This document shows, piece by piece, positions 1-64,000 of a DNA stretch of 64,000 nucleotides (positions are counted from its first letter, which is position 1; every line of letters begins with the position of its first letter). A program made the translations under genes and the position numbers. Origin of the DNA: a virus; IMG/VR virus record IMGVR_UViG_3300047455_000060, positions 4,123 to 68,122 of that record. One strand, given 5' to 3'. Under the pieces are notes generated by a model, which ran no database searches, was not told the origin of the DNA, and was given only the letters and a program-made list of their open reading frames with translations.

Positions 1-118
1 ATCCAAAGTTCATACAACGAAAGTTACAACCAAATGTACGTAGGAATACACTAGGTACACCTACATACTTGCCTTCGCCTTGTACACTATAAAATGCTTC
101 TGAATATCTTAGTTTCAT
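1..118 (-). CDS. queE: 7-carboxy-7-deazaguanine synthase QueE (radical SAM), N-terminal part; runs off the window edge
   Basis: Not in the ORF track. Manual translation from the ATG at 118 gives [39 protein letters not shown], with the typical QueE start (FxSxQGEG...FLRxxGCNxxC). Confidence 0.9.
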
Positions 119-468
119 TGTGTAAACTCCTGCTCTAACAGCTTAACTACGTCCTTAAAGTCTGATTCAGGAAATGCCATTCTGCCTAAATTAAACAGAC
201 GTCTTGTTAACACAGTATTTTCGTCTGTATATCCTTTTGAGTTATCAAGGCGTTCTACACTAATTGCAAATGGATGATGCTTGATGTAATTGAACTTTTC
301 GTTTAGTTCTAGTCCACTCCAGTAACATTTACCATTTTGTGTGTCAAACTTTTCAATTAGGCTGTCCGCTGTAAGTGTAATTTCTTTTACAGGTCGATTG
401 CTTACACGATTACGTCCTTGACTATAATTTACGTTAGCTAATAACTTTTTTGCAGTTTTAATATTCAT
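115..468 (-). CDS. HNH-like (His-Me finger) putative endonuclease
   Basis: CYWSG...[17 protein letters not shown]...N resembles the viral 'S-I-D-R-I-D-N-S-K-G-Y-x-x-x-N' HNH-like family. Confidence 0.5.
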
Positions 469-1151
469 CGCGGTGCAAACTCCTGCTGTAGTTTAATGTT
501 GTCAAAGAACTCTTTCTTAGTACCAGGGTCGCTTTTAAAGCTACCTTCGAGTACAGTTGTTTGCGTCAATGAACTATGTGCCATAATGCCACGATTCTCA
601 CAGCAACCGTGTGTTGCTTGAATATATACACCTACGTTGTGTGCGCCTGTTGCTGCTTTAATCTCACGTGCAATATCATTTGCAAGTTCTTCTTGCAGTG
701 TACCACGTCGAGCGCACCACTGTGCAATACGTGTGTACTTAGATAGTCCAATAAGTTTAGGACCTGCAATAATACCAATGTATGCTACACCACTCACTGG
801 CTGGTGATGATGCGAACACATTGAACGTAGCTCTGAACGTACAACAAGCATACCTTCATAACGATCATCACTATCATTAGGAAATGCAGTTGCATTTGGC
901 ATAGGATCATAACGTCCTGCCATAATCTCATTAAAGTACATTTTAGCAAGACGTCTTGCTGTGCCTTGTGAGTTAGGATCGTTATGTCGATCAATAACAA
1001 GTGCGTCTAGTACCTGTTCAAATGCTAGTGTAGCACCTTCAATAAGTTCTTCTTTATCGCCCTTTTGTAGGACTTCTGAAATATTGTCGCCAGCCCAGTA
1101 ACGGATACCAGCTTCTTCTAATTTTGTTTTAATTTGTAATGCTTTGCTCAT
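465..1151 (-). CDS. folE: GTP cyclohydrolase I
   Basis: SMCSHH, GLSKYTR, LQEEL and HGCCENRG motifs. Start moved to the ATG at 1151, which has a GGAG SD. Confidence 0.95.
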   Translation of the reverse strand: MSKALQIKTKLEEAGIRYWAGDNISEVLQKGDKEELIEGATLAFEQVLDALVIDRHNDPNSQGTARRLAKMYFNEIMAGRYDPMPNATAFPNDSDDRYEGMLVVRSELRSMCSHHHQPVSGVAYIGIIAGPKLIGLSKYTRIAQWCARRGTLQEELANDIAREIKAATGAHNVGVYIQATHGCCENRGIMAHSSLTQTTVLEGSFKSDPGTKKEFFDNIKLQQEFAPR

Positions 1152-1198
1152 TTTATCTCCGATGTTAAGGCAGAGGATTGCCATTCAATATACTAATA

Positions 1199-1227
1199 AG
1201 TATACACGTTTATTTAGGTTTTGTCAA
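1199..1227 (-). promoter_or_regulatory. sigma70-type promoter for folE-queE
   Basis: TTGACA-17nt-TATACT on the minus strand. Confidence 0.8.
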
Positions 1228-1233
1228 CCACTA

Positions 1234-1614
1234 TCAATATTTTTGTTTAGACGGAATAACGCCGCGAACGCCGCCTTTTGGATCTTCCATATCTCCGTCT
1301 CTACGGAAGATCAAATGTACGTGCGGATACATACAAGTTTGACCTGCACTAGTACCAATATTTAGACCTATATTATATCCTGTAATATTATTATTAGGAG
1401 ATGCTACATTATCATTGCCCATAGCAACAGCAAATTTAAAACACTTTAATACTTCGTCTTGATTACTAGTTTTAGGAACAATTAATGTATGTCCTTCAGT
1501 AACAGGAAATGCATCCTCATATACAACAAAATCTTTTGTATCAAGACTAATATTAGTCCACGGTGCTCGACCTTCTTGTTGGGCCTTTTCTAATGTATCA
1601 CAGTCTAAATTCAT
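1234..1614 (-). CDS. HIT family nucleotide hydrolase
   Basis: FPVTEGHTLIVPK, AGQT and YPHVHLI (histidine-triad variant). Confidence 0.9.
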   Translation of the reverse strand: MNLDCDTLEKAQQEGRAPWTNISLDTKDFVVYEDAFPVTEGHTLIVPKTSNQDEVLKCFKFAVAMGNDNVASPNNNITGYNIGLNIGTSAGQTCMYPHVHLIFRRDGDMEDPKGGVRGVIPSKQKY

Positions 1615-2131
1615 GATCTTTTTCTAATCTCTCGTAATAGTTAAAATTTATAAAAGTCCGTCTATCATCATCTGTACATTTTGTACCACTGTGTCGCAAG
1701 TTAGAATTGAATATAACTAATCTATTCTCTAGTGCTTTTACTTCAGGACCATCTTCAAAATGCAAACTTCCATTATTTGTGTTTAGGTAATATATTGCAG
1801 TTACACAATCTATAGTGTCTGTATGGTATCCTGTTTTAACAAGCTCGTCTGCACGAGGTGTTACTACTCCTTGTACTCTTATAAATGCTTTTGGCTGCAT
1901 AATTTCTAATAAAGGAGTTAAAAGTTCAAAGAAATTGCTTCGAATGTTAAATCCATGATAAAAGTTATGTGTTAATTTAAATCCTAAATTTAATTGATCT
2001 GTAGATGTATTTGCATATCCTTCGCTCATAAACCAAGGAAATTCGTCACTCCACATTACATTTCTCAAATATGTAAAATAGTCTAGATCTAATGCATCAT
2101 CTATAACTTTTATACTTTCATTTTTAAGCAT
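1598..2131 (-). CDS. 2OG-Fe(II) oxygenase
   Basis: HTD...AIYYLNTNNG...NRLVIF...H...R facial triad pattern. Confidence 0.8.
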   Translation of the reverse strand: MLKNESIKVIDDALDLDYFTYLRNVMWSDEFPWFMSEGYANTSTDQLNLGFKLTHNFYHGFNIRSNFFELLTPLLEIMQPKAFIRVQGVVTPRADELVKTGYHTDTIDCVTAIYYLNTNNGSLHFEDGPEVKALENRLVIFNSNLRHSGTKCTDDDRRTFINFNYYERLEKDHEFRL

Positions 2132-2684
2132 AGTTGCCTACATTCTCCCAAGGGTAAACTAGCCAAACATCTTCTTCTGCTTTGTTAACTTCGTGTACGC
2201 TGTAACGTACATCACCAAACGTGCTAGACAAGTTATCTGTAATAGTAGCAAAACGAACATTGTTGTGCCATACAGTATCCCATGCTTCTTTTTCGTTTGG
2301 CAAACAACTTGACTGCCAGTCTTGTTTAATCCAGTTAAACGTAGCACCTGTATCGTTAATATCGTCTACAATAAGAATGTTTTTACGTTTGTTTAGATCC
2401 CAACGACTTTTGTAAATTTCACGTTCTTCTTCTGTAACATATCCAAACGCATCTTCTGACATCCACAAATTACTTTCAGGACCCATTTCGTCATCACGTA
2501 AACTAACCTTTAATGCTTCGCCGCGAATGCCTAGCATATTACAAAGGATAGTAGCAGGAACATTGCCACCTTTGGTAATACCTACAATATAGTCTGGACG
2601 CCAATTATCTTTGTACATCTGTAGAGCGATGTTTACACAGGCATCTTCTACATCCTGCCAGCTGTAATAATGTTTCTTAATCAT
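2124..2684 (-). CDS. type I phosphoribosyltransferase (Gpt-like)
   Basis: IVGITKGG, ILIVDDINDTGAT PRPP-binding loop, WLVYPWE. Confidence 0.9.
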   Translation of the reverse strand: MIKKHYYSWQDVEDACVNIALQMYKDNWRPDYIVGITKGGNVPATILCNMLGIRGEALKVSLRDDEMGPESNLWMSEDAFGYVTEEEREIYKSRWDLNKRKNILIVDDINDTGATFNWIKQDWQSSCLPNEKEAWDTVWHNNVRFATITDNLSSTFGDVRYSVHEVNKAEEDVWLVYPWENVGNYA

Positions 2685-2863
2685 TTGCCTTCCTTTGAAT
2701 CTTTTTCTGCTTTAGTTAGTTTGTTATTCCAAGTATTGTTACTAATGCCAAGTTCGCTGGGCATAGGCTTAGTTTTGCCTACAGTAACTTCGCCGCCTTT
2801 TGCAAGAAACTCTGCAATTAGATCTGCATCGGTATTCTTCTTAGGCTGATGATTCATAGCCAT
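2681..2863 (-). CDS. small protein with SutA-like EFLAKGG motif
   Basis: LIAEFLAKGGEV; paralog at 36171-36347. Confidence 0.55.
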   Translation of the reverse strand: MAMNHQPKKNTDADLIAEFLAKGGEVTVGKTKPMPSELGISNNTWNNKLTKAEKDSKEGK

Positions 2864-3141
2864 TATCTCAGCAACTCCAAGTTTGCAATTTTACTAATCT
2901 TCTCACCGAAGTCATCATCCTTGTGGATAATGTAAGTGGTTGTGTCATTGCGATCAGTTTTACGATCGTAGCGTCTAAACTCCACAACCTGTCCGCCTAC
3001 AGCACTGAACACACGGAAGTTTAGGATAGGTTCGGCATCGCACATCTGTGCTTCTACATCGCGACTACTAGTAAGTTTCATACTAACTTCATTGTCGTAA
3101 TCGTTAATCCAGTTACGGAGTTTTCTTTTAAGCCATTTCAT
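2863..3141 (-). CDS. hypothetical phage protein
   Basis: Coupled ORF in operon, 92 aa. Confidence 0.7.
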   Translation of the reverse strand: MKWLKRKLRNWINDYDNEVSMKLTSSRDVEAQMCDAEPILNFRVFSAVGGQVVEFRRYDRKTDRNDTTTYIIHKDDDFGEKISKIANLELLR

Positions 3142-3430
3142 TTTGTACCAACATCCTTATCATATTATAGTTTTCTTTTGCTTTAGCAAATGCGGGAAAC
3201 TTTTCTGCCATCTCTTGTTCACGCAATTCTTGCTCCATTTTCTGCTTGGCCCATTCTACGACAGTTTTCAACTCAATGTCATCGACCCAAGCAGTTGTGT
3301 GTATAGTCACAAACATTGATCCATCGTAAACCTGTAACTGTCCGTTAATTGCTCGCACCTCGCCGACTACAGCACGTTCGTTGCCGTTACTAGTATACGG
3401 TACTTGAAAATTTGTGTGTACTGGTATCAT
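3128..3430 (-). CDS. hypothetical protein, (Y/F)PxLxK C-terminal helix family
   Basis: Coupled ORF; C-terminal EKFPAFAKAKENY. Confidence 0.7.
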   Translation of the reverse strand: MIPVHTNFQVPYTSNGNERAVVGEVRAINGQLQVYDGSMFVTIHTTAWVDDIELKTVVEWAKQKMEQELREQEMAEKFPAFAKAKENYNMIRMLVQNEMA

Positions 3431-3885
3431 TTTGATTCCTTAATCGCATCAAACGTTTTATACTTTGACAATGCTGCTTCGTATTCGTCTTTTATCTTTT
3501 TCAACTTAGGATACTTAGATTCCATATCCACGTCACGCTTTAATAATAACAGAGCATCACGCATTTCGTCAATCTCTTTCATAACGTCTCTGCCATTTAC
3601 TAGCAACGGAACATCAACACGCATACTACCATTCTCACCACCGTCGATAGTAATCTTAGCATCTGCAATACTTGTAGAGCTAATCGCTCCTATTCCTGTA
3701 TTTGTAGTAGTGATACTACCGCTTGCATATGTGTAGTTGTTAGGATTATAGTTCTGTGTACTATTAAAGATGGGAGTGTTGTTGCTGTTCATTTTTTGTT
3801 TTAACTCTTTTGACCATTTTTCTTTACGCTTCTTTTCCGCCGCTTCTCTTTCACGGATACGTTTTACGTAATCTTGTCTACTCGT
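3427..3885 (-). CDS. hypothetical protein; start uncertain (ACG at 3885, ATG at 3792 or ATG at 4026)
   Basis: C-terminal KYPKLKKIKDEYE. The track start overlaps the upstream gene by 149 nt. Confidence 0.6.
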   Translation of the reverse strand, partial: TSRQDYVKRIREREAAEKKRKEKWSKELKQKMNSNNTPIFNSTQNYNPNNYTYASGSITTTNTGIGAISSTSIADAKITIDGGENGSMRVDVPLLVNGRDVMKEIDEMRDALLLLKRDVDMESKYPKLKKIKDEYEAALSKYKTFDAIKESK

Positions 3886-4372
3886 CTTTTGCTCCACGGG
3901 CAAGGTACTGCTCGTTGTGGATCCAACGGTATCCTTCGAACTGTACCCAGCGGACGAATCCCCATTCTTTCTGTTTCTTCCCCATGAAGAAAAGGCTCCA
4001 GCAAGGGATTTCATTACCTTGTTCATCTTTCTCTAACTCCAACCAATGTAGGTCATTGGGCTTACGGATTCTAAAATGCCCAGGACCTCTCCAAACTCTA
4101 GTGCTGCCAACTACGTGTCCTTCTTTAGCAATAAGTGGTATATGTTCCCAATAACCACCTGCGATAATAAATGTAGCATAGCCCCACGGATGATCGTGTA
4201 GAGTAGGCTCGTCACTTTTTAGTACTTTATGCAGTGTGATATTAAAAGGAAAACGCTTTCTGTTCTTAAGAAATACGTAGTAGCGGATAAGATAAGGTTC
4301 TGTGCTATCACGTTCTGTGATTACTCGACGTCTGCCGAGCTTGTCCATAATCTTAGAAAGGAATGTCATCAT
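3878..4372 (-). CDS. cupin-fold protein
   Basis: LHDHPW...GGYWE...H cupin metal motif. Confidence 0.7.
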   Translation of the reverse strand: MMTFLSKIMDKLGRRRVITERDSTEPYLIRYYVFLKNRKRFPFNITLHKVLKSDEPTLHDHPWGYATFIIAGGYWEHIPLIAKEGHVVGSTRVWRGPGHFRIRKPNDLHWLELEKDEQGNEIPCWSLFFMGKKQKEWGFVRWVQFEGYRWIHNEQYLARGAKDE

Positions 4373-4721
4373 CTAGTTCACCTGCTTTCTTTTTGCCTTC
4401 GTAATCTTGTTGCACCATATCGTATACTGCTTTAAAGTTACGCCAAACTTTTTCTAGTGCTGGATACTCTTTACACATCTTTTCAATCTCATTCGGATTA
4501 ATACGTGTGTCTGATATATCATAATTCTTAAGCCAGTCAACACTGTTAGTGTCTATAGTAAATGTACCGTCATGAGATCCGCTGTAAACAACATCAGTTA
4601 TACTATCACCTGCCCAGTACGTTGTAGTTGTGTAGGTGTTGTCTAGGTTAATAGTAATATCGCCTGTGGTATCTAATATTTCATCTAAATTAATAGTATA
4701 TGTTTTATCATCTGGTTCCAT
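4353..4721 (-). CDS. hypothetical protein, Thr-rich N-terminus with YPALEK helix
   Basis: Start reassigned to the ATG at 4721 (GAGG SD). Confidence 0.7.
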   Translation of the reverse strand: MEPDDKTYTINLDEILDTTGDITINLDNTYTTTTYWAGDSITDVVYSGSHDGTFTIDTNSVDWLKNYDISDTRINPNEIEKMCKEYPALEKVWRNFKAVYDMVQQDYEGKKKAGELDDDIPF

Positions 4722-5805
4722 CTGCAATTGCCTCGTATAGCGCAGTTCCACTAAAGAATTCTTTGTTTAGTTTAGTGCGTTGCTTGTCTAAACTTACAAG
4801 ATAGTCATCATAGTTTTCCATATAGTCGCGAATCTTTTTAACAAGTTCTCCGCGATATGTAACATAACTACCCCAATCTTCTGTCCACTTGCCAGGATAC
4901 TTAAACTCAGACAGTGCCATTTCACAGTAACTTAGTCTGTCCGGAACCATAGGAATCGCATTAGTAATAGCACCTTCATACCAACTAATACCAAGTGTTT
5001 CTTGCAAGTTAGCACTAAACACTAGTTTAGCTTCACCTAGCAAGTTGTGGTACTCGTTCTTTGTAAGTTCACGTTCTTGACAAACTACAAACTCATATTC
5101 AGGAAGTTGTTCAGCAAGGTCACGGAAAATATCTACTTGTTTCTCTGGAGCAATACGATGCGGAAAGAGTATAATATCTTTCTTGTCCATACCACTGTAA
5201 GGAACAAGTGCATCCTTCAAATACTCCATAGGCCATCCAACACGTTTAAAACGATCGTCTTCGCCTGCAAGTACCTCTTGTGTCCAATCGTACAAGTAAG
5301 GATCGTCTTCCCATAATGTTTCTACAAACATTTCAATATGAAAGTCTGTAGCAAAGAAGTTATGATCATACACATGAAACATGCTCTTTTCAGCATGTCG
5401 TACCCAAGGTTTGTCGCCTATGAGCCTACCCAAGAAGTCATGAGGATCATAACTACCAGCATGCCATAAGCCACCGATTCGGATATCAACACCCAAGAGC
5501 TCAGCCATGTATTTAAGCTGGATAACAGTTGGGTTCCACGCATCCGTATATAGGAAATAATCTCCATTTTTAACTTCGCCTTTACAAAACATTTCACCGA
5601 TAGTTTCTAACTGCTTACTCTTGTAAACATTAGTACCACCAAAATTGAGAAACGCCCCAGGCGTAGTTGCCTGAGGAGTCTCGCCACCACTAATAACAAC
5701 TACATTGTCATTTGTAGCATGGCGCAGTTGTTTAGGCAAATGTTCTTTCCATTGCTTAGTATAACGTGTGTCTACTGCTTCAATATCGACAATGTAGATA
5801 GTCAT
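4708..5805 (-). CDS. GT-B fold glycosyltransferase
   Basis: FPHRIAPEKQ...QETLGISWYEG matches the GT4-like R...K / ExxGxxxxE signature. Confidence 0.8.
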   Translation of the reverse strand: MTIYIVDIEAVDTRYTKQWKEHLPKQLRHATNDNVVVISGGETPQATTPGAFLNFGGTNVYKSKQLETIGEMFCKGEVKNGDYFLYTDAWNPTVIQLKYMAELLGVDIRIGGLWHAGSYDPHDFLGRLIGDKPWVRHAEKSMFHVYDHNFFATDFHIEMFVETLWEDDPYLYDWTQEVLAGEDDRFKRVGWPMEYLKDALVPYSGMDKKDIILFPHRIAPEKQVDIFRDLAEQLPEYEFVVCQERELTKNEYHNLLGEAKLVFSANLQETLGISWYEGAITNAIPMVPDRLSYCEMALSEFKYPGKWTEDWGSYVTYRGELVKKIRDYMENYDDYLVSLDKQRTKLNKEFFSGTALYEAIADGTR

Positions 5806-6033
5806 TTAGTTACTCCGATTAAATTGTTTACGTGGTCTTTGTACAAAGTCACGGCCGCCGTTACGAGCCTTCGCCCGCATCCAACCTTGCCATTTTTTGT
5901 ACGCCTCCCAAGTTGGAGATCCGTCCTTGTAAAGGTCTGCTTCATCAAACACTTTACCTTCAAAGCGACAATAGTCGCGGAACTTGTCCAGATCGTCAAA
6001 TACTTTTTCTACTGGAGGAAAGTTGTAAGCCAT
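5806..6033 (-). CDS. hypothetical phage protein
   Basis: 75 aa ORF with SD, abutting both neighbours. Confidence 0.7.
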   Translation of the reverse strand: MAYNFPPVEKVFDDLDKFRDYCRFEGKVFDEADLYKDGSPTWEAYKKWQGWMRAKARNGGRDFVQRPRKQFNRSN

Positions 6034-6047
6034 ATTAAGTTTCTCTC

Positions 6048-6506
6048 TTATGCTTTTGGATAAAAAATAGAACAGCCATTTTCGTTGTCTTCAGCGACAC
6101 TAATCTCTACAAACCGGCCGGGATATTTTGTAGAAATTTCTTGATACAAATCATCTGCAATCATCTCACATGATTTGTAATCTAAATTGAGCACTTTAAA
6201 GTCGGACGAACTATTTCCGTTATAGAGTCTTTCCATCCATCGTTTGAATTGGATGAATTCGATATCTCTATCGTTGTGAAACACTTCGATGCGCACCCGG
6301 AAATGAAAGATATGACGATGAGGAACACCAAGGAACGACACATCATCCCACCCTCCAGTTGCTAACTTTGGGTCAGTATCTGCCCCAGGATATCTATGAA
6401 TACCTTCTTTATTAAAGGTTACCCAAATACTACGTTGTGCATTTTGCATTTTGTTATCTTCTTCTCTCATTCTACGTAACATATAATCATGGTATCGTTC
6501 TTGCAT
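6048..6506 (-). CDS. QueD-paralog T-fold protein, DpdL-like (putative CDG decarboxylase)
   Basis: LGVPHRHIF (LxxxHRHxF), SCEMIA and EDNENG T-fold motifs; lacks the QueD CxxxHGH; adjacent to the dpdA operon. Confidence 0.7.
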   Translation of the reverse strand: MQERYHDYMLRRMREEDNKMQNAQRSIWVTFNKEGIHRYPGADTDPKLATGGWDDVSFLGVPHRHIFHFRVRIEVFHNDRDIEFIQFKRWMERLYNGNSSSDFKVLNLDYKSCEMIADDLYQEISTKYPGRFVEISVAEDNENGCSIFYPKA

Positions 6507-6512
6507 GTATAT

Positions 6513-6541
6513 ATAATACTTTCTTTTGTTAAAGTTGTCAA
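6513..6541 (-). promoter_or_regulatory. sigma70-type promoter, probably leaderless mRNA
   Basis: TTGACA-17-TATTAT with the ATG 6 nt after the -10 box. Confidence 0.7.
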
Positions 6542-6547
6542 GTGTTT

Positions 6548-7261
6548 TTAGAACTGAAACACTTGAAAATATTCATTAGTTATCTGACGTTCTAACTCAC
6601 GTTGGTTTAATCGCCAGTGCCTAATGATAGGATTTTGCGGTGCAACATTAGCCCAAGCAGCTTGTCCACTAATACCAAAATCTTGATATTCATTACTTTC
6701 TACATCTAAGCCTATTAATGCTTGAGGAGCAATAAATCCAAAATCTTTTTTTAGATCTTTTAATGCAAAATCTAGGACAAATCCGTTGCATGTTACAGCC
6801 ATATGTGCATCGATTGCGCCGTTTTGTACCGGTTCTCCCGGACCTCTTTGATCTGCTACACCAAACTTAGTTGATTGTCCTTTCTCTTCATTTGCCCAAT
6901 AACAAATTAACTGTTTTGCTGAAGATTGAAATCCGTGTAATCTTAAAATTCTTCTCAACACACAGGACATTAATACACACTGGTCTCCATATCGTTCAAT
7001 AAATCCTAGATTTATAAATCTATAATATATTTCTTGAAACTGTGCAGGAAGTGTATCCGCAATAGATGTTTCAATTCCTAAACCATAATCTTCTGGATGT
7101 TTAAAATTAAAAGCAGTATTCCATCCATACCTTGCTAAGTGTTTTGCTGGATTATTAATAAAGTTATCATATTCACTTATTTTACGTTTAGGCTTAATAA
7201 TAACCTCAGCACCTTGGCTAACATCAAATGTTGAAGTAGTAAATATTTTTTCTCGGTTCAT
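6548..7261 (-). CDS. hypothetical protein with transglutaminase-like Cys-His-Asp motif
   Basis: GDQCVLMS...DAHMAV...VLDF. Confidence 0.5.
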   Translation of the reverse strand: MNREKIFTTSTFDVSQGAEVIIKPKRKISEYDNFINNPAKHLARYGWNTAFNFKHPEDYGLGIETSIADTLPAQFQEIYYRFINLGFIERYGDQCVLMSCVLRRILRLHGFQSSAKQLICYWANEEKGQSTKFGVADQRGPGEPVQNGAIDAHMAVTCNGFVLDFALKDLKKDFGFIAPQALIGLDVESNEYQDFGISGQAAWANVAPQNPIIRHWRLNQRELERQITNEYFQVFQF

Positions 7262-7788
7262 AGAATTTTATCACTTCCGTATTTGTTCCAATCCGTAAAT
7301 TTATTACGGTCCATTAGATCGTGTAAACTGTGACACCAAACACCTGGATTAGTTGCTTTAAAATCTTTATCATCAATTTTAAGCATAGTGTTATAGTTGT
7401 ACTGCTTGATGTAAGGCAACGGAATGCGAATCTGCGGAATAAAGTTATCTTTTTCAATCATACTGCTTTCTAGTAATGCTTCTGCATGACTTAGCGGAAT
7501 ATCTAGACTACATAACTTACCAGCAACCAAAAACGCTGTAATCATGTTGTCCCACTTTTCCCAAGCATCTGCATCTTGTGGAAAGTTAGTGCCTGGATTA
7601 AAACTATGATTAGCACCAAAGAAGATGTGGTCACATTGTTCTTCATCGTAATGCTTTTGAATAACATCACAAGGTTGTACGCCTGTAACAAACAATGTTT
7701 TCATTCCAAACGCAGGAGTCTTTTCAACTTCTATGCCTGTAAAGAAAACAATATTGTCTGCTGTGCCTGTTTCGTAATCACGCTTCAT
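7258..7788 (-). CDS. hypothetical protein in dpdA operon
   Basis: FFTGIEVEKTP...HIFFGANHSF...NPGVWCH; GenBank-style phage ORF, coupled to its neighbour. Confidence 0.7.
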   Translation of the reverse strand: MKRDYETGTADNIVFFTGIEVEKTPAFGMKTLFVTGVQPCDVIQKHYDEEQCDHIFFGANHSFNPGTNFPQDADAWEKWDNMITAFLVAGKLCSLDIPLSHAEALLESSMIEKDNFIPQIRIPLPYIKQYNYNTMLKIDDKDFKATNPGVWCHSLHDLMDRNKFTDWNKYGSDKIL

Positions 7789-7903
7789 TTCGCTCTACCT
7801 GTTTAGCAAGATCCGAAAATCTATCTGCAATTTCACGCAATTCTTTACTGTCTAGGCTACGAGCCAAATCGTGCAATCTAATTATAATTTCGCCGTTTGT
7901 CAT
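7778..7903 (-). CDS. small hypothetical protein (41 aa)
   Basis: Manual ORF MTNGEIIIRLHDLAR..., ATGA overlap with the upstream gene, fills the gap. Confidence 0.55.
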   Translation of the reverse strand: MTNGEIIIRLHDLARSLDSKELREIADRFSDLAKQVERNEA

Positions 7904-8109
7904 TCTAATCCTTTTTGTATCAGATATTCGTTAATACGATGCATTTCGTCTTTAAGATATAACTTCATAGTTTTCATTCTACGCACTTCTTCAGTTACTG
8001 TAATATTATTATAACGTGTTTCGATCTCTATGTCAAGTTCTCTGTGTTTACGTTCTAATTCCGCATAATGACTGCGAAGTTTGTCCTCTTCGGATTCAAA
8101 GTTGCTCAT
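7900..8109 (-). CDS. DUF465/YdcH-like coiled-coil protein
   Basis: LERKHRELDIEI...MKTMKLYLKDEM. Confidence 0.7.
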   Translation of the reverse strand: MSNFESEEDKLRSHYAELERKHRELDIEIETRYNNITVTEEVRRMKTMKLYLKDEMHRINEYLIQKGLE

Positions 8110-9655
8110 TTTCTAGATCCTCCAATTTGTGTTCTTGGTCTTCAGTAAATTCACCATCTTCTAGTTCTTCTACTTCTGGTTCAACAACGTCAAACAGTGC
8201 TCCAAAGTACGTACTAGAGTTTACAGTTTTTTTGCCAATGGCTCCGCGAGTGCCCGGAATTGACATCCAAAACTTAGAGTGTTTTTCGATTAAATCGTTT
8301 GCTTCGTCTCTTGTTTTTGCTGAAAATATTTCTTCAACAACATCTCGAAAAAAGACCCTGTCAAACCGCTCTTGTACAAGCATAGCTGGTACAATTCCTG
8401 CGTCATATTGTCTGTTGGCTTCTTGAACTGCATTAATGTGACTCCATACGTTATGGCCCATTTGAATAGCATAGCTGAAACTATCCCAGCTAGTCTTTCC
8501 TTCTTTGCCTATCTTATTTAAGTCTCCCGGCGCATAAACACATACATCACTGACTTTCATTTCTGCTGTAATAGGCGAGTCTTCAAAGTTTTTAAAGATA
8601 CCATCTTGTAATACTGCTTGTCTAAAAGTTCTAGTATCAGTCGAATACTTCTTGTCATCTATGCTTGGAACCATTCGATATGTAAACTTACCACGATCGG
8701 GCGTTTCGTTTTGAATGTAAATCTGTCCATTAGCAGTTGCTAGGAACGGACTTGCACAGTCAAATGTAAGCATCATAGTAGGGTTATAGTACTTGCGAAT
8801 AGCTCGTTGTAGGTCTGTTAACAAACAAGCCCACTCTAGCTTACTAGTACCCAAGAAGTGCATTACATCGTGTACACCGCTTTGTAGCAAGCCGTCATAG
8901 TGTAGTGATACAATACGCTTGAGCACTAAGTGTACGTCACACATATTCTGACCACCCATTGACCACCCATTAAAGTGATTGTCAGGATATAGATTAGGGT
9001 CGCAGTAGTCTTTCATCTGCTGATACCAATCTTCTGCGTCAGCGTGATTTTCACCTTGTAGAACGTTTAAGAACTTACAAGCACCTGTGCGATGCTTCAT
9101 CCAGTAGTCATTGTTAATGCGTGTCGCTTTAACTGCTTCATCGTATGTGCTAATGCCAGTTGCTTTCGCACCTTCAGGTGAACGAGCTACCCAGGCCGGA
9201 ATATCAAGAATCATTCCATAGTCCATATACGCATCCATCCAACGCAAAACGCCATCACGTTTCTTTTGCGCCTTAGGACAGTTAGGATCTTTCCAATCAC
9301 CTTCCCAAACACCCTTACCAATCTGGAAGCCTCCGCTATCGCCAAGCAACCAAGTGTTTTGTCTGTCTCTATTTCTTACCATGTCTTCTTTAGGTACAAT
9401 TTTAGTTGTATCTAAATCAGCATGTCCTGCAGAGTAAAGCGTCCACTTGTACGTGAATGCTCCTTCTTGCGCATTAAGATAATTAAGACTTTCTACACCA
9501 TTAGCAAAGTTAGCTGGGATACGAGCCGCTTCGATGTAAGGACCTTTGACAGGATCAGGAAAACGCTGCTTGCCTACATAAGTAGCATAGAAACCGCTTA
9601 GTGCAGGTAAGAAGTGTGCGTAATCGTTTTGTGATGCTGTTAGGTCTTTATTCAT
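8096..9655 (-). CDS. dpdA: TGT-fold DNA 7-deazaguanine transglycosylase (DpdA family)
   Basis: LGDSGGFQ, MILDIP, NVLQG, MHFLG, TFDCASP and a late HN motif; folE/queE context. Confidence 0.8.
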   Translation of the reverse strand: MNKDLTASQNDYAHFLPALSGFYATYVGKQRFPDPVKGPYIEAARIPANFANGVESLNYLNAQEGAFTYKWTLYSAGHADLDTTKIVPKEDMVRNRDRQNTWLLGDSGGFQIGKGVWEGDWKDPNCPKAQKKRDGVLRWMDAYMDYGMILDIPAWVARSPEGAKATGISTYDEAVKATRINNDYWMKHRTGACKFLNVLQGENHADAEDWYQQMKDYCDPNLYPDNHFNGWSMGGQNMCDVHLVLKRIVSLHYDGLLQSGVHDVMHFLGTSKLEWACLLTDLQRAIRKYYNPTMMLTFDCASPFLATANGQIYIQNETPDRGKFTYRMVPSIDDKKYSTDTRTFRQAVLQDGIFKNFEDSPITAEMKVSDVCVYAPGDLNKIGKEGKTSWDSFSYAIQMGHNVWSHINAVQEANRQYDAGIVPAMLVQERFDRVFFRDVVEEIFSAKTRDEANDLIEKHSKFWMSIPGTRGAIGKKTVNSSTYFGALFDVVEPEVEELEDGEFTEDQEHKLEDLENEQL

Positions 9656-9656
9656 A

Positions 9657-10385
9657 TTACTTGCTCTGCGCTGGTAAGATGTAATCGTATTTTACCATGC
9701 CGCTGTCAATGCTAATTTGCATTGCACCTTGATCTGAGATGCTCATAGTAGCGTCACCGTCTAAGTTCAAAATAGCTTGTACTTGTGCAACAGGCCAACT
9801 CCAAGTGTGTGTAAGTGTGCCGTCAACACCATGCTGGAAAACAAACTCACCTGCGTGTGTACTTGCATCACCGAAACTAAACACAAGATTACCGTCTTTA
9901 GTTTTAACATTGAATGTTGGCTCTTCGCTATGTGCAGCACTCATCAGTTTCATACGTGCAATTGATGCCATGCTTGGTTGAAAAGTAACAGACCATGTAG
10001 CACCTTTAAACTTAACAGTCTTCAACTTTTCTTCAATGATTGCTTTGTTCATAAAGCGATAATCGTTCTCAAAGTCGCCTGCTGCATTTTCAAAGTGAAT
10101 GTGTGTTGGAATAGTCTCGCCATTCCGTTCTGCCTGTACAACATCAATCTTTGCATTGTCTTTGTATTCAGGATTTTTTAAGTGCAACGCAAGTTTGTCT
10201 AGGTTAGGCATACCAAACGTACCTACGAATTCGCTAACAGCATTATGTGTATTTGCATTCATAATAACTGAGCGGTCCTCGGCCATTGCATCAATTGTAG
10301 TGCTACCGTCGTTCGTTACTTTTACTAAGCTAAGAAAGCCTAGTGCATGTGTATGAGCGACTACGTCTTGTAAGATGTCTTTCAT
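9657..10385 (-). CDS. putative DNA polymerase sliding clamp (gp45/PCNA-like)
   Basis: 242 aa with an alternating beta/alpha pattern ending YDYILPA; PolB and a clamp loader are in the window. Confidence 0.55.
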   Translation of the reverse strand: MKDILQDVVAHTHALGFLSLVKVTNDGSTTIDAMAEDRSVIMNANTHNAVSEFVGTFGMPNLDKLALHLKNPEYKDNAKIDVVQAERNGETIPTHIHFENAAGDFENDYRFMNKAIIEEKLKTVKFKGATWSVTFQPSMASIARMKLMSAAHSEEPTFNVKTKDGNLVFSFGDASTHAGEFVFQHGVDGTLTHTWSWPVAQVQAILNLDGDATMSISDQGAMQISIDSGMVKYDYILPAQSK

Positions 10386-11170
10386 TATATTGTTTCTCCG
10401 TTGAATAAGTTTATTATATTGTCTAAGTTGTTGTTTGTCAAGAACTTTTCTACAGTATATTTAGGTTTAAATCCAAGTGCCTTCATTTTTTCTGTGTTAG
10501 CACAAGTCCATTCTCGCTCTCCAGGGGTATTTAGACGAACCGGAAGATCCGGAACTAAGTCTTGGATCCTGACAGGATTCCCCGTACCAATATCGACTAC
10601 ACCTCTAACGTGTGTAGCCTTTATTAATATTTCAATTGCATCTAGTACATCTTCCAGATGAATGAAATCTCTATGGTGTCTAGTAGCATATTCTAATGTA
10701 CCATTGCGTAGTTTGTTAAAGAACATATTTTCTCTAGGGCAACTATCCGAGTATACTGTATGAAAACGCATACCTACATGATCCGTACCGTAGCGTTCAG
10801 CAAGCTCTTCCATAATGAACTTAGACGCCGCATAAGGGTTCAAATCGGGCTCGTATGCGCTCGAACTGCTCGCATATAGTATACGTGTATTAGGATAGCG
10901 TTCAAACAGTCTACGGGTTACTTCTACATTGTTATTCCAATAACCTGCTGGATCATTTAGACTTTCACGTACACCTGATTTGCCTGCTAAGTGTATAATT
11001 AAATCAAATTCTTCTTTAAAATCACAATGTAACAAATCTTGTGAATTGTTTAATTGGTCTCTATCCCAACCGTCTTTTAAATCAATACCAATTACTTGAT
11101 TATTCTTTTGCAATCGTTTTAATAGGGCTGAGCCTATAAAGCCTCTATGCCCTGTTAATAAAATTTTCAT
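10385..11170 (-). CDS. NAD-dependent epimerase/dehydratase
   Basis: TGHRGFIG Rossmann motif, ASSSS, YAASK, RDFIH. Confidence 0.9.
   Translation of the reverse strand: MKILLTGHRGFIGSALLKRLQKNNQVIGIDLKDGWDRDQLNNSQDLLHCDFKEEFDLIIHLAGKSGVRESLNDPAGYWNNNVEVTRRLFERYPNTRILYASSSSAYEPDLNPYAASKFIMEELAERYGTDHVGMRFHTVYSDSCPRENMFFNKLRNGTLEYATRHHRDFIHLEDVLDAIEILIKATHVRGVVDIGTGNPVRIQDLVPDLPVRLNTPGEREWTCANTEKMKALGFKPKYTVEKFLTNNNLDNIINLFNGETI
10413..10441 (-). promoter_or_regulatory. consensus sigma70 promoter driving the clamp-dpdA operon
   Basis: Perfect TTGACA-17-TATAAT inside the 3' end of the epimerase gene. Confidence 0.85.
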
Positions 11171-11874
11171 GCTGCTATTCCTTGTTCTTGGAATATTTGC
11201 AAATACTCCATTGTGTTCTTCCAGTTATCAACTTTTCTAAAATGTTTTACTACATTTGCTATAGGAAGATCATTACCGCCTTCATAGATAGCATCACCAA
11301 AGAACCAAGTAGTATCTTCTTTGTCAAAGTCTTTTATGATTTGACTCTTGTCAAAACCTTTAGGGCTAATATCAATACCTGTTTCGCCGCCAACTTTTGC
11401 TTCTAAGTCAGGAAACATTGTATTAAATGCAGATGCAATTATATTACGTTCATCGGAAAGCTCGTCGTGAACAACATAATCTTCTCGTTCTTCTTTGTTA
11501 GCATTGCGACCTACTATACTGAAGTTTATCATCCCTGGACGATGTTCAAAATGTAACCCTGTACGTACTCTATATGTACTTGAAGTTAGTTGAACAGATA
11601 GCCATTCGTGTGCATCTTCAGGAATGATCCAGTTATTAGTTCGAAGGTTTACATCCCTTTCCCAAACATCATTTCCGTTGCATTGATAAACACGTTTACA
11701 TAAGTTGTAGGTCGGCTCACTAATCTGTTTAACAGTCTTTGCTTTGTCACTACCTGTAACTAGATAAACGTCATTCATTAAACAAAAAGAATTAAAGAAT
11801 GCTTTAAAGTTAGGATCAATTATACCCCTGCTAGGAGTTAGTGTACCGTCTACATCAAATATAAATTTATTCAT
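11167..11874 (-). CDS. HAD-IIB phosphomannomutase-like protein (eukaryote-type PMM family)
   Basis: FDVDGTLT, VTGSD, GMINFSIVGR, GGETGIDI, FFGD..GGND. Confidence 0.85.
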   Translation of the reverse strand: MNKFIFDVDGTLTPSRGIIDPNFKAFFNSFCLMNDVYLVTGSDKAKTVKQISEPTYNLCKRVYQCNGNDVWERDVNLRTNNWIIPEDAHEWLSVQLTSSTYRVRTGLHFEHRPGMINFSIVGRNANKEEREDYVVHDELSDERNIIASAFNTMFPDLEAKVGGETGIDISPKGFDKSQIIKDFDKEDTTWFFGDAIYEGGNDLPIANVVKHFRKVDNWKNTMEYLQIFQEQGIAA

Positions 11875-12040
11875 CTGTTCCTTCGCACCATGCTGTTTCG
11901 CCTTGTGTAAATTCTGAAGTTACTTTATACCATTCAGCAAAACACTCTTGTTTAGTTTCGTAACGTCCGTATTCGGTTACACGAGGTTCTATAGTATCAT
12001 CTGTTGCAAATACCATGCTAACAATAAGCAGTGTCCACAT
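11867..12040 (-). CDS. small secreted/membrane hypothetical protein
   Basis: MWTLLIVS hydrophobic start with GGAG SD. Confidence 0.55.
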   Translation of the reverse strand: MWTLLIVSMVFATDDTIEPRVTEYGRYETKQECFAEWYKVTSEFTQGETAWCEGTDE

Positions 12041-12180
12041 TAGGAATTCTCCTTGATCCACGTACATTCTGAAACGTCTTCAGGCGTATCGTACATTCGT
12101 TTACACTGTTCGTAAGGATGAAAGTACATTGCTACTGCCCATCCTGCGATAAATGCTATTGCTAGATAAAAATATTTCAT
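12040..12180 (-). CDS. small membrane protein (46 aa)
   Basis: Manual ORF MKYFYLAIAFIAGWAVAMYF... Confidence 0.55.
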   Translation of the reverse strand: MKYFYLAIAFIAGWAVAMYFHPYEQCKRMYDTPEDVSECTWIKENS

Positions 12181-12181
12181 C

Positions 12182-12361
12182 TCAACGTTCCACTAATGGT
12201 GTTGAACTTTGGCTGTCGTGGTAATCACCACTTGCGTAATAATCGCGCACTGCACTTTCTTTAATCATCATACCGTTCTTCATACGATAGGATACAATCT
12301 CACGACGAACTACGCCGTCTGTATCTGCATCAAATGCGTTTTTAAATGGACCTTCAGTCAT
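12182..12361 (-). CDS. small hypothetical protein (59 aa)
   Basis: Manual ORF MTEGPFKNAFDADTDGVVRREIV..., fills the operon gap. Confidence 0.6.
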   Translation of the reverse strand: MTEGPFKNAFDADTDGVVRREIVSYRMKNGMMIKESAVRDYYASGDYHDSQSSTPLVER

Positions 12362-12773
12362 TGCTTTGCCTTTCTGCTACACGCTTTCTCAAATCACTTG
12401 AGCTAAAGCGATGGTCTCTCTTGTTGAAGTATAGATCAATGTCACGTTTGCGGCAAATGTCTTTGCCTGTGAACTCTTTGTCTCTATACTCCTCTCCTAA
12501 TATTCTAACATCAATATGATACATTGTCAAGATATCTTCTAGATCTTTTTCGGTACCATACGGAATTATTTCGTCTACGTATCCAACTGCTTTGAGTTGT
12601 GTGTAACGCTCCACAACAGTTTGTATAGGAGCGTTCTTTTCTGCACGATCAACGCTAGGATCTACTTGTAATGCGCAGATCAAATAATCACATTGTTCTT
12701 TTGCTTCACGTAACATTTGTACATGTCCAGCATGTAATAAATCAAATGTGCTACAAGTAAATCCTACTTTCAT
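12354..12773 (-). CDS. glycerol-3-phosphate cytidylyltransferase-like (TagD family)
   Basis: FDLLHAGH HxGH motif, ER...VDEI, FSSSDLR. Confidence 0.9.
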   Translation of the reverse strand: MKVGFTCSTFDLLHAGHVQMLREAKEQCDYLICALQVDPSVDRAEKNAPIQTVVERYTQLKAVGYVDEIIPYGTEKDLEDILTMYHIDVRILGEEYRDKEFTGKDICRKRDIDLYFNKRDHRFSSSDLRKRVAERQSND

Positions 12774-12880
12774 TCCTGCATCCTCGCTGCTAACTCTTTC
12801 AACATTTCAATCAACTCTTCAATAGTATTTAGATCGTGTTCGTTCTGTGTGTCAATTTCTACTTCTACTTTTATTTTCAT
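12770..12880 (-). CDS. small hypothetical protein (36 aa)
   Basis: Manual ORF MKIKVEVEIDTQNEHDL... Confidence 0.5.
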   Translation of the reverse strand: MKIKVEVEIDTQNEHDLNTIEELIEMLKELAARMQE

Positions 12881-12885
12881 ACATT

Positions 12886-15558
12886 TTAGTCTCCGAAGTC
12901 AAACAAGCTATTAAAAGTATTGTGCCGTTTTGTATCCTCTAACGGATAGTTCAACACACCAATCAAGTTGTCTAACTTATTATCAATAATTGTTTCTGCC
13001 ATTGCTGAATCATCAAACGGAAGTTCTTTGAACCAATCGGGCATACGCAATTCGTCTGTTGGATACGCAACACTTGTGTATCCTAGTGGGTTCTGCTTGA
13101 GCTTACAAACGATAACTTTCATACCGTCTACAATCTCTTGCGAATATTTGTCACCGTTCATACGCTTGAGTGTATTCCAGTTAATACTTGCTCGAACGTG
13201 TCCAGGCATGTTTGCTTTACCCTGCTTCTGCTCAAGACGCTGATAGTGTCCAATCTTGTTTGCACGTTTAGGTGAACCCTTCTCCCAACCCGGACGCTCA
13301 CTAAATTCCTTACGGAATTGTGTAATACGCTCTAACACTTCCTCCTGAGGTTTATCAGTAAGTACCATAAGCAAAATTTCACTTAGAAATTCCTGCATAA
13401 ACACAGGAGTATCTGAACGGCGCAAGTCTAAGCCCATAGCTTTAACTTTACCTGGCTTACCGTCTACATCTGTTCTAAAGCCTTCGTTATCAATTACTAG
13501 TGCCGCATAACGCTTCTTGGTAATATACAAGCCTGATTGTGCAACAATCTCTCGACCTGCTGCAATAACGTCTGCACGACTCTTCGGACAATGAAATGCT
13601 CGACCCATCATGTCAACAAATGTTGCATCTACTGCTTCTGATACTTGATCATAAAGGGTAATTGCTTTTTCAGTCGACCAAGGAATAGTTCCTGCTTCAA
13701 TTTCTTTATGTAAAGTAGGCCACGCACTAAAGTATACAGAGTCAGTATCACCGTAAATAACTGCTTCACCAACGTGATCGTATACTCCAGTAATAACTTT
13801 GTTTGCTTCTGCACTCATGTGTTTAACAATCGTACGACCAGTAAGAGTGGTAGACTGACCAATACGCTTATCGAAAAATCTACAACCAGGGTTAAGAATA
13901 GCACCATATAATGAGTTCAAGTTAATTTTCTTTACAAGCTGACGTTTGTCCCAATATTCAATTTCAGCTGCATTGCCTGCGTCTTTTGCTTTTTTAAGCA
14001 TCTTCTGCAAGTCTTTACGTTCACTGTACCAACGTTTAAGAATACCAGGAATAACACCTTCAAACTCTGTTGTAAAGATTGTACCGTTTGCACTAAGCAT
14101 CCAAGGTTGATTACTATCAAAGATTAGTTTATAAATCTCTGCACCTGAAAGTACATCAGATTTACCATCTTCCCAGTCAATAGTTAGTGCAATATCTTTT
14201 CGTTGATCCATAACGGCTTCGTATTCTTCTGTACTAAAGCGTCCTTCCCAACTACCTGCAAACGTTTTCTTCTTTAGTGTCATATCCTCATGTACACGAG
14301 CATCACTAATCTCAGGACGAATTTGACCTATAACAGTCTCTGGCGCCATATTCAACGCACGAATCACTGAAGGATACAGTGAGTTCAAATCCATTGATGC
14401 AATCCATTTGTGCAAGCCCTTTTTAGGGAACGCAACATACGCTCCTGCCGCTTGTGTATTTTCTTCGTCGTCTCTACCCTTGCGGTTAGGAACTTGCAAG
14501 CCTCTGTGATGTGCTTCATTAACAATAGCTTGCTCAGTAACTGCAACAGCACCCATTGTTGTTTGTAGCAGTACAGTATTAGCGTGTGCAAGTTCGTTGC
14601 TCAAGTCAATAAATCGTAGCTTTTTGTCTAGTTTGTCTAGTAGCGCAGTATCTTGAATGTTATATTCAATAAACTTGCGGAAGTCATTGTTATATAATTG
14701 ATCCAACGTACCTTCATACGGTACTTTGTTTTCACCTACTTCGATTTCACCAATAGCATCTAGTCGATATGTGTGACGTTCTTCATAAGTGTACTTACGA
14801 TACAAGTTCAAACTATCCAAGTGTACACGACCAACTAGATCAAATGTTTCACTTTCCTTACCAAACTTTTCGTACATACGTTTCTTAGGCATCTGCCCCC
14901 ATAAACAAAAACGTCTTGTGTCATCTTTGCTTAATATACGAGCAGTTCTATTAACAGTGTACGGAATATCATATCCTTCACTGTTCCAGCCACTAAGTAC
15001 ATCACTATCTTCAATCAATGTTAAGAAAGTATCAATCATCTCGCTTTCTTTTTCAAAAAGCATTACGTTGTCAATACCTTCAAGTGTTTTCTTTGCTTCA
15101 TCCATAGTAAGCGTCTTAGGAGGAACTGCAAGACACACCATTGTTTCTAACCACTGCAAATACACAGATATAGATGTAATGGGCATAAATGGATCACTAG
15201 GATCAGCAAAGCCTCGTTCCGGATCAAAGTCCGTCTCAATATCGAAAAATGCAATGTTTAGTTTAGGTGCATCTTGGTTAAGATAGTTTTCACTTAAACA
15301 TTGAAAAATAGGATTAATGTCGCTTTCAAAAAGCTGTTTATCTCTATTAATAGCAACTTCTTTACGAAAGTCTTTTGTGTTCTTGCACACAATTCGTGTT
15401 AAAGGATCGCCGTAAACACTCTTATACTTACCTTTAGGGTCTTTATAGTAAAATGTATATTTGGATTGATATTCACGGAATGTGCGTTTTCCGTCTTTGC
15501 GTTCGACTACGCGAATAATATCTTGATCGCGATCGAACAGTGCGTCTACGTAACTCAT
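12886..15558 (-). CDS. family B DNA polymerase with 3'-5' exonuclease
   Basis: FFDIETD (ExoI), YNIQD (ExoIII), DLNSLYPS, KINLNSLYG, YGDTDS, KKRY. Confidence 0.97.
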   Translation of the reverse strand: MSYVDALFDRDQDIIRVVERKDGKRTFREYQSKYTFYYKDPKGKYKSVYGDPLTRIVCKNTKDFRKEVAINRDKQLFESDINPIFQCLSENYLNQDAPKLNIAFFDIETDFDPERGFADPSDPFMPITSISVYLQWLETMVCLAVPPKTLTMDEAKKTLEGIDNVMLFEKESEMIDTFLTLIEDSDVLSGWNSEGYDIPYTVNRTARILSKDDTRRFCLWGQMPKKRMYEKFGKESETFDLVGRVHLDSLNLYRKYTYEERHTYRLDAIGEIEVGENKVPYEGTLDQLYNNDFRKFIEYNIQDTALLDKLDKKLRFIDLSNELAHANTVLLQTTMGAVAVTEQAIVNEAHHRGLQVPNRKGRDDEENTQAAGAYVAFPKKGLHKWIASMDLNSLYPSVIRALNMAPETVIGQIRPEISDARVHEDMTLKKKTFAGSWEGRFSTEEYEAVMDQRKDIALTIDWEDGKSDVLSGAEIYKLIFDSNQPWMLSANGTIFTTEFEGVIPGILKRWYSERKDLQKMLKKAKDAGNAAEIEYWDKRQLVKKINLNSLYGAILNPGCRFFDKRIGQSTTLTGRTIVKHMSAEANKVITGVYDHVGEAVIYGDTDSVYFSAWPTLHKEIEAGTIPWSTEKAITLYDQVSEAVDATFVDMMGRAFHCPKSRADVIAAGREIVAQSGLYITKKRYAALVIDNEGFRTDVDGKPGKVKAMGLDLRRSDTPVFMQEFLSEILLMVLTDKPQEEVLERITQFRKEFSERPGWEKGSPKRANKIGHYQRLEQKQGKANMPGHVRASINWNTLKRMNGDKYSQEIVDGMKVIVCKLKQNPLGYTSVAYPTDELRMPDWFKELPFDDSAMAETIIDNKLDNLIGVLNYPLEDTKRHNTFNSLFDFGD

Positions 15559-15622
15559 TTAATCTCCTTGTTGCTTCTGGCCAACTAACCGTCTACATAC
15601 CACTAGGGCGTATATAATATAT

Positions 15623-15651
15623 ATTATATGACAAATTCTTGTATTAGTCAA
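15623..15651 (-). promoter_or_regulatory. sigma70-type promoter for PolB
   Basis: TTGACT-17-TATAAT. Confidence 0.8.
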
Positions 15652-15662
15652 CTACTATTTTC

Positions 15663-16391
15663 TTATAGTAAGTTGTTTTTGATGACATTCATAATTCGTT
15701 TATTATATTTTGCTTGAACAAATGCATTGTAACTATCTATTAGTTTAGTAGGTACATAAGGATTTTTAGTGTTAAACTTAAACGTAAGAATGTCTTTCAT
15801 AATATTATTTGTATGAAATTCTCTTGCATCAAATCTAACTAACTTTATTTTCTCGTCTGTATTAAATTTATAATAACAGATTGCTTCATCCATTTTAATA
15901 TCAACAACATTATTATGTTTTTTCAACTTAAACGTAGGTTTTACAGGCCTAAACCATTTGTTAATATTATAAGTAGCACTAATGCCAATAGTTCCATTTG
16001 AAAAGTCTGTTTCCTCGTAATATGGAGGTAACTGTGACATTGTTAAATCTTCGTCACAATAGAACAAATATGTAGGAGCAGCCAATTGAATAATTCTTTC
16101 TGGGCCCATCACTCCGACTAGTTGTTGTAAAAAACTTTGATCTTGCGGATACTTACTAACACAACTATTATAATTGTCTTCAAAAGAATATGTAAGATGC
16201 AAGTCTAACGGCGACTTAATTTTATATGTATTTCTACATTCGTTTACAATAGCAGGACATCTACCAGCCTCTTGACCAAAGTATTCTGCAGGAACTATAT
16301 TTTTTAATAAACTTTCAGGTTCTTTATAACGTAGTTCACTAATTGTAAACTCATCTTGTACCGGAAACGTTGCCCAATATACTGTCTTCAT
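15663..16391 (-). CDS. hypothetical protein
   Basis: 242 aa ORF, AT-rich. Confidence 0.7.
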   Translation of the reverse strand: MKTVYWATFPVQDEFTISELRYKEPESLLKNIVPAEYFGQEAGRCPAIVNECRNTYKIKSPLDLHLTYSFEDNYNSCVSKYPQDQSFLQQLVGVMGPERIIQLAAPTYLFYCDEDLTMSQLPPYYEETDFSNGTIGISATYNINKWFRPVKPTFKLKKHNNVVDIKMDEAICYYKFNTDEKIKLVRFDAREFHTNNIMKDILTFKFNTKNPYVPTKLIDSYNAFVQAKYNKRIMNVIKNNLL

Positions 16392-16673
16392 TTACCACCA
16401 TCCTGTTGCTACACCAAAACCAAACACATTAACAAATGCAAAATAACCTGTTAGCATCATTGGCCAAGCAAGTTTACGTCTGTAATATGCATAAACTGCT
16501 GTTAGCGAACCAATAAAAAATCCTGGATATACAATACGCATATCAGGTGCGTTTGCTGTAAGTGCTAGAGTTAAACTAGCACCCACAGTAAACACAAAAC
16601 TCACAAGTTCAAAAATAAATGCTATACGATCAGTTTTCCAACTATGTAACCAAAACTCTTTAATTTTATTCAA
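16392..16673 (-). CDS. small 3-TM membrane protein (paralog of next gene)
   Basis: Probable TTG start at 16673 overlapping the upstream TGA; three hydrophobic segments. Confidence 0.7.
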   Translation of the reverse strand: MNKIKEFWLHSWKTDRIAFIFELVSFVFTVGASLTLALTANAPDMRIVYPGFFIGSLTAVYAYYRRKLAWPMMLTGYFAFVNVFGFGVATGWW

Positions 16674-16963
16674 TTGAAAAATCCCATTGCTAGTATCCAA
16701 CCTGTTACGTGAAGGAATGCAAAGTATGTTGTCATTACTAGTGGCCAACCTGCACCTCTACGTACAAACGCTAAAATACTAAACACTGCTCCTACGAAGC
16801 TAACTGGATAGATAAATCTAAAATCTGGACCAGGTTGTGCTACAGCAATCCAGGTCATTGAAATGAATACACACGCACTAGCGATTGTTTCAAAGTAGAA
16901 TGCTCTACGATCGCTAGTGTAACTGCGCACCCAAAAGTCTTTAACTTTTTGCCATAGGCTCAT
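16670..16963 (-). CDS. small 3-TM membrane protein
   Basis: KDFWVRSYTSDRRAFYFE aligns with KEFWLHSWKTDRIAFIFE of the neighbour. Confidence 0.75.
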   Translation of the reverse strand: MSLWQKVKDFWVRSYTSDRRAFYFETIASACVFISMTWIAVAQPGPDFRFIYPVSFVGAVFSILAFVRRGAGWPLVMTTYFAFLHVTGWILAMGFFN

Positions 16964-17220
16964 TTATCATATCCTAACGTAGCAACAAGAGTTTCAAGAT
17001 CTTCATGATAGTCAGCATGTTTATCCCAATCACGATTCTTAGCAATCTTAATAGCTTTGTTAATTAGTGCTGGTTTGATGTCTAGTTCTTCTGCTACTGC
17101 TTTAACTGTTTCTTTAAGACCTTCATTAAGATCTTCAACTTCTTGCAGCACTGTTACACCTTCTTTAACGAGGCGTTCAAGTTTTGCCTTTTCTTCTGCA
17201 CCATAGGTACGATCACTCAT
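16960..17220 (-). CDS. T4 DsbA / GapR-like dsDNA-binding protein
   Basis: 86 aa; KLERLVKE...EDLNEGLKETVKAVAEELDIKPALINKAIKI pattern. Confidence 0.6.
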   Translation of the reverse strand: MSDRTYGAEEKAKLERLVKEGVTVLQEVEDLNEGLKETVKAVAEELDIKPALINKAIKIAKNRDWDKHADYHEDLETLVATLGYDK

Positions 17221-17247
17221 AGGTTTCTCCTGTTGTTAATATGTTAT

Positions 17248-17276
17248 AGTATATATGATTAGTTGGAGTTTGTCAA
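17248..17276 (-). promoter_or_regulatory. sigma70-type promoter
   Basis: TTGACA-17-TATACT. Confidence 0.8.
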
Positions 17277-17290
17277 CGACTAAACGACTT

Positions 17291-17315
17291 TTTGTATCCT
17301 AAATTAGGATACAAA
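17291..17315. terminator. perfect 12-bp inverted repeat at the late/early block boundary (terminator or operator)
   Basis: TTTGTATCCTAA-A-TTAGGATACAAA; no clear U-tract on the minus strand. Confidence 0.5.
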
Positions 17316-17334
17316 GTTATTAGGTTGAAATGAA

Positions 17335-18111
17335 TTATCCTGCGGAAGTTCGTCTAGCCGCAGAAATTACGTAATCGGCAGCTATGACCCAGCGCCATAC
17401 CAGTTCGATTAAACTTTCTTTAGATATGGTTTGGCCATTATCTATTATTTCTTTATTGTTATTAAAAATTTGTACCCAATTATTCTTTAACGGGTTGCCT
17501 TCATTTGCAGCATTGTCAACGAACCATCTAAAGTTATGTCCTTGATCATCAGCAGCTCGTCTTTGAGGAGTATTTTGAATTGCTTGCAATGACTGTCGTA
17601 AAAATGATGCTAATTCAGTTTCTGTAGTTATAGGATCAGGAACATCAGCAGTACTAGTATTAATAAGGCTGATAAATTCTTCTCTTGTTTCTTCTGTATC
17701 TAATAATGTATCATTACTAACACCAGGACTGAAATCAGCAGCCAAAACTTCTAATTCACAAGGTGTATCAGCATGAGGAGCAAGATGATTATAAATGTCG
17801 TCCCAAGATAATCCTGTACTAGAATTTGGCACACCCATATTATAACGTATAGCATATGCATTCCATGCTTCGGGGCTTAGACCCGAAGCCATGTTAAGGC
17901 CTATTAATCTTTGAGCATTTTCAAGTTCACCTGCGTTTAATGCACCACCTATAAAATATCTTAATGCGCTAGATACAGGTGATCCGGTGTTTCTATCAAT
18001 AAATGTACTAATAAAATGGCAAAGAATATTTGACCATTGATGCTCATCAAATGATGATCTTAATTCGTTCGCTGAGTTAATACGCTCTGTTAAAATTTGT
18101 ATAACTTTCAT
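17335..18111 (-). CDS. hypothetical, putative head-internal protein
   Basis: N-terminus MKVIQILTE. Confidence 0.65.
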   Translation of the reverse strand: MKVIQILTERINSANELRSSFDEHQWSNILCHFISTFIDRNTGSPVSSALRYFIGGALNAGELENAQRLIGLNMASGLSPEAWNAYAIRYNMGVPNSSTGLSWDDIYNHLAPHADTPCELEVLAADFSPGVSNDTLLDTEETREEFISLINTSTADVPDPITTETELASFLRQSLQAIQNTPQRRAADDQGHNFRWFVDNAANEGNPLKNNWVQIFNNNKEIIDNGQTISKESLIELVWRWVIAADYVISAARRTSAG

Positions 18112-20249
18112 TATGCGGCCTCCAACATATTATCTCGTATATATTCTAATGCGTTATTTAAATTTTGATAACCTGGATTCGCCATCTGATAAATGTTACT
18201 AGTTCCGTTACTAATTGCCTCAAATGGTGTAACTCCGTCTCTTGGTTGGCGAATGTTAACGTTTGACAACACTAAATTTTGTCCAACTCTCATTGTTACT
18301 TGATCGTTTTCAACAGTAATTTCCCATCTTATAGTGTTACCGTTCGCTTGAGTAGATTCGCCGCTAACAGTATTACCTGTTCTTTGACCCCAATCAAAAG
18401 TTTGTGGTTCGACTGTATCGCTATTATTAGCTGCTGCTACAGGGTTGCGTTGTGCATCCATTAATGGTCCTTGACGATATGTTCTAATAATTTCAACTGC
18501 ATCACGCTTTTGTACTATTGTTCCACCGTTTGGCTCGCCAACTTCGTCAGGAACTCTTCGATTACCGTTAAGTACACTCATAACACGTCTGAGATTATTA
18601 TCAATCTCTAACAACTCTCTAATATCTTTACCTTCTAAAGATATTGCAGCAATAAATGCCTCCGCATCTGATCTAGCCATTGGTGTTTTATAGAATGTTA
18701 TTCTATCTTCTGCAAAATTACCAGTGTACGTGACTGCTTCTCTATTAGCACTAGTTACTGTTCGGCCTGGTTGAGCTGCACCTACTTCTGCTTCTACATC
18801 ATTTCTTGTTACTGCATTTGCGGTAGCGGCTGTCCCAACTGGAGTAATCCCGCCATTTGATAATCTAACAATATTAGGAGTAGGCTCAGTACTTATACCA
18901 GCAACATGATCACTTACTGCTGTTCTAGCGTTAATTAACATTTGCTTTCTAGAGTCAATATTGTAATTTTCTCCAGCAGCACCAATAAATTTATCGATAG
19001 CAATTAATTTACCAGTTAACTCGCCCATTTGAGTTTGAGTCAACTCTTCCTTTACAAGGCCTTCGATCATCTTAGATATAGAACTTTTAAATATAATAGA
19101 ATCAGTGACTGGGCTAGCTGCTGCTAATAAACGTTCAATAGTACTAAAAGTATTTTCAACTTCTTGCAATGCTCTGTATGTATTAGGACCTAAATCACCA
19201 TCGACTCTAATTCTTTCTGGTACAGTTGTATTAGCTGCATTAGTAGTTCCTACGTACATTCTATTATATGCACGCTGAAAGTCCCGTATCGCTTGATCAG
19301 TTGCTCTACTGTATTCTTCGCTACCTGCCTGTATGTTTGTAAATCCTAATGCTGATAGTCTTGTGTTTAATTCTTTAATAGCACCAGCTGCTTCTGGATT
19401 ATTTCTAAGTCCGCCTTGATTAGAAGTAGGAGCAACAAAGTCATCTAGTGTATCTTTGTATTCGTTACCTGTTGGTTCTAATGTAGCATTTGTTGCTGCC
19501 GTCGCTGCCGCCGAAGCTGGTTCTGCATTCTGTACCGCTGCGCTGTCGCTTGCTGCTGGAGAAGCTCTTCCAGACTCTGGTTGTTCAAAATACGGACCGC
19601 TGCCATCTGCTTTCATTACCGTAGCATCCGGATAAGCATTGCGTAGTGCTTCTGCATTCCTTTCTCTAGTATATACTCTAGTTAACTCGCGTTGAAGAGT
19701 TACATCTATATATGGCTCTGTTCCTCTAAAGTTTGATATACTATGTCCTTGCAACGAACGTGCAGTCGGGTCAAAGAAAAACTCTCTAGTAGGACGCATT
19801 GTTTCGCCCTGTCCGCCTGCTTGTATACTAAATTTAGTTTGCACATTAGTAGGAAGTACTCCTAGTCTTGCCTGTGCTACTGCAATATTTCTTGCTCCGG
19901 CATTAGTAGGACGAACTTCTTCTGAATTATATGTAGCACCATTAAGTGTTCTCAGTTTGCCATCTGTACCAAACATACCGTTTAACCCAAGTTTTTCACC
20001 AGCATGGTAAAGTACGTAGTTAACTTTAAAGTCTTCTGTCTGTCCTACTGAACGCAATGCAGCTCCTAGCCCGCCTAAAAATCCCTGACCTGATGTTTGC
20101 ATTTCACTAGCAGCTTGCTCCATTGCTGCAAGGTCTTGTAAAGTCATACCTTGCCTTGCATACTGATCAACTACACCGTTTAATTCACGATGATTTTGAC
20201 GTTCATCAAGTCTATCTAGTTTTGAAATTAAATCACGCATATCAGACAT
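18111..20249 (-). CDS. putative virion/ejected protein with peptidoglycan-binding domain
   Basis: AIKELNTRLSALGF...TDQAIRDFQ...VDGDLGPNT PG_binding_1-like module; N-terminus MSDMRDLISKLDRLDE. Confidence 0.7.
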   Translation of the reverse strand: MSDMRDLISKLDRLDERQNHRELNGVVDQYARQGMTLQDLAAMEQAASEMQTSGQGFLGGLGAALRSVGQTEDFKVNYVLYHAGEKLGLNGMFGTDGKLRTLNGATYNSEEVRPTNAGARNIAVAQARLGVLPTNVQTKFSIQAGGQGETMRPTREFFFDPTARSLQGHSISNFRGTEPYIDVTLQRELTRVYTRERNAEALRNAYPDATVMKADGSGPYFEQPESGRASPAASDSAAVQNAEPASAAATAATNATLEPTGNEYKDTLDDFVAPTSNQGGLRNNPEAAGAIKELNTRLSALGFTNIQAGSEEYSRATDQAIRDFQRAYNRMYVGTTNAANTTVPERIRVDGDLGPNTYRALQEVENTFSTIERLLAAASPVTDSIIFKSSISKMIEGLVKEELTQTQMGELTGKLIAIDKFIGAAGENYNIDSRKQMLINARTAVSDHVAGISTEPTPNIVRLSNGGITPVGTAATANAVTRNDVEAEVGAAQPGRTVTSANREAVTYTGNFAEDRITFYKTPMARSDAEAFIAAISLEGKDIRELLEIDNNLRRVMSVLNGNRRVPDEVGEPNGGTIVQKRDAVEIIRTYRQGPLMDAQRNPVAAANNSDTVEPQTFDWGQRTGNTVSGESTQANGNTIRWEITVENDQVTMRVGQNLVLSNVNIRQPRDGVTPFEAISNGTSNIYQMANPGYQNLNNALEYIRDNMLEAA

Positions 20250-20260
20250 ACTATTAAACC

Positions 20261-20599
20261 TTAGACTTTTTGTTTTGTTTTTTCGTTTAGTTTAGTTGCT
20301 AACAAATCTTTATATGAAGATTCTGTAGGAATAGTTAGTTCAGGCTGTGCAGTATCTGATGCATTTTCATAATCCATAGCATGATATACACTACCAATAT
20401 AGTCAGCAGCTTTAGTAATTTTAGCCTGTTGCCATCCTTCAATTCCTTCTGCTTCACTTACAGATTTAAGCATGTCGTGTAATTGAATAGCATATTTTGC
20501 AATTTTGTATAGGTCTGCACGGGCCATTTGCACTTCGTGATCGCGTTCTGCTGCGTGTGCTAAATCACCTAAACCTTCTTTGAATTCATTTTTTCTCAT
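20261..20599 (-). CDS. hypothetical, putative head-internal protein
   Basis: MRKNEFKE; HEVQMARADL...EGWQQAKITKAADY. Confidence 0.7.
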   Translation of the reverse strand: MRKNEFKEGLGDLAHAAERDHEVQMARADLYKIAKYAIQLHDMLKSVSEAEGIEGWQQAKITKAADYIGSVYHAMDYENASDTAQPELTIPTESSYKDLLATKLNEKTKQKV

Positions 20600-20629
20600 T
20601 GAGTTAACTCCAGTAATACATATTAAATG

Positions 20630-20637
20630 TATTTATC
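20630..20637 (-). promoter_or_regulatory. late promoter box
   Basis: GATAAATA, a variant of the T4 TATAAATA box. Confidence 0.65.
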
Positions 20638-20959
20638 GTCTTGCTGCTGTGCCGCCCATTAAATTAGCGTTTATGTCTTGTGCATTTTTAGCAGTGCCAT
20701 CTGCATTAGTTGCTTGAGGAGCCTTAGGTGCACCATACTTGCCTTTTTTAGATACCTTACGCTTTGCTCCAGGAACACTTGCTATTGTAGCAATATTGCC
20801 TGAACTAGTACTGCCCGCAGTTGCATCTTCTGTAACTGCATTGCAACTACAATGCGAGCATGTAGGTTTACAAGTACAATCTTTAGCTTTAACATCGGCA
20901 CCACAGCACTTGTCTGAACAGTAGCCTTTTCTGCCTTCTAGTAAATCACTCATTTTCAT
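20633..20959 (-). CDS. putative head-internal protein with Cys-rich module
   Basis: Start reassigned to 20959 (AAGGAG SD): MKMSDLLE followed by an 8-Cys stretch. Confidence 0.7.
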   Translation of the reverse strand: MKMSDLLEGRKGYCSDKCCGADVKAKDCTCKPTCSHCSCNAVTEDATAGSTSSGNIATIASVPGAKRKVSKKGKYGAPKAPQATNADGTAKNAQDINANLMGGTAARR

Positions 20960-20972
20960 TTTTTTAATCTCC

Positions 20973-21416
20973 TTACCATTTTCTACACGACCAGTAACGT
21001 GCCTTATGGCGAGGCCCTGGATTATCACAGTTATGTCTTGCACGGAAACTTCTTCTACGTGCTGGATTAGACTTTTTAATCTTCATGTCAGGATCACCAA
21101 AGTTAACCTTTACTACGTTGCCTTTAGGATTCTTAACATATACTTTAAACTTCTTAACATCACCTTGCATAGGCTTGCCTAGTTTAACTTTACGTCCTTG
21201 ATACTCTGCTTCGTCAAGAATTTCATCATCATACAGCATGTCCAAGTCGCCTTCCCATGTGTACTCGTCTTCGCTTACTTTAACACAGTTGTTGACTCGT
21301 TTGCCATCTTTCATCTTAGTGCCGTCTTTACGGTATCCCTTCCAGCACTTAGGATCTAAACGTTGCTTGGCTTCGTCTATTTCGTTATTTTCTAATATTA
21401 GATCAATAATTTTCAT
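20973..21416 (-). CDS. putative head-internal modular basic protein
   Basis: MKIIDLILE; modules KCWKGY...NNCVK and EAEYQGRKV...ARYWSCRKW. Confidence 0.75.
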   Translation of the reverse strand: MKIIDLILENNEIDEAKQRLDPKCWKGYRKDGTKMKDGKRVNNCVKVSEDEYTWEGDLDMLYDDEILDEAEYQGRKVKLGKPMQGDVKKFKVYVKNPKGNVVKVNFGDPDMKIKKSNPARRRSFRARHNCDNPGPRHKARYWSCRKW

Positions 21417-22318
21417 TTCTTTTTCCTACCAGACTTCATATTGGCGCACCAGTGATACATTTTAGCTTTTTCGCCTGATGCATTTTTAGCACGTTTGCGT
21501 AAATCTGTTACACTACCATTACAACTTGCACCTGAACGCTTTACACGCCCTGGTCTGCTTTTGCCTTTTTTCTTACCATCAGCAAAGTTTTCTTCAATGC
21601 TTTCTGCTTGTGCCATAGCTGTTTGCATTTGCTTTTGACTAAATTTAATACCTTGTTGTACAAAGAACTTTTGTAGCCAAGTTATATGTATCAAACCTAT
21701 AGCTGACGCAATCAATATAAGAATATTAGGTGCAAACTCTTTTAATAGTTCAGCTAACGCACTAGGTTTTTTATTTTTATATCTAGCTACTATTTGATCA
21801 AAGTTCTTCGGACGTAGTTCTGGTAGCGGAGCAGTAGCAGGCGCCTCTTCGGTTTGTAATACATCCTGTGCTGTACGTATAGCACGAGTACCTTGTGGAT
21901 GATTTGGATTGATACTTACTGTTTCACCGTTAATTAGTTCGCTAATGTTTGCTGCTTTGCCTACACTGTCTAGAACTTGATGTAATTTATCTTGTGCATC
22001 GTAGTTTCCGCTTTCGTAACCTTTTTTGCCACGAACTTCTACACGATGTTTTTCGTTAGTATCCATTATATGTAGAACGTCCATATGTTTATCACGCTCT
22101 AGTTTTAAAATTATACCTTCGGCTAGTCCTAGATTGAATAATACATTGGTCGATTTACCTTTAACTTTAGAACTTAGTGTAGGTGGACGACCATCTTTGT
22201 CTACAGTATTACCGAATTTAGCAGCCTGTGTCTTGATTTCGTCAGTGCTTACATCAACAGTAGTGTTAACACCTTTTACAATTCTGCCATCTTCTTTTAG
22301 TATTTCGTATATTTTCAT
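21413..22318 (-). CDS. putative head-internal modular protein
   Basis: MKIYEILKE; C-terminal ENFADGK...HWCANMKSGRKKK module. Confidence 0.75.
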   Translation of the reverse strand: MKIYEILKEDGRIVKGVNTTVDVSTDEIKTQAAKFGNTVDKDGRPPTLSSKVKGKSTNVLFNLGLAEGIILKLERDKHMDVLHIMDTNEKHRVEVRGKKGYESGNYDAQDKLHQVLDSVGKAANISELINGETVSINPNHPQGTRAIRTAQDVLQTEEAPATAPLPELRPKNFDQIVARYKNKKPSALAELLKEFAPNILILIASAIGLIHITWLQKFFVQQGIKFSQKQMQTAMAQAESIEENFADGKKKGKSRPGRVKRSGASCNGSVTDLRKRAKNASGEKAKMYHWCANMKSGRKKK

Positions 22319-22542
22319 TTTTTATGACCCCTAAACCCTCGTGGCATATTCATTTGTCCATGCATCTTAGGAAGTCCAAACCAAAGTTCAAACCATTCTT
22401 TATCACCGGGGCGAATGTTTAGTTCACGTTCTTTTTTACGATTACTGTTAGCAGCATCACTAATGTTCTCAAGAGTATACTCTGTGTAACCTTTAAATTC
22501 GTTTACACCTGCAAGTTTCTTGATATAATCTAGTTCATCCAT
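22315..22542 (-). CDS. hypothetical protein
   Basis: MDELDYIKKLAGV...IRPGDKEWFELWF. Confidence 0.7.
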   Translation of the reverse strand: MDELDYIKKLAGVNEFKGYTEYTLENISDAANSNRKKERELNIRPGDKEWFELWFGLPKMHGQMNMPRGFRGHKK

Positions 22543-23347
22543 TACTTTTTTTCTTGTTATGCTGTGCCCATGCTATTGCATATGGTGCGCCTTCGTCATC
22601 CGGAAACTCTTTTTTAAGTGCTTTAACTTGACGTTCTCTACCTGGAGGTGCATCTTCTTGTTTTTTCTTTTTCATTTTCTTTTCGTCACTACTGTGACCA
22701 AAAGTTTGATGTACTAGGTTATCTAGTTTGCGATGAAATAAATCTTCTTCGTCTTCACTAGCATCTTCTGCTGCTACAGGCTCTTCGTCTCGTATTCCCA
22801 TGCCTTGTCTAACGGCTGCAAACATTTCGTCTGCTACTTCTTGATTAGGCACACCTTGTTTAAACGATTCTAAATCGTCTGCTGCGGCTGCCGCTCGCAT
22901 CTTGCTTGCGCTCATACCTTCTGCACCATCTGCATCTGGATCACGCTCTCCTGCGCTTACTACTTTAATTGATTTAAAGTTATACTCTACGCCATTGTAC
23001 TTGTTAATTAATTCTTCAAATGCAGGAACACGATCACTGCCTGCAACATATACTAAATTGTCGTATCCTAATGCATCAATCTTTTGTAATGCTTGAATGA
23101 TTGTTTTTACTTCCGGATTACCGATAGTAACTTCAGGAAAAAAGAATTTAGCATAACGTAATTTATCTGCAAATGCTAAAGGATCTGTTTTAGGTTTTTG
23201 TGATTGGCTTAAAAAGATATAAGGGTCACCGCCTTGTGATTTAACTGCATCTACTAGTTTAGCGTGACCAATAGTAGGCGGGTTCATACGGCCAAAAGCC
23301 ATTGCCGCAGTTGATTCGGGAGCCTCAAATAATTCTCTTAATCTCAT
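22535..23347 (-). CDS. HxGH-superfamily nucleotidyltransferase (cytidylyltransferase-like), putative virion protein
   Basis: FGRMNPPTIGH, VAGSDR, SAGERDPD, MSASKMR; N-terminus MRLRELFE. Confidence 0.8.
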   Translation of the reverse strand: MRLRELFEAPESTAAMAFGRMNPPTIGHAKLVDAVKSQGGDPYIFLSQSQKPKTDPLAFADKLRYAKFFFPEVTIGNPEVKTIIQALQKIDALGYDNLVYVAGSDRVPAFEELINKYNGVEYNFKSIKVVSAGERDPDADGAEGMSASKMRAAAAADDLESFKQGVPNQEVADEMFAAVRQGMGIRDEEPVAAEDASEDEEDLFHRKLDNLVHQTFGHSSDEKKMKKKKQEDAPPGRERQVKALKKEFPDDEGAPYAIAWAQHNKKKSNG

Positions 23348-23679
23348 GAATATTCCCCGTTTTTAATTTGTTCCATTTCTTCGGAAAATATTAAGTCAAT
23401 AATCGCTTGTCTATCGTCGTTATTAAAAACTTCATCTGGCATACGTGCCACATTAAACTTTTTACAATATGACTGTAATGCTTGTTCAACCATGTCACCT
23501 AAGCATTTGTTTTGATCTATTGGTTTGCCTTCTCTATGCAAATCTGCAACACGAGAAACTGCTGGGAAAAAACTTTTTCTATAAAACATAGGATCGTTGC
23601 GCATAAACACAACAACATCATCAACTACATCAAACGGTAAAGATGTGTCAGTAGTTTGTGAAAATTCATCTATACGCAT
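23344..23679 (-). CDS. hypothetical protein
   Basis: MRIDEFS; coupled ORF. Confidence 0.7.
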   Translation of the reverse strand: MRIDEFSQTTDTSLPFDVVDDVVVFMRNDPMFYRKSFFPAVSRVADLHREGKPIDQNKCLGDMVEQALQSYCKKFNVARMPDEVFNNDDRQAIIDLIFSEEMEQIKNGEYS

Positions 23680-23918
23680 TATTCGTTCCCTCCAGATATT
23701 TCAATATCAAAATTGTCATACCCTTGTTCAAACATTAATGCTGCTAAACGATCAGCATATTCATCTGCTTCTTCGTTAGTTAATTCTCGTTGTAAAGGAA
23801 TTTCAATAACAGGATTGCCATCTACAGTTTCTAATAAAGTTTGTGAAGGGAAAACACTTTCGTCTAGTAAGCTAGGACCTTCTTCTTTTTCTAATATTAC
23901 TCGTACAAAATGTTCCAT
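23679..23918 (-). CDS. hypothetical acidic protein
   Basis: Coupled ORF with SD. Confidence 0.65.
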   Translation of the reverse strand: MEHFVRVILEKEEGPSLLDESVFPSQTLLETVDGNPVIEIPLQRELTNEEADEYADRLAALMFEQGYDNFDIEISGGNE

Positions 23919-23929
23919 TATTCTAACCC

Positions 23930-24322
23930 TTAGTGATTCAATTTGATGCTATTTACTACGCCGTCAGTCCAGCTATTAATAGATGTTCTTACCCAAACAT
24001 AATTTCCTGTAAAGTTTGTAATTTTACTTTCAGTAGTACCTTCGTCGTTTACGACTGGATATGCTTGACTATAAACAGTAAACCAGTCGTCTTCTGTAGG
24101 ATTAATAGCTAATGTTCCTTGGATAGCAACTGTGCCTATAAACCCTGTTATAGTATATTGTATTGTATGAAAACCGTCACTACGACCGTAGTAACCATCT
24201 CCTTTTTGCGGATTGCTATTTCTATCTACAGAAGTACTATCCCCGGGATGAGACATCGCCGCGTTTGTGACTGTAGTTCCGTTGTCGTCGTATGTGAATT
24301 CAAATGTATTACTGTTTGCCAT
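23930..24322 (-). CDS. putative beta-rich virion protein
   Basis: Start reassigned to 24322, 5 nt after a late box. Confidence 0.65.
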   Translation of the reverse strand: MANSNTFEFTYDDNGTTVTNAAMSHPGDSTSVDRNSNPQKGDGYYGRSDGFHTIQYTITGFIGTVAIQGTLAINPTEDDWFTVYSQAYPVVNDEGTTESKITNFTGNYVWVRTSINSWTDGVVNSIKLNH

Positions 24323-24327
24323 ATAAC

Positions 24328-24335
24328 TATTTATC
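24328..24335 (-). promoter_or_regulatory. late promoter box heading the head-internal protein operon
   Basis: GATAAATA-GTTAT-ATG. Confidence 0.7.
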
Positions 24336-24341
24336 AATATT

Positions 24342-24995
24342 TTACTTGACGACTAGTTTGTCGATGCGGCGAATATTAGATAACATTAAGTTACATAGTT
24401 GTAGTGTGCGCTCATCTCTTGCATAAAAGTACATTCCGTTAACATAACCTGAATTAAGTAATTCTTGTAGCAATACTGGACCTACTTTAATTAATTTAGG
24501 ATTGTTAATAGCCCATTGACCAAATGTAACATCACCTTTTGCTGTGCCAAGTGTTACTTTATATTGGTATCCATTATCATGATCTACAATAATATTATGT
24601 TCATTTAGTGTATTAATATAATTAGGATCAGGCGCATGTAAACTAATTATACTAGATTGTTTAACATCTTGCATAATACCATTAAGCCACTCAAAATTAT
24701 TAGTGTAAATTGATATGTTAGGGTATTCGATGCGCAATTTATAATCATCAAATTTATTAAAATGATTAAAGAGTTTTTTTGCATCAAAAAAACATTCTTT
24801 AGAGACTGGCTTCTTTCTTATGCCGCTTTGTAATAGTAATGGTTCGCCTTGTTCATATTCGTGTTGCATTGTATCAAGAACTTGCCTAGCGAATGGCAAG
24901 TTCTTGTCTCTAAACGAAGAGGATAGTTGATTTGAGATGCTTAGTCTATATAAGTATGCACCCCAAAACAACTTAGTCGTTTCATACTTCTTCAA
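24342..24995 (-). CDS. hypothetical protein
   Basis: 217 aa ORF coupled to clpA. Confidence 0.7.
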   Translation of the reverse strand: MKKYETTKLFWGAYLYRLSISNQLSSSFRDKNLPFARQVLDTMQHEYEQGEPLLLQSGIRKKPVSKECFFDAKKLFNHFNKFDDYKLRIEYPNISIYTNNFEWLNGIMQDVKQSSIISLHAPDPNYINTLNEHNIIVDHDNGYQYKVTLGTAKGDVTFGQWAINNPKLIKVGPVLLQELLNSGYVNGMYFYARDERTLQLCNLMLSNIRRIDKLVVK

Positions 24996-27216
24996 CGACT
25001 TCCTCCGACGCCGATTCTAATACAAATTTCTCTTTATAGTCAATAGTTACATGTCCGCCATTTTTAAGATTTCCGAACAGTAATTGACGACTTAAAGGAC
25101 GTTTGATTTCTTTGTCAATAACACGTTGCAACGGCCTTGCACCCATCTTAGGATCAAAGCCTTGATCAACTAGGGCATCTAATGCTTCGTCAGTGACAGT
25201 AATTGCAACATTTTTGTCTGCAACCATGACTTTAAGTTCAAGCAAGAACTTACCAACAATTTTAAGCATAACTTCTTTGCCTAGTTTAGCAAATGTAATC
25301 ACACCATCAAGTCTGTTACGGAATTCCGGTGCAAAGAACTTTTTAAGTGCAGTATCTTCGTAATTATTCTCCATACTGTCACCAAACCCGATTGTGTTTT
25401 TCTCAGCATCCTTAGCACCAAGATTGGTAGTAAGAATAAGGATACAATTACGTGCATCTGCCTCTTTGCCGTTAGACCCAGTAACTTTACCATTGTCCAT
25501 TACTTGCAACAAGATCTGTGAAACATCTGGGTGTGCTTTTTCAATCTCATCAAGTAGCAATACACAGTTAGGATTTTCTTGCAATTTAGTAATTAGTAGA
25601 CCTGAGTTTTCTTCATGTCCTACATACCCTGGAGGCGAACCTAGCAATTTAGAAACACTGTGTTTTTCTTGATACTCTGACATATCAAAACGCACAAGTT
25701 CTACACCCAATTGGTTAGATAATTGCTTTGCAGTTTCAGTTTTACCTGTACCAGTCGGGCCCATAAACACAAATGCACCAATTGGCTTGTCATCTGGTTT
25801 AAGACCTGCTTGTGCAACAAGAATTTTATCAACAATATCTTCAATAGCAGTGTCTTGACCATACACAACTTTCTTAAGATTGTGTTCAAGATTAGCAAGA
25901 TTGTCAGTTTCTGTTTGGCTTACTGTTTCTGCAGGAAGTTTAACAACTTTTGCAAGTTCAAATTCAATGCCTTTAGCAGTAACAATTTTTTCTTCAACGT
26001 TGTTTAGATTAAATCTTGAACATGCAAGGTCAATTAAGTCAATTGCTTTATCTGGCAATTTTTTATCTGACTGATATTTAATTGATAACTTAACAGCACT
26101 TTCAATAGCTTCATCTGTAATAGTTGTTTTGTGATAATCTTCGTAGTATTTTTTAATACCTTGTAGAATATCTTTAGTTACACTTGCAGTAGGCTCGTCT
26201 ACAGTTACACGTTGGAATCGACGCATAAGAGCACGATCCTTTTCAAAGTACTTGCGATATTCGTCCCAAGTAGTTGAAGCAACAACTTTTAGATTGCCTT
26301 TGGTAAGAGCTGGTTTAAGCATGTTAGCAAGATCGTTTGCTCCACCGCCTCCACCTGCGCCTGCACCGTTCATCATATGTGCTTCGTCAATGAACATAAT
26401 AGTTTTGCCTTTGCCTTTAAGGCCAGCAAGTACTAGTTTAAAGCGTTCTTCAAAGTCCCCGCGATATTTAGAACCAGCAAGCATACTACCAATGTCGAGC
26501 ATATATACTTCGTATTCTTTTAAGAAGTCAGGCACATTGTCATTAACAATGTTATATGCCATGCCTTCTGCAATAGCAGTTTTACCAACACCTGGATCGC
26601 CAACTAGCAATACATTGTTTTTATTCCTGCGTCCTAATGCAAGTGCTAGACTTTCAAGCTCTTCTGAACGACCAATAATTGGATCAATTTTACCAAGTTT
26701 CGCCTGTCCATTAAGATTAGTAGTAAATGCTTTTAATGCTTTTTGAGCTGCACCACTAATTTCTTCATCTGCAACTGCTTCTTCATGTTCTGAACTAATG
26801 TAATCTGCAAATGTGTCTTTGTCGACTCCTGCTTTTTCAATAAAGTATGCAGCATGACTTTTCTTTTCGCTCATCATACTAAGAAGAACATCATTTAGTT
26901 CAATCTCTGCACGGCCTGCGAACAACACTTGTGTAAATGCACGATTAAGTACACGTTCTACACTTTGTGTTTTCTTAGGCTTATACTTTGTTTCTTCTGT
27001 TTTAATTTCATCAAGATTATTCTTGAGATAATGCTCTAAATTAGATTTAAGGTAGTCAACGTCTGCACCATATCCTGACATGAGTTTGAAGAAACTATCA
27101 GAACACATCATTGCAAATAATAGATGTTCGACTGTTACATACTCATGCTGTAACTTACGTGCATCTTTTATACTTTTTTCAAATACTAATTGTAGCTCTT
27201 CACTTGGTTCAACCAT
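24982..27216 (-). CDS. clpA: ATP-dependent Clp protease ATPase subunit ClpA
   Basis: Clp N-domain (HEYVTVEHLL), two AAA+ modules (GDPGVGKT, GPTGTGKT), DMSEY, IGF loop, no ClpB middle domain. Confidence 0.93.
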   Translation of the reverse strand: MVEPSEELQLVFEKSIKDARKLQHEYVTVEHLLFAMMCSDSFFKLMSGYGADVDYLKSNLEHYLKNNLDEIKTEETKYKPKKTQSVERVLNRAFTQVLFAGRAEIELNDVLLSMMSEKKSHAAYFIEKAGVDKDTFADYISSEHEEAVADEEISGAAQKALKAFTTNLNGQAKLGKIDPIIGRSEELESLALALGRRNKNNVLLVGDPGVGKTAIAEGMAYNIVNDNVPDFLKEYEVYMLDIGSMLAGSKYRGDFEERFKLVLAGLKGKGKTIMFIDEAHMMNGAGAGGGGGANDLANMLKPALTKGNLKVVASTTWDEYRKYFEKDRALMRRFQRVTVDEPTASVTKDILQGIKKYYEDYHKTTITDEAIESAVKLSIKYQSDKKLPDKAIDLIDLACSRFNLNNVEEKIVTAKGIEFELAKVVKLPAETVSQTETDNLANLEHNLKKVVYGQDTAIEDIVDKILVAQAGLKPDDKPIGAFVFMGPTGTGKTETAKQLSNQLGVELVRFDMSEYQEKHSVSKLLGSPPGYVGHEENSGLLITKLQENPNCVLLLDEIEKAHPDVSQILLQVMDNGKVTGSNGKEADARNCILILTTNLGAKDAEKNTIGFGDSMENNYEDTALKKFFAPEFRNRLDGVITFAKLGKEVMLKIVGKFLLELKVMVADKNVAITVTDEALDALVDQGFDPKMGARPLQRVIDKEIKRPLSRQLLFGNLKNGGHVTIDYKEKFVLESASEEVVEEV

Positions 27217-27258
27217 TCTTCTTCCTTAGTGTTTATAATAAGTTCGGTAACACTTTAT

Positions 27259-27286
27259 ATTATACATTGTTTTCTGTTATTGTCAA
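27259..27286 (-). promoter_or_regulatory. sigma70-type promoter for clpA
   Basis: TTGACA-16-TATAAT. Confidence 0.75.
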
Positions 27287-27305
27287 TGTAAAGAGTAACC
27301 AATAC

Positions 27306-28118
27306 TTAAATATCGTTTAAAATTTCTCGTATTCTTTGTAATTGTTGTGCTTTTAAATTGTTAGGTATAGTTGCTTCAACTGTTATTAACAATTTGCCTT
27401 TTTGATTAGATCTAACATCAGGAATACCATACCCATTTACACTAAATGTGGTATTATTTCTAGTTCCTTTAGGGATCGTAAGTTCTAAATTTTTTCCGTC
27501 TAATGTATTTACACTAATTTTAGTGCCAACAATCATTTCTAAACAGTTAACTTTAACTGTAGTTTTAAGATCATTATAATTTCTTGTCCAATTAGGTTTA
27601 TGATTAATATGAACTTCAACAAATAAGTTACCCCGTCTGCCAGGAATACTATTATCTCCTAGATTTGAAAATTTCATAGTATCGCCATGATTAACACCAG
27701 GCGGAATATCTAAGTTTACAGTTTCTTCTTGACCATTTCTTAATCGGTATGCAGCAATAATTTTTTTACCTGTTAATACTTCTTCAAGTTCTAATTTAAC
27801 ACGTAATCGTACATCGGGATTTTGTGGTCGAGCTCGGTGCTGCCCACCAAACATGCTTGCAAACATATCACTAAACGGATCGTTGCCCATGTTGCTTGTA
27901 TTGTAATGGAATCCTCTTTGACCTGCTGTTTGCTGCTGGTCATACATAGCTCTTTTATGAGGATCTTTTAGAGTTTGATATGATTCATTGACCTGTTTAA
28001 ATGTTTCTTCATTACCACCTCGGTCAGGATGGTGTTGCATACTTTGCTTTTTGTATGCTTTACGTATGTCTTCTTCGGTGGCGGTCTTAGGAACACCTAA
28101 GATAGAATAATAGTCCAT
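27306..28118 (-). CDS. dnaJ: DnaJ/CbpA-type co-chaperone (class B, no zinc finger)
   Basis: DYYSILGV...HHPD J domain plus DnaJ_C region. Confidence 0.9.
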   Translation of the reverse strand: MDYYSILGVPKTATEEDIRKAYKKQSMQHHPDRGGNEETFKQVNESYQTLKDPHKRAMYDQQQTAGQRGFHYNTSNMGNDPFSDMFASMFGGQHRARPQNPDVRLRVKLELEEVLTGKKIIAAYRLRNGQEETVNLDIPPGVNHGDTMKFSNLGDNSIPGRRGNLFVEVHINHKPNWTRNYNDLKTTVKVNCLEMIVGTKISVNTLDGKNLELTIPKGTRNNTTFSVNGYGIPDVRSNQKGKLLITVEATIPNNLKAQQLQRIREILNDI

Positions 28119-28144
28119 ACAATTACTTATCGTATGGACTATTA
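28108..28144 (-). promoter_or_regulatory. 13-bp hairpin covering the dnaJ start codon, with a late box in its loop
   Basis: TAATAGTCCATAC-GATAAGTAATT-GTATGGACTATTA. Confidence 0.75.
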
Positions 28145-28161
28145 GGTATTAACAGTAATGA

Positions 28162-28503
28162 TTACTTTTTGTTACCAAAACTTTGTGAACCAAAGAATGC
28201 TGCAACAATCGCCGCAACTGACACAAAGTATGTAGCAGCCATATCACCTAGGATTTTTGCTGCTTGATCTAAACCAATTAGGTTTGCTAGTACAACTGCA
28301 AATGGATATAGTAGCATACCAAATAATGCAAACCATGCCATGTTACGTTGTGCGTCACGCATTGCATCTTCATCTTCTAGACGCTTGCGTTTAAACTCTA
28401 GATTCATCTTCATTTCTTCTTTAGAAATGTGTCCGTCTCCGTTTGTGTCCATCTCCGCAGCTACTTCTGCATCGACTGTTACTGATTTATTTTCTGCCAT
28501 CAC
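28162..28503 (-). CDS. EF-hand plus 2-TM membrane protein, holin candidate
   Basis: DTNGDGHISKEE EF-hand loop and two TM helices; follows the lysis genes. Confidence 0.6.
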   Translation of the reverse strand: MMAENKSVTVDAEVAAEMDTNGDGHISKEEMKMNLEFKRKRLEDEDAMRDAQRNMAWFALFGMLLYPFAVVLANLIGLDQAAKILGDMAATYFVSVAAIVAAFFGSQSFGNKK

Positions 28504-28859
28504 TTTTTCCCCTCTAGTTTTTTAATTCGAGCATCTAGTTCAGGCCATACTTCAAACTCATGTAGTTCTTTTGATGGATGACTATCAGACTCAACTTTGG
28601 CAAGACGTGCCTCAAGCTCGTCAATTTTTGCAGTTATTTTAGGATATTTTACACGCCATGCATTAGGATCATTTTGGAGCCAAGTCCATCCCCAGCGTAA
28701 TGCTAGGTATTCTAATGTAGCGTCAAACTTTGTTACGCCCCATGTTGCCATTCTTGTGTCTTTAAACCAGAATAGAAATGCTGCACCAAATAGTGAACCA
28801 GCAATACTAGTATAAATCCACAGACGGTCGCCCGCCATCTGTTGTATCATTTCCCACAT
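28500..28859 (-). CDS. single-TM membrane protein with coiled coil
   Basis: LWIYTSIAGSLFGAAFLFWF. Confidence 0.7.
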   Translation of the reverse strand: MWEMIQQMAGDRLWIYTSIAGSLFGAAFLFWFKDTRMATWGVTKFDATLEYLALRWGWTWLQNDPNAWRVKYPKITAKIDELEARLAKVESDSHPSKELHEFEVWPELDARIKKLEGKK

Positions 28860-28892
28860 AATAACCCCTCGTTGTTACTATGTGTATTTATT

Positions 28893-29363
28893 TTATTTGA
28901 AAGGATTTAGTCTATCAAGTGCAGAAGGTTGTTGCACGTCTTGCTGTGCGTCTACTTGTTGTTTAGCATTATCGATGTTTGCATTAGCAGCATCTAATGC
29001 TTCGTTTGCGTTCTTATAGTAGTTTTCGTATGCTACAATGATTGCTCGCTGTTGTTGAATAAATGCTCTAATACTAGAAAAATTCATACTTATATTTTCA
29101 TAACCTTCGTCAGTGAGTGCAAAGAATACTACTGGGCGACCAGATTTTTGTATTTCAGCTACTTTTTCTTCAAAGTTTTCTGGAGTAATAAGTATCCATT
29201 CAACATCTTTCATACGCAGTGAATCTGCGTTAGGTAAGACCAGTTCGGGTTTTTCAACAGGCTTAGCAGAAACCTCTATACGTTGAGGAGTGCTAGAACA
29301 ACCACTAAGGAGTGCTAGGACCAGGCCAAAGCCAAGGACATTCTTTATTAAATGTTTCACCAC
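28893..29363 (-). CDS. o-spanin (Rz1-like lipoprotein)
   Basis: Lipobox LLSG-C, Pro-rich; overlaps the end of the i-spanin. Confidence 0.75.
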   Translation of the reverse strand: MVKHLIKNVLGFGLVLALLSGCSSTPQRIEVSAKPVEKPELVLPNADSLRMKDVEWILITPENFEEKVAEIQKSGRPVVFFALTDEGYENISMNFSSIRAFIQQQRAIIVAYENYYKNANEALDAANANIDNAKQQVDAQQDVQQPSALDRLNPFK

Positions 29364-29766
29364 TTGTTGCTTCCTTTTCTTTATCTGTTAATGTTGCCCC
29401 TGATAGAAGTTCAAAACATCTACCTGCGTTTACTGTGCCTCTGTTAATTAGCCTCTCAACTAAGCCAGGCTTGCCTGCACCTAGTATAGCTAAATCGTGT
29501 TTAGCAAGTTTGTCTGCTAATACATTGTTTTGAGCACGAATAGCAGCAAATTCTGTATTAACACGATTCAATTCTTCATTTGCCTTTGCAAAGTCGGCCT
29601 GCAAAGTCGAGATCGTCTCTTCGCTTATAGCTACTGCCGTCTCTAACTTTGCATTGTTTTCGTTTAAAATAGCCATGCGTTCTTGGGTATCAGTATAATA
29701 CCAATAAAACACACCGCATAGGACTAACATCATTGCGGCCGAAGCAAATGCTAGTTTCATTCCCAT
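29305..29766 (-). CDS. i-spanin (Rz-like)
   Basis: N-terminal TM, long coiled coil and C-terminal Cys pair; follows the endolysin. Confidence 0.75.
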   Translation of the reverse strand: MGMKLAFASAAMMLVLCGVFYWYYTDTQERMAILNENNAKLETAVAISEETISTLQADFAKANEELNRVNTEFAAIRAQNNVLADKLAKHDLAILGAGKPGLVERLINRGTVNAGRCFELLSGATLTDKEKEATSGETFNKECPWLWPGPSTP

Positions 29767-29767
29767 A

Positions 29768-30640
29768 TTAGTCGTCCAATAGTTTTTCTAGTGTGCGTGG
29801 ACCTGCAATACCGTCTGCTACGAGACCGTTTGCTGCCTGCCATGCTTTAAGAGCACGTTCTGTGCCTGGACCAAAGTCACCATCAGCTCCGACGCCTAAT
29901 GCTTCTTGCATCATTTTAACGCCTTCGCCTTTGCAACCTTTACGTAGTACACCAATGTCATCAACATCAATAGTTGCACCATCATCTTCGCCTAGGTCTT
30001 CTGCATCCATGCCTAGTACTTGTAGTGCATGTTTGTAACGCTTCTGACGATCTTCTAGTCCAATGTTGCCACCGTTGATTTTCTTAGTCATCTTTACAAC
30101 ATCATCTGTGTCAGCAATGTCATTTAGATTATTTGCGCCCCAGAACCAACCTGCTGATTCTACAGCACCTGCTGGCGTAGCAACATATTCTGCTGCTTCT
30201 TCTGCTGTCATGCCTACACTCTTACCAAAGCGTGTGTAGTTGTCACGTCCAGTTAACTGCTTTAGTCCACGACCACGGAATCTCCAGCCGTCACCTTCTT
30301 GTGTGTTGCCCATCTTGTACTTACGGAACTCATCGTTGTAAACACGGTTAGCAATCATTTCTGGGTTACGTGCATATTCATCTGCGTCTGCCTTTGGAGC
30401 ATCACCAAAGTAACGACCAAACACTGCACGAAGTGCTTTTGCACTATAGTTTAGATTTTCTTCAAGGCGCTTAAAGCCGCCTGATTCATGGGCACACTGA
30501 CTTAGGAAGTGTGCTACTCTACGTTCTGTAGTAATTCCGTACTTTGGTAGTAGTTCGCATAATGCATCATACCAATCGTCTGCATCTGCGGAAATAATTT
30601 CTGCTAGATGTTCTTTCGTGAAATCAAATTCAAAGCTCAT
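29768..30640 (-). CDS. endolysin, GH19 family with C-terminal peptidoglycan-binding domain
   Basis: FLSQCAHESGG, ENLNYS, FRGRGLKQLTGRDNY, INGG; DGDFGPGT and DGIAGPRT. Confidence 0.92.
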   Translation of the reverse strand: MSFEFDFTKEHLAEIISADADDWYDALCELLPKYGITTERRVAHFLSQCAHESGGFKRLEENLNYSAKALRAVFGRYFGDAPKADADEYARNPEMIANRVYNDEFRKYKMGNTQEGDGWRFRGRGLKQLTGRDNYTRFGKSVGMTAEEAAEYVATPAGAVESAGWFWGANNLNDIADTDDVVKMTKKINGGNIGLEDRQKRYKHALQVLGMDAEDLGEDDGATIDVDDIGVLRKGCKGEGVKMMQEALGVGADGDFGPGTERALKAWQAANGLVADGIAGPRTLEKLLDD

Positions 30641-30642
30641 TT

Positions 30643-31359
30643 TTAGATCCTTTTAACTACGAGAGCCTTGTCTCCGTTTTCGAAAACAAGTTTATCTCCA
30701 TACTTACTTATATTATAGTCACCGATATACTTGGTTAAAAAGAGTATTTCTGGATATGACTCCATCAAGTTAAATCGTCCTTCAATAGTTTCAAATATAG
30801 TTTTATTAGTACCAAAGTCGACAAATTCAAACATTAGCGGATCGGCGTACTTCTTACTAATAGTAAGTATGTCATGCTTCATGTCTACTGTTTCTACATA
30901 ACTTCGATTAAAGAAGTTTTTAAAATTATTCAAATTACTTTCTACGGCTATAATTCCGTAGTTTTCTGGTTCTTCGGGAATGTTAGATTGAAATTCTTCT
31001 AAGGTAGCTGACTTACTTCTAAAGTCTTTATAATAACGAAATTTAAAATCATCAATGTCTGCTAGTTTAGAAACACCATCGATAATTTCTGTAATGTTTT
31101 CGTGTACACCGCGTTCTCGCTGTATTTCTACAAACACTTTATATGTACCATCACTTTGCTCGCCAGCAGTTACATCCGCATCTAAAATAAAGTTATAACC
31201 TTTTTCTAAAAAATTTGCCAAATCTTCAGCAGGCTTTTTATCTTTAACACTAAAACTTATTGTTACAATATTTTTATCATCACCCATTTTTGAAGCAAAC
31301 GAATCTACTTCAAAAACACTATCAACTAAATTTCTTAAATCACCTTGGCGTAAACTCAT
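30643..31359 (-). CDS. hypothetical late protein
   Basis: 238 aa, coupled within the late operon. Confidence 0.7.
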   Translation of the reverse strand: MSLRQGDLRNLVDSVFEVDSFASKMGDDKNIVTISFSVKDKKPAEDLANFLEKGYNFILDADVTAGEQSDGTYKVFVEIQRERGVHENITEIIDGVSKLADIDDFKFRYYKDFRSKSATLEEFQSNIPEEPENYGIIAVESNLNNFKNFFNRSYVETVDMKHDILTISKKYADPLMFEFVDFGTNKTIFETIEGRFNLMESYPEILFLTKYIGDYNISKYGDKLVFENGDKALVVKRI

Positions 31360-31925
31360 TATACTGTTTCTCCTGCACCAGGTGCTGGTGCTGCTGGTGC
31401 TGCTGGTGCTGCTGGCGGTACTGGAGGCGCTGCTGACATATCAGCCATTTGTGGTGCCATCTCAGTTGCATTAGCATCAACTGCTGGTTCAACATTAAAT
31501 CCTTTAGCATCTGCATAGCTAGTATAGATGTCTGCAATTAATTTTTTAGGCATCTGAATTTCAACAACCCAAATTGGTAAACGATCTAACTTGCCCTTTT
31601 TTGTGCCTGGACGAATATCGTCAGGTCTACGAATCTTTCTAGGATTAACAATGTAATTCTTAGAATAGCCTATTTTACAATCATATTCAACAAGGCGCTT
31701 TGCTCCCATTGGATCTGGCATTTTATCTCGTGGCCACATAAACTTACATGTAATCCAATGACGCTCAATCTTTGGCCCATCTAACAATTCGCCATCTTGC
31801 CAGTTCTTATAAACGTAAAGATCAACTTCGTCAAGGACTCGTTCAAAGTCTTTTAAAATTTGAAATGAAGTGTCACTGTCGTATACCATTTCGGCGTTTT
31901 TGACTAGATCGTAAATATCTTCCAT
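31359..31925 (-). CDS. hypothetical late protein with Pro/Ala-rich tail
   Basis: LKDFERVLDEVDLYVYKNW...MPDPMG. Confidence 0.7.
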   Translation of the reverse strand: MEDIYDLVKNAEMVYDSDTSFQILKDFERVLDEVDLYVYKNWQDGELLDGPKIERHWITCKFMWPRDKMPDPMGAKRLVEYDCKIGYSKNYIVNPRKIRRPDDIRPGTKKGKLDRLPIWVVEIQMPKKLIADIYTSYADAKGFNVEPAVDANATEMAPQMADMSAAPPVPPAAPAAPAAPAPGAGETV

Positions 31926-31955
31926 TTGATAATGTCCTATTTTTTGTACTATACT

Positions 31956-31963
31956 TATTTATC
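31956..31963 (-). promoter_or_regulatory. late promoter box for the lysis operon
   Basis: GATAAATA. Confidence 0.65.
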
Positions 31964-32083
31964 GTATCTAATTAGTTATAAACTATTTTATCTCTGAGAC
32001 ATAGATGGTAAATACTTTTGTAGGGCAAGTGCTTTACTTCAAAAGCATACTGTCTTACTCCATTACTCATAGGAGGACACTTA

Positions 32084-32827
32084 ATGGGTGCAAAACGCAA
32101 AGTAGCTGCTAAATCTAGACAGCATACTAATAGCAATTACGATAACGTAATTAATATTAAACCAATGGGACATTCGGTCCAAAAGAAGACGCAAGTCAAC
32201 ATACTTCCCCGTAATAGAAACCAAGAAACATACGTGTTAACCTTGCTAGATCCAACGAAAGACATAGTCTTCGGAGTTGGTCCAGCAGGAACAGGCAAAA
32301 CTCTTTTGGCTGTGCAAGTAGCGGTTAAACTATTTAAAGAAGGACAAGTTGATAAGATTATCGTTACCAGGCCAGCAGTATCGGTCGACGAAGATCTAGG
32401 ATTCTTACCGGGTACCTTGGAAGAGAAAATGGCACCATGGACACGACCAATATTTGATGTATTGAGAGAATATTTCCATGCAAAAGAAATAGAAGGGATG
32501 ATTCAAGAAGGTATAATTGAAATTGCGCCGCTAGCATATATGCGCGGCAGAACTTTTAAGGATGCGTTTATCTTAGCAGATGAAATGCAAAACGCGACAC
32601 CAAGTCAAATGAAAATGTTATTAACACGCTTAGGCACAGGAAGCATGATGGCTGTTACAGGCGATCTAAATCAAGCAGACAGGCTTAAGGATAATGGTCT
32701 ATTAGATTTTACTAGACTGTTAGAATCAAGTAACTCAGCACATTTGGACATAGTCCAGTTTGAACAAGGAGATATTGAACGCCACCAGGCAGTTAAGGAA
32801 GTCCTAAGAGTCTACGGAGACGAATAA
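32084..32827 (+). CDS. phoH: PhoH family ATPase
   Basis: GPAGTGKT, LGFLPG, YMRGRTF, DEMQN, TGDLNQ. Confidence 0.95.
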   Translation: MGAKRKVAAKSRQHTNSNYDNVINIKPMGHSVQKKTQVNILPRNRNQETYVLTLLDPTKDIVFGVGPAGTGKTLLAVQVAVKLFKEGQVDKIIVTRPAVSVDEDLGFLPGTLEEKMAPWTRPIFDVLREYFHAKEIEGMIQEGIIEIAPLAYMRGRTFKDAFILADEMQNATPSQMKMLLTRLGTGSMMAVTGDLNQADRLKDNGLLDFTRLLESSNSAHLDIVQFEQGDIERHQAVKEVLRVYGDE

Positions 32828-32838
32828 TTAAAGGCTAG

Positions 32839-32869
32839 AAATAGGGGGCTGTAATTAGTCCCCTATTTT
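32839..32869. terminator. hairpin terminator between convergent phoH and dCMP deaminase genes
   Basis: AAATAGGGGGCT-GTAATT-AGTCCCCTATTTT. Confidence 0.7.
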
Positions 32870-33301
32870 TATGACCTCAACATCGGACTTTGCTAGAAAG
32901 TCTATACCACTAGTATCTCTGTAAGCAGTACGATAGTACACAGTGTTTATTCCGCTTTGATAGATTAGTTTAGCACAATCCATACAAGGTGCATGTGTAA
33001 CAAAGATAGTTGCATCTTCTCCACTTTCGGGAGACTTTGCTAGTTTAGCGATTGCGTTAGACTCGGCATGTAAAACTTCCGGTTTAGTTTTAGATTCTAT
33101 AAAACGATTACCGTCATTGTCGATCATTGTATAATGATCTTCGCATGTATTATCCCATCCACTAGGCATACCATTGTAGCCAATAGAGATAATGCGATCA
33201 TCCTTTACAACAATCGCACCTACTTGTAGTCGTGTTGCTGAACTTAGTTGTGCAAAACGTTCTGCAACATCCATGTATGCATCGATAAATTTTTGTTTCA
33301 T
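32855..33301 (-). CDS. dCMP deaminase
   Basis: GYNG, HAESNA, PCMDC. Confidence 0.93.
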   Translation of the reverse strand: MKQKFIDAYMDVAERFAQLSSATRLQVGAIVVKDDRIISIGYNGMPSGWDNTCEDHYTMIDNDGNRFIESKTKPEVLHAESNAIAKLAKSPESGEDATIFVTHAPCMDCAKLIYQSGINTVYYRTAYRDTSGIDFLAKSDVEVIKIGD

Positions 33302-34158
33302 ACAGCCATTGGTGCCTTAATTGAATCCATTGGATTATAATTTAGTAGTTTGTAGTCACTTGTAGCAGTTTCTAATAGTTCTGCAATATTGCTAAACTGT
33401 GGCATTTCTAGTGTAGGACCCTGCATAGGAGTACGCTCAAGTTGTTGTTTAACTTGCTCCATATGATTACTATAGATATGACAATCACCGCCTGTCCAAA
33501 TAAACTCACCTACTTCTAATCCGCAGATTTGTGCCAACATGTGCGTAAGCAAACTGTAACTAGCAATATTAAAAGGAACGCCTAAGAACATGTCTGCACT
33601 ACGCTGATACATTTGGCAACTTAATTTACCATTAATAACTTTAAACTGGCTAAGTGTATGACAAGGCGGGAGTGCCATATCTTCAAGTTCACTAGGATTC
33701 CACGCACTTAGAATAATACGACGACTGTCTGGGTCTGTAATAAGTTGGCGAATAATATTGTGTATTTGATCAAATCCTTCGCCGTTAAAATCACGCCATT
33801 GGCTACCATAAACTGGACCTAGTTCTTTATATAAATCATCATTGCGATAGCCTAGTGCTACACCCTGTGCATCAGCATTAGCAGTCCAGATAGTTTTCTT
33901 TTCCCAGATTTCTGTTCTGTCTGCTTCAAATGTAATTTCAGCAAGTCTACGCTCGTCTGTACTACCTTCTAAGAACCATAATAATTCTCCTACAACAGCT
34001 CGCCATGCAAGACGTTTTGTTGTAACCGCAGGAAACTCGTTGCGTAAATCAAAACGCATTTGATAACCAAATACTGTGCGTGTACCAACGCCTGTACGAT
34101 CGCTTACGTCTTCACCGTTCTCTAAAATATATTGTAGTGCATCAAGATACTGTTTCAT
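33298..34158 (-). CDS. thyA: thymidylate synthase
   Basis: DRTGVGT, LPPCH, QRSADMFLGVPFN; start at MKQYL. Confidence 0.97.
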   Translation of the reverse strand: MKQYLDALQYILENGEDVSDRTGVGTRTVFGYQMRFDLRNEFPAVTTKRLAWRAVVGELLWFLEGSTDERRLAEITFEADRTEIWEKKTIWTANADAQGVALGYRNDDLYKELGPVYGSQWRDFNGEGFDQIHNIIRQLITDPDSRRIILSAWNPSELEDMALPPCHTLSQFKVINGKLSCQMYQRSADMFLGVPFNIASYSLLTHMLAQICGLEVGEFIWTGGDCHIYSNHMEQVKQQLERTPMQGPTLEMPQFSNIAELLETATSDYKLLNYNPMDSIKAPMAV

Positions 34159-34651
34159 GCTTTTTCCGTTTCTCCCAAATTTCAAATGTTACACCTGTCT
34201 CATGTATCACTGTAGTTAGTTCGAATAATGATTCGATCTTCTTCAATGGAAGAAATGTATCACATGCATACTCACCTGGAATACGACTGATATAAAACTC
34301 GTCAATAACTCCTAAGGTTTGCTCAATGATATTAGGACCACCAATAACCCATGTAATTAAACTAGGAAATTCTTCAGAAACACGCTCAACACTTTTGTTA
34401 AGATCACCACTGATGTATTTGTCTGCACCAAGATATTCAGCTGGACGATTAGTTGCTAGTACGTTTATACGTTTAGGCAACGGTCGCGGCATATGCGGAT
34501 CTTCCCAAGTAGTAGATCCCATTACTACAACGTGTCCTGCTGTATTGTCTTTAAACCATTTTAAATCTGTACTATTGTGCGGCCAAGGTAGTGTGCCGTC
34601 TTTGCTTACACCGCCAGTATCGTCACATGCTAAAATTGCTTTAATTGTCAT
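34142..34651 (-). CDS. folA: dihydrofolate reductase
   Basis: LPW...[28 protein letters not shown]. Confidence 0.93.
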
Positions 34652-35003
34652 CGAAAAAGTTCCCGCCTTCGCCTATTGGTAAAAAATATTTTTCATATTT
34701 GTCAGGCACACCATCAAATTCATCTGCTTCAGGTAATGCTTCTTTTTGTTCAGTAATTAGTGGCCATTCATTACTATAAATTGTATTAATCTCAATCCAC
34801 TTAGCTCGATCCGGCTCTGGTAAATCGCTATCTTGTACTATTGCATCAACTGGACATTCCGGAACACAAACACCGCAATCAATACATTCGTCTGGATTAA
34901 TTACAAGCATGTTTTCGCCCTCGTAGAAACAGTCTACTGGGCATACACTAACGCAATCAGTATGTTTACATTTGATACAATTATCAGTTACTAAGTATGT
35001 CAT
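34641..35003 (-). CDS. fdxA: 7Fe-type ferredoxin (FdxA family)
   Basis: [18 protein letters not shown] and [12 protein letters not shown]. Confidence 0.92.
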
Positions 35004-35098
35004 TGGCAAAGGTCCTCATACATAGAAGTATATTTTCTATGTCCGCTTTTATCATTATTAAAAATAGGAATATACCCAAATAGTTTTTTTAAAATCAT
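35000..35098 (-). CDS. small hypothetical protein (32 aa)
   Basis: Manual ORF coupled on both sides. Confidence 0.4.
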
Positions 35099-36013
35099 TT
35101 AAATTCTCGCAAGTCGAATTAGAGTCGCTGCTAGGTTAATTTCTGGATCAATTACTAATGTATGATCTACTAACCCTTGTTTAATAATTAGCACTGCTTG
35201 ATCTTGTTGTTCTTCATTTCCGAACAACGTAATATTGTCATACAACCAACGATAGATCTCTTCCATTTCTTCTGCACGTACTGCACCACATAACAGTTTT
35301 CTTGCACCTTGAATCTTGCCTGCTTTAAACAGCTCAACCATTTCAAGTTTCCAGTCTGCTTCTCCTGTATCGCCTTGTTGAGGACTAACAAGAACACCAT
35401 CTACTGAATTCATTTGCACCATGTTGATACACTTGCGCAAGTCTGGATATGTAGCTTTCACATAAGTGTCAAGTGTATCTAAGTCTGGAGTTACACCTTC
35501 TGTAATAAGAATCTCTGCAACACGAGCAGTAAACTCTGTCTGGTCAATCTTAGCAATATGAAAGCCTTGACAACGACTGTGTAGCGCAGGAATAATTTTG
35601 TTTGGATAGTTACACGTTAGAATAAAACGTGCTGTAGTATGATACTCTTCCATAACACCGCGCAGTGCTGCCTGTGCGTTAGGCGATAAGTAATCAGCCT
35701 CGTCAAGCAGTACAACCTTAAAGTCACCGAACGGAATCATCTGTACAAAGTTTACAATCTTATCTCTAACATCATCTACTGAGTTAGTACGACTTGCGTT
35801 AATTTCTAAAATATCTAATGGATTAACATCAAGTTCATTGAATAACAGTTTAGCAAGTGTTGTCTTACCAATGCCTGCATTACCGCTAAACAACAAGTGC
35901 GGAATAGTTTTTTCTTTAATCCAATGATTTACTTGTGATCGCTGTGCGTCATCTCTAAATACATATCCGTCCACAGTATTAGGACGATATTTTTCTACCC
36001 ATAATTCTTTCAT
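35099..36013 (-). CDS. clamp loader ATPase subunit (RFC small/gp44-like)
   Basis: WVEKYRP, GNAGIGKT, INAS, LDEAD, SRC, DLRK. Confidence 0.95.
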   Translation of the reverse strand: MKELWVEKYRPNTVDGYVFRDDAQRSQVNHWIKEKTIPHLLFSGNAGIGKTTLAKLLFNELDVNPLDILEINASRTNSVDDVRDKIVNFVQMIPFGDFKVVLLDEADYLSPNAQAALRGVMEEYHTTARFILTCNYPNKIIPALHSRCQGFHIAKIDQTEFTARVAEILITEGVTPDLDTLDTYVKATYPDLRKCINMVQMNSVDGVLVSPQQGDTGEADWKLEMVELFKAGKIQGARKLLCGAVRAEEMEEIYRWLYDNITLFGNEEQQDQAVLIIKQGLVDHTLVIDPEINLAATLIRLARI

Positions 36014-36171
36014 TTGTTTTCCTGCCTTAATCTAAATTCACAATAACTGTTCCAACCGTATTCATACATTGCATATGCAATTATAGCACCAACTACTGGC
36101 ACTGTAAAGAATATTGTTGCTAAAAGATCAGCCATTAATAATGCTGCCCCGTAATCATACCAACGTATCAT
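36010..36171 (-). CDS. small membrane protein (53 aa)
   Basis: Manual ORF MIRWYDYGAALLMADLL... Confidence 0.55.
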   Translation of the reverse strand: MIRWYDYGAALLMADLLATIFFTVPVVGAIIAYAMYEYGWNSYCEFRLRQENK

Positions 36172-36347
36172 TATTCACCAGTCTCTGCTTCTTTTTTCTT
36201 TTTACGTCTTTGGTAAAAGCTACCCTTGTAATCAATTTCTTCACTTCGTTGTCCGGAAGGAATTTGTTGGATAACACCGCCCTTGGCTAAAAATTCTTCT
36301 ACTGCTTTTTTTGATTCTTCATCAGTTTCTCTTGGTACTGGATTCAT
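36171..36347 (-). CDS. small protein with SutA-like EFLAKGG motif (58 aa)
   Basis: Manual ORF MNPVPRETDEESKKAVEEFLAKGGVIQQIP... Confidence 0.6.
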   Translation of the reverse strand: MNPVPRETDEESKKAVEEFLAKGGVIQQIPSGQRSEEIDYKGSFYQRRKKKKEAETGE

Positions 36348-36880
36348 CGTTTTAGTCCTAACTCTTTGTAAGCAATTTGAATTGCCTTTGATTGAAAGTA
36401 TGCATCTGCTAGTGCATTGTGCAAATCAGTTTGCATTGCTTTACGTGGATCTTGTTGACAACATCCAAATAGTGTTCTAGAATCCCGTATAATCCAAAAG
36501 TTCCACGGAATAGGCATTCCGCCGCGGCGGAACATGTCTTCCAGTATGGTATAGTCAAAACCATAACCTTGGCCCCATAATGTATCAATACCAACGACCC
36601 ACTTGCTAATTTGACGTAAAGCCTCATCTACGCTAACTGCACCAGTTTGGTCAAAGGCTTCCTCCATGATCTTAGGATCTTGTTTGCCCCACCACTCAAT
36701 TGTGCTGTCACTGGCTGTACGACCTAGAGCATCTTGCTCGTCGATACTAATCTTTAGATAAAGTTCTGAATGTGGTTCGCTGTCATCCAGCGGATTAAAC
36801 TTAACTGCACCTAGTGATAGTACAGTTGCACTTGGACTAGTATCAATAGTCTCTAAGTCGATTGTGCCGTGTGTGGCCAT
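36344..36880 (-). CDS. DEDDh 3'-5' exonuclease (DUF5051/Rv2179c-like)
   Basis: IDLET, FDYTIL, RDSRT, HNALAD. Confidence 0.85.
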   Translation of the reverse strand: MATHGTIDLETIDTSPSATVLSLGAVKFNPLDDSEPHSELYLKISIDEQDALGRTASDSTIEWWGKQDPKIMEEAFDQTGAVSVDEALRQISKWVVGIDTLWGQGYGFDYTILEDMFRRGGMPIPWNFWIIRDSRTLFGCCQQDPRKAMQTDLHNALADAYFQSKAIQIAYKELGLKR

Positions 36881-36886
36881 AAAAAT

Positions 36887-36935
36887 ACTCCTTGCAATTT
36901 ATATACATTATAGCAAATAAACTGCAAGGAGTCAA
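36887..36935 (-). promoter_or_regulatory. sigma70 promoter embedded in a 16-bp hairpin that masks the SD
   Basis: TTGACT-17-TATAAT; arms ACTCCTTGCAGTTTAT and ATAAATTGCAAGGAGT. Confidence 0.75.
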
Positions 36936-36940
36936 GTATT

Positions 36941-37612
36941 TTATTCGTAGAGATTACCAATAAAATCAGTAGTAAGATCTAATAAAGTTCCATTAGTAAA
37001 ATAGTCTACTATTTTGTCTGCTAGTATTCGATGATTTTCAATACTCATATGATTTAGTCTAGGATCCTGGCCATTATATTTTTCATAGAATTTACTAGGA
37101 TCTTTCAATTCGTTATTACATACATCCGTAGTTAGAGTGCCTTTAACATTTGGCACAGCATCGAACCCTGGCAAAATTAAAAACTTAACATCAGGTCTTG
37201 CTTGTATAACACATGTTATTGCATACACATACGCAGTGTATTGAATATTATCTAATTGATCATTGTGTAAATATTTTTGATAATAATCAATTGCGTTTTT
37301 TTGATCTGGCGGATACCCAAAGGAATTAAATATATTACTCCAATGTGGGTCATTTTCAAAAAACCACTTTCTTGATTTACTAGTAAGTTGCACAATAACA
37401 CAATCATTAGATTGATATTGAGAAGTATGTTCTATAAACGACTTAAAGATAAAATCATTTGAAACACCATACTGAGAAGAAATAAACGTTTGTTCAATTG
37501 GTAAATCTTGGGCAATATAAGACATCCAATTGTTGTCATATTCCCAGTATTCGTGCCCTTCGTGAGGAACTTCTATAGAATAGCTATCTCCAAAAAACCA
37601 CAAATTACTCAT
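36941..37612 (-). CDS. SGNH/GDSL-like hydrolase or acyltransferase
   Basis: FFGDSYS, GVSN, DPRLNH. Confidence 0.6.
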   Translation of the reverse strand: MSNLWFFGDSYSIEVPHEGHEYWEYDNNWMSYIAQDLPIEQTFISSQYGVSNDFIFKSFIEHTSQYQSNDCVIVQLTSKSRKWFFENDPHWSNIFNSFGYPPDQKNAIDYYQKYLHNDQLDNIQYTAYVYAITCVIQARPDVKFLILPGFDAVPNVKGTLTTDVCNNELKDPSKFYEKYNGQDPRLNHMSIENHRILADKIVDYFTNGTLLDLTTDFIGNLYE

Positions 37613-37965
37613 TAAATAAATTTCTCTAGTTGTGGTGCAGTCCAACCTTCTGGCTTTAGTACCTTACCGTCTTCACGTTTAATTACTTTGCCTGTAGTAG
37701 GATCAATCTTAGCAAAGTTTGTGTCCATTACTTCTTTCCACGCACCTTCGCCGTCAAAGCCGCCTGCTCTGATAGCACCAATAGTAACAACAAGAATATC
37801 AACAAGTGCATCAAGTTGTTCTACACGATCGTTTGCAATAACTGCTTCTTTTAGTTCTTCGTACTCTTCTGTGATTAAGTCAAGATACATAACATAGTTT
37901 TCAATGCTAGGCGGCTGATCACATGCTGTTGCGAATGTGTCGATATCTTTAAATACGTCTGTCAT
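37612..37965 (-). CDS. MazG-like / PRA-PH family NTP pyrophosphohydrolase
   Basis: EEYEE...DALVD...NFAK...REDGKVLKP. Confidence 0.85.
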   Translation of the reverse strand: MTDVFKDIDTFATACDQPPSIENYVMYLDLITEEYEELKEAVIANDRVEQLDALVDILVVTIGAIRAGGFDGEGAWKEVMDTNFAKIDPTTGKVIKREDGKVLKPEGWTAPQLEKFI

Positions 37966-38369
37966 TATACTGCTCCACTAAAGTTAGGCACATCCATAGT
38001 AGTACCATGGGCTGTTGTAGTACCAATTTGTACACCGTCGGGTTTTTCATTCGAGTAAGCTAAAATTGATTCAGCTTCAACCATTCGAACTTCTAACTCT
38101 GTGCCATCTACTTCAATAGACATGCCACGAGTCCAACGTCCGTGTTCTACAAGAATCCAATGTCCGACTTCGAACTCATCTGTGTTATCCGGACCTTTAG
38201 CGTATACCAAACCCCAACGAGGATAAATGCCTCGTTCTTTACCGTTATCGCTGCTAATAATTAATCCACTAGCAGTTGTTTGTTCTCCAAAATACATATC
38301 AGTAACCAATACACGATTACCAACTGCTCTTAAACTTCCTGCTTTAATTGTATTAATGTTAATTGCCAT
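37965..38369 (-). CDS. GroES-like co-chaperonin
   Basis: LRAVGNRVLV...TASGLII...G.V...GP. Confidence 0.75.
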   Translation of the reverse strand: MAININTIKAGSLRAVGNRVLVTDMYFGEQTTASGLIISSDNGKERGIYPRWGLVYAKGPDNTDEFEVGHWILVEHGRWTRGMSIEVDGTELEVRMVEAESILAYSNEKPDGVQIGTTTAHGTTMDVPNFSGAV

Positions 38370-38698
38370 TATTCACCTTTTTTAATAAAGTTGCCGTCTT
38401 CGTCTTCCATCCAGTCGTCTGTAACGTCTTTACCATTAGCATCTAGCTCTGTTTTAGCCGGAGCTCGTCTAACAGCTTGTTCGTCAGCAACGCCTTTAGA
38501 ATTTTCATAATATTCTTTTAACAAATCTTCTTTCTTACGAACGATTTGGCCACCAGGTCCTAGTTCATCACCTCGTGCGTTTACACGAGCATTACCTACT
38601 GCCGGAGTCATTTCGTTGCGTTTTCTAAGCAAGTCCATATCAATCTGCTTACCCTGCATACTTTTATAGACTTTTTGTCCTTTAATTTTTTGTACCAT
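38369..38698 (-). CDS. hypothetical late protein
   Basis: AVGNARVNARGDELG; GGAG SD and late box upstream. Confidence 0.7.
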   Translation of the reverse strand: MVQKIKGQKVYKSMQGKQIDMDLLRKRNEMTPAVGNARVNARGDELGPGGQIVRKKEDLLKEYYENSKGVADEQAVRRAPAKTELDANGKDVTDDWMEDEDGNFIKKGE

Positions 38699-38725
38699 TT
38701 TAATTCTCCTAATGAATTATATACT

Positions 38726-38733
38726 TACTTATC
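38726..38733 (-). promoter_or_regulatory. late promoter box
   Basis: GATAAGTA. Confidence 0.6.
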
Positions 38734-39250
38734 TCAAGAACTCTCTCCAATCCAGGTCATATTGGATTGAATTAATTCTATGTACACCTATTAAGTATAG
38801 CACATAACTTGCTACACTACTACCTCTACCTACACCCCATACAATGTTGTTCTCACGCATAAAGTCTACAAGATACACCATATAGCGTAATAAGTTAAAC
38901 ATATCTCGTTCTCTAAACGCTTTTAATTCTTCTGATACTCTTTCAATTTCTTTATCAGTTTTACATTTGTTTAGAACATAATTTTGTATAGTTAGTTGCT
39001 TATATTCATCAGGCATAAACCATTCACTTTGACATACACCATCAAAAGTCTTTTGATCTACGTCTAGTGGAATATACTTTTGTAGCTTGTCAAAGCCTTG
39101 CTCTTCCATAGCAGCATTGAACTTGTCTACATCGTCAGTTTCGTCACACAATACCACATGAATTTTATCTGCATGACCTGAATAGATCATGTCAATAAGA
39201 TCGCGATTAGAGAATCGTGGTATTCCTAGTTCATCTGTTTTTATAAGCAT
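38729..39250 (-). CDS. stand-alone DNA polymerase III alpha (DnaE) fragment
   Basis: RVSEEL...VWGVGRGSSVASYVLYLIG...YDL..REFL matches the DnaE GRGS region. Confidence 0.8.
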   Translation of the reverse strand: MLIKTDELGIPRFSNRDLIDMIYSGHADKIHVVLCDETDDVDKFNAAMEEQGFDKLQKYIPLDVDQKTFDGVCQSEWFMPDEYKQLTIQNYVLNKCKTDKEIERVSEELKAFRERDMFNLLRYMVYLVDFMRENNIVWGVGRGSSVASYVLYLIGVHRINSIQYDLDWREFLR

Positions 39251-39259
39251 GTATACAGT

Positions 39260-39499
39260 TTAACTTACTTTTATTAAACTGTCAAGAGAATTTTCGCCGT
39301 TTTCGTTGTTTTCTCGTTCGCGTTGAGCTGCAAGAGCTCTTCTAGTATAAGACTCTTCCTTATACATTTCTAATAGTACAGCAATTTGGGACTGCACTTG
39401 AGGATTATTTGTTTGAAAATATTTGCGACCTAGATCAGAAATTTTATTTTCAATTTCTAGATCTGTAAGGTCGCTTATATTTGCTAATGGATTAAACAT
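39260..39499 (-). CDS. hypothetical protein
   Basis: 79 aa helical ORF. Confidence 0.65.
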   Translation of the reverse strand: MFNPLANISDLTDLEIENKISDLGRKYFQTNNPQVQSQIAVLLEMYKEESYTRRALAAQRERENNENGENSLDSLIKVS

Positions 39500-39502
39500 G
39501 GA

Positions 39503-40087
39503 TTAACTCTGACGTACAAATTCACCAATATAGTTTAGATAAATGTCTTGACCATTATCAGACCAAACATCAATTACTTTAGGTTGATCACTACTTGACA
39601 AAATAAATTCGTCGTCTTCATTTAATGCAGCACTAATATTTGCAATGTATAATGATCCAGTACCGCCTGTTTCAAATGTAACTTTTCTAGAGCCACCGTC
39701 GCTTTTAAGTACTAATCTAGTTGCAGCATATTTCTGACCACCTGTTGGGAAGTTAGTAAATGTTAATGCAACGTCTGATGCAATAATTAATTTTTGTGCA
39801 ACGCCGTCATTCCATTCAATTTGTGTGTCAGCATTTATGTTAGCTGGAGCATACATTGCTCCTGACACTGCTCGTAAATTTGCATTTACAATATTATTAC
39901 CATTAAAATCGTTTTCGCCGTCGATGCGAGCAGACGCAGTTTTAAGGTCTGTTAATTCTAAGTTTGCCGTTTCAAGGGCTATTTTAATTTCTGAAAAATT
40001 ATCACGGAATCCTTGACTGTCATTATCCTGTCCTGGGACCGGAAACTCTTCGTCAATATCCTGATATCTTATTGCGCTATCTGCCAT
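39503..40087 (-). CDS. putative virion structural protein
   Basis: FPVPGQDNDSQGFRDNF; late box at 40106-40113. Confidence 0.7.
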   Translation of the reverse strand: MADSAIRYQDIDEEFPVPGQDNDSQGFRDNFSEIKIALETANLELTDLKTASARIDGENDFNGNNIVNANLRAVSGAMYAPANINADTQIEWNDGVAQKLIIASDVALTFTNFPTGGQKYAATRLVLKSDGGSRKVTFETGGTGSLYIANISAALNEDDEFILSSSDQPKVIDVWSDNGQDIYLNYIGEFVRQS

Positions 40088-40117
40088 GTTTTATCTCCTA
40101 CGTTTTATTTATCTGGG

Positions 40118-42793
40118 TTAAACGTTGTATCTATAATTTGCGAATAACAAGTACTGAGGTTGACTTGTTATATCGGTGCTATCTATTATATACCTATCCA
40201 TATCTAGGTTAAACATAGAAAAATTAAATCCATTTGCGTTAATTGCACTTTTAATAATTTCGCTAGTTCCTGGTTTACAATAACATAACACTATAGAACT
40301 AGTATATCCTAATTCATTTACACTACCGGGCTGCGAACTTCTCATCCATAACGGAACAAAATTTCTATCAGTCTCGCCAGTAACTCTAATATTATCTCGC
40401 ATATTAGAAATATTACTAATATATTTTACATCATCTTTAGTCTGTGATGCATTGATAATTGTTGTATCTGCTTTAATTGAATTTTCATATTCAGGACGCA
40501 ATGTCATAGTTGGCCCTAATCCTTTTACAATACTAAGTAGATTATCTTCTGTTCTTCCGTCTATTATTAAATCTTGCGACCAATCTAAACTAATTGTGCC
40601 ATCATCTCTTGTTACGATATCAAAATCTTCACCAAGAGTAACTATTATTGAACCATTACGAGTTTGTATTGCAAATGAAGGTTTCTCAGGCCAATCGTAA
40701 TAAAAATCAGTAGGCGTAGTTGAAACAGAATCGATCGTTATTTTTTTATTTGACTGAATCTTAATAGTTTTATTAGTTCTTCCTTCTGAAGGATTACCTG
40801 GATCTACTACTTCTAAGTATACAACTTCATAGACTGCATTATTTGTACCAGGCGTGTTTGCAACAGCAGTTTTTAATTCGCCGATTCTATATTGCTTTCT
40901 TTTATGGTTTGTTGCTATAGCAGCGACAAACGTATCTAAACTACTAGTTTCTATACCATAATATACAGGAACCTTAACTTCTCTTTGAATTCCAAAATTA
41001 GGGTCTTGAGGACGATAAATGTATTCTGGTATAAAAATTTCAGGGTCTGAAATAAATGCATTAAATTCTTGTCTTATATTTTCTTTTAAGAAAGGCTTCA
41101 TGTATAAGTTACTATAACGTGTAGTATTAGGATCCCTTACTCTAATAAAGAATTCGCGTTGTGCAATAGTATATTTGTATTGATCTTCTGCGTTTACAGT
41201 AAACTTATAAACCCTATCAAATGTTGTTTCTGCACCATCAGTTGTAAATTTATCGCGATCAAATACAGTTAACCCTGATCTAGAGTATTCAAACGGAATC
41301 CATAAATTAATATCATCATTAAATATACCGTTACTTGTACTTAAATGATCACTATTAGTAGTATAAAGTTGTCCGTTATACTTAACTACATCGCCTGATC
41401 TATAGTTTCTGCTTGCTCTCCAAATACTGCGATAAAAGTTCTGACCAAATGCATTTACTTTACCAACAATTTCGCCATCAAAACTTAATTGCAGTCCAGG
41501 CGGCAATCTACCACTAGCAAGACTATATAGCAATCTTGCTCCAGGTACGTCAGTTTCTGCTTCTACCTTTAACACACTAATTACATTTGAATTAAGTGTT
41601 CCTAAATCACTAGTAGTAATCCAGGTTGTATTAGAATTAAATTCTCCAAGTAGTTTTAACGTAAATGTTTTTCTAGAACTTACATTTTCATCAACTTGAT
41701 CCGGAGTATAACGTGTTGCAATAATAGTAAATTTGTACTCTTTAGACACTGCACCTTGATACGGCACTCGTCCGGCAATTTCTCCATTAGATAAATCTAA
41801 TGTCATTCCAGGAGGAAGTTGACTAGGGCTATTATCGTTATTTGTATCTGCTACACTATAACTTACAAATCCTACTTGGCTGTTAGTATCAATTACGTCT
41901 AATGGTATAGTTACATAATTGTTAGCACGTTTTACGCCTAAATCACCTGGAGTAATCCATATCGGTGTACGTAAGTTAGTATTGTCAGCAGTAAATGTTC
42001 CTGTGCCAACTTGTAATATAGTGTTGTCTACACGGAAGAAATCGTCACCTACAACAAATATACGGAATGTACGTCTAGAAACAGTATCGCCATCGGACAC
42101 GTTAACTGTAAATTGATAATAACGATTTAGTTTTTTAGGAGGTTGCTCACTATAACTAAAGTCCCAAACAGTTGTATCATAATAAAAGCTATCAAAACCA
42201 TTTGAACTTTTAATACCAAAGTCGTATCCACCGTTTGTAATATCATATGGTGCAGTATCGTATGTTCCGTAACTATACAACAGTCCCTTTTCAATTGCAA
42301 GTATAGGGTCTACAATGCCAACAATCCTTCCGTCGGCAGTTAATTCAGTTCCTGGAGGAAGTTCACCATCGCCTTCCCCTATATAATATTCTAAAATCTG
42401 TCCTGCTGCTAAATCATCATCTGTAGCAATAAGTTGAAATTCAATTGGACTACTATCTAATATATAAAATGTATTATTATTACCTACAGGAAGTAACCCA
42501 GGATCAGTTACCCAATCTGGAGCATCTGCACCAGCTACTGTTAGTTTAAATGTTCTGTCTCTAACAGTCTTATCTAACGTAGCTCTTAGAACAAATCTAT
42601 ATTCTATTTTTCTTGCTACTTCATAAGGAGTGCCAACGATACTAGTTCCGCTAAGTCGTGTTCCAGGAGGCAATGATCCACTAATAAGGCTTACAGTTGA
42701 TCTGTTAAGCACAGGCAAAGGAATCGTTACAGTAACGTTTTCTTCTAAATTAGCTAATAATGTTCCTGAAGGTTGACTCCATAGATCTGCCAT
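40118..42793 (-). CDS. baseplate wedge-like protein with Ig-like (He_PIG-type) repeats
   Basis: Four 'LPPG(T/M/L)xL' repeats plus a carbohydrate-binding-like WRASRNY...GDVVKYNG segment. Confidence 0.7.
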   Translation of the reverse strand: MADLWSQPSGTLLANLEENVTVTIPLPVLNRSTVSLISGSLPPGTRLSGTSIVGTPYEVARKIEYRFVLRATLDKTVRDRTFKLTVAGADAPDWVTDPGLLPVGNNNTFYILDSSPIEFQLIATDDDLAAGQILEYYIGEGDGELPPGTELTADGRIVGIVDPILAIEKGLLYSYGTYDTAPYDITNGGYDFGIKSSNGFDSFYYDTTVWDFSYSEQPPKKLNRYYQFTVNVSDGDTVSRRTFRIFVVGDDFFRVDNTILQVGTGTFTADNTNLRTPIWITPGDLGVKRANNYVTIPLDVIDTNSQVGFVSYSVADTNNDNSPSQLPPGMTLDLSNGEIAGRVPYQGAVSKEYKFTIIATRYTPDQVDENVSSRKTFTLKLLGEFNSNTTWITTSDLGTLNSNVISVLKVEAETDVPGARLLYSLASGRLPPGLQLSFDGEIVGKVNAFGQNFYRSIWRASRNYRSGDVVKYNGQLYTTNSDHLSTSNGIFNDDINLWIPFEYSRSGLTVFDRDKFTTDGAETTFDRVYKFTVNAEDQYKYTIAQREFFIRVRDPNTTRYSNLYMKPFLKENIRQEFNAFISDPEIFIPEYIYRPQDPNFGIQREVKVPVYYGIETSSLDTFVAAIATNHKRKQYRIGELKTAVANTPGTNNAVYEVVYLEVVDPGNPSEGRTNKTIKIQSNKKITIDSVSTTPTDFYYDWPEKPSFAIQTRNGSIIVTLGEDFDIVTRDDGTISLDWSQDLIIDGRTEDNLLSIVKGLGPTMTLRPEYENSIKADTTIINASQTKDDVKYISNISNMRDNIRVTGETDRNFVPLWMRSSQPGSVNELGYTSSIVLCYCKPGTSEIIKSAINANGFNFSMFNLDMDRYIIDSTDITSQPQYLLFANYRYNV

Positions 42794-42806
42794 ATTTTAA
42801 TTCCTA

Positions 42807-43505
42807 TTATACAATGAAACCAAGATCTACTGTCTCTCCGGACTCGGGCGTAATTGCTCCAAAATCAAGATCTATCGTAGCCAAAATAAACTCCAAAGCA
42901 TTGTTGTATGTGCGGCGCATAGTGCCAAAATCAAAACCACTTAAATATGGTCCAAATTCTCTTACATCATATCCGTAAACTAATCCTTCTATGTATGCAT
43001 TAACAGTAGTTGCTGTTATGGTATTTGCGCCTAATATATTAAAGTTATTTGCATTTAAGGTTCCGGCAAGTTGCGGTGCAGTATCACGTGCAACAACACC
43101 AGTGCTATCTAAATCTATAAACAACTGTTGGCCATCTACACGAGTACTAATAACTTCGCCGCCTCGCACACTCATAGTTTGACCTTTTGCAACAGTCAAC
43201 GTACCGTTGTCAGATATAGCAATTAGCTGATCTAATGCATCAGTTGCACTAACTGTAATACTGTTTTCTGTTGCAGAAAGACTAATGTTAGCTCCTGCGT
43301 TTATTCTTTTAAGACCGTGTATTCCGTCTACTATACCGGTGTAAATTCCTTCACCTAAGCTACCATTATTTTCGATAACGGTTGCTTCTACAATACGTAA
43401 GTCAAGCTCTTCAAAGTTGTCATTTATTTTAGTAAATGCTTCGCGGAGATCATCGCCAGTCCCGTCATTTGCAATAATGCCTGTGTTAATGTATTCTACT
43501 GTCAT
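42807..43505 (-). CDS. baseplate/tail structural protein
   Basis: NDGTGDDLREAFTKINDNF (T4 gp9/gp10-like N-terminus). Confidence 0.7.
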   Translation of the reverse strand: MTVEYINTGIIANDGTGDDLREAFTKINDNFEELDLRIVEATVIENNGSLGEGIYTGIVDGIHGLKRINAGANISLSATENSITVSATDALDQLIAISDNGTLTVAKGQTMSVRGGEVISTRVDGQQLFIDLDSTGVVARDTAPQLAGTLNANNFNILGANTITATTVNAYIEGLVYGYDVREFGPYLSGFDFGTMRRTYNNALEFILATIDLDFGAITPESGETVDLGFIV

Positions 43506-43517
43506 TTATATCTCCGT

Positions 43518-44708
43518 TTATAAATTAGCAATTGCTGTTTTAAATGCATCAAAATCAACTGCTGCCGCTACTAATGTTTTTAAGTCTGTAATGCTTATGT
43601 GATCTTGTACTATAACAACTCCTGATGTTGATTCTAGTGTTAAATCATCTGTTGCAGTTATTCCTATAGTGCTACTAGCATTAATAGTTATAGTAGTGGC
43701 ATTAGGAACATTTAGTGTACCATTAGGTAGTAATTGTATACCGCTGTCAGATGTAAGATTTAAACTGGTTCCTATCTTTTGTAAGTTACCATTAAAACTA
43801 GTAGTTGCAGAAATTAATCCAGCAGTTATGTTATTATTTACAGCATCAATGATTACAGTACTATCATCGCCAAATACTGACCCTTTTAAGTCTCCATAAA
43901 AGTTTCCGTCCATGTCTACTAACAGTGTAGATAAATCTGGAGAAAATACTTGTCCTGATATGTTTCCTCTAAATAATGCATCTTGTGTGCTAGTTTCACC
44001 TGCAAATAGTACTTGTTTAACACCATCCTTTGAATATACATCACCTATGTGATCACCAGTTGTATCACCAGTAACATTACCTGTAACATTACCTGTAACA
44101 TTTCCAAATAATGGGCCATTAAAGCGTTTATTAACACCGTCAACTAATTTTACAACTCCGTCTGCGCTAAACACACTACCTTCTAGATCACCTGTGTTAT
44201 TAACATCAATTGTTAAAGTACCGCCAGTAATTTCTGATTTAGTAACCAATTGATTAGCATCGACAAGATCAGTCCACGATCCGCCTGTTGCTACTTCTGC
44301 AAGTCCTGCAACTTGAACTGCTTGTATTGTTACTTGAGCATTTGTTACAAAATTAGTATCATTTACTAATTGACTTAACTTAGTAGCAATAGTCGGTTTG
44401 TTTGTTATATTAGCCCAATCAGTTGCATTTATTGCAGGCTTGTTAGTTAAGCTATTATAGTCGCCGTCAAACAAGGCAGGCAAGTTAGACAAATCATTAT
44501 AATTATTTGTCCTTGCAACTTCTGCTATAGGATTTCCTGCAATATTAATATTAACTGTATTGGTAGTAGTTGCTGTTATTATTCCTGATGCACTAATATT
44601 AATAGCATCATTAATGCTACTACCGGACATATTAAGATTATCACCAGATGGCAATTCCTTAATTTTGTTTTCAGTTGTATCAAATACTAGCGGTATTCTA
44701 TTTGCCAT
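43518..44708 (-). CDS. tail fibre-like structural protein
   Basis: YNDLSNLP / YNSLTNKP repeats and GNVT repeats; late box at 44729-44736. Confidence 0.7.
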   Translation of the reverse strand: MANRIPLVFDTTENKIKELPSGDNLNMSGSSINDAINISASGIITATTTNTVNINIAGNPIAEVARTNNYNDLSNLPALFDGDYNSLTNKPAINATDWANITNKPTIATKLSQLVNDTNFVTNAQVTIQAVQVAGLAEVATGGSWTDLVDANQLVTKSEITGGTLTIDVNNTGDLEGSVFSADGVVKLVDGVNKRFNGPLFGNVTGNVTGNVTGDTTGDHIGDVYSKDGVKQVLFAGETSTQDALFRGNISGQVFSPDLSTLLVDMDGNFYGDLKGSVFGDDSTVIIDAVNNNITAGLISATTSFNGNLQKIGTSLNLTSDSGIQLLPNGTLNVPNATTITINASSTIGITATDDLTLESTSGVVIVQDHISITDLKTLVAAAVDFDAFKTAIANL

Positions 44709-44740
44709 GTTTTGTTTCCTATTTTACATATTTATCGTAA

Positions 44741-47700
44741 TTAAACTTTACCTACTAATACTTCAACAATTCCCTTGCTGTCGTCTAGTTTATCTGCAAC
44801 TGCCTTGCCTATGATAGTACCAATCTTTGGATCATTGTTAACAACAGCGTATCCTTCGATTGCGCTAGTGACAAGTAAATCACCTTTCTTAACTCTACCG
44901 AGTACTTTACAAGGAACACGCCCAGTTAGTGCGACTGCAACTACATGTTCTCCTTCTAAATGAGAGTTCATTAAGTGTGCTGGATTTGTAGATACAATAC
45001 CTGCTACTCTATGATCACCTTTAGAATTAGTTATAGTAACTTCTTCACTGCCTCCTAGTACAACAACTGTCCCTGCTTCGTACTCTGCATCGGCCAAGTA
45101 GTTTTCTGCTAAGTCAGCATATCTAGCTGTAGTTGCAGTACCTGAGAATGTTGTAGCGTATACAGTACTCCAAGTTGCTGATGCACTACCAATATTTCTA
45201 GTTCCGGTTGGTATAATGTTTGTATCAACCGAACCAACTATTGATATTGTATCGGCCGCTGCATTACCTAGATCAACATTTCCGTTAACACTAAAGTTAC
45301 CGCCTACACTAACATTACTTGTAAATGTTCCGCTTGTGCCACTTATACCAGCTGATGAACTAATTGCTCCTGTTGCACCAAATGTTCCTGCAACGCTAGT
45401 GTTGCCATTTGTTGAATTAATAACTACTTTATTATCACCAAACGTAACATTACCGGATACATTTAATGTTCCTGTAATAATTGTTCCGGTATCAGTAACT
45501 CTTAATCTTTCTGAGCCTCCAGTAACTAATAGTATTCTATCAGCAGCTGAGTTTGCAAATCCGCCGCCTGCACCTATGCCAATACCAGTACTTCCTGATC
45601 CGCCTTCGCCTGGAGCTTCAATAAATGGAGCATATAACCAGTTAGTTGAAAGGAATGGATCATCTGCAAAGCTACTACCGCTTTGGAATTCACTTTGTGC
45701 TACGTTAGTTGCACCCTGATCAATTGATCCAGGTATTTCTAAAGTAGGATTAGTATTTCCGTTAGCAGTAAGGATTGTACCTCCAGTTGGTGTGCTAAAT
45801 GTAAGCGTACCACCTGATTCTGCTAATACAACGTTTGTACTAGTACCACCAACAATGAATGTGTTAGCTTGTAGTCCACCTGTGCTACTTCTTCTTGCAA
45901 TACTATTGCCTGCTGAGCCTGAACTAATTTGTGTAGTAGCATACACACCTTCTTCAAGTTGCACTAATGCTTTACCACTAAAGTTTTGGTTAGCAGGAGA
46001 AGTTGCTGTAGGTGTTCCTACGCCACCGCCGCCGCCATCTACAATAGATGCTGATGAGTTAAATGCTGCCGGTGTACTTGTACCTTGTCTAACAACATTA
46101 ATAACATATACTTTCTTTTCAGAAACAACAGCGCCTTGTACAGTACCTTCTACTATGATACCAGACCCTTGGTTTTGTACAAGAGTTTCACCATTTGCAA
46201 GTGTTTTGTTTGTACCAAACGTAAGAACTTGGCCTGCTAATGTAGTATTTTCGCTGTCAACAAAGTCTGTATCTTGTAAGCCAAATCCTTGGTCTATTAC
46301 GCTTTCAAACGTAACTGCTTCAATGTCACCTGTTAGTGTACTTGCACGACCTAGTAAATGTTCACTATCAATTTGTTCTAATTTATCGTAACCAATTGAT
46401 CTATCTTTTAGTCCAATGTAACCACTTTCGTCAATATCAGTAATTACTGCACCAAGTGCAGTCTTAGTTCCTTCCACACCATTAGTAAATGATGCTTTCT
46501 GTAGAATAGTTGCACCACTAATTACAAACGGATCAGATGTTCTAAGTACCATTTTAGTATTATTACTAATGCTGTTAACCAACGTACCAATATTTGTTCC
46601 TTGGTAAATGTAATCACCTGCAACTGCGGTAATACCTACATTAGATGTTACTTCGATCTCATGTGTTAAGTGATCTGAATCAAATGATGCTAAACCTCTA
46701 TTACCTTGACCAACAGCATCATTTGAACCAAATAATCCTGCACTTGATACACGTGGTTTTGCACGTTCTAGTAATAGCTTGCTTTGCTGAATTGATGCAG
46801 CAGTATTAATGTCAGCATTTGTAATTGAATCATTTTGAATCTGGAATTCAATTTCTGCAATTGGATCAACTAATGCTCCGTCAAATACTTCTTTTGTTCT
46901 TGTAATACTAAAGTTAATTACACTGTTTGCTGCTTCTCTTGCATGACCAACTTCTTCAAATGGTCCTCTCAAAATACTTGCATTAACAGTTGACTTACTT
47001 GCTGTACCTTTAATATTATTATCTGTTAGTAAGAAGTTTCCGCTTGCTCCTTGAAGTTCGTAGAATATAATCCAGATGTTATTGCCAGGTTCATTTTCAC
47101 CAACAATTGCATCTGTTGTTTGTATAATATCTACAATCTTTGCAGACTTAGTACCACTTGGATCTGTAATTAAATCATCAATTTCAAATGTCTGTGAGCC
47201 TGCGGTGTCTGAAGGAACTTCTGTTAATAGTTTCTTAATACCAGTATAAATTGCAAAATCGCCTGCTTCTGGTCTATTAACTGAAGTGTTACGTAATGCT
47301 TCGTAGCTATCAAATTCAAGTACTCTTGCATCAACATAGCTCTTAGTAGAAGCATCACTGCCGCTTACTGGAGTTGCAACGTTTTGTACTTTGTTATTGC
47401 CCATGCGCAGATCATTTTTCATTTCTGCACTACCTGTTAATGGTAGATATCCTGGAGCAATTGCACCTGAAACAGCATTGTCGTTTTTGTCTCTGCCCAA
47501 TCTCTTATTAACATAGTTAACAACAGCAAATTCTGTAGGTACTGCATTCTCTGATGCATCTGCCATGTTGTCATCAATGGAGAACTCATCAATCTCAACA
47601 CCCTTCTTAAATCCTAAGCCGTTAGCATTAGTAATTGTAAGTTCGCCTGAGAAGCTGATTGATCCCTGTGCTTGGTCAACGTTAAAATACTTACCTACAC

Positions 47701-50700
47701 GGAAGAAACCGTATTGGTCAGTTGACATCCAGAACACTCGTCCCTTACGTCTTTCCCAAACTTGAGCACTTTCAGCACCTGGGCTATCAGAGTAGAATGA
47801 AGCTAATGGGTTAACCGGTGGGCCTAACAGTACGTTTGGATAGTTACTGTCGTTAAATCCGCCTGAACCAATTTGTGTAAAGTCATGCGATGTAGCGCGA
47901 CATAGTGAAATTGCTACAGTAATCTCAGCAGTACTTAATGCAGGTAAGCCTGCATTAAATTCTATTCCAGATGTAATTGCTTGAGCAATACCTGTTCCGC
48001 CTGCTGTAATATCTGACACAGGAGTTGGATCAATCGACATTATTGCAGAACCTAGGTCTGTAACAGTGCCAGTTGTTCCTGGATTAGCAGCAGCTATTGG
48101 ACGTATTTGATCTCCTACTGAATAAGTAGCTGGAGTTCCTGAATTACCAACAACAGCATCCCAGTCTGTATTACCTACAGTTTCAATTTGATAAAGTCTG
48201 CCATCAGTAACAATATCTTCTGGATCAATAAGAGTAGTATCTAGTACAACATCAACAATTTGGTGTGTACGTCCTGCCCAGGAAAATATCATACCTCCTG
48301 AGTACCCAGCATCACCTGGTTGTCTTCCGGCAATGTCGCGTTTTAATCTAGTAAGCTGCGTATCTAGCAATGCTGTTGATTCGCCAACAGTTAATCTGAT
48401 TGCAATGTCAGTATCACCGATTGCACTACCTTTACCACCACTGATATTACTAAAATCTGTTGGTATAGTAATAGAGTCATAACCTTCATCGAAAGTAACA
48501 ATAATACTATCACCATCTAGTGGATTACCAAAGTTATCTGACGCAGCAAATGATATTGAACGATATGTTACATCATCGCTTTCGTCAAAGTTAATAGCAG
48601 TACTTGGTCTAGTTTTAATATTCTGTTGATCGCGTAATCCGTCTAACTGGTGTGTTACACTATATCTGTATTCAATTAATGTGCCGTCTGCAACAGTATC
48701 TTGTAATTTATTATAGTATTGTCCATTTTCACCTTCAGCAGCGCCTTGTATCTGTAAACGATACACAGCGTTATCGTATACACCATCAGTTGGAGTTTGA
48801 CTAGTAACTTCACTAACTGCACTAACTCTGTATGACTTTGATCCTATAGAACCACCGTGGTGTATAACAAACTCTGCTCCTGGTAAAGGAATAGTTTTGA
48901 AATCGTAAACAAACAAACTACTAGTGTCTGCAATATTAGTATTTTCACCATCTTGTAAGAATGTTATAGTTTTAACAGGTATTGTCATATCAAATTCATA
49001 TGTCACCTGATCTGGAATTTCGTTAGGGTCAGCACCTTCAGCAACTAAACCAAATTTACCATAACCGTTTGAACCAGTCGTTGATCTAATTTCTGAACCG
49101 TTCTTGGCGTAGTATGCTGCTTGACAGTAGTATGTGAACATAGATACCATCTCAGAGAACGCACCATTGTTAGTTACAAGAGCATAACCTAAGTCGTTAA
49201 TTTGTGTAAAGTCGTTTCCTAGGATTGAACGGTTACCTGCTGTTTGTAAGTATACAGTTCTTTGTATCTGGCCTGGATTCTCTTCAAACAGTGCCGGATC
49301 ATAACCATTGCCACTATTTGAACTTGAATCAAGATAAAGTTTACACCAGCCATTGCCACTGTCATAATCTGAAATAGCATTAACTTGGAAACGTCTACCT
49401 TCTATGTAAAACGGACATGGTAGTTCTGGAGGTCTATTAAATAAGCCTTGGCCTTCTTCTGAGCGTACCCAAATTACAAAGTTGCTTTCTCTACCCGACA
49501 CTGGACTTCCGTCACCTTCGGGATCAATTGTTTCTGGCACATAACATGGTAAGTTACCAACATATGCATCAACAAACATACCACCAGCAAAGTGTTTCTT
49601 ATTGATACTCTTACTGAAACTTGAACCAACCTGGATGTATGGTGACTTAGTTAGAATTTGACCTTCTGGATCAAGCACTGCCATGAACCCACCGTGACCT
49701 TGAACAGTCATGTTTTGAATTCTAGTAGCATCATTCATTAAGAATACGTCTAGTTCGTCATTACGCTTAGGTGGATTGTATCTACGATCAAATGCAAATA
49801 CGATCTTATTAATTAAGTTAGTAACAATTGTACCAGTTTGAGCTTCACCAACTCCGTATCTAAAGTCTGGTTCTATATAACTTGAATCGCCGGTATTTTG
49901 TTCTAAGTCTGCAGGATTATATGCACCCAAGAACAATCTATTTGCGATAGTGCCTATATATTTGATTGCATTTTTAGTTGCATTTTCTTGTCCACCAAAA
50001 CCACCTAAACTTAGTTTTGAAATATAACTATCATAGTACTCGCCTTGTGCTTCAGTACTGAATTCGTCTCCGCCGTTTAGTAAGTCTCTGATTAATGCAT
50101 CAACAATAAGCCCAACGTCTCTGCGACATTTTTCTCTTCTGTAGTCTAGGGTTGCATTAGTGTCCATAACGCTAATTGCGCTTGTTTGGATATTTGTAAT
50201 TGCACCGTCAATTTCATTTTTTGCATCAGTTAATGCAGATGCCTCTGATATTATATTTGGTAATACAGAAGCTGATAAACTAAGTAGGTTATTATTTTCA
50301 AGTTGTGTTTTTACAATATCAATATAAGTTGTAAGATTTGCTACTTCAGTTGCAGTTGCGTTTGCTCCAGAAGTATCTACTGTTTCGCTGTTACCAGTAG
50401 TAGGAGTAACAGTAACACCTGTAATGATATCTCCCATTACACTAGTTAATCTATCAATTGCATCAATAGTTTCTAATCTAGTTGTAATTTCTAAACGAAG
50501 TACTCCATCTACAAAAAGATTTTTTGCAAACTCTCTTGATCCAAAGTTACCTCCGTAAAGTACATCATATGATAATGCATCAACTAATTCACCAAAGTCT
50601 CTTAATCTAATTGCATCATTAAAGTATTTTCTAGGAGCAATTGATTTTAAATATGCTAACCCTTCTGCTGCAATAAAATCTTTATTGTTTTGTAATCTTA

Positions 50701-53700
50701 CAATAGCATCTGCCGCAGCAGCACTTAATGGTGCAGCAGGATTTGGTAGTGTTAGTGCATTGACTGAAGTATCAGTATCTAATACACCGTTTTCGATAAT
50801 ATCAATAATTTCATTTATAGCATTTGTAATTCTAGTAGTAGCTGTAGCAGAACTTACTAATGCAGGCAATCCTGTCATAATTCTTTTTGCTTCATTAAGA
50901 CCAAAAACCCATAAAGTTTTTAGTCCGCTATCTAGATAAATGCTGCTAGAACGCTGAAATCTTTGACCAAAGTATCTTGCATTAAAGTTAGTACCAAATA
51001 CCATATCATATGTGATACCAGTTACAAGATCAAACAAATCATCTCTAAATTGAACTTTGTCGTATAAGATATCTGCTTTGTTGTTGTCAATGTAGCTAAT
51101 TACTTCTTCTGTAATAAACTTTTTATTTTCTTTTAGAATAGCTGCACTAGCATAATATTCACCAATGTTAGTTACACTGATACCAGTATTTTGTTCCTTT
51201 TCAGGATCTGTCAAATAATGATATCCAAAGTAACCTTGCCATTCACCGGTCTGGTTATAGAAACGCGAACCTGAGGTTGCAGTTTCAATTCCATCAAATT
51301 CTAGATCTCGATAGATATATGTTTTAGCCCATTTTGATTGAGACACTCTACGCTTTGGACGTACAATTACTCGTCTAAATTCGTCACCTCTAACAGTTAC
51401 GTTTGGTGCAATTTTAATAGGATAGTCTTCTTCGTATTGGCCTGTTTCGACCATAATACCAATTTGCTTCTGGTAAACAAAATTACCAAACTCAAGGCCT
51501 TCGCCTTCAATAAAGTCAATTGGTTTTAATAAGTGTAATTTGACTAAATCGTAATTTCCGCCACTGCCATCATCTTCAGTTATTAATTCTACAATTCGTC
51601 CTATTGCACCTGAAATTTTACCTACTATTACTTTACCTGGTATAATATCTAGATACTGATCTAGTCTTGTCAGTGAACCGTTATTGATGCTAAGATCATA
51701 TGTACGACCTTGTACAGTTCTTGCACCTGCGTCAATACCATCTTCAATAATTTCTAAGATTAAGTTAAATCTGTTTCTAACCTCAGTACGCTCAAATGCG
51801 TTTGTAGGAAGTGCTAGTGCATCTATATATTGCTTATCATCAGTTTGATATACTACACCAACAGTACCGCTACTGCTGTATTGTGCAAATGCAAGACTGT
51901 TAACTGGTATTAATAGATCTTCATCTGTAAATATTTCAAACTGTGTAGCTGATACAGGTTTTACATAATAGAACGTATCATTAACTTCTGTCATGCCAAC
52001 GATGCCAGTCATTTTAACAATATTTCTTTCTTCTAACCCATGTGCTACTGAAGTTGTAACTCTACAAATTAGACTCTGACTAATACCACTAATTGCAACT
52101 TGTTGATAAGGTCTATTTAAAAGGACATAGTCAACTACGTAATCTCGTAGTGTTTCAATTGCATCTTTAGTTTCTGTTAATTGTCGAGTAATTGCAACTC
52201 TAGCACTTGCATTTGCATAGTATCTTTCACCTGCAATTCGTGTTAAACTGTTTGCTGTTGCAAGTACTGCACTTTGGCTTTTATTAATATCAAAAGCAAT
52301 AGCATCTAGCATTAATCCAACATCGCGTTCGCATGTTTCGATATTATAATCAAACGTTGGATATTTAAATAACAAATATGCACTTACTTCTTTAATTAAG
52401 AAGTCTCTGTTTCTAGTAATAAGAGTGCGTACTTCGTTAAACAATGCTCCGTTGATTCCAGCATCAGTAACTTCGGCAAATGTGTTACCTCCGTCACGAG
52501 TAATAGTTTGCATGTACGGACCTGGCTCAATCTCTGAAGCCTTCATCATTTCTTCTGCACGTCTTGCCGCAGCATTGATTGAACGATATGCATAGCTAGG
52601 TGAAGTACCTTCTTTACCTTGCGGTACTCCACGCATTGTGTCGTCACCTGATGTAGATACATAAAGGTTAGTCGGTGAACTATATGATGTATTATCTACA
52701 TAAAATTTTGTTGCAGCTTGTAGGTCTTCAGGACTATCAGTAAGTCCTGCAAGTTCTCCTGGACTATCACTTAGGATAAGCGGTCCAGTCATTGTATCGC
52801 CCTGGCGTCTTACAATACTCTTTCTTGGTATTGCTTGATCTGCTAGCCATAGTCCTTCAAGAGTAGTATCATAAGCTGCATCTGTAAATGTATGGATATC
52901 GTCTATATCGATAGTATGTGTGACGTATGCTTTATCTGTATTTTCTAAAGCACCTTGTTTAGTTCTATGTACACTAAGTTCATCTTTGTTCACGTAGCGT
53001 AGGTAATATGTAGTACCAGTTACAATGCTAGAAGGGTCAGTATCTTCTGCATTGAATATAAATGGTGTACCATCAATGCTTTTAGCATAACCGTGATCTG
53101 CTTGTACAATGTTACCATCACTGTAAGATTGTACAGTAATAATATAATCTGTATCTTCTACTGTTGCAGGTTCGTCTCCAACACGTAATGGTCTATCTCC
53201 AGCAACATATCTAGCATCAGCATAGCCTTTAGTAATAACAAGATCGTCAACTGTAATATCTGCACGTTCTGGTGAAAAATTATGTTTTGAATTCCATTCT
53301 GTTACAGCAGCTTCATTAATACCAACACCAGCAATACCGTAGCCTTGAGCATTTAAGCCACCGCCAAGTGCTGGCTTGTCATCGCCTGCAACACTTCTAA
53401 ACGTAGTTTTAAGTATAAGGTTTTCACCGTCTCTTACAATAGTAATACTATCGTTAAGGCCGCCATCGGCTGTGTCACTAACAAGATTAAATAACCCTAC
53501 AACAGGACCATCTTCAGTTGGCACTGTGTATAGTACTTTATCTCCTACTAGCGTACTAGGAGTGTCTCCTAGTGTTGTAAAGCTAATGCTGCCGCCTACG
53601 CCAAATGCTGCATAAAGTTCTTGAAAGTTTTCATTTACTTTACGAAACGATTCGCGAATACTATCGCCGGTACCGTCATTACCTTCTACACCAATATCAA

Positions 53701-53716
53701 TATCTAGTTTTGCCAT
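44741..53716 (-). CDS. giant (2991 aa) baseplate/tail-appendage protein
   Basis: N-terminal NDGTGDSIRESF, DAATKxYVD-like knots, a beta-helix-like middle, four helical (C)xRD repeats and a C-terminal ARYADLAENY autocleavage/chaperone-like domain. Confidence 0.8.
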   Translation of the reverse strand: MAKLDIDIGVEGNDGTGDSIRESFRKVNENFQELYAAFGVGGSISFTTLGDTPSTLVGDKVLYTVPTEDGPVVGLFNLVSDTADGGLNDSITIVRDGENLILKTTFRSVAGDDKPALGGGLNAQGYGIAGVGINEAAVTEWNSKHNFSPERADITVDDLVITKGYADARYVAGDRPLRVGDEPATVEDTDYIITVQSYSDGNIVQADHGYAKSIDGTPFIFNAEDTDPSSIVTGTTYYLRYVNKDELSVHRTKQGALENTDKAYVTHTIDIDDIHTFTDAAYDTTLEGLWLADQAIPRKSIVRRQGDTMTGPLILSDSPGELAGLTDSPEDLQAATKFYVDNTSYSSPTNLYVSTSGDDTMRGVPQGKEGTSPSYAYRSINAAARRAEEMMKASEIEPGPYMQTITRDGGNTFAEVTDAGINGALFNEVRTLITRNRDFLIKEVSAYLLFKYPTFDYNIETCERDVGLMLDAIAFDINKSQSAVLATANSLTRIAGERYYANASARVAITRQLTETKDAIETLRDYVVDYVLLNRPYQQVAISGISQSLICRVTTSVAHGLEERNIVKMTGIVGMTEVNDTFYYVKPVSATQFEIFTDEDLLIPVNSLAFAQYSSSGTVGVVYQTDDKQYIDALALPTNAFERTEVRNRFNLILEIIEDGIDAGARTVQGRTYDLSINNGSLTRLDQYLDIIPGKVIVGKISGAIGRIVELITEDDGSGGNYDLVKLHLLKPIDFIEGEGLEFGNFVYQKQIGIMVETGQYEEDYPIKIAPNVTVRGDEFRRVIVRPKRRVSQSKWAKTYIYRDLEFDGIETATSGSRFYNQTGEWQGYFGYHYLTDPEKEQNTGISVTNIGEYYASAAILKENKKFITEEVISYIDNNKADILYDKVQFRDDLFDLVTGITYDMVFGTNFNARYFGQRFQRSSSIYLDSGLKTLWVFGLNEAKRIMTGLPALVSSATATTRITNAINEIIDIIENGVLDTDTSVNALTLPNPAAPLSAAAADAIVRLQNNKDFIAAEGLAYLKSIAPRKYFNDAIRLRDFGELVDALSYDVLYGGNFGSREFAKNLFVDGVLRLEITTRLETIDAIDRLTSVMGDIITGVTVTPTTGNSETVDTSGANATATEVANLTTYIDIVKTQLENNNLLSLSASVLPNIISEASALTDAKNEIDGAITNIQTSAISVMDTNATLDYRREKCRRDVGLIVDALIRDLLNGGDEFSTEAQGEYYDSYISKLSLGGFGGQENATKNAIKYIGTIANRLFLGAYNPADLEQNTGDSSYIEPDFRYGVGEAQTGTIVTNLINKIVFAFDRRYNPPKRNDELDVFLMNDATRIQNMTVQGHGGFMAVLDPEGQILTKSPYIQVGSSFSKSINKKHFAGGMFVDAYVGNLPCYVPETIDPEGDGSPVSGRESNFVIWVRSEEGQGLFNRPPELPCPFYIEGRRFQVNAISDYDSGNGWCKLYLDSSSNSGNGYDPALFEENPGQIQRTVYLQTAGNRSILGNDFTQINDLGYALVTNNGAFSEMVSMFTYYCQAAYYAKNGSEIRSTTGSNGYGKFGLVAEGADPNEIPDQVTYEFDMTIPVKTITFLQDGENTNIADTSSLFVYDFKTIPLPGAEFVIHHGGSIGSKSYRVSAVSEVTSQTPTDGVYDNAVYRLQIQGAAEGENGQYYNKLQDTVADGTLIEYRYSVTHQLDGLRDQQNIKTRPSTAINFDESDDVTYRSISFAASDNFGNPLDGDSIIVTFDEGYDSITIPTDFSNISGGKGSAIGDTDIAIRLTVGESTALLDTQLTRLKRDIAGRQPGDAGYSGGMIFSWAGRTHQIVDVVLDTTLIDPEDIVTDGRLYQIETVGNTDWDAVVGNSGTPATYSVGDQIRPIAAANPGTTGTVTDLGSAIMSIDPTPVSDITAGGTGIAQAITSGIEFNAGLPALSTAEITVAISLCRATSHDFTQIGSGGFNDSNYPNVLLGPPVNPLASFYSDSPGAESAQVWERRKGRVFWMSTDQYGFFRVGKYFNVDQAQGSISFSGELTITNANGLGFKKGVEIDEFSIDDNMADASENAVPTEFAVVNYVNKRLGRDKNDNAVSGAIAPGYLPLTGSAEMKNDLRMGNNKVQNVATPVSGSDASTKSYVDARVLEFDSYEALRNTSVNRPEAGDFAIYTGIKKLLTEVPSDTAGSQTFEIDDLITDPSGTKSAKIVDIIQTTDAIVGENEPGNNIWIIFYELQGASGNFLLTDNNIKGTASKSTVNASILRGPFEEVGHAREAANSVINFSITRTKEVFDGALVDPIAEIEFQIQNDSITNADINTAASIQQSKLLLERAKPRVSSAGLFGSNDAVGQGNRGLASFDSDHLTHEIEVTSNVGITAVAGDYIYQGTNIGTLVNSISNNTKMVLRTSDPFVISGATILQKASFTNGVEGTKTALGAVITDIDESGYIGLKDRSIGYDKLEQIDSEHLLGRASTLTGDIEAVTFESVIDQGFGLQDTDFVDSENTTLAGQVLTFGTNKTLANGETLVQNQGSGIIVEGTVQGAVVSEKKVYVINVVRQGTSTPAAFNSSASIVDGGGGGVGTPTATSPANQNFSGKALVQLEEGVYATTQISSGSAGNSIARRSSTGGLQANTFIVGGTSTNVVLAESGGTLTFSTPTGGTILTANGNTNPTLEIPGSIDQGATNVAQSEFQSGSSFADDPFLSTNWLYAPFIEAPGEGGSGSTGIGIGAGGGFANSAADRILLVTGGSERLRVTDTGTIITGTLNVSGNVTFGDNKVVINSTNGNTSVAGTFGATGAISSSAGISGTSGTFTSNVSVGGNFSVNGNVDLGNAAADTISIVGSVDTNIIPTGTRNIGSASATWSTVYATTFSGTATTARYADLAENYLADAEYEAGTVVVLGGSEEVTITNSKGDHRVAGIVSTNPAHLMNSHLEGEHVVAVALTGRVPCKVLGRVKKGDLLVTSAIEGYAVVNNDPKIGTIIGKAVADKLDDSKGIVEVLVGKV

Positions 53717-53730
53717 TTAAAATGCTCCGA

Positions 53731-54093
53731 TTATCCTGTAAATTGTGGAATTGCGTCCATATCAAAGTTTACACTAACGCCGCAACCGCAACTCGATTGT
53801 GCATTAGGATTTTTTATATCAAACATAGCACCCATAATATCTTTCTTGTAATCAATTACTGTTCCTACAAAAAACATTACGCTATGTGCTCCTATTACTA
53901 GGTTGCCTGACCCTGTGTCTATAACTTCGTCGTTATCTTCTATCTCTTCTTGTGAAGGTATTATTTGCCAATCATACTCGAACCCTGCACATCCGCCTCC
54001 TTTAACGTTCAAAGCAACTGCATAACAGTTATTTTGACTACAGACTGTATTAATTTGGTCTTGGGCAGCTTCAGTTAGTTCACAAATATTCAT
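53731..54093 (-). CDS. iscA: A-type Fe-S carrier (IscA/HesB/ErpA family)
   Basis: GGGCAGFEY and NPNAQSSCGCGVS. Confidence 0.9.
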   Translation of the reverse strand: MNICELTEAAQDQINTVCSQNNCYAVALNVKGGGCAGFEYDWQIIPSQEEIEDNDEVIDTGSGNLVIGAHSVMFFVGTVIDYKKDIMGAMFDIKNPNAQSSCGCGVSVNFDMDAIPQFTG

Positions 54094-54114
54094 TAATTTT
54101 ACCTTCCTTATCAG

Positions 54115-54150
54115 TATTTATCGTATTGTTTTATAATCTTAATGTAAATA
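54115..54150. promoter_or_regulatory. divergent late promoter boxes
   Basis: GATAAATA (minus, 54115-54122) and TGTAAATA (plus, 54143-54150). Confidence 0.6.
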
Positions 54151-54155
54151 TAGTT

Positions 54156-54443
54156 ATGTTCATAAGAGAATTTAAAAAGCAAACACGGCATACACGCACT
54201 AGTAAAACCGGCAAGGAACACGCTTATACACGTGAACAAACTATATGTGTGTTTCGTTGCGATAATTGCGATGCAGAATTTGACCGTGCAAGGGGTAGTA
54301 TGGATCCTAAGAGGTTATCAAATTCCTACTTTCACGTATGTAAGAACTGTGATAGTAAGACTTTTGCTCAAAAGAAAGGCGTAGAACAGAAGCAGAAATG
54401 GAATATGACTGCTAGTAGTTCTACGCCAATTGGTAAACTTTAG
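54156..54443 (+). CDS. zinc-ribbon basic protein
   Basis: CDNC...HVCKNC; start reassigned to the ATG at 54156. Confidence 0.7.
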   Translation: MFIREFKKQTRHTRTSKTGKEHAYTREQTICVFRCDNCDAEFDRARGSMDPKRLSNSYFHVCKNCDSKTFAQKKGVEQKQKWNMTASSSTPIGKL

Positions 54444-54607
54444 TCTTCTTTCTTGAATAGTGTCCAAGCACCGTATGCAATAGCACCGTATGCTACTAAA
54501 CTTGCGATTGGTTTAAAGATTAAAAACGCTACGCCAGCACCAATTAGAATAGCACCATCTAGTGTAGTACGTTCTTTTAGTCTAGCCATAATCCACTTTT
54601 GTATCAT
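54440..54607 (-). CDS. small 2-TM membrane protein (55 aa)
   Basis: Manual ORF MIQKWIMARLKERTTLDGAILIGAG... with AAGGAG SD. Confidence 0.7.
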   Translation of the reverse strand: MIQKWIMARLKERTTLDGAILIGAGVAFLIFKPIASLVAYGAIAYGAWTLFKKED

Positions 54608-54653
54608 AATATTTCTCCTTGCTGTAAATACTTATCCTTAAGGAGGTATAATT

Positions 54654-54917
54654 ATGTTAAAATGGTTAAAAGAAATTTTTAGTAGCAAAGAGAAAACTGA
54701 TCCAGTGATTGTTAAACCTGCGCCAGTTGAAGAAGCACCAAAAATAGAGAAACCTAAACCAGTTGCAAAACCTAAAAAACCTGCAACAAAAGCAGCAAAA
54801 GTTGATGTAGACAATATGTCTAAGAAAGACTTGCTTGCTCATGCTAAAAAGAATGGCATTAAAGCCAATGCTAGTATGAACAAAGATGCTTTGGTAAAAG
54901 CAATTAAGAACGGTTAA
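54654..54917 (+). CDS. Lys/Pro-rich protein with C-terminal HeH/Rho-N-like domain
   Basis: MSKKDLLAHAKKNGIK...MNKDALVKAI; AAGGAGG SD. Confidence 0.7.
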   Translation: MLKWLKEIFSSKEKTDPVIVKPAPVEEAPKIEKPKPVAKPKKPATKAAKVDVDNMSKKDLLAHAKKNGIKANASMNKDALVKAIKNG

Positions 54918-55197
54918 TATTGTTCTGTAAATGCTGAAAAGCAGTATCTAAGCGAGTCAGCTTTCGCTCTAACACAGTGATAGCGGCTCGCTGTTTTTTT
55001 GACTGCTCTTCTAATGAGCGAACATACTCAATTGTAGGGATCTTTTGAACTGAACCGTCTTCGCCTAACATTTCAAATGTATCTACGCCTTGCGCACGTA
55101 ATCCGCCTGCTACACGATTAGGGTTCTTGTCAGATGATGATTGGGTCAGGGCCGACTGCTGTTTGCTTCTGCCGTACATTTTTGCTAGATAATTCAT
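54904..55197 (-). CDS. hypothetical coiled-coil late protein
   Basis: GGAG SD; late box at 55216-55223. Confidence 0.7.
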   Translation of the reverse strand: MNYLAKMYGRSKQQSALTQSSSDKNPNRVAGGLRAQGVDTFEMLGEDGSVQKIPTIEYVRSLEEQSKKQRAAITVLERKLTRLDTAFQHLQNNINRS

Positions 55198-55218
55198 TGC
55201 GTATTCTCCATATTGTAT

Positions 55219-55470
55219 TTATCGTGGGCGTTTTAGTTCGTGTAATAAAAATTCATTACGATTACACCAGAAGTCTTCGAATATTGGCTCGCCTGGGCCT
55301 GTTAGCATAGTGCTTATTACTTCACAGCGTTTAAACCATAACTGTTTACGAGACAGGAAGCATTTCCTCGGTAGCAGTGAACGTTTCTGTGTTACTTTGA
55401 TTCTGCGATTGTTGAAAGCGTAAAAGCTCATTGATTCCTTTTGAAAGTTGATCTTTTCTGGTATTGGCAT
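55219..55470 (-). CDS. hypothetical protein overlapping the UvsE C-terminus
   Basis: 83 aa; LPRKCFLSRKQLW. Confidence 0.5.
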   Translation of the reverse strand: MPIPEKINFQKESMSFYAFNNRRIKVTQKRSLLPRKCFLSRKQLWFKRCEVISTMLTGPGEPIFEDFWCNRNEFLLHELKRPR

Positions 55471-56476
55471 AATTGTACAATTCTATTGATGCTAAATTCT
55501 TCATTTTGCTTTCGCACATAATATCAGTGTATGGCAAAAAGCTCAATGCCCAATCGTTAACAAGTTGATTAGGGTAGAAGTCGCTGTGTGCTCTTAGCTT
55601 TGCTTTCTTGTGTCCTGCTTCTAGCAAGTCCGGAAAGTGTAACATACTGTTGTGCGTGAACCCTTCGGGCAATGCTTCGTTACGACTGTATGAATAGTGT
55701 ATTGTAGGACGCACACCACGCCAGCTATCAATTACGCGAGCAAATCTATCGTCGGTGGGACGAATGTATTCACCTTCACGGCACCAGTGATGGTGTATGT
55801 CAAGAACGAGTGCGCAGTGGTCGACAAGTTCGAGGCTGTGTTCGAGTCCCCATTTGTTTTCGTCGTTCTCGATTGTAATACAGTTTCTTGCCTCCGGTGA
55901 CAAACGTTTAAGTGCGTCTTTGATACCGGCTGGACCTTTGCGGCCGCTGATGTGTACGTTGCACTTGAAGTCTTGGAATTGTCGGCCATAGCCCATCCAG
56001 CGGATGACATCGGTGTGATATTCAAACTCTTCTATGCTCCTCTCTACAATACCTTCATCGTCACTAGCAAGAACTGTAAACTGGCCAGGGTGCATACTGA
56101 GACGAACATCAAGCCTACGAGCAATCTCACCCACCTTGGCAAACTCTCTTTCACAATAAGCGACAACGTCTGGTAGTCTCCAATAGTACCGCCAATCAGA
56201 CTGAGTGTACACAGGAAGGACGTCGCTACCGAGTCTAACCATTCTAAGGCCTTGTGGTAAACTTCCAACATATTCAATCAATCTCCTATACGCATCAATA
56301 TTATGCACCATAATGTCCCACAGCCGTTGCTCTGCATCATTACGACTTTGACGGTTAAGCCATTGCACTGTAGTTGACTTTGTATTTAGTGGACGCTGAA
56401 TTTCTTCAAGCAGTTTCTTAGATTGGGTTTGATCTGGATGCATGTATTTACATGCGAAGCCTATACGTTGAGTCAT
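55346..56476 (-). CDS. uvsE: UV damage endonuclease UvsE/UVDE
   Basis: RIGFAC, RLGSD, RLSMHPGQF, IENDE, LDIHHH, RAHSD. Confidence 0.92.
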   Translation of the reverse strand: MTQRIGFACKYMHPDQTQSKKLLEEIQRPLNTKSTTVQWLNRQSRNDAEQRLWDIMVHNIDAYRRLIEYVGSLPQGLRMVRLGSDVLPVYTQSDWRYYWRLPDVVAYCEREFAKVGEIARRLDVRLSMHPGQFTVLASDDEGIVERSIEEFEYHTDVIRWMGYGRQFQDFKCNVHISGRKGPAGIKDALKRLSPEARNCITIENDENKWGLEHSLELVDHCALVLDIHHHWCREGEYIRPTDDRFARVIDSWRGVRPTIHYSYSRNEALPEGFTHNSMLHFPDLLEAGHKKAKLRAHSDFYPNQLVNDWALSFLPYTDIMCESKMKNLASIELYNYANTRKDQLSKGINELLRFQQSQNQSNTETFTATEEMLPVS

Positions 56477-56509
56477 GCTATGTGCCTAATGTTTGTTAAC
56501 TTAATATAT

Positions 56510-56538
56510 ATTATACTACCATTAACTGTGTGTGTCAA
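56510..56538 (-). promoter_or_regulatory. sigma70 promoter for uvsE
   Basis: TTGACA-17-TATAAT. Confidence 0.85.
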
Positions 56539-56965
56539 GTTCGTATTCAAAGTTTTGACATTCTAGATGCTTTCCGATAAATTTAGCACCGTTCTTTAAA
56601 TGAAAGTTTTTTGCCATTTCTGTAAGTGGACTTAATGTAACCCACCGCTTTACATCTGGATTGTTGCGTTTGATATAATTTGCTACTTCAAACACAATAT
56701 CTCTGCCTGCTCCTTTATCGTAACTCCATACAGTATAAAATACTGCAACATCAGTACCTATCCATCCTAGATCACGTTCACAAGTTGGTACTTCGTCAGT
56801 ATATGCCACGCATATAACAGCTCGAATCGTTTCAAAGGATTCATCTGAGTACAGCCCATATACTTCTCTTCCGCATAGTGTTCTCCACTTTGCCCTAATA
56901 TGGGGACGAACTGGATCGTCTTTAATTATATCACTTACAATTTGATTGTTTAACTTTAATAACAC
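56522..56965 (-). CDS. GNAT / malonyl-CoA-decarboxylase-like protein
   Basis: AVFYTVWSY..GAGR...VTLSP...FHLKNGA. Confidence 0.55.
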   Translation of the reverse strand: MLLKLNNQIVSDIIKDDPVRPHIRAKWRTLCGREVYGLYSDESFETIRAVICVAYTDEVPTCERDLGWIGTDVAVFYTVWSYDKGAGRDIVFEVANYIKRNNPDVKRWVTLSPLTEMAKNFHLKNGAKFIGKHLECQNFEYELDTHS

Positions 56966-56977
56966 TTTTACTTCTTT

Positions 56978-57805
56978 CTATTTCCAGTTATTTACTACCC
57001 ACGGATCTTGACAATGTTCAGGATTAGGATCTCCATGAAATACTGTAATACAACATTCATTTGGCGGCGTAACATGTTCTATTGTTCGAAGCTTTCTAGA
57101 GCCTCGTGGACCACCTGATGCAAAGTCTTTAGTTCTTCTAATTTCCCACTTCCAACTTAGTATCCAGTTATCTGGGAACATCTTTGCCGGCAGTTTAGAT
57201 CTTGTTGCTATATCATATAACCAATCTTGATCACCATGCCATCTACGCTGAATTGCTTTTTGATCTTGTTCAAAGTCTTTCCAAAAACTTACAAGTTCAT
57301 TGGACCGAAATCTTACAACTGAACTATTATATTTTTGCCAACTTGGTCTCATTTTACGAGTAAAGTCTCGTATAGTACACCACGAAGTTGGCTCATATAA
57401 AAATAAATGATCTATGTTTTTTGCTATTACTACATCTAGATCTAAATATAGAATAGTTCCATCTAATCCTAATTGGTTTGAAAACATATACGGCTTACAC
57501 CACCACCCTGATAAAAACTCAGGAAGAGGAACAGTTAATATATTAGAATTCAACCCATTAGTATCATCTGTCAAGCAGACAAAATCATAATCTAGTGTAC
57601 AATTACGTTTAACCATATTATACAACTTGTTTACATAGTCTGCAGAATACTTTGTGCCATGCTTTAAACATAGCACATAGTATTTGCTGTTGACATTTTT
57701 CTGCGGCAAAACTACATTAGAGTTGACACTTTTCTGCGCCTTCTCTAATGCTTTGCGAACTTTACGTTGTTCTTTAGTTTCGTCGTCGACGTACTTCTTA
57801 GCCAT
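56978..57805 (-). CDS. GT-A glycosyltransferase
   Basis: GTKYSADYV, YLDLDVV (DxD), NSSV, GDQDW, VFHGDPNP. Confidence 0.8.
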   Translation of the reverse strand: MAKKYVDDETKEQRKVRKALEKAQKSVNSNVVLPQKNVNSKYYVLCLKHGTKYSADYVNKLYNMVKRNCTLDYDFVCLTDDTNGLNSNILTVPLPEFLSGWWCKPYMFSNQLGLDGTILYLDLDVVIAKNIDHLFLYEPTSWCTIRDFTRKMRPSWQKYNSSVVRFRSNELVSFWKDFEQDQKAIQRRWHGDQDWLYDIATRSKLPAKMFPDNWILSWKWEIRRTKDFASGGPRGSRKLRTIEHVTPPNECCITVFHGDPNPEHCQDPWVVNNWK

Positions 57806-58385
57806 TGATACGCTTCATCAAATCCTTAGGTGATTCCCATGACCAGCGTGGTTGCATAACCAACAGTTGGCGCATGTCATCGATCTTGTGTTCTGCATTA
57901 CGTTTTGCAGTATCTTCATCTACTTCGCACATTGCATCGTTGCGTTCATGCTCATACACACGCACACGCTCTACATAACAACGTCCGTCTGTGATTTTGT
58001 AAATGTAGTGATTAACATGTTCCCAAATAAACACACTGCTCATTTCCATGCTTACACCACTTGGCAGCACACGAAGTGTACCTAAGATACCTCCAGTATC
58101 TACCATGTGATCTGGGATAGATCCGATACGTGGATCATCTGCTGGTAGTACAGTTACGTGATCAAAATAATATTCAAGGAAGTTTTTTACATCCTTTAAT
58201 TTGCCAAACGGAACAATCCATCCATGTTCATCTGGTTCGCCTGCGAAAGTAAATTCTACTGAACGATCATAGCCGTGTACTTGTGCGCAGTGTCCTGGCA
58301 TACCATCATCGTTCATGTCAAAGTGCTGTGCATGACCGCAAGGTAAATTCTTGTATACTTTTGTTGCTTTAATTTTTAAACTCAT
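57798..58385 (-). CDS. queD: 6-carboxy-5,6,7,8-tetrahydropterin synthase QueD
   Basis: GHAQH...CAQVHGY...FDH...SME..VYE T-fold motifs. Confidence 0.85.
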   Translation of the reverse strand: MSLKIKATKVYKNLPCGHAQHFDMNDDGMPGHCAQVHGYDRSVEFTFAGEPDEHGWIVPFGKLKDVKNFLEYYFDHVTVLPADDPRIGSIPDHMVDTGGILGTLRVLPSGVSMEMSSVFIWEHVNHYIYKITDGRCYVERVRVYEHERNDAMCEVDEDTAKRNAEHKIDDMRQLLVMQPRWSWESPKDLMKRING

Positions 58386-58463
58386 CTCTTGCCTCCTGTA
58401 TCTGAGTAAGTTTGATGCGCAGAGTATTTAGAGTGGGTTGAGCATGTAGTCCACTTTATGTAT

Positions 58464-58492
58464 ATGTTACACGATATTACTTATCTTGTCAA
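58464..58492 (-). promoter_or_regulatory. sigma70 promoter with a nested late box for queD
   Basis: TTGACA-17-TAACAT; GATAAGTA inside the spacer. Confidence 0.65.
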
Positions 58493-59054
58493 CCTGTACG
58501 TTAGGATAATTCCAGGCTTGCGGTAATTTCCAACCGGCTTCCTGATATATTGTAAAAGTTATTTTAGGAAAACACTCAAATACCATTCCTATTTGATGTA
58601 TCCAATAGCGTGGATCCACTGCTCGTTTGTCTGCACTGTCGTAGTTTGGAGTATCTTTGTATACATTATTAACTTGCTTGTTTGTACTGTACAAATCAAA
58701 ACCTAAAAGTTTAACTTCACGTTCGTGTGCATACATTGCACCTATTAATGTAGCATACGGTCCACTACCCCATTGAAAGGGCTCGTCTGCTCGTTGTGTA
58801 CCGTTATAAGGAAGTTTAGGAAGTTTGCGAACTCTAATAGTTTGATACCTAGAATACCAATCTTCTCTTGTGTAAACCAGTGTTCCGTTTAAGTTTACTT
58901 CTCGATTAATTGCTTCGTCAACCATACGCTTATCTACACATACTAAGTAGTCTACATTGTAATCTCGCATGATTGCATTACAGCCAACTTTAGGACCGTC
59001 GAGGTTATTAATATTTACGGAGGTGCGACTTTCGCCGTTGCCAAATACATACAT
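58467..59054 (-). CDS. Maf/MptE-like (DUF115-type) putative glycosyltransferase
   Basis: VFGNGESR...GCNA...YLVCVD...SG..A...LLGFD. Confidence 0.55.
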   Translation of the reverse strand: MYVFGNGESRTSVNINNLDGPKVGCNAIMRDYNVDYLVCVDKRMVDEAINREVNLNGTLVYTREDWYSRYQTIRVRKLPKLPYNGTQRADEPFQWGSGPYATLIGAMYAHEREVKLLGFDLYSTNKQVNNVYKDTPNYDSADKRAVDPRYWIHQIGMVFECFPKITFTIYQEAGWKLPQAWNYPNVQVDKISNIV

Positions 59055-59062
59055 AAAATTAT

Positions 59063-59539
59063 TTAGCGTGGATCTACTTCGAGTAGAATATTATCGTATG
59101 TTTGTGATTTTTCTTGTTGGAAGATTAGATAGTTGCATATAAACTCACCTGTCATGCTAACTCGATAGATGCCACCTTGTTTCATATCTTCTGGTACTTT
59201 CATCGACCATTGATTGGGCATTTCTTCACCTGGACTTACATTGCGAGTATATTGTTGTGTAAATAGATCTAACACATGTGAGTGACTGCCGTCTTCTGCA
59301 TACGCTACACCGTATACTGCGGTGCTGTTGCATTCGTGCTTCTTATATCCTATCAACATAAACTCAATGTCACGGCTGTTTTCGACAGGGTTATTTACAA
59401 TTTCGATCTTAATGTCTTGAAATACAAATGCATTTTTAAAACTTAGATAAGCAACACCTAGCACGATTAAAGTAATCATACTTATTCCACTAATAACATT
59501 AGTAGCTGCTTTTATTAGTCCGTATGTGTTAGGTGTCAT
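59063..59539 (-). CDS. membrane-anchored hypothetical protein
   Basis: N-terminal TM followed by a beta-rich domain with 2 Cys. Confidence 0.7.
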   Translation of the reverse strand: MTPNTYGLIKAATNVISGISMITLIVLGVAYLSFKNAFVFQDIKIEIVNNPVENSRDIEFMLIGYKKHECNSTAVYGVAYAEDGSHSHVLDLFTQQYTRNVSPGEEMPNQWSMKVPEDMKQGGIYRVSMTGEFICNYLIFQQEKSQTYDNILLEVDPR

Positions 59540-59840
59540 CTTTTAATTGTTTAACCTCTATGCTAATGTCTGATATTTCTTTAGATGCTTCTTGTAAATT
59601 TTTACTAGTTCTATTTAGCACTGTTATTAGGTATTTAATAGTGAAGATTGCCCACCACCACCATACTACTGCTGTAAAAGCAAACCCTACTAATCCTACA
59701 TAAAATGCAGTTTCAAAATCAATAATTTTAAAGAGGATTAACAATAAAGAGCCAGCAAGAAATATAGTAGGGGTTAACCGAGCATAAATGTCCCAACGCT
59801 CTACTTGTTTTGCTATTTTTTGATTTCGCTCATGATCCAT
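59529..59840 (-). CDS. 2-TM membrane protein with coiled coil
   Basis: Two hydrophobic helices; late box 5 nt upstream. Confidence 0.7.
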   Translation of the reverse strand: MDHERNQKIAKQVERWDIYARLTPTIFLAGSLLLILFKIIDFETAFYVGLVGFAFTAVVWWWWAIFTIKYLITVLNRTSKNLQEASKEISDISIEVKQLKDDT

Positions 59841-59885
59841 AACTATATTTATGGAGTATCTATATTACATAATATCTATGTATAA

Positions 59886-60968
59886 TTAAGATGCGATTTG
59901 ACCAAATAACTTCCAACTGCCAGGCGTCCCACTTTTAACGCATATCCAACCTACATACCCTGCAGGGCTAGGACTTGTATTCCATACAATGTCGCCTTTA
60001 ACATAATTGCCTGATTTAGGTTCTTCACTTCCTACTTCAAACTTTTTCTCTTGAAAGCGTATTGGCCCGGCACTAGTAATATCAGCATCGGTAGCAAAGT
60101 TTTTAACTCCTACGCCTAGCTTATCTTCAATTACTACTTTTTTGTGAGCTGTAATTACACCAGTTGCATCAATTGTTATCCTTGGAGTATCATCCGTAAT
60201 AATCTGTAATGATCCAGTAGTGTACGTACCTAGTTTAAATTTTCTATCATCTGTGCCGTCAATGATAAACTCATGATCCCAGCTAGCTATACCAAATGTT
60301 CCGTTTGGACTTTCTGTTCCTAGGCCAAGTCCTTGTGTGTTTGCATTATAGTGTAAAAAATTATCAACATTAAGCGAACTTTCTACTGATAAGTTTTCTA
60401 ACGTACCTACTGTTTTAAGATTACTTTTTGTTACAGTGTTACCAAGTGCTTCTTGCGATAGAACATTTTGTCCATTGATCATATAGATCTTGTTAGCACG
60501 AAGTTCTATACTTTCTGTAGCAAAAAATCTATCAGGTCTTTCCATCAGCAAGAATTGTTTAGTATACTCGCCACCTGGCCAAACTAATCCATTTCCGTAT
60601 GCAGTGTCCTTTTTGTTCTTTGATACAAACTTTACAGGTTCTAGTCGTTCAGTCTTAACATCTGCTATTAGTTCTTCTACATGTAACTTTTTCGCAGTTA
60701 CATCACCTACAACTGTTAGATTTCCTGTTACAGTTACAGGCCCTGAAATATAATCTACATATATAGTTTCAAGGTGTATTCCGTCATTCTTAACAACTAC
60801 TACTTTTTTAGATGCTTCATCAGTAATGCCAGTACTAGCAAAATTTGTTATAGTGCCACCACTGATTTTATCCCCAGATAGTTCTTTAATAACTACTGAA
60901 TGTTTTTTATTCTGAAGATCTTCTATAGCACCTGCTAGATCATTAAGACTATTGCGTATATTGGTCAT
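59886..60968 (-). CDS. tail spike/fibre-like structural protein
   Basis: C-terminal GDIVWN..P...VGWICV..GTPGSW; late box at 60996-61003. Confidence 0.65.
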   Translation of the reverse strand: MTNIRNSLNDLAGAIEDLQNKKHSVVIKELSGDKISGGTITNFASTGITDEASKKVVVVKNDGIHLETIYVDYISGPVTVTGNLTVVGDVTAKKLHVEELIADVKTERLEPVKFVSKNKKDTAYGNGLVWPGGEYTKQFLLMERPDRFFATESIELRANKIYMINGQNVLSQEALGNTVTKSNLKTVGTLENLSVESSLNVDNFLHYNANTQGLGLGTESPNGTFGIASWDHEFIIDGTDDRKFKLGTYTTGSLQIITDDTPRITIDATGVITAHKKVVIEDKLGVGVKNFATDADITSAGPIRFQEKKFEVGSEEPKSGNYVKGDIVWNTSPSPAGYVGWICVKSGTPGSWKLFGQIAS

Positions 60969-61001
60969 CTAATAATTCCTGTCAATTTATAACAGTATTT
61001 A

Positions 61002-62285
61002 TCAGACTACCTTCAGAAGAACTGTATCAGGATTACAACGACCATTAAGTTTAGTGTCTGTAGTAGCAATGTCATCTAAAAACTTGCGTAGTGCAACCTT
61101 ACCAGCCGCTTTAAATTCCTTTAATTGCTCTTCGGGTTTACGCAGGGTCTTTTGAATACTTTGTGCTTCGTCAAACCCTATAATAGTAGTACCTTTAACT
61201 TGCAAGCCACTACCTGCTCGACCCATACCTTTTGGATCAATATTGCTCGCAACATACTTGCCTAACTTACGTGTCTTAACGTTAAACACCCAAAGCTCAC
61301 TTGCTCCTACAATGTCTGTAGGATTAACACTTGCAAGGTTATACTTAGGATCAGCTTTAAGGAACTTCAACTTCTCTACTAGCTTGTCTGCACTCTTAGG
61401 CTTAGCCTTACGTGGCTTGCGTGTTGCTTTCGCTTGATCAATAATAAAGTCTAGCGCACCCATAAGTTCTTCAATAGCAGTACGAAACTTTTTGATGTCT
61501 GCTTTCTTAAGATGTGCGTAACCTTCTTTGAGCTGTGCCCACATATCTGCGTCATGCTCGCTCATTTTCTTCAATTGACCAGCAGTTGGCATACGCTCTA
61601 ATTCGTCGTAGTCTGCTAGGATGCCATCATAGAAGCTCTTCATTTTGCGAGCGTGTGCTTGACTAGGCTGTAGCTTTTGAAAATGTTTCTTAAAATCAAA
61701 TGCCTTTGGATCAAAACTGTCTGTGTCTTCGACCCAAGTTTCTAACCAAACATCAATGTCCTCTACCATTTCGATGGATTGGTCACGAATACGTTCTTGA
61801 ATAGTAGGAACATATACGTTAACTTTTTCTTTTTCTTCTGCCTTAGCTTCTAACACCATTTTAGAACCTTCTTCAATGGCTTCGGTGATTACTTTCTTTA
61901 CCCAAACAGTAACAGGCTTTAGTTCTCCTGAAGTTCCAGGTAGGCTATCCCAGTGCTCTGCGTGTTTAGGATTAAGATCAGGCATTCCTGCACGTAACAA
62001 TTTACACACATACCCTAATGTAACATTTGGTCCACGCTTCTTAACTGCATCAATTTCTGTTTTGCTATAATCGTTTTCTTTCATCCATGCAAACACTTCT
62101 GGCGCAAGATCACTTGCTTTGAAGTTTGCATACAAATCACTTTTGTAATCACGCACTACACGATGATAATGTTCGCCCGTCCATTCTTCCCAACCTTCAA
62201 AAGAATATACATTTTTCTTGTTCTTTGTAATTGGTGCCAACCGAACTTTTTTACGGGGTGCTTTAACGCCGATGCCTTTTGCCAT
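61002..62285 (-). CDS. hypothetical early phage protein
   Basis: 427 aa with strong codon bias, GGAG SD and its own sigma70 promoter. Confidence 0.75.
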   Translation of the reverse strand: MAKGIGVKAPRKKVRLAPITKNKKNVYSFEGWEEWTGEHYHRVVRDYKSDLYANFKASDLAPEVFAWMKENDYSKTEIDAVKKRGPNVTLGYVCKLLRAGMPDLNPKHAEHWDSLPGTSGELKPVTVWVKKVITEAIEEGSKMVLEAKAEEKEKVNVYVPTIQERIRDQSIEMVEDIDVWLETWVEDTDSFDPKAFDFKKHFQKLQPSQAHARKMKSFYDGILADYDELERMPTAGQLKKMSEHDADMWAQLKEGYAHLKKADIKKFRTAIEELMGALDFIIDQAKATRKPRKAKPKSADKLVEKLKFLKADPKYNLASVNPTDIVGASELWVFNVKTRKLGKYVASNIDPKGMGRAGSGLQVKGTTIIGFDEAQSIQKTLRKPEEQLKEFKAAGKVALRKFLDDIATTDTKLNGRCNPDTVLLKVV

Positions 62286-62324
62286 GAAGTGTTCTCCTAG
62301 AACTGTTCTAAACTGTTAATAATA

Positions 62325-62353
62325 ATTATATAGCAAAGAATGCAGAAAGTCAA
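62325..62353 (-). promoter_or_regulatory. sigma70 promoter
   Basis: TTGACT-17-TATAAT. Confidence 0.8.
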
Positions 62354-62366
62354 GCTCTTTTGAGTT

Positions 62367-62981
62367 CTATTCCAAATTTTTGATAGTCATTTGCTTAGTA
62401 CTGTCGCCAATTGGTCCAACTGGTAAGGTATTAAATGCAATTGAATATCGATAATCATTTTCATTATATTCTACATGATGCTTTACTTTAGAAGGAAATA
62501 GAAACATCCAACCCGGTTTTGGTTCTAAGTGAATTACTTGCCAAGTATGAATATTATCAGCGTCCCACTGAACTATTGGTCTGAATGTAAATAAATCTTC
62601 TGTTATAAGAGGATTATGAAAATGTAATGGCGATCCATCAGTTAAGTAAAATACTCCACTTATGTAACTATTAGGATGCATATGTACGTTTATTGGCTCA
62701 TCTCTTCGCAGAGTATTCCCCCAAGAACTAGCTATTTTAACTTCGTCAACAATGTGACCTTGTATTGACACATATTCTTTTGATAAGGTTTCTATTTCTT
62801 TTTTTACATCAGTGAATATTGGAGCATCTAGCAATCTTTGAGTTATAGTAACTGCACCATTTGCTCCTCCGTATGCATCTTCTTCTTCAAGTGTTTGGAC
62901 GTATTCTAATGCTTTGTTTACATCTAGACTTTCTATTTTGGTAACTCCTATCCAAGTACCAAATACTTGTATCATTTGCAT
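62367..62981 (-). CDS. 2OG-Fe(II) oxygenase (TIGR02466-like)
   Basis: HMHPNSYISGVFY...FPS..KH.V...RYSIAFN. Confidence 0.85.
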   Translation of the reverse strand: MQMIQVFGTWIGVTKIESLDVNKALEYVQTLEEEDAYGGANGAVTITQRLLDAPIFTDVKKEIETLSKEYVSIQGHIVDEVKIASSWGNTLRRDEPINVHMHPNSYISGVFYLTDGSPLHFHNPLITEDLFTFRPIVQWDADNIHTWQVIHLEPKPGWMFLFPSKVKHHVEYNENDYRYSIAFNTLPVGPIGDSTKQMTIKNLE

Positions 62982-62982
62982 T

Positions 62983-63225
62983 TTAATGTTCCTTTTTTAG
63001 TGCCCAGAATGTGGCGTGTTTGCCACTTAAATATCCTGTAATAACAACACGATATCCCATAGTCATATGATCTACTTGTGTATGATATTCTAAGTCTGTG
63101 GCTTTTTCCATACAGAACTTGCCTTCTGGCGTCTGCTGCCATTCGTAGATTGGGCTCGCCATGTAAATTTCAACATCTTCTACATCGCCCATTCTAAACT
63201 CGTGTAGTATGTACTTACTTGTCAT
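62983..63225 (-). CDS. small hypothetical protein
   Basis: MGDVED...ATFWALK. Confidence 0.7.
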   Translation of the reverse strand: MTSKYILHEFRMGDVEDVEIYMASPIYEWQQTPEGKFCMEKATDLEYHTQVDHMTMGYRVVITGYLSGKHATFWALKKEH

Positions 63226-63478
63226 ACTTTAACCTATAGAACGTTTCGTTCTTTCCGTCTAGTTCAAATCCTACCCAAGTTGTATTTGTATGGGTATTTT
63301 TATTTGTTTCTAATACTTCTACTCGTACTGCTTTGTCTGCTAGAAACTTGAACCAGTCCATAGTTTTATAAGCATTGTCTAGTGTGCGTTCTAGTTCAAG
63401 ACGATTTACAACTTGTGCTCGATCACTATCGCCGTGATCTGGCGTATCAAACGGAACTTTTATCATATCAAAAGTCAT
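63215..63478 (-). CDS. small hypothetical protein
   Basis: C-terminal ETFYRLKY. Confidence 0.65.
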   Translation of the reverse strand: MTFDMIKVPFDTPDHGDSDRAQVVNRLELERTLDNAYKTMDWFKFLADKAVRVEVLETNKNTHTNTTWVGFELDGKNETFYRLKYDK

Positions 63479-63749
63479 CCTTTACGTGTTCCTTTTGAAT
63501 GTATTCACTGTACTTCATAATAAAGAATGTACGTTTCTTCTCACTATAAAAGTCAAGCATAATACAGTTCTTACGATAGCCGCCATACTTGCCCATATCC
63601 TTGTCCCAGTCTGTATATTCTCGATGTACAAAGCCTAACTTTTGTTGCATCTTTGAGCGAATCAACATCACACTAGGCGGATGATCCTTTTTCAACTGTT
63701 CGTAAAGTTTCGTCCATTGCGATTTACTAAGTTCAATAGGTTTTGCCAT
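63468..63749 (-). CDS. small hypothetical protein
   Basis: C-terminal RTFFIMKY. Confidence 0.7.
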   Translation of the reverse strand: MAKPIELSKSQWTKLYEQLKKDHPPSVMLIRSKMQQKLGFVHREYTDWDKDMGKYGGYRKNCIMLDFYSEKKRTFFIMKYSEYIQKEHVKDDF

Positions 63750-63752
63750 TTA

Positions 63753-64000
63753 TTAATACTGCTGATGTGCTTTTGGCAGCGCACCTAAACTTAATGTTAC
63801 TCTAGGACCTAACGGAATAGGTTTATGATTATACAACGGCGGAATCAAAAGAACGTCCCCAGTTTGCATGTGATGTATTACTTTTTTACTTCCGTCATCA
63901 TTTACAGTTATCATTCCTACATCGCCAAAGCCTTGAATTAAGAATACTGTTTCAGTGTCACCGTGCATCGGAAAAGAATTATGCGTGTCAGTCAAGCTAA
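63753..64000 (-). CDS. cupin/JmjC-like oxygenase, C-terminal part (probably starts beyond the window)
   Basis: HGD...GDVLLIP...H...R. Confidence 0.6.
   Translation of the reverse strand, partial: SLTDTHNSFPMHGDTETVFLIQGFGDVGMITVNDDGSKKVIHHMQTGDVLLIPPLYNHKPIPLGPRVTLSLGALPKAHQQY

Follow-up and report, generated by a model that had tools for sequence, protein, structure and literature searches.

The question raised by this locus is whether a phage gene cluster for placing 7-deazaguanine in DNA, in which a glycosyltransferase (GT) gene is embedded, could direct the formation of a sugar-bearing base. The window analysed (64,000 nucleotides) covers most of a phage contig of 68 kb with a CheckV completeness of 19%, and all genes of the locus lie on its minus strand. 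The fragment comes from an uncultured giant phage with genes that would replace guanine in its DNA by 7-deazaguanine, and the gene set seen in the original prediction is confirmed. Its interpretation was supported in part: the GT very probably belongs to the module, while glycosylation of the base is something that we infer.

Genes for the proposed making and insertion of 7-deazaguanine

The genes and sites concerned are the following.

1-118, minus strand, 5' end of queE (39 codons); the whole 298-aa gene, at contig positions 3344-4240, continues beyond the window
465-1184, minus strand, folE, GTP cyclohydrolase I (PF01227, 6.5e-38)
1227-1199, minus strand, promoter-like site by folE (consensus scan)
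6048-6506, minus strand, dpdL homologue, a QueD paralogue with LxxxHRHxF (phrog_17812, 2.7e-30)
6513-6541, minus strand, sigma70-like promoter candidate, TTGACA-17-TATTAT (11/12 matches)
7258-7788, minus strand, 176-aa protein of no assigned family (in 76/80 relatives)
8096-9655, minus strand, long DpdA-like TGT-fold transglycosylase by structure model (519 aa), residues 481-491 resembling a clamp-binding motif
9657-10385, minus strand, sliding clamp, homologue of the Phosso 'sliding clamp' gene
10441-10413, minus strand, promoter-like site near the clamp gene (12/12 matches)
57798-58385, minus strand, queD, PTPS family (PF01242, 4.2e-16), 50 kb from the other module genes

FolE, QueD and QueE belong to families for which the route from GTP to 7-carboxy-7-deazaguanine (CDG) is established chemistry. 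The QueE product gave no Pfam match at E<=0.01 and NCBIfam QueE matches below cut-off (best 8.1e-12), and it is homologous to annotated phage QueEs, with 38% identity to that of Synechococcus phage BUCT-ZZ01 (2.9e-67). folE was found at 58 of 80 relatives' loci. QueD carries CxxxHGY and not CxxxHGH, as do the aligned QueDs of phiST, ACP17, RHph_I1_18 and BUCT-ZZ01. The reported absence of queC and queF holds over the whole 68-kb contig, in which neither protein was matched; since this is about one fifth (~19%) of the genome, QueC or other tailoring genes may sit elsewhere. None of the six complete GT-bearing genomes had a QueC match over the cut-off, and a 256-kb relative encodes a PP-loop ATPase with a QueC-like tail (15 bits).

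From its sequence, the 6048-6506 product is proposed to be a T-fold QueD paralogue and putative CDG decarboxylase. Its motif (L59-G-V-P-H63-R-H65-I-F67) accompanies 50% identity to the ACP17 protein and ~30% to phiST CGPG_00067, and the gene is present at 79 of the 80 close relatives' loci. Decarboxylation of CDG by DpdL is itself a proposal and not a demonstrated activity in the available text of PMC10516641. The 176-aa protein, which had no Pfam, PHROG, NCBIfam or Atlas match, is 28% identical to the ACP17 ORF directly upstream of dpdA; both this lineage and ACP17 have it together with the module.

The 8096-9655 product had no Pfam, PHROG, NCBIfam or PDB sequence match. The top matches of its AlphaFold model (pLDDT 85, pTM 0.87) were all in the TGT superfamily (ArcTGT, Z 17.2; TGT, 16.5; QTRT2, 16.4; DpdA 7ui4, 15.0; Cap10, 14.9), followed by a generic barrel at Z 11.3. 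Foldseek gave 5.6e-7, hhalign against the ACP17-type DpdA gave 90% (1.6e-6), and D106-S-G-G-F-Q111 and D299 were invariant across 60 sequences. The gene directly adjoins that of the clamp, 1 base from its end, beside PolB, and an FNSLFD-type motif is common to the DpdA-like protein and the polymerase C-terminus. The predicted complex with the clamp scored 0.76 against 0.02 for the best of three controls, at a mark passed by 58/80 solved complexes and 2/110 mismatched pairs; as the alignments were built for this analysis and clamp-peptide complexes have already been solved, this score may owe something to resemblance to structures already known. Contact agreement between runs was at least 67% and partner pLDDT at least 48. 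The clamp is a predicted docking partner, and because it carries a clamp motif the TGT-fold protein looks DNA-directed; on these models the polymerase-like motif favours DNA as its substrate.

The glycosyltransferase and its gene neighbourhoods

The GT and the genes that could be connected with its function are these.

4708-5805, minus strand, GT4-like GT-B glycosyltransferase by structure model, candidate base-glycosylating enzyme
5806-6033, minus strand, 75-aa basic ORF between dpdL and the GT gene (in 72/80 relatives)
10385-12773, minus strand, span of three possible sugar-donor genes, not module-specific
10385-11170, minus strand, NAD epimerase, possible sugar donor
11167-11874, minus strand, eukaryotic-type phosphomannomutase (PMM), possible sugar donor
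12354-12773, minus strand, RfaE-II-like nucleotidyltransferase, possible sugar donor

The GT had no Pfam, PHROG or NCBIfam match. Its model (pLDDT 95.4) matched sucrose-phosphate synthase at Z 26.3 and BshA at 24.1, and E269-x7-E277, R217 and K222 were invariant across six lineages. As first described, it lies two genes downstream of dpdL; the 75-aa ORF in between (of which no homologue was found among other lineages) is separated from its neighbours by 14 and 0 bases, and a promoter-like site lies just upstream of dpdL; this site is a consensus match only, the total of such sites not exceeding that in shuffled sequences.

The GT was also expected to co-occur with dpdA and dpdL in other phages, and it does, adjoining DpdL and/or DpdA in six cultured lineages (PA5oct, DpdA-GT-DpdL; ACP17, DpdA-GT-DpdL-QueE with overlapping genes; Phosso, DpdL-GT; X1, GT-DpdA-DpdL-QueE; BUCT-ZZ01, GT-DpdA-DpdL-GT; and BCSR5) and, for divergent GTs from IMG/VR, at 8 of 13 loci. 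By tblastn the GT matched 22 of 50,697 phage records, 17 of which also have DpdL. The profile of the short DpdA3 matched 6/6 DpdL lineages without the GT and 0/6 GT-bearing cultured lineages, the lineages compared not being fully independent samples, and neither the contig nor any locus of the 80 relatives or the 13 divergent GTs gave a match to it. Given this co-occurrence and the DNA-directed look of the TGT-fold protein, the GT is very probably part of the deazaguanine module.

Concerning a sugar donor, marine phages widely carry the nucleotidyltransferase (134 records) and the epimerase (245), the two genes searched for; no module phage was among the best 40 of the 134 or the best 40 of the 245 matches.

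Proposed pathway and known systems

We give roughly 55% to the reading that this is a module for 7-deazaguanine modification of DNA that does without QueC and has a sugar step added. FolE, QueD and QueE would convert GTP to CDG, which DpdL, following the literature proposal, would convert to 7-deazaguanine. The 519-aa DpdA-like enzyme would dock on the sliding clamp through its polymerase-like C-terminal motif and put the deazapurine in the place of guanine in freshly synthesised phage DNA. The GT, presumably transcribed with dpdL, would then transfer a sugar from an NDP-sugar to the deazapurine base, most likely after base insertion, as in T4 with hydroxymethylcytosine, or alternatively on the free base. 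The PRTase described below would most simply recycle displaced guanine to GMP, thereby feeding FolE. The acceptor could be the exocyclic N2, with a natural-product precedent in huimycin, where the sugar is reportedly placed on the 2-amino group, or, more boldly, the electron-rich C7; as 7-deazaguanine has no hydroxyl, the acceptor atom is a guess.

No description of glycosylated 7-deazaguanine in DNA was found in the literature. The T4 alpha- and beta-glucosyltransferases add sugar to hydroxymethylcytosine in DNA, which serves nuclease evasion, and this offers a parallel for GT-B sugar addition to a non-canonical phage DNA base. T4 AGT (1y6f) aligns with the GT at Z 18.3, but it is only 37th in the structural ranking, well below GT4 small-molecule enzymes, and its acceptor is a pyrimidine hydroxymethyl, a hydroxymethylase not being seen in the window. 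Mannosyl- and galactosyl-queuosine in animal tRNA carry a sugar on a 7-deazaguanine derivative in nucleic acid, but this is RNA and the sugar is on the queuosine cyclopentenediol hydroxyl, beyond the reach of the window's pathway. Likened by description only, HuiG of huimycin biosynthesis is a GT-B enzyme that glycosylates a preQ0-derived 7-deazapurine base, its substrate being, in the available text, an O-methylated free base from natural-product biosynthesis in an actinomycete (bioRxiv 10.64898/2026.04.15.718813).

The DpdL/DpdA3 system of Cellulophaga phage phiST, for which the available text reports 100% dDG (Cui, Hutinet et al. 2023, PMC10516641), resembles the window in having FolE, QueD (CxxxHGY), QueE, DpdL with LxxxHRHxF, a PRTase in the genome and no QueC. 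It differs in its 259-aa DpdA3 and lack of a GT, whereas the window encodes the GT4-like enzyme and, from a different subfamily, a DpdA of 519 aa with a clamp motif. In favour of the reading with a sugar step, ACP17 dpdL and dpdA expressed in E. coli without the GT yielded no dDG according to that same text (PMC10516641). The Pseudomonas jumbo phage PA5oct (Wroclawvirus) is syntenic with the window over PolB, clamp, DpdA-like protein (33% identity), GT (43%), DpdL (58%), QueE and RNase H. Its DNA resists cutting at G-containing restriction sites, and the portions available describe a 'hypermodified G' whose structure is unknown (PMC12191111; bioRxiv 10.64898/2026.09.21.753257).

Competing readings and accessory genes

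An unlikely reading, though one to be taken seriously, is that the module yields simply 2'-deoxy-7-deazaguanosine, or some other deazapurine with no sugar, and that the GT has another acceptor (a host glycan, a protein or some other DNA base), being there only through clustering of early DNA-metabolism genes. A GT-only clade, nested among DpdL-linked GTs (support 95/94), occurs in small ~33-kb phages, of which one 33-kb record (CheckV 97% complete) is without DpdL, FolE and ACP17-type DpdA, and distant homologues in PhiXhv-15 lie in a sugar-gene cluster with no deazaguanine genes in view. Members of the GT family can thus function outside this pathway, and the clade counts against an obligatory link. 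The missing acceptor hydroxyl and the nearest solved structures, which act on small molecules and glycans, point the same way. However, adjacency of the GT is kept though the surrounding gene order differs between lineages, its gene often sits between dpdA and dpdL, stop codons overlapping with start codons, the DpdA type tracks GT presence perfectly, and no alternative base-modification pathway was seen near the GT in the window, where the ThyA-family gene (33298-34185) matches thymidylate synthase at 348.6 bits.

The remaining genes of the locus are listed here.

1234-1614, minus strand, HIT-family nucleotide hydrolase or transferase (PF01230, 30.3 bits against 21.5)
1598-2131, minus strand, 2OG oxygenase, borderline (27.5 bits against 27)
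2124-2684, minus strand, type I PRTase, XGPRT-like (PF00156, 4.9e-11; 42.6 bits, cut-off 26.3)
3878-4372, minus strand, 'cupin', by PHROG label only (phrog_4786)

Among the genes originally listed, queE, folE, the TGT-fold and LxxxHRHxF proteins, the GT-B, the PRTase and the HIT gene were upheld, while the oxygenase is borderline and the cupin a label. As module components the extras fared unevenly: the PRTase is conserved (74/80 relatives), whereas the oxygenase, like a 237-aa ORF and an HNH gene, is in 0/80, and the HIT (47/80) and cupin-like (48/80) genes are confined to this lineage, no HIT being seen in other lineages' clusters and neither having a homologue in the 19-kb PA5oct stretch compared. 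The PRTase may be either a guanine salvage enzyme or a 7-deazapurine PRTase.

In the latter case, a tubercidin- or toyocamycin-like route can be envisaged, which we consider improbable: the PRTase would couple PRPP with CDG or DG, DpdL and HIT/MazG-type enzymes would process the nucleotide, and a polymerase would incorporate the deaza-dGTP, leaving the TGT-fold enzyme secondary. The idea stays in play because the PRTase, conserved here, is elsewhere almost confined to DpdL phages (6 of 8 matches in 50,697 records), with one homologue inside a QueE-PRT-x-QueD-FolE operon; the phiST cluster also holds MazG and a kinase-like AAA_18 gene. Tubercidin clusters likewise combine a QueC-less FolE/QueD/QueE pathway to CDG, a PF00156 PRTase and a decarboxylase, but in the text available this is UbiD and there is no DpdA (bioRxiv 10.64898/2026.04.15.718813). 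Against this route, tblastn found no PRTase homologue in PA5oct, ACP17, Phosso, X1 or BCSR5, DpdA accompanies DpdL in every DpdL lineage, and the best family match, xanthine/guanine PRTase (NF006613, 5.3e-11, below cut-off), fits salvage of displaced guanine equally well.

It is more doubtful still that the GT acts on a free 7-deazapurine to give a soluble huimycin- or dapiramicin-like compound directed against the host and not DNA. The HuiG precedent (bioRxiv 10.64898/2026.04.15.718813, as far as its text is available) and the closeness of the fold to pteridine glucosyltransferase 5zer (Z 21.0) would suit this, but the GT in these clusters is always accompanied by DpdA, here with a clamp motif, and in the available accounts nuclease resistance resides in PA5oct DNA itself (PMC12191111; bioRxiv 10.64898/2026.09.21.753257). 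That the TGT-fold protein modifies tRNA in a queuosine- or archaeosine-like way, as part of an auxiliary translation module, is very improbable. The best structural matches are tRNA enzymes (Z 16.4-17.2 against 15.0 for DpdA), though tied within ~2 units, whereas the gene abuts that of the clamp, with PolB alongside, its product has the polymerase's clamp motif, and the homologous PA5oct module goes with modified G in DNA in the available text of PMC12191111.

If the favoured reading of a deazaguanine module with a sugar step is true, a sugar-bearing purine is predicted in the DNA of these phages, a prediction open to test in relatives in culture, Pseudomonas phage PA5oct among them, and the product would protect phage DNA from restriction and CRISPR nucleases.

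Gene set and linkage of the glycosyltransferase

The gene content of the 7-deazaguanine locus in the original prediction was confirmed, with FolE, HIT, the phosphoribosyltransferase (PRTase) and QueD all scoring over their Pfam thresholds. The queE gene, predicted to be cut by the window edge, was found whole in the contig, encoding 298 aa. No curated QueE model matched this protein over its cut-off (no Pfam match, and five NCBIfam QueE models far below cut-off); its homology to annotated phage QueEs points to QueE. The contig, a record of 68,122 bases of which the window spans 4123-68122, is classed in IMG/VR as a linear fragment and is 19% complete by CheckV; it gave no match to QueC or QueF models. 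Every gene in window 1-16,000 is on the minus strand, and the genes considered here are as follows.

1-118, minus strand, 5' end of queE
115-468, minus strand, HNH-type endonuclease gene between folE and queE
465-1184, minus strand, folE
1234-1614, minus strand, HIT gene
1598-2131, minus strand, 2OG oxygenase gene
2124-2684, minus strand, PRTase gene
4708-5805, minus strand, GT-B glycosyltransferase (GT) gene
6048-6506, minus strand, dpdL (QueD paralogue)
6548-7261, minus strand, ORF of 237 aa
7258-7788, minus strand, ORF of 176 aa
8096-9655, minus strand, dpdA-like gene (519 aa)
9657-10385, minus strand, sliding clamp gene
12886-15558, minus strand, DNA polymerase gene
57798-58385, minus strand, queD

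The DpdA-like, GT and DpdL proteins had no Pfam or NCBIfam match and were therefore examined by other means; in PHROGs only DpdL matched, to a family of unknown function. Searching PDB sequences with phmmer gave nothing meaningful for any of the three, and a profile of the DpdA-like family had no match there either.

Co-occurrence of the GT with dpdA and dpdL across phages had been set beforehand as a check on the prediction, and it was found. By tblastn against 50,697 phage records, a DpdL homologue was present in 28, a GT homologue in 22 and both in 17. The Pseudomonas jumbo phage PA5oct shares with the window the order PolB, sliding clamp, long TGT-like gene, GT and DpdL, QueE and RNase H. 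Megablast with window 1-10000 as query found no matching phage.

Gene order around the GT in other phages
PA5oct: DpdA-like, GT (EST35_0317) and DpdL consecutive (annotated neighbourhood)
ACP17: FolE, small ORF, DpdA, GT, DpdL, QueE, with overlapping ends (annotated neighbourhood)
Phosso: DpdL overlaps GT (annotated neighbourhood)
X1: GT, DpdA, DpdL, QueE (annotated neighbourhood)
BCSR5: DpdL, four genes, GT, 446-aa gene, QueE (annotated neighbourhood)
BUCT-ZZ01 (Synechococcus phage), 3581-11040: QueE, PRTase, 118-aa ORF, QueD, FolE, GT (447 aa), DpdA, DpdL, GT (388 aa), exonuclease

The second GT of BUCT-ZZ01 scored too low for the tblastn threshold and came from a local search; two GTs in this compact operon suggest a disaccharide.

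The same linkage was seen in metagenomic phages. In the IMG/VR loci of 80 close GT relatives, many of them cut by contig ends, DpdL was found in 79, a DpdA-like gene in 73 and the PRTase in 74. Two divergent GT representatives were sampled to leave the close family, and 13 loci were obtained. In eight of these the gene immediately upstream of the GT is DpdL, and a DpdA and FolE are also present; one is cut upstream and has a DpdA; the other four, forming one clade, are without DpdL, DpdA and FolE. The predicted linkage of the GT to the module is therefore supported, and glycosylation of the base, the second part of that interpretation, would be its hypothetical function. We consider the GT to be probably a working part of the deazaguanine module.

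The model of the 365-aa GT (pLDDT 95.4) has a GT-B fold with two Rossmann-like domains, and the nearest structures are retaining GT4 enzymes (6kih, Z 26.3, rmsd 3.2, 320 residues aligned; BshA, Z 24.1; PimA, Z 21.8). E269 and E277 (E-x7-E), R217 and K222 show no variation among 6 lineages; across 61 GT sequences E277 is invariant and E269, R217 and K222 are each at least 90% conserved. The E-x7-E pair with the Arg and Lys is presumably the GT4-type donor site. As the Glycos_transf_1 and Glyco_transf_4 Pfam models did not match the window GT at E<=0.01, it is filed as GT4-like by fold and not as a member of the Pfam family; the BUCT-ZZ01 homologue barely reaches PF00534 (26.5 against 26.4 bits).

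The GT family is not tied by necessity to the deazaguanine pathway. This is because a GT-only clade of small phages (L105-L108), whose GTs are 37-39% identical to that of the window, is nested among the DpdL-linked GTs in the tree (support 95/94), and because more distant homologues lie in a GlmS/deacetylase sugar cluster. In the L105 record (33 kb, 97% complete), DpdL, FolE and an ACP17-type DpdA were looked for and none of the three was found.

The DpdA-like protein and the sliding clamp

The predicted structure of the 519-aa protein (pLDDT 85) has the TGT-type (beta/alpha)8 barrel expected of a DpdA. Its five best VIA-align matches all belong to the TGT superfamily (Z 14.9-17.2), followed by unrelated barrels at 11.3 or below. 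One TGT-superfamily structure, the solved DNA preQ0 insertase DpdA (7ui4), was matched with Z 15.0, rmsd 4.7 and 309 residues aligned, and Foldseek gave 5.6e-7 with TM 0.41/0.55. D106, S107, G109 and Q111 of a DSGGFQ motif and D299 of an FDC motif are the same in all 60 homologues compared, which share 35-41% identity with the window protein; we take the Asp of each motif to be the catalytic residues of TGT. Exchange of guanine in DNA for a 7-deazaguanine by this protein is a prediction, for which the clamp-type motif and predicted clamp complex described next, and the resistance of PA5oct DNA to G-site enzymes (PMC12191111), are indirect evidence.

On the question of whether the substrate is DNA or tRNA, an FxxLFD-type motif is common to the DpdA-like protein (residues 481-491) and the C-terminus of the DNA polymerase. 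TFNSLFDFGD forms the end of the polymerase; the corresponding stretch reads YFGALFDV (484-491) in the DpdA-like protein and SFNSLFDV in its PA5oct counterpart, and this clamp-type motif is conserved across the DpdA-like family. A complex predicted between the clamp and DpdA residues 462-519 scored 0.76, against 0.02 for the best of 3 controls, a level attained by 58 of 80 complexes of solved structure and by 2 of 110 mismatched pairs; since our own alignments were used and clamp-peptide complexes have already been solved, it indicates likeness to a known kind of docking and not proof of binding. The runs agreed in at least 67% of contacts with a partner pLDDT of at least 48, and the predicted contacts are residues 481-491 and 493. 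In addition, the dpdA-like gene starts 1 base after the clamp gene, under a promoter-like site with 12/12 matches. The predicted docking and the gene position favour a replisome-linked DNA enzyme, and the shared motif suggests that base exchange could be coupled to replication. The isoelectric point was rejected as a marker of DNA binding, as it did not separate GTs (4.9-6.7), DpdAs (5.2-6.4) and PolB (5.6).

The sigma70-type sites near the module, a class of promoter-like site whose total count is not above that of shuffles, are as follows.

10441-10413, minus strand, 12/12, just upstream of the clamp start
8036-8008, minus strand, 12/12, inside a 69-aa ORF and about 220 bases upstream of the 176-aa gene
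6541-6513, minus strand, 11/12, just upstream of the dpdL start
1227-1199, minus strand, 11/12, just upstream of the folE start

The type of inserting enzyme differs with the presence of the GT. A short DpdA3 is found in all six GT-less DpdL lineages (the phiST group, MA9V-3, D479, RHph_I1_18, Ahp1 and Bakedbeans), GT absence in five of these genomes coming from a GT profile search run without a positive control, plus tblastn. The DpdA3 profile found no DpdA3 in 6/6 cultured GT-bearing lineages and was likewise without a match in this contig, in the loci of the 80 relatives and in the 13 divergent ones, part of this absence coming from a search without an internal control; the same profile matched 4 of 5 in a companion search. 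In the GT-bearing lineages the DpdA is long. Two or more kinds occur, that of the window phage, PA5oct and Phosso and that of ACP17, X1 and BUCT-ZZ01, and hhalign relates these two with 90% probability (E 1.6e-6, 170 columns). The DNA of phiST is described as 100% dDG, the deoxynucleoside of 7-deazaguanine (DG), with [M+H]+ at 267.109 (PMC10516641). The GT thus occurs together with another type of inserting enzyme, which would be expected if these lineages handled another base or handled it in another way.

DpdL and the neighbouring genes

The 152-aa DpdL carries L59-GVP-H63-R-H65-I-F67, that is LxxxHRHxF in place of CxxxHGH, and LxxxHRHxF is the signature of DpdL (PMC10516641). The ACP17 protein that Cui and co-workers named DpdL (PMC10516641) shares 50% identity with it (tblastn, 6e-33), and phiST CGPG_00067 shares 27.7% by tblastn (8e-7) or 30.5% by blastp against a small database (8.7e-12). 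The context is that of a DpdL, with FolE, QueD, QueE and a DpdA present and QueC absent from the incomplete contig. The activity of DpdL as a decarboxylase of 7-carboxy-7-deazaguanine (CDG) is a proposal of Cui, Hutinet et al. 2023 (PMC10516641). QueC over cut-off was absent from 6/6 complete GT-bearing genomes, which places the branch point of all these pathways at CDG. In an alignment of five phage QueDs (window 57798-58385; L003, L087, L088 and L091), each has CxxxHGY instead of the bacterial CxxxHGH.

Two candidates among these genes were set aside. A weak QueC-like match in relatives proved to be a PP-loop ATPase flanked by two radical-SAM genes, off this contig. In a 256-kb relative (L096 970-1713) this is a 247-aa protein with SGGPDS, about 24 kb from the GT and beyond the end of our contig, whose weakly QueC-like C-terminus scores 22.2 bits as protein against a cut-off of 22, and 15 bits in six-frame translation; it could be another tailoring system of the phage group. 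The longer DpdL ORF of MA9V-3 (L094 8437-9321, 294 aa) was discarded as a functional clue, since DpdL occupies only its C-terminal part and the N-terminal remainder is similar to the HNH endonuclease of the window. The ORF probably represents a homing endonuclease that either is fused with dpdL or continues into it by read-through. The Bakedbeans protein has an N-terminal part too, to which no family was assigned.

The PRTase matches PF00156 with 42.6 bits against a gathering score of 26.3, and its best family match is xanthine-guanine PRTase. Homologues were found in 8 phage records, 5 in the phiST group and 1 in BUCT-ZZ01, inside the operon, with weak homologues in 2 of the 13 divergent loci. 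The simplest role for this enzyme would be recycling of the guanine released by exchange to GMP, and hence GTP for FolE. By analogy with tubercidin, in which a PRTase and a decarboxylase act on CDG (bioRxiv 10.64898/2026.04.15.718813), the PRTase may alternatively act on CDG or DG. In phiST (L091 21601-25706 and 4219-4647), a kinase-like AAA_18 gene (CGPG_00066) lies between DpdA3 and DpdL, MazG adjoins DpdL, and the PRTase is near ribonucleotide reductase; the AAA_18, MazG and PRTase genes hint at nucleotide-level steps in a plain dDG pathway.

The HIT gene (47/80 relatives) and a cupin-like gene (48/80) are both confined to this lineage. The 176-aa protein, found in 76/80 relatives and also in ACP17 just upstream of dpdA, had no family or Atlas match. 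The 2OG oxygenase, which the original prediction had counted in the gene set, passes its Pfam threshold, but only just, and is in none of the 80 relatives' loci; the 237-aa ORF and the HNH gene are each likewise in 0/80. These three were rejected as pathway members and look like recent insertions into the module.

Upstream of the clamp, at window 10385-12773, there are genes for an NAD epimerase, a eukaryotic-type phosphomannomutase and an RfaE-domain-II-like nucleotidyltransferase, which could together make an NDP-sugar; the best model for the epimerase is ADP-heptose 6-epimerase, below cut-off. Counterparts in the Vibrio phages phiKT1024, Va1 and pv27 share 85% identity with the nucleotidyltransferase, which hints at the host or at gene exchange. 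Searches with the nucleotidyltransferase and the epimerase matched 134 and 245 records, respectively. These homologues are common among cyanophages and vibriophages of the sea and occur in a pelagiphage; no phage with the module is among the 40 matches listed for each. A dedicated donor pathway was therefore rejected as part of the module, and these genes are at most an optional donor supply. Further cargo at window 24982-28118, 32084-34185 and 44741-56476 consists of a 744-aa ClpB-like AAA+ protein adjoining DnaJ, then PhoH, thymidylate synthase, a 2991-aa ORF and a UvdE UV endonuclease.

A candidate sugar-bearing 7-deazaguanine

For the whole mechanism as proposed, a deazaguanine module with a sugar step, we estimate a probability of roughly 0.55. 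The fuller statement, which we hold at even odds, is that this phage group together with PA5oct, ACP17, Phosso, X1 and BUCT-ZZ01 would replace guanine with a sugar-bearing 7-deazaguanine, by means of a clamp-riding long DpdA and a GT4-like enzyme and perhaps through an unusual N- or C-glycosidic bond. As 7-deazaguanine has no hydroxyl, the linkage would be N- or C-glycosidic or on a further-modified group.

To our knowledge, the 7-deazaguanine bases of DNA carry small groups only. Glycosylated 7-deazaguanine in DNA was not described in the literature searched, most subscription journals and supplements lying outside its scope, and the DNA sugar modifications described there are all on pyrimidines. 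Outside DNA, a glycosyltransferase acts on a 7-deazapurine base in huimycin (bioRxiv 10.64898/2026.04.15.718813). The dpdL and dpdA genes of phiST, and those of ACP17, are described as giving no dDG in E. coli, other enzymes possibly being needed, and neither 'glycosyl' nor 'phosphoribosyl' occurs in the main text of that paper (PMC10516641). The DNA of PA5oct is described as resisting G-site enzymes (PMC12191111), and as strongly resistant to every nuclease tried, with G 'hyper-modified' (bioRxiv 10.64898/2026.09.21.753257).

If the proposal is true, a glycosylated purine would be known from DNA for the first time, adding a new class to the natural bases of DNA. Such a base would account for the 'hypermodified G' of PA5oct and its resistance to every nuclease tested, the failure of ACP17 dpdA and dpdL alone in E. 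coli, and what END-type and glycosylase defences sense. A clamp-tethered DpdA would give a mechanism for replication-coupled base replacement, and the GT-only clade of small phages would hint that the GT is also able to decorate a host-supplied or ordinary purine.

Close relatives of the window phage are very common in metagenomes. The homologue search gave at least 8000 scored GT candidates, all with E <= 0.001, and identity to the window GT was 79-88% in the best 120 of these; no fewer than 588 IMG/VR stretches encode a GT relative, and the largest of the contigs concerned is 256 kb long and 72% complete. The GT family is thus abundant, and the prediction of a sugar-bearing 7-deazaguanine concerns cultured phages too.
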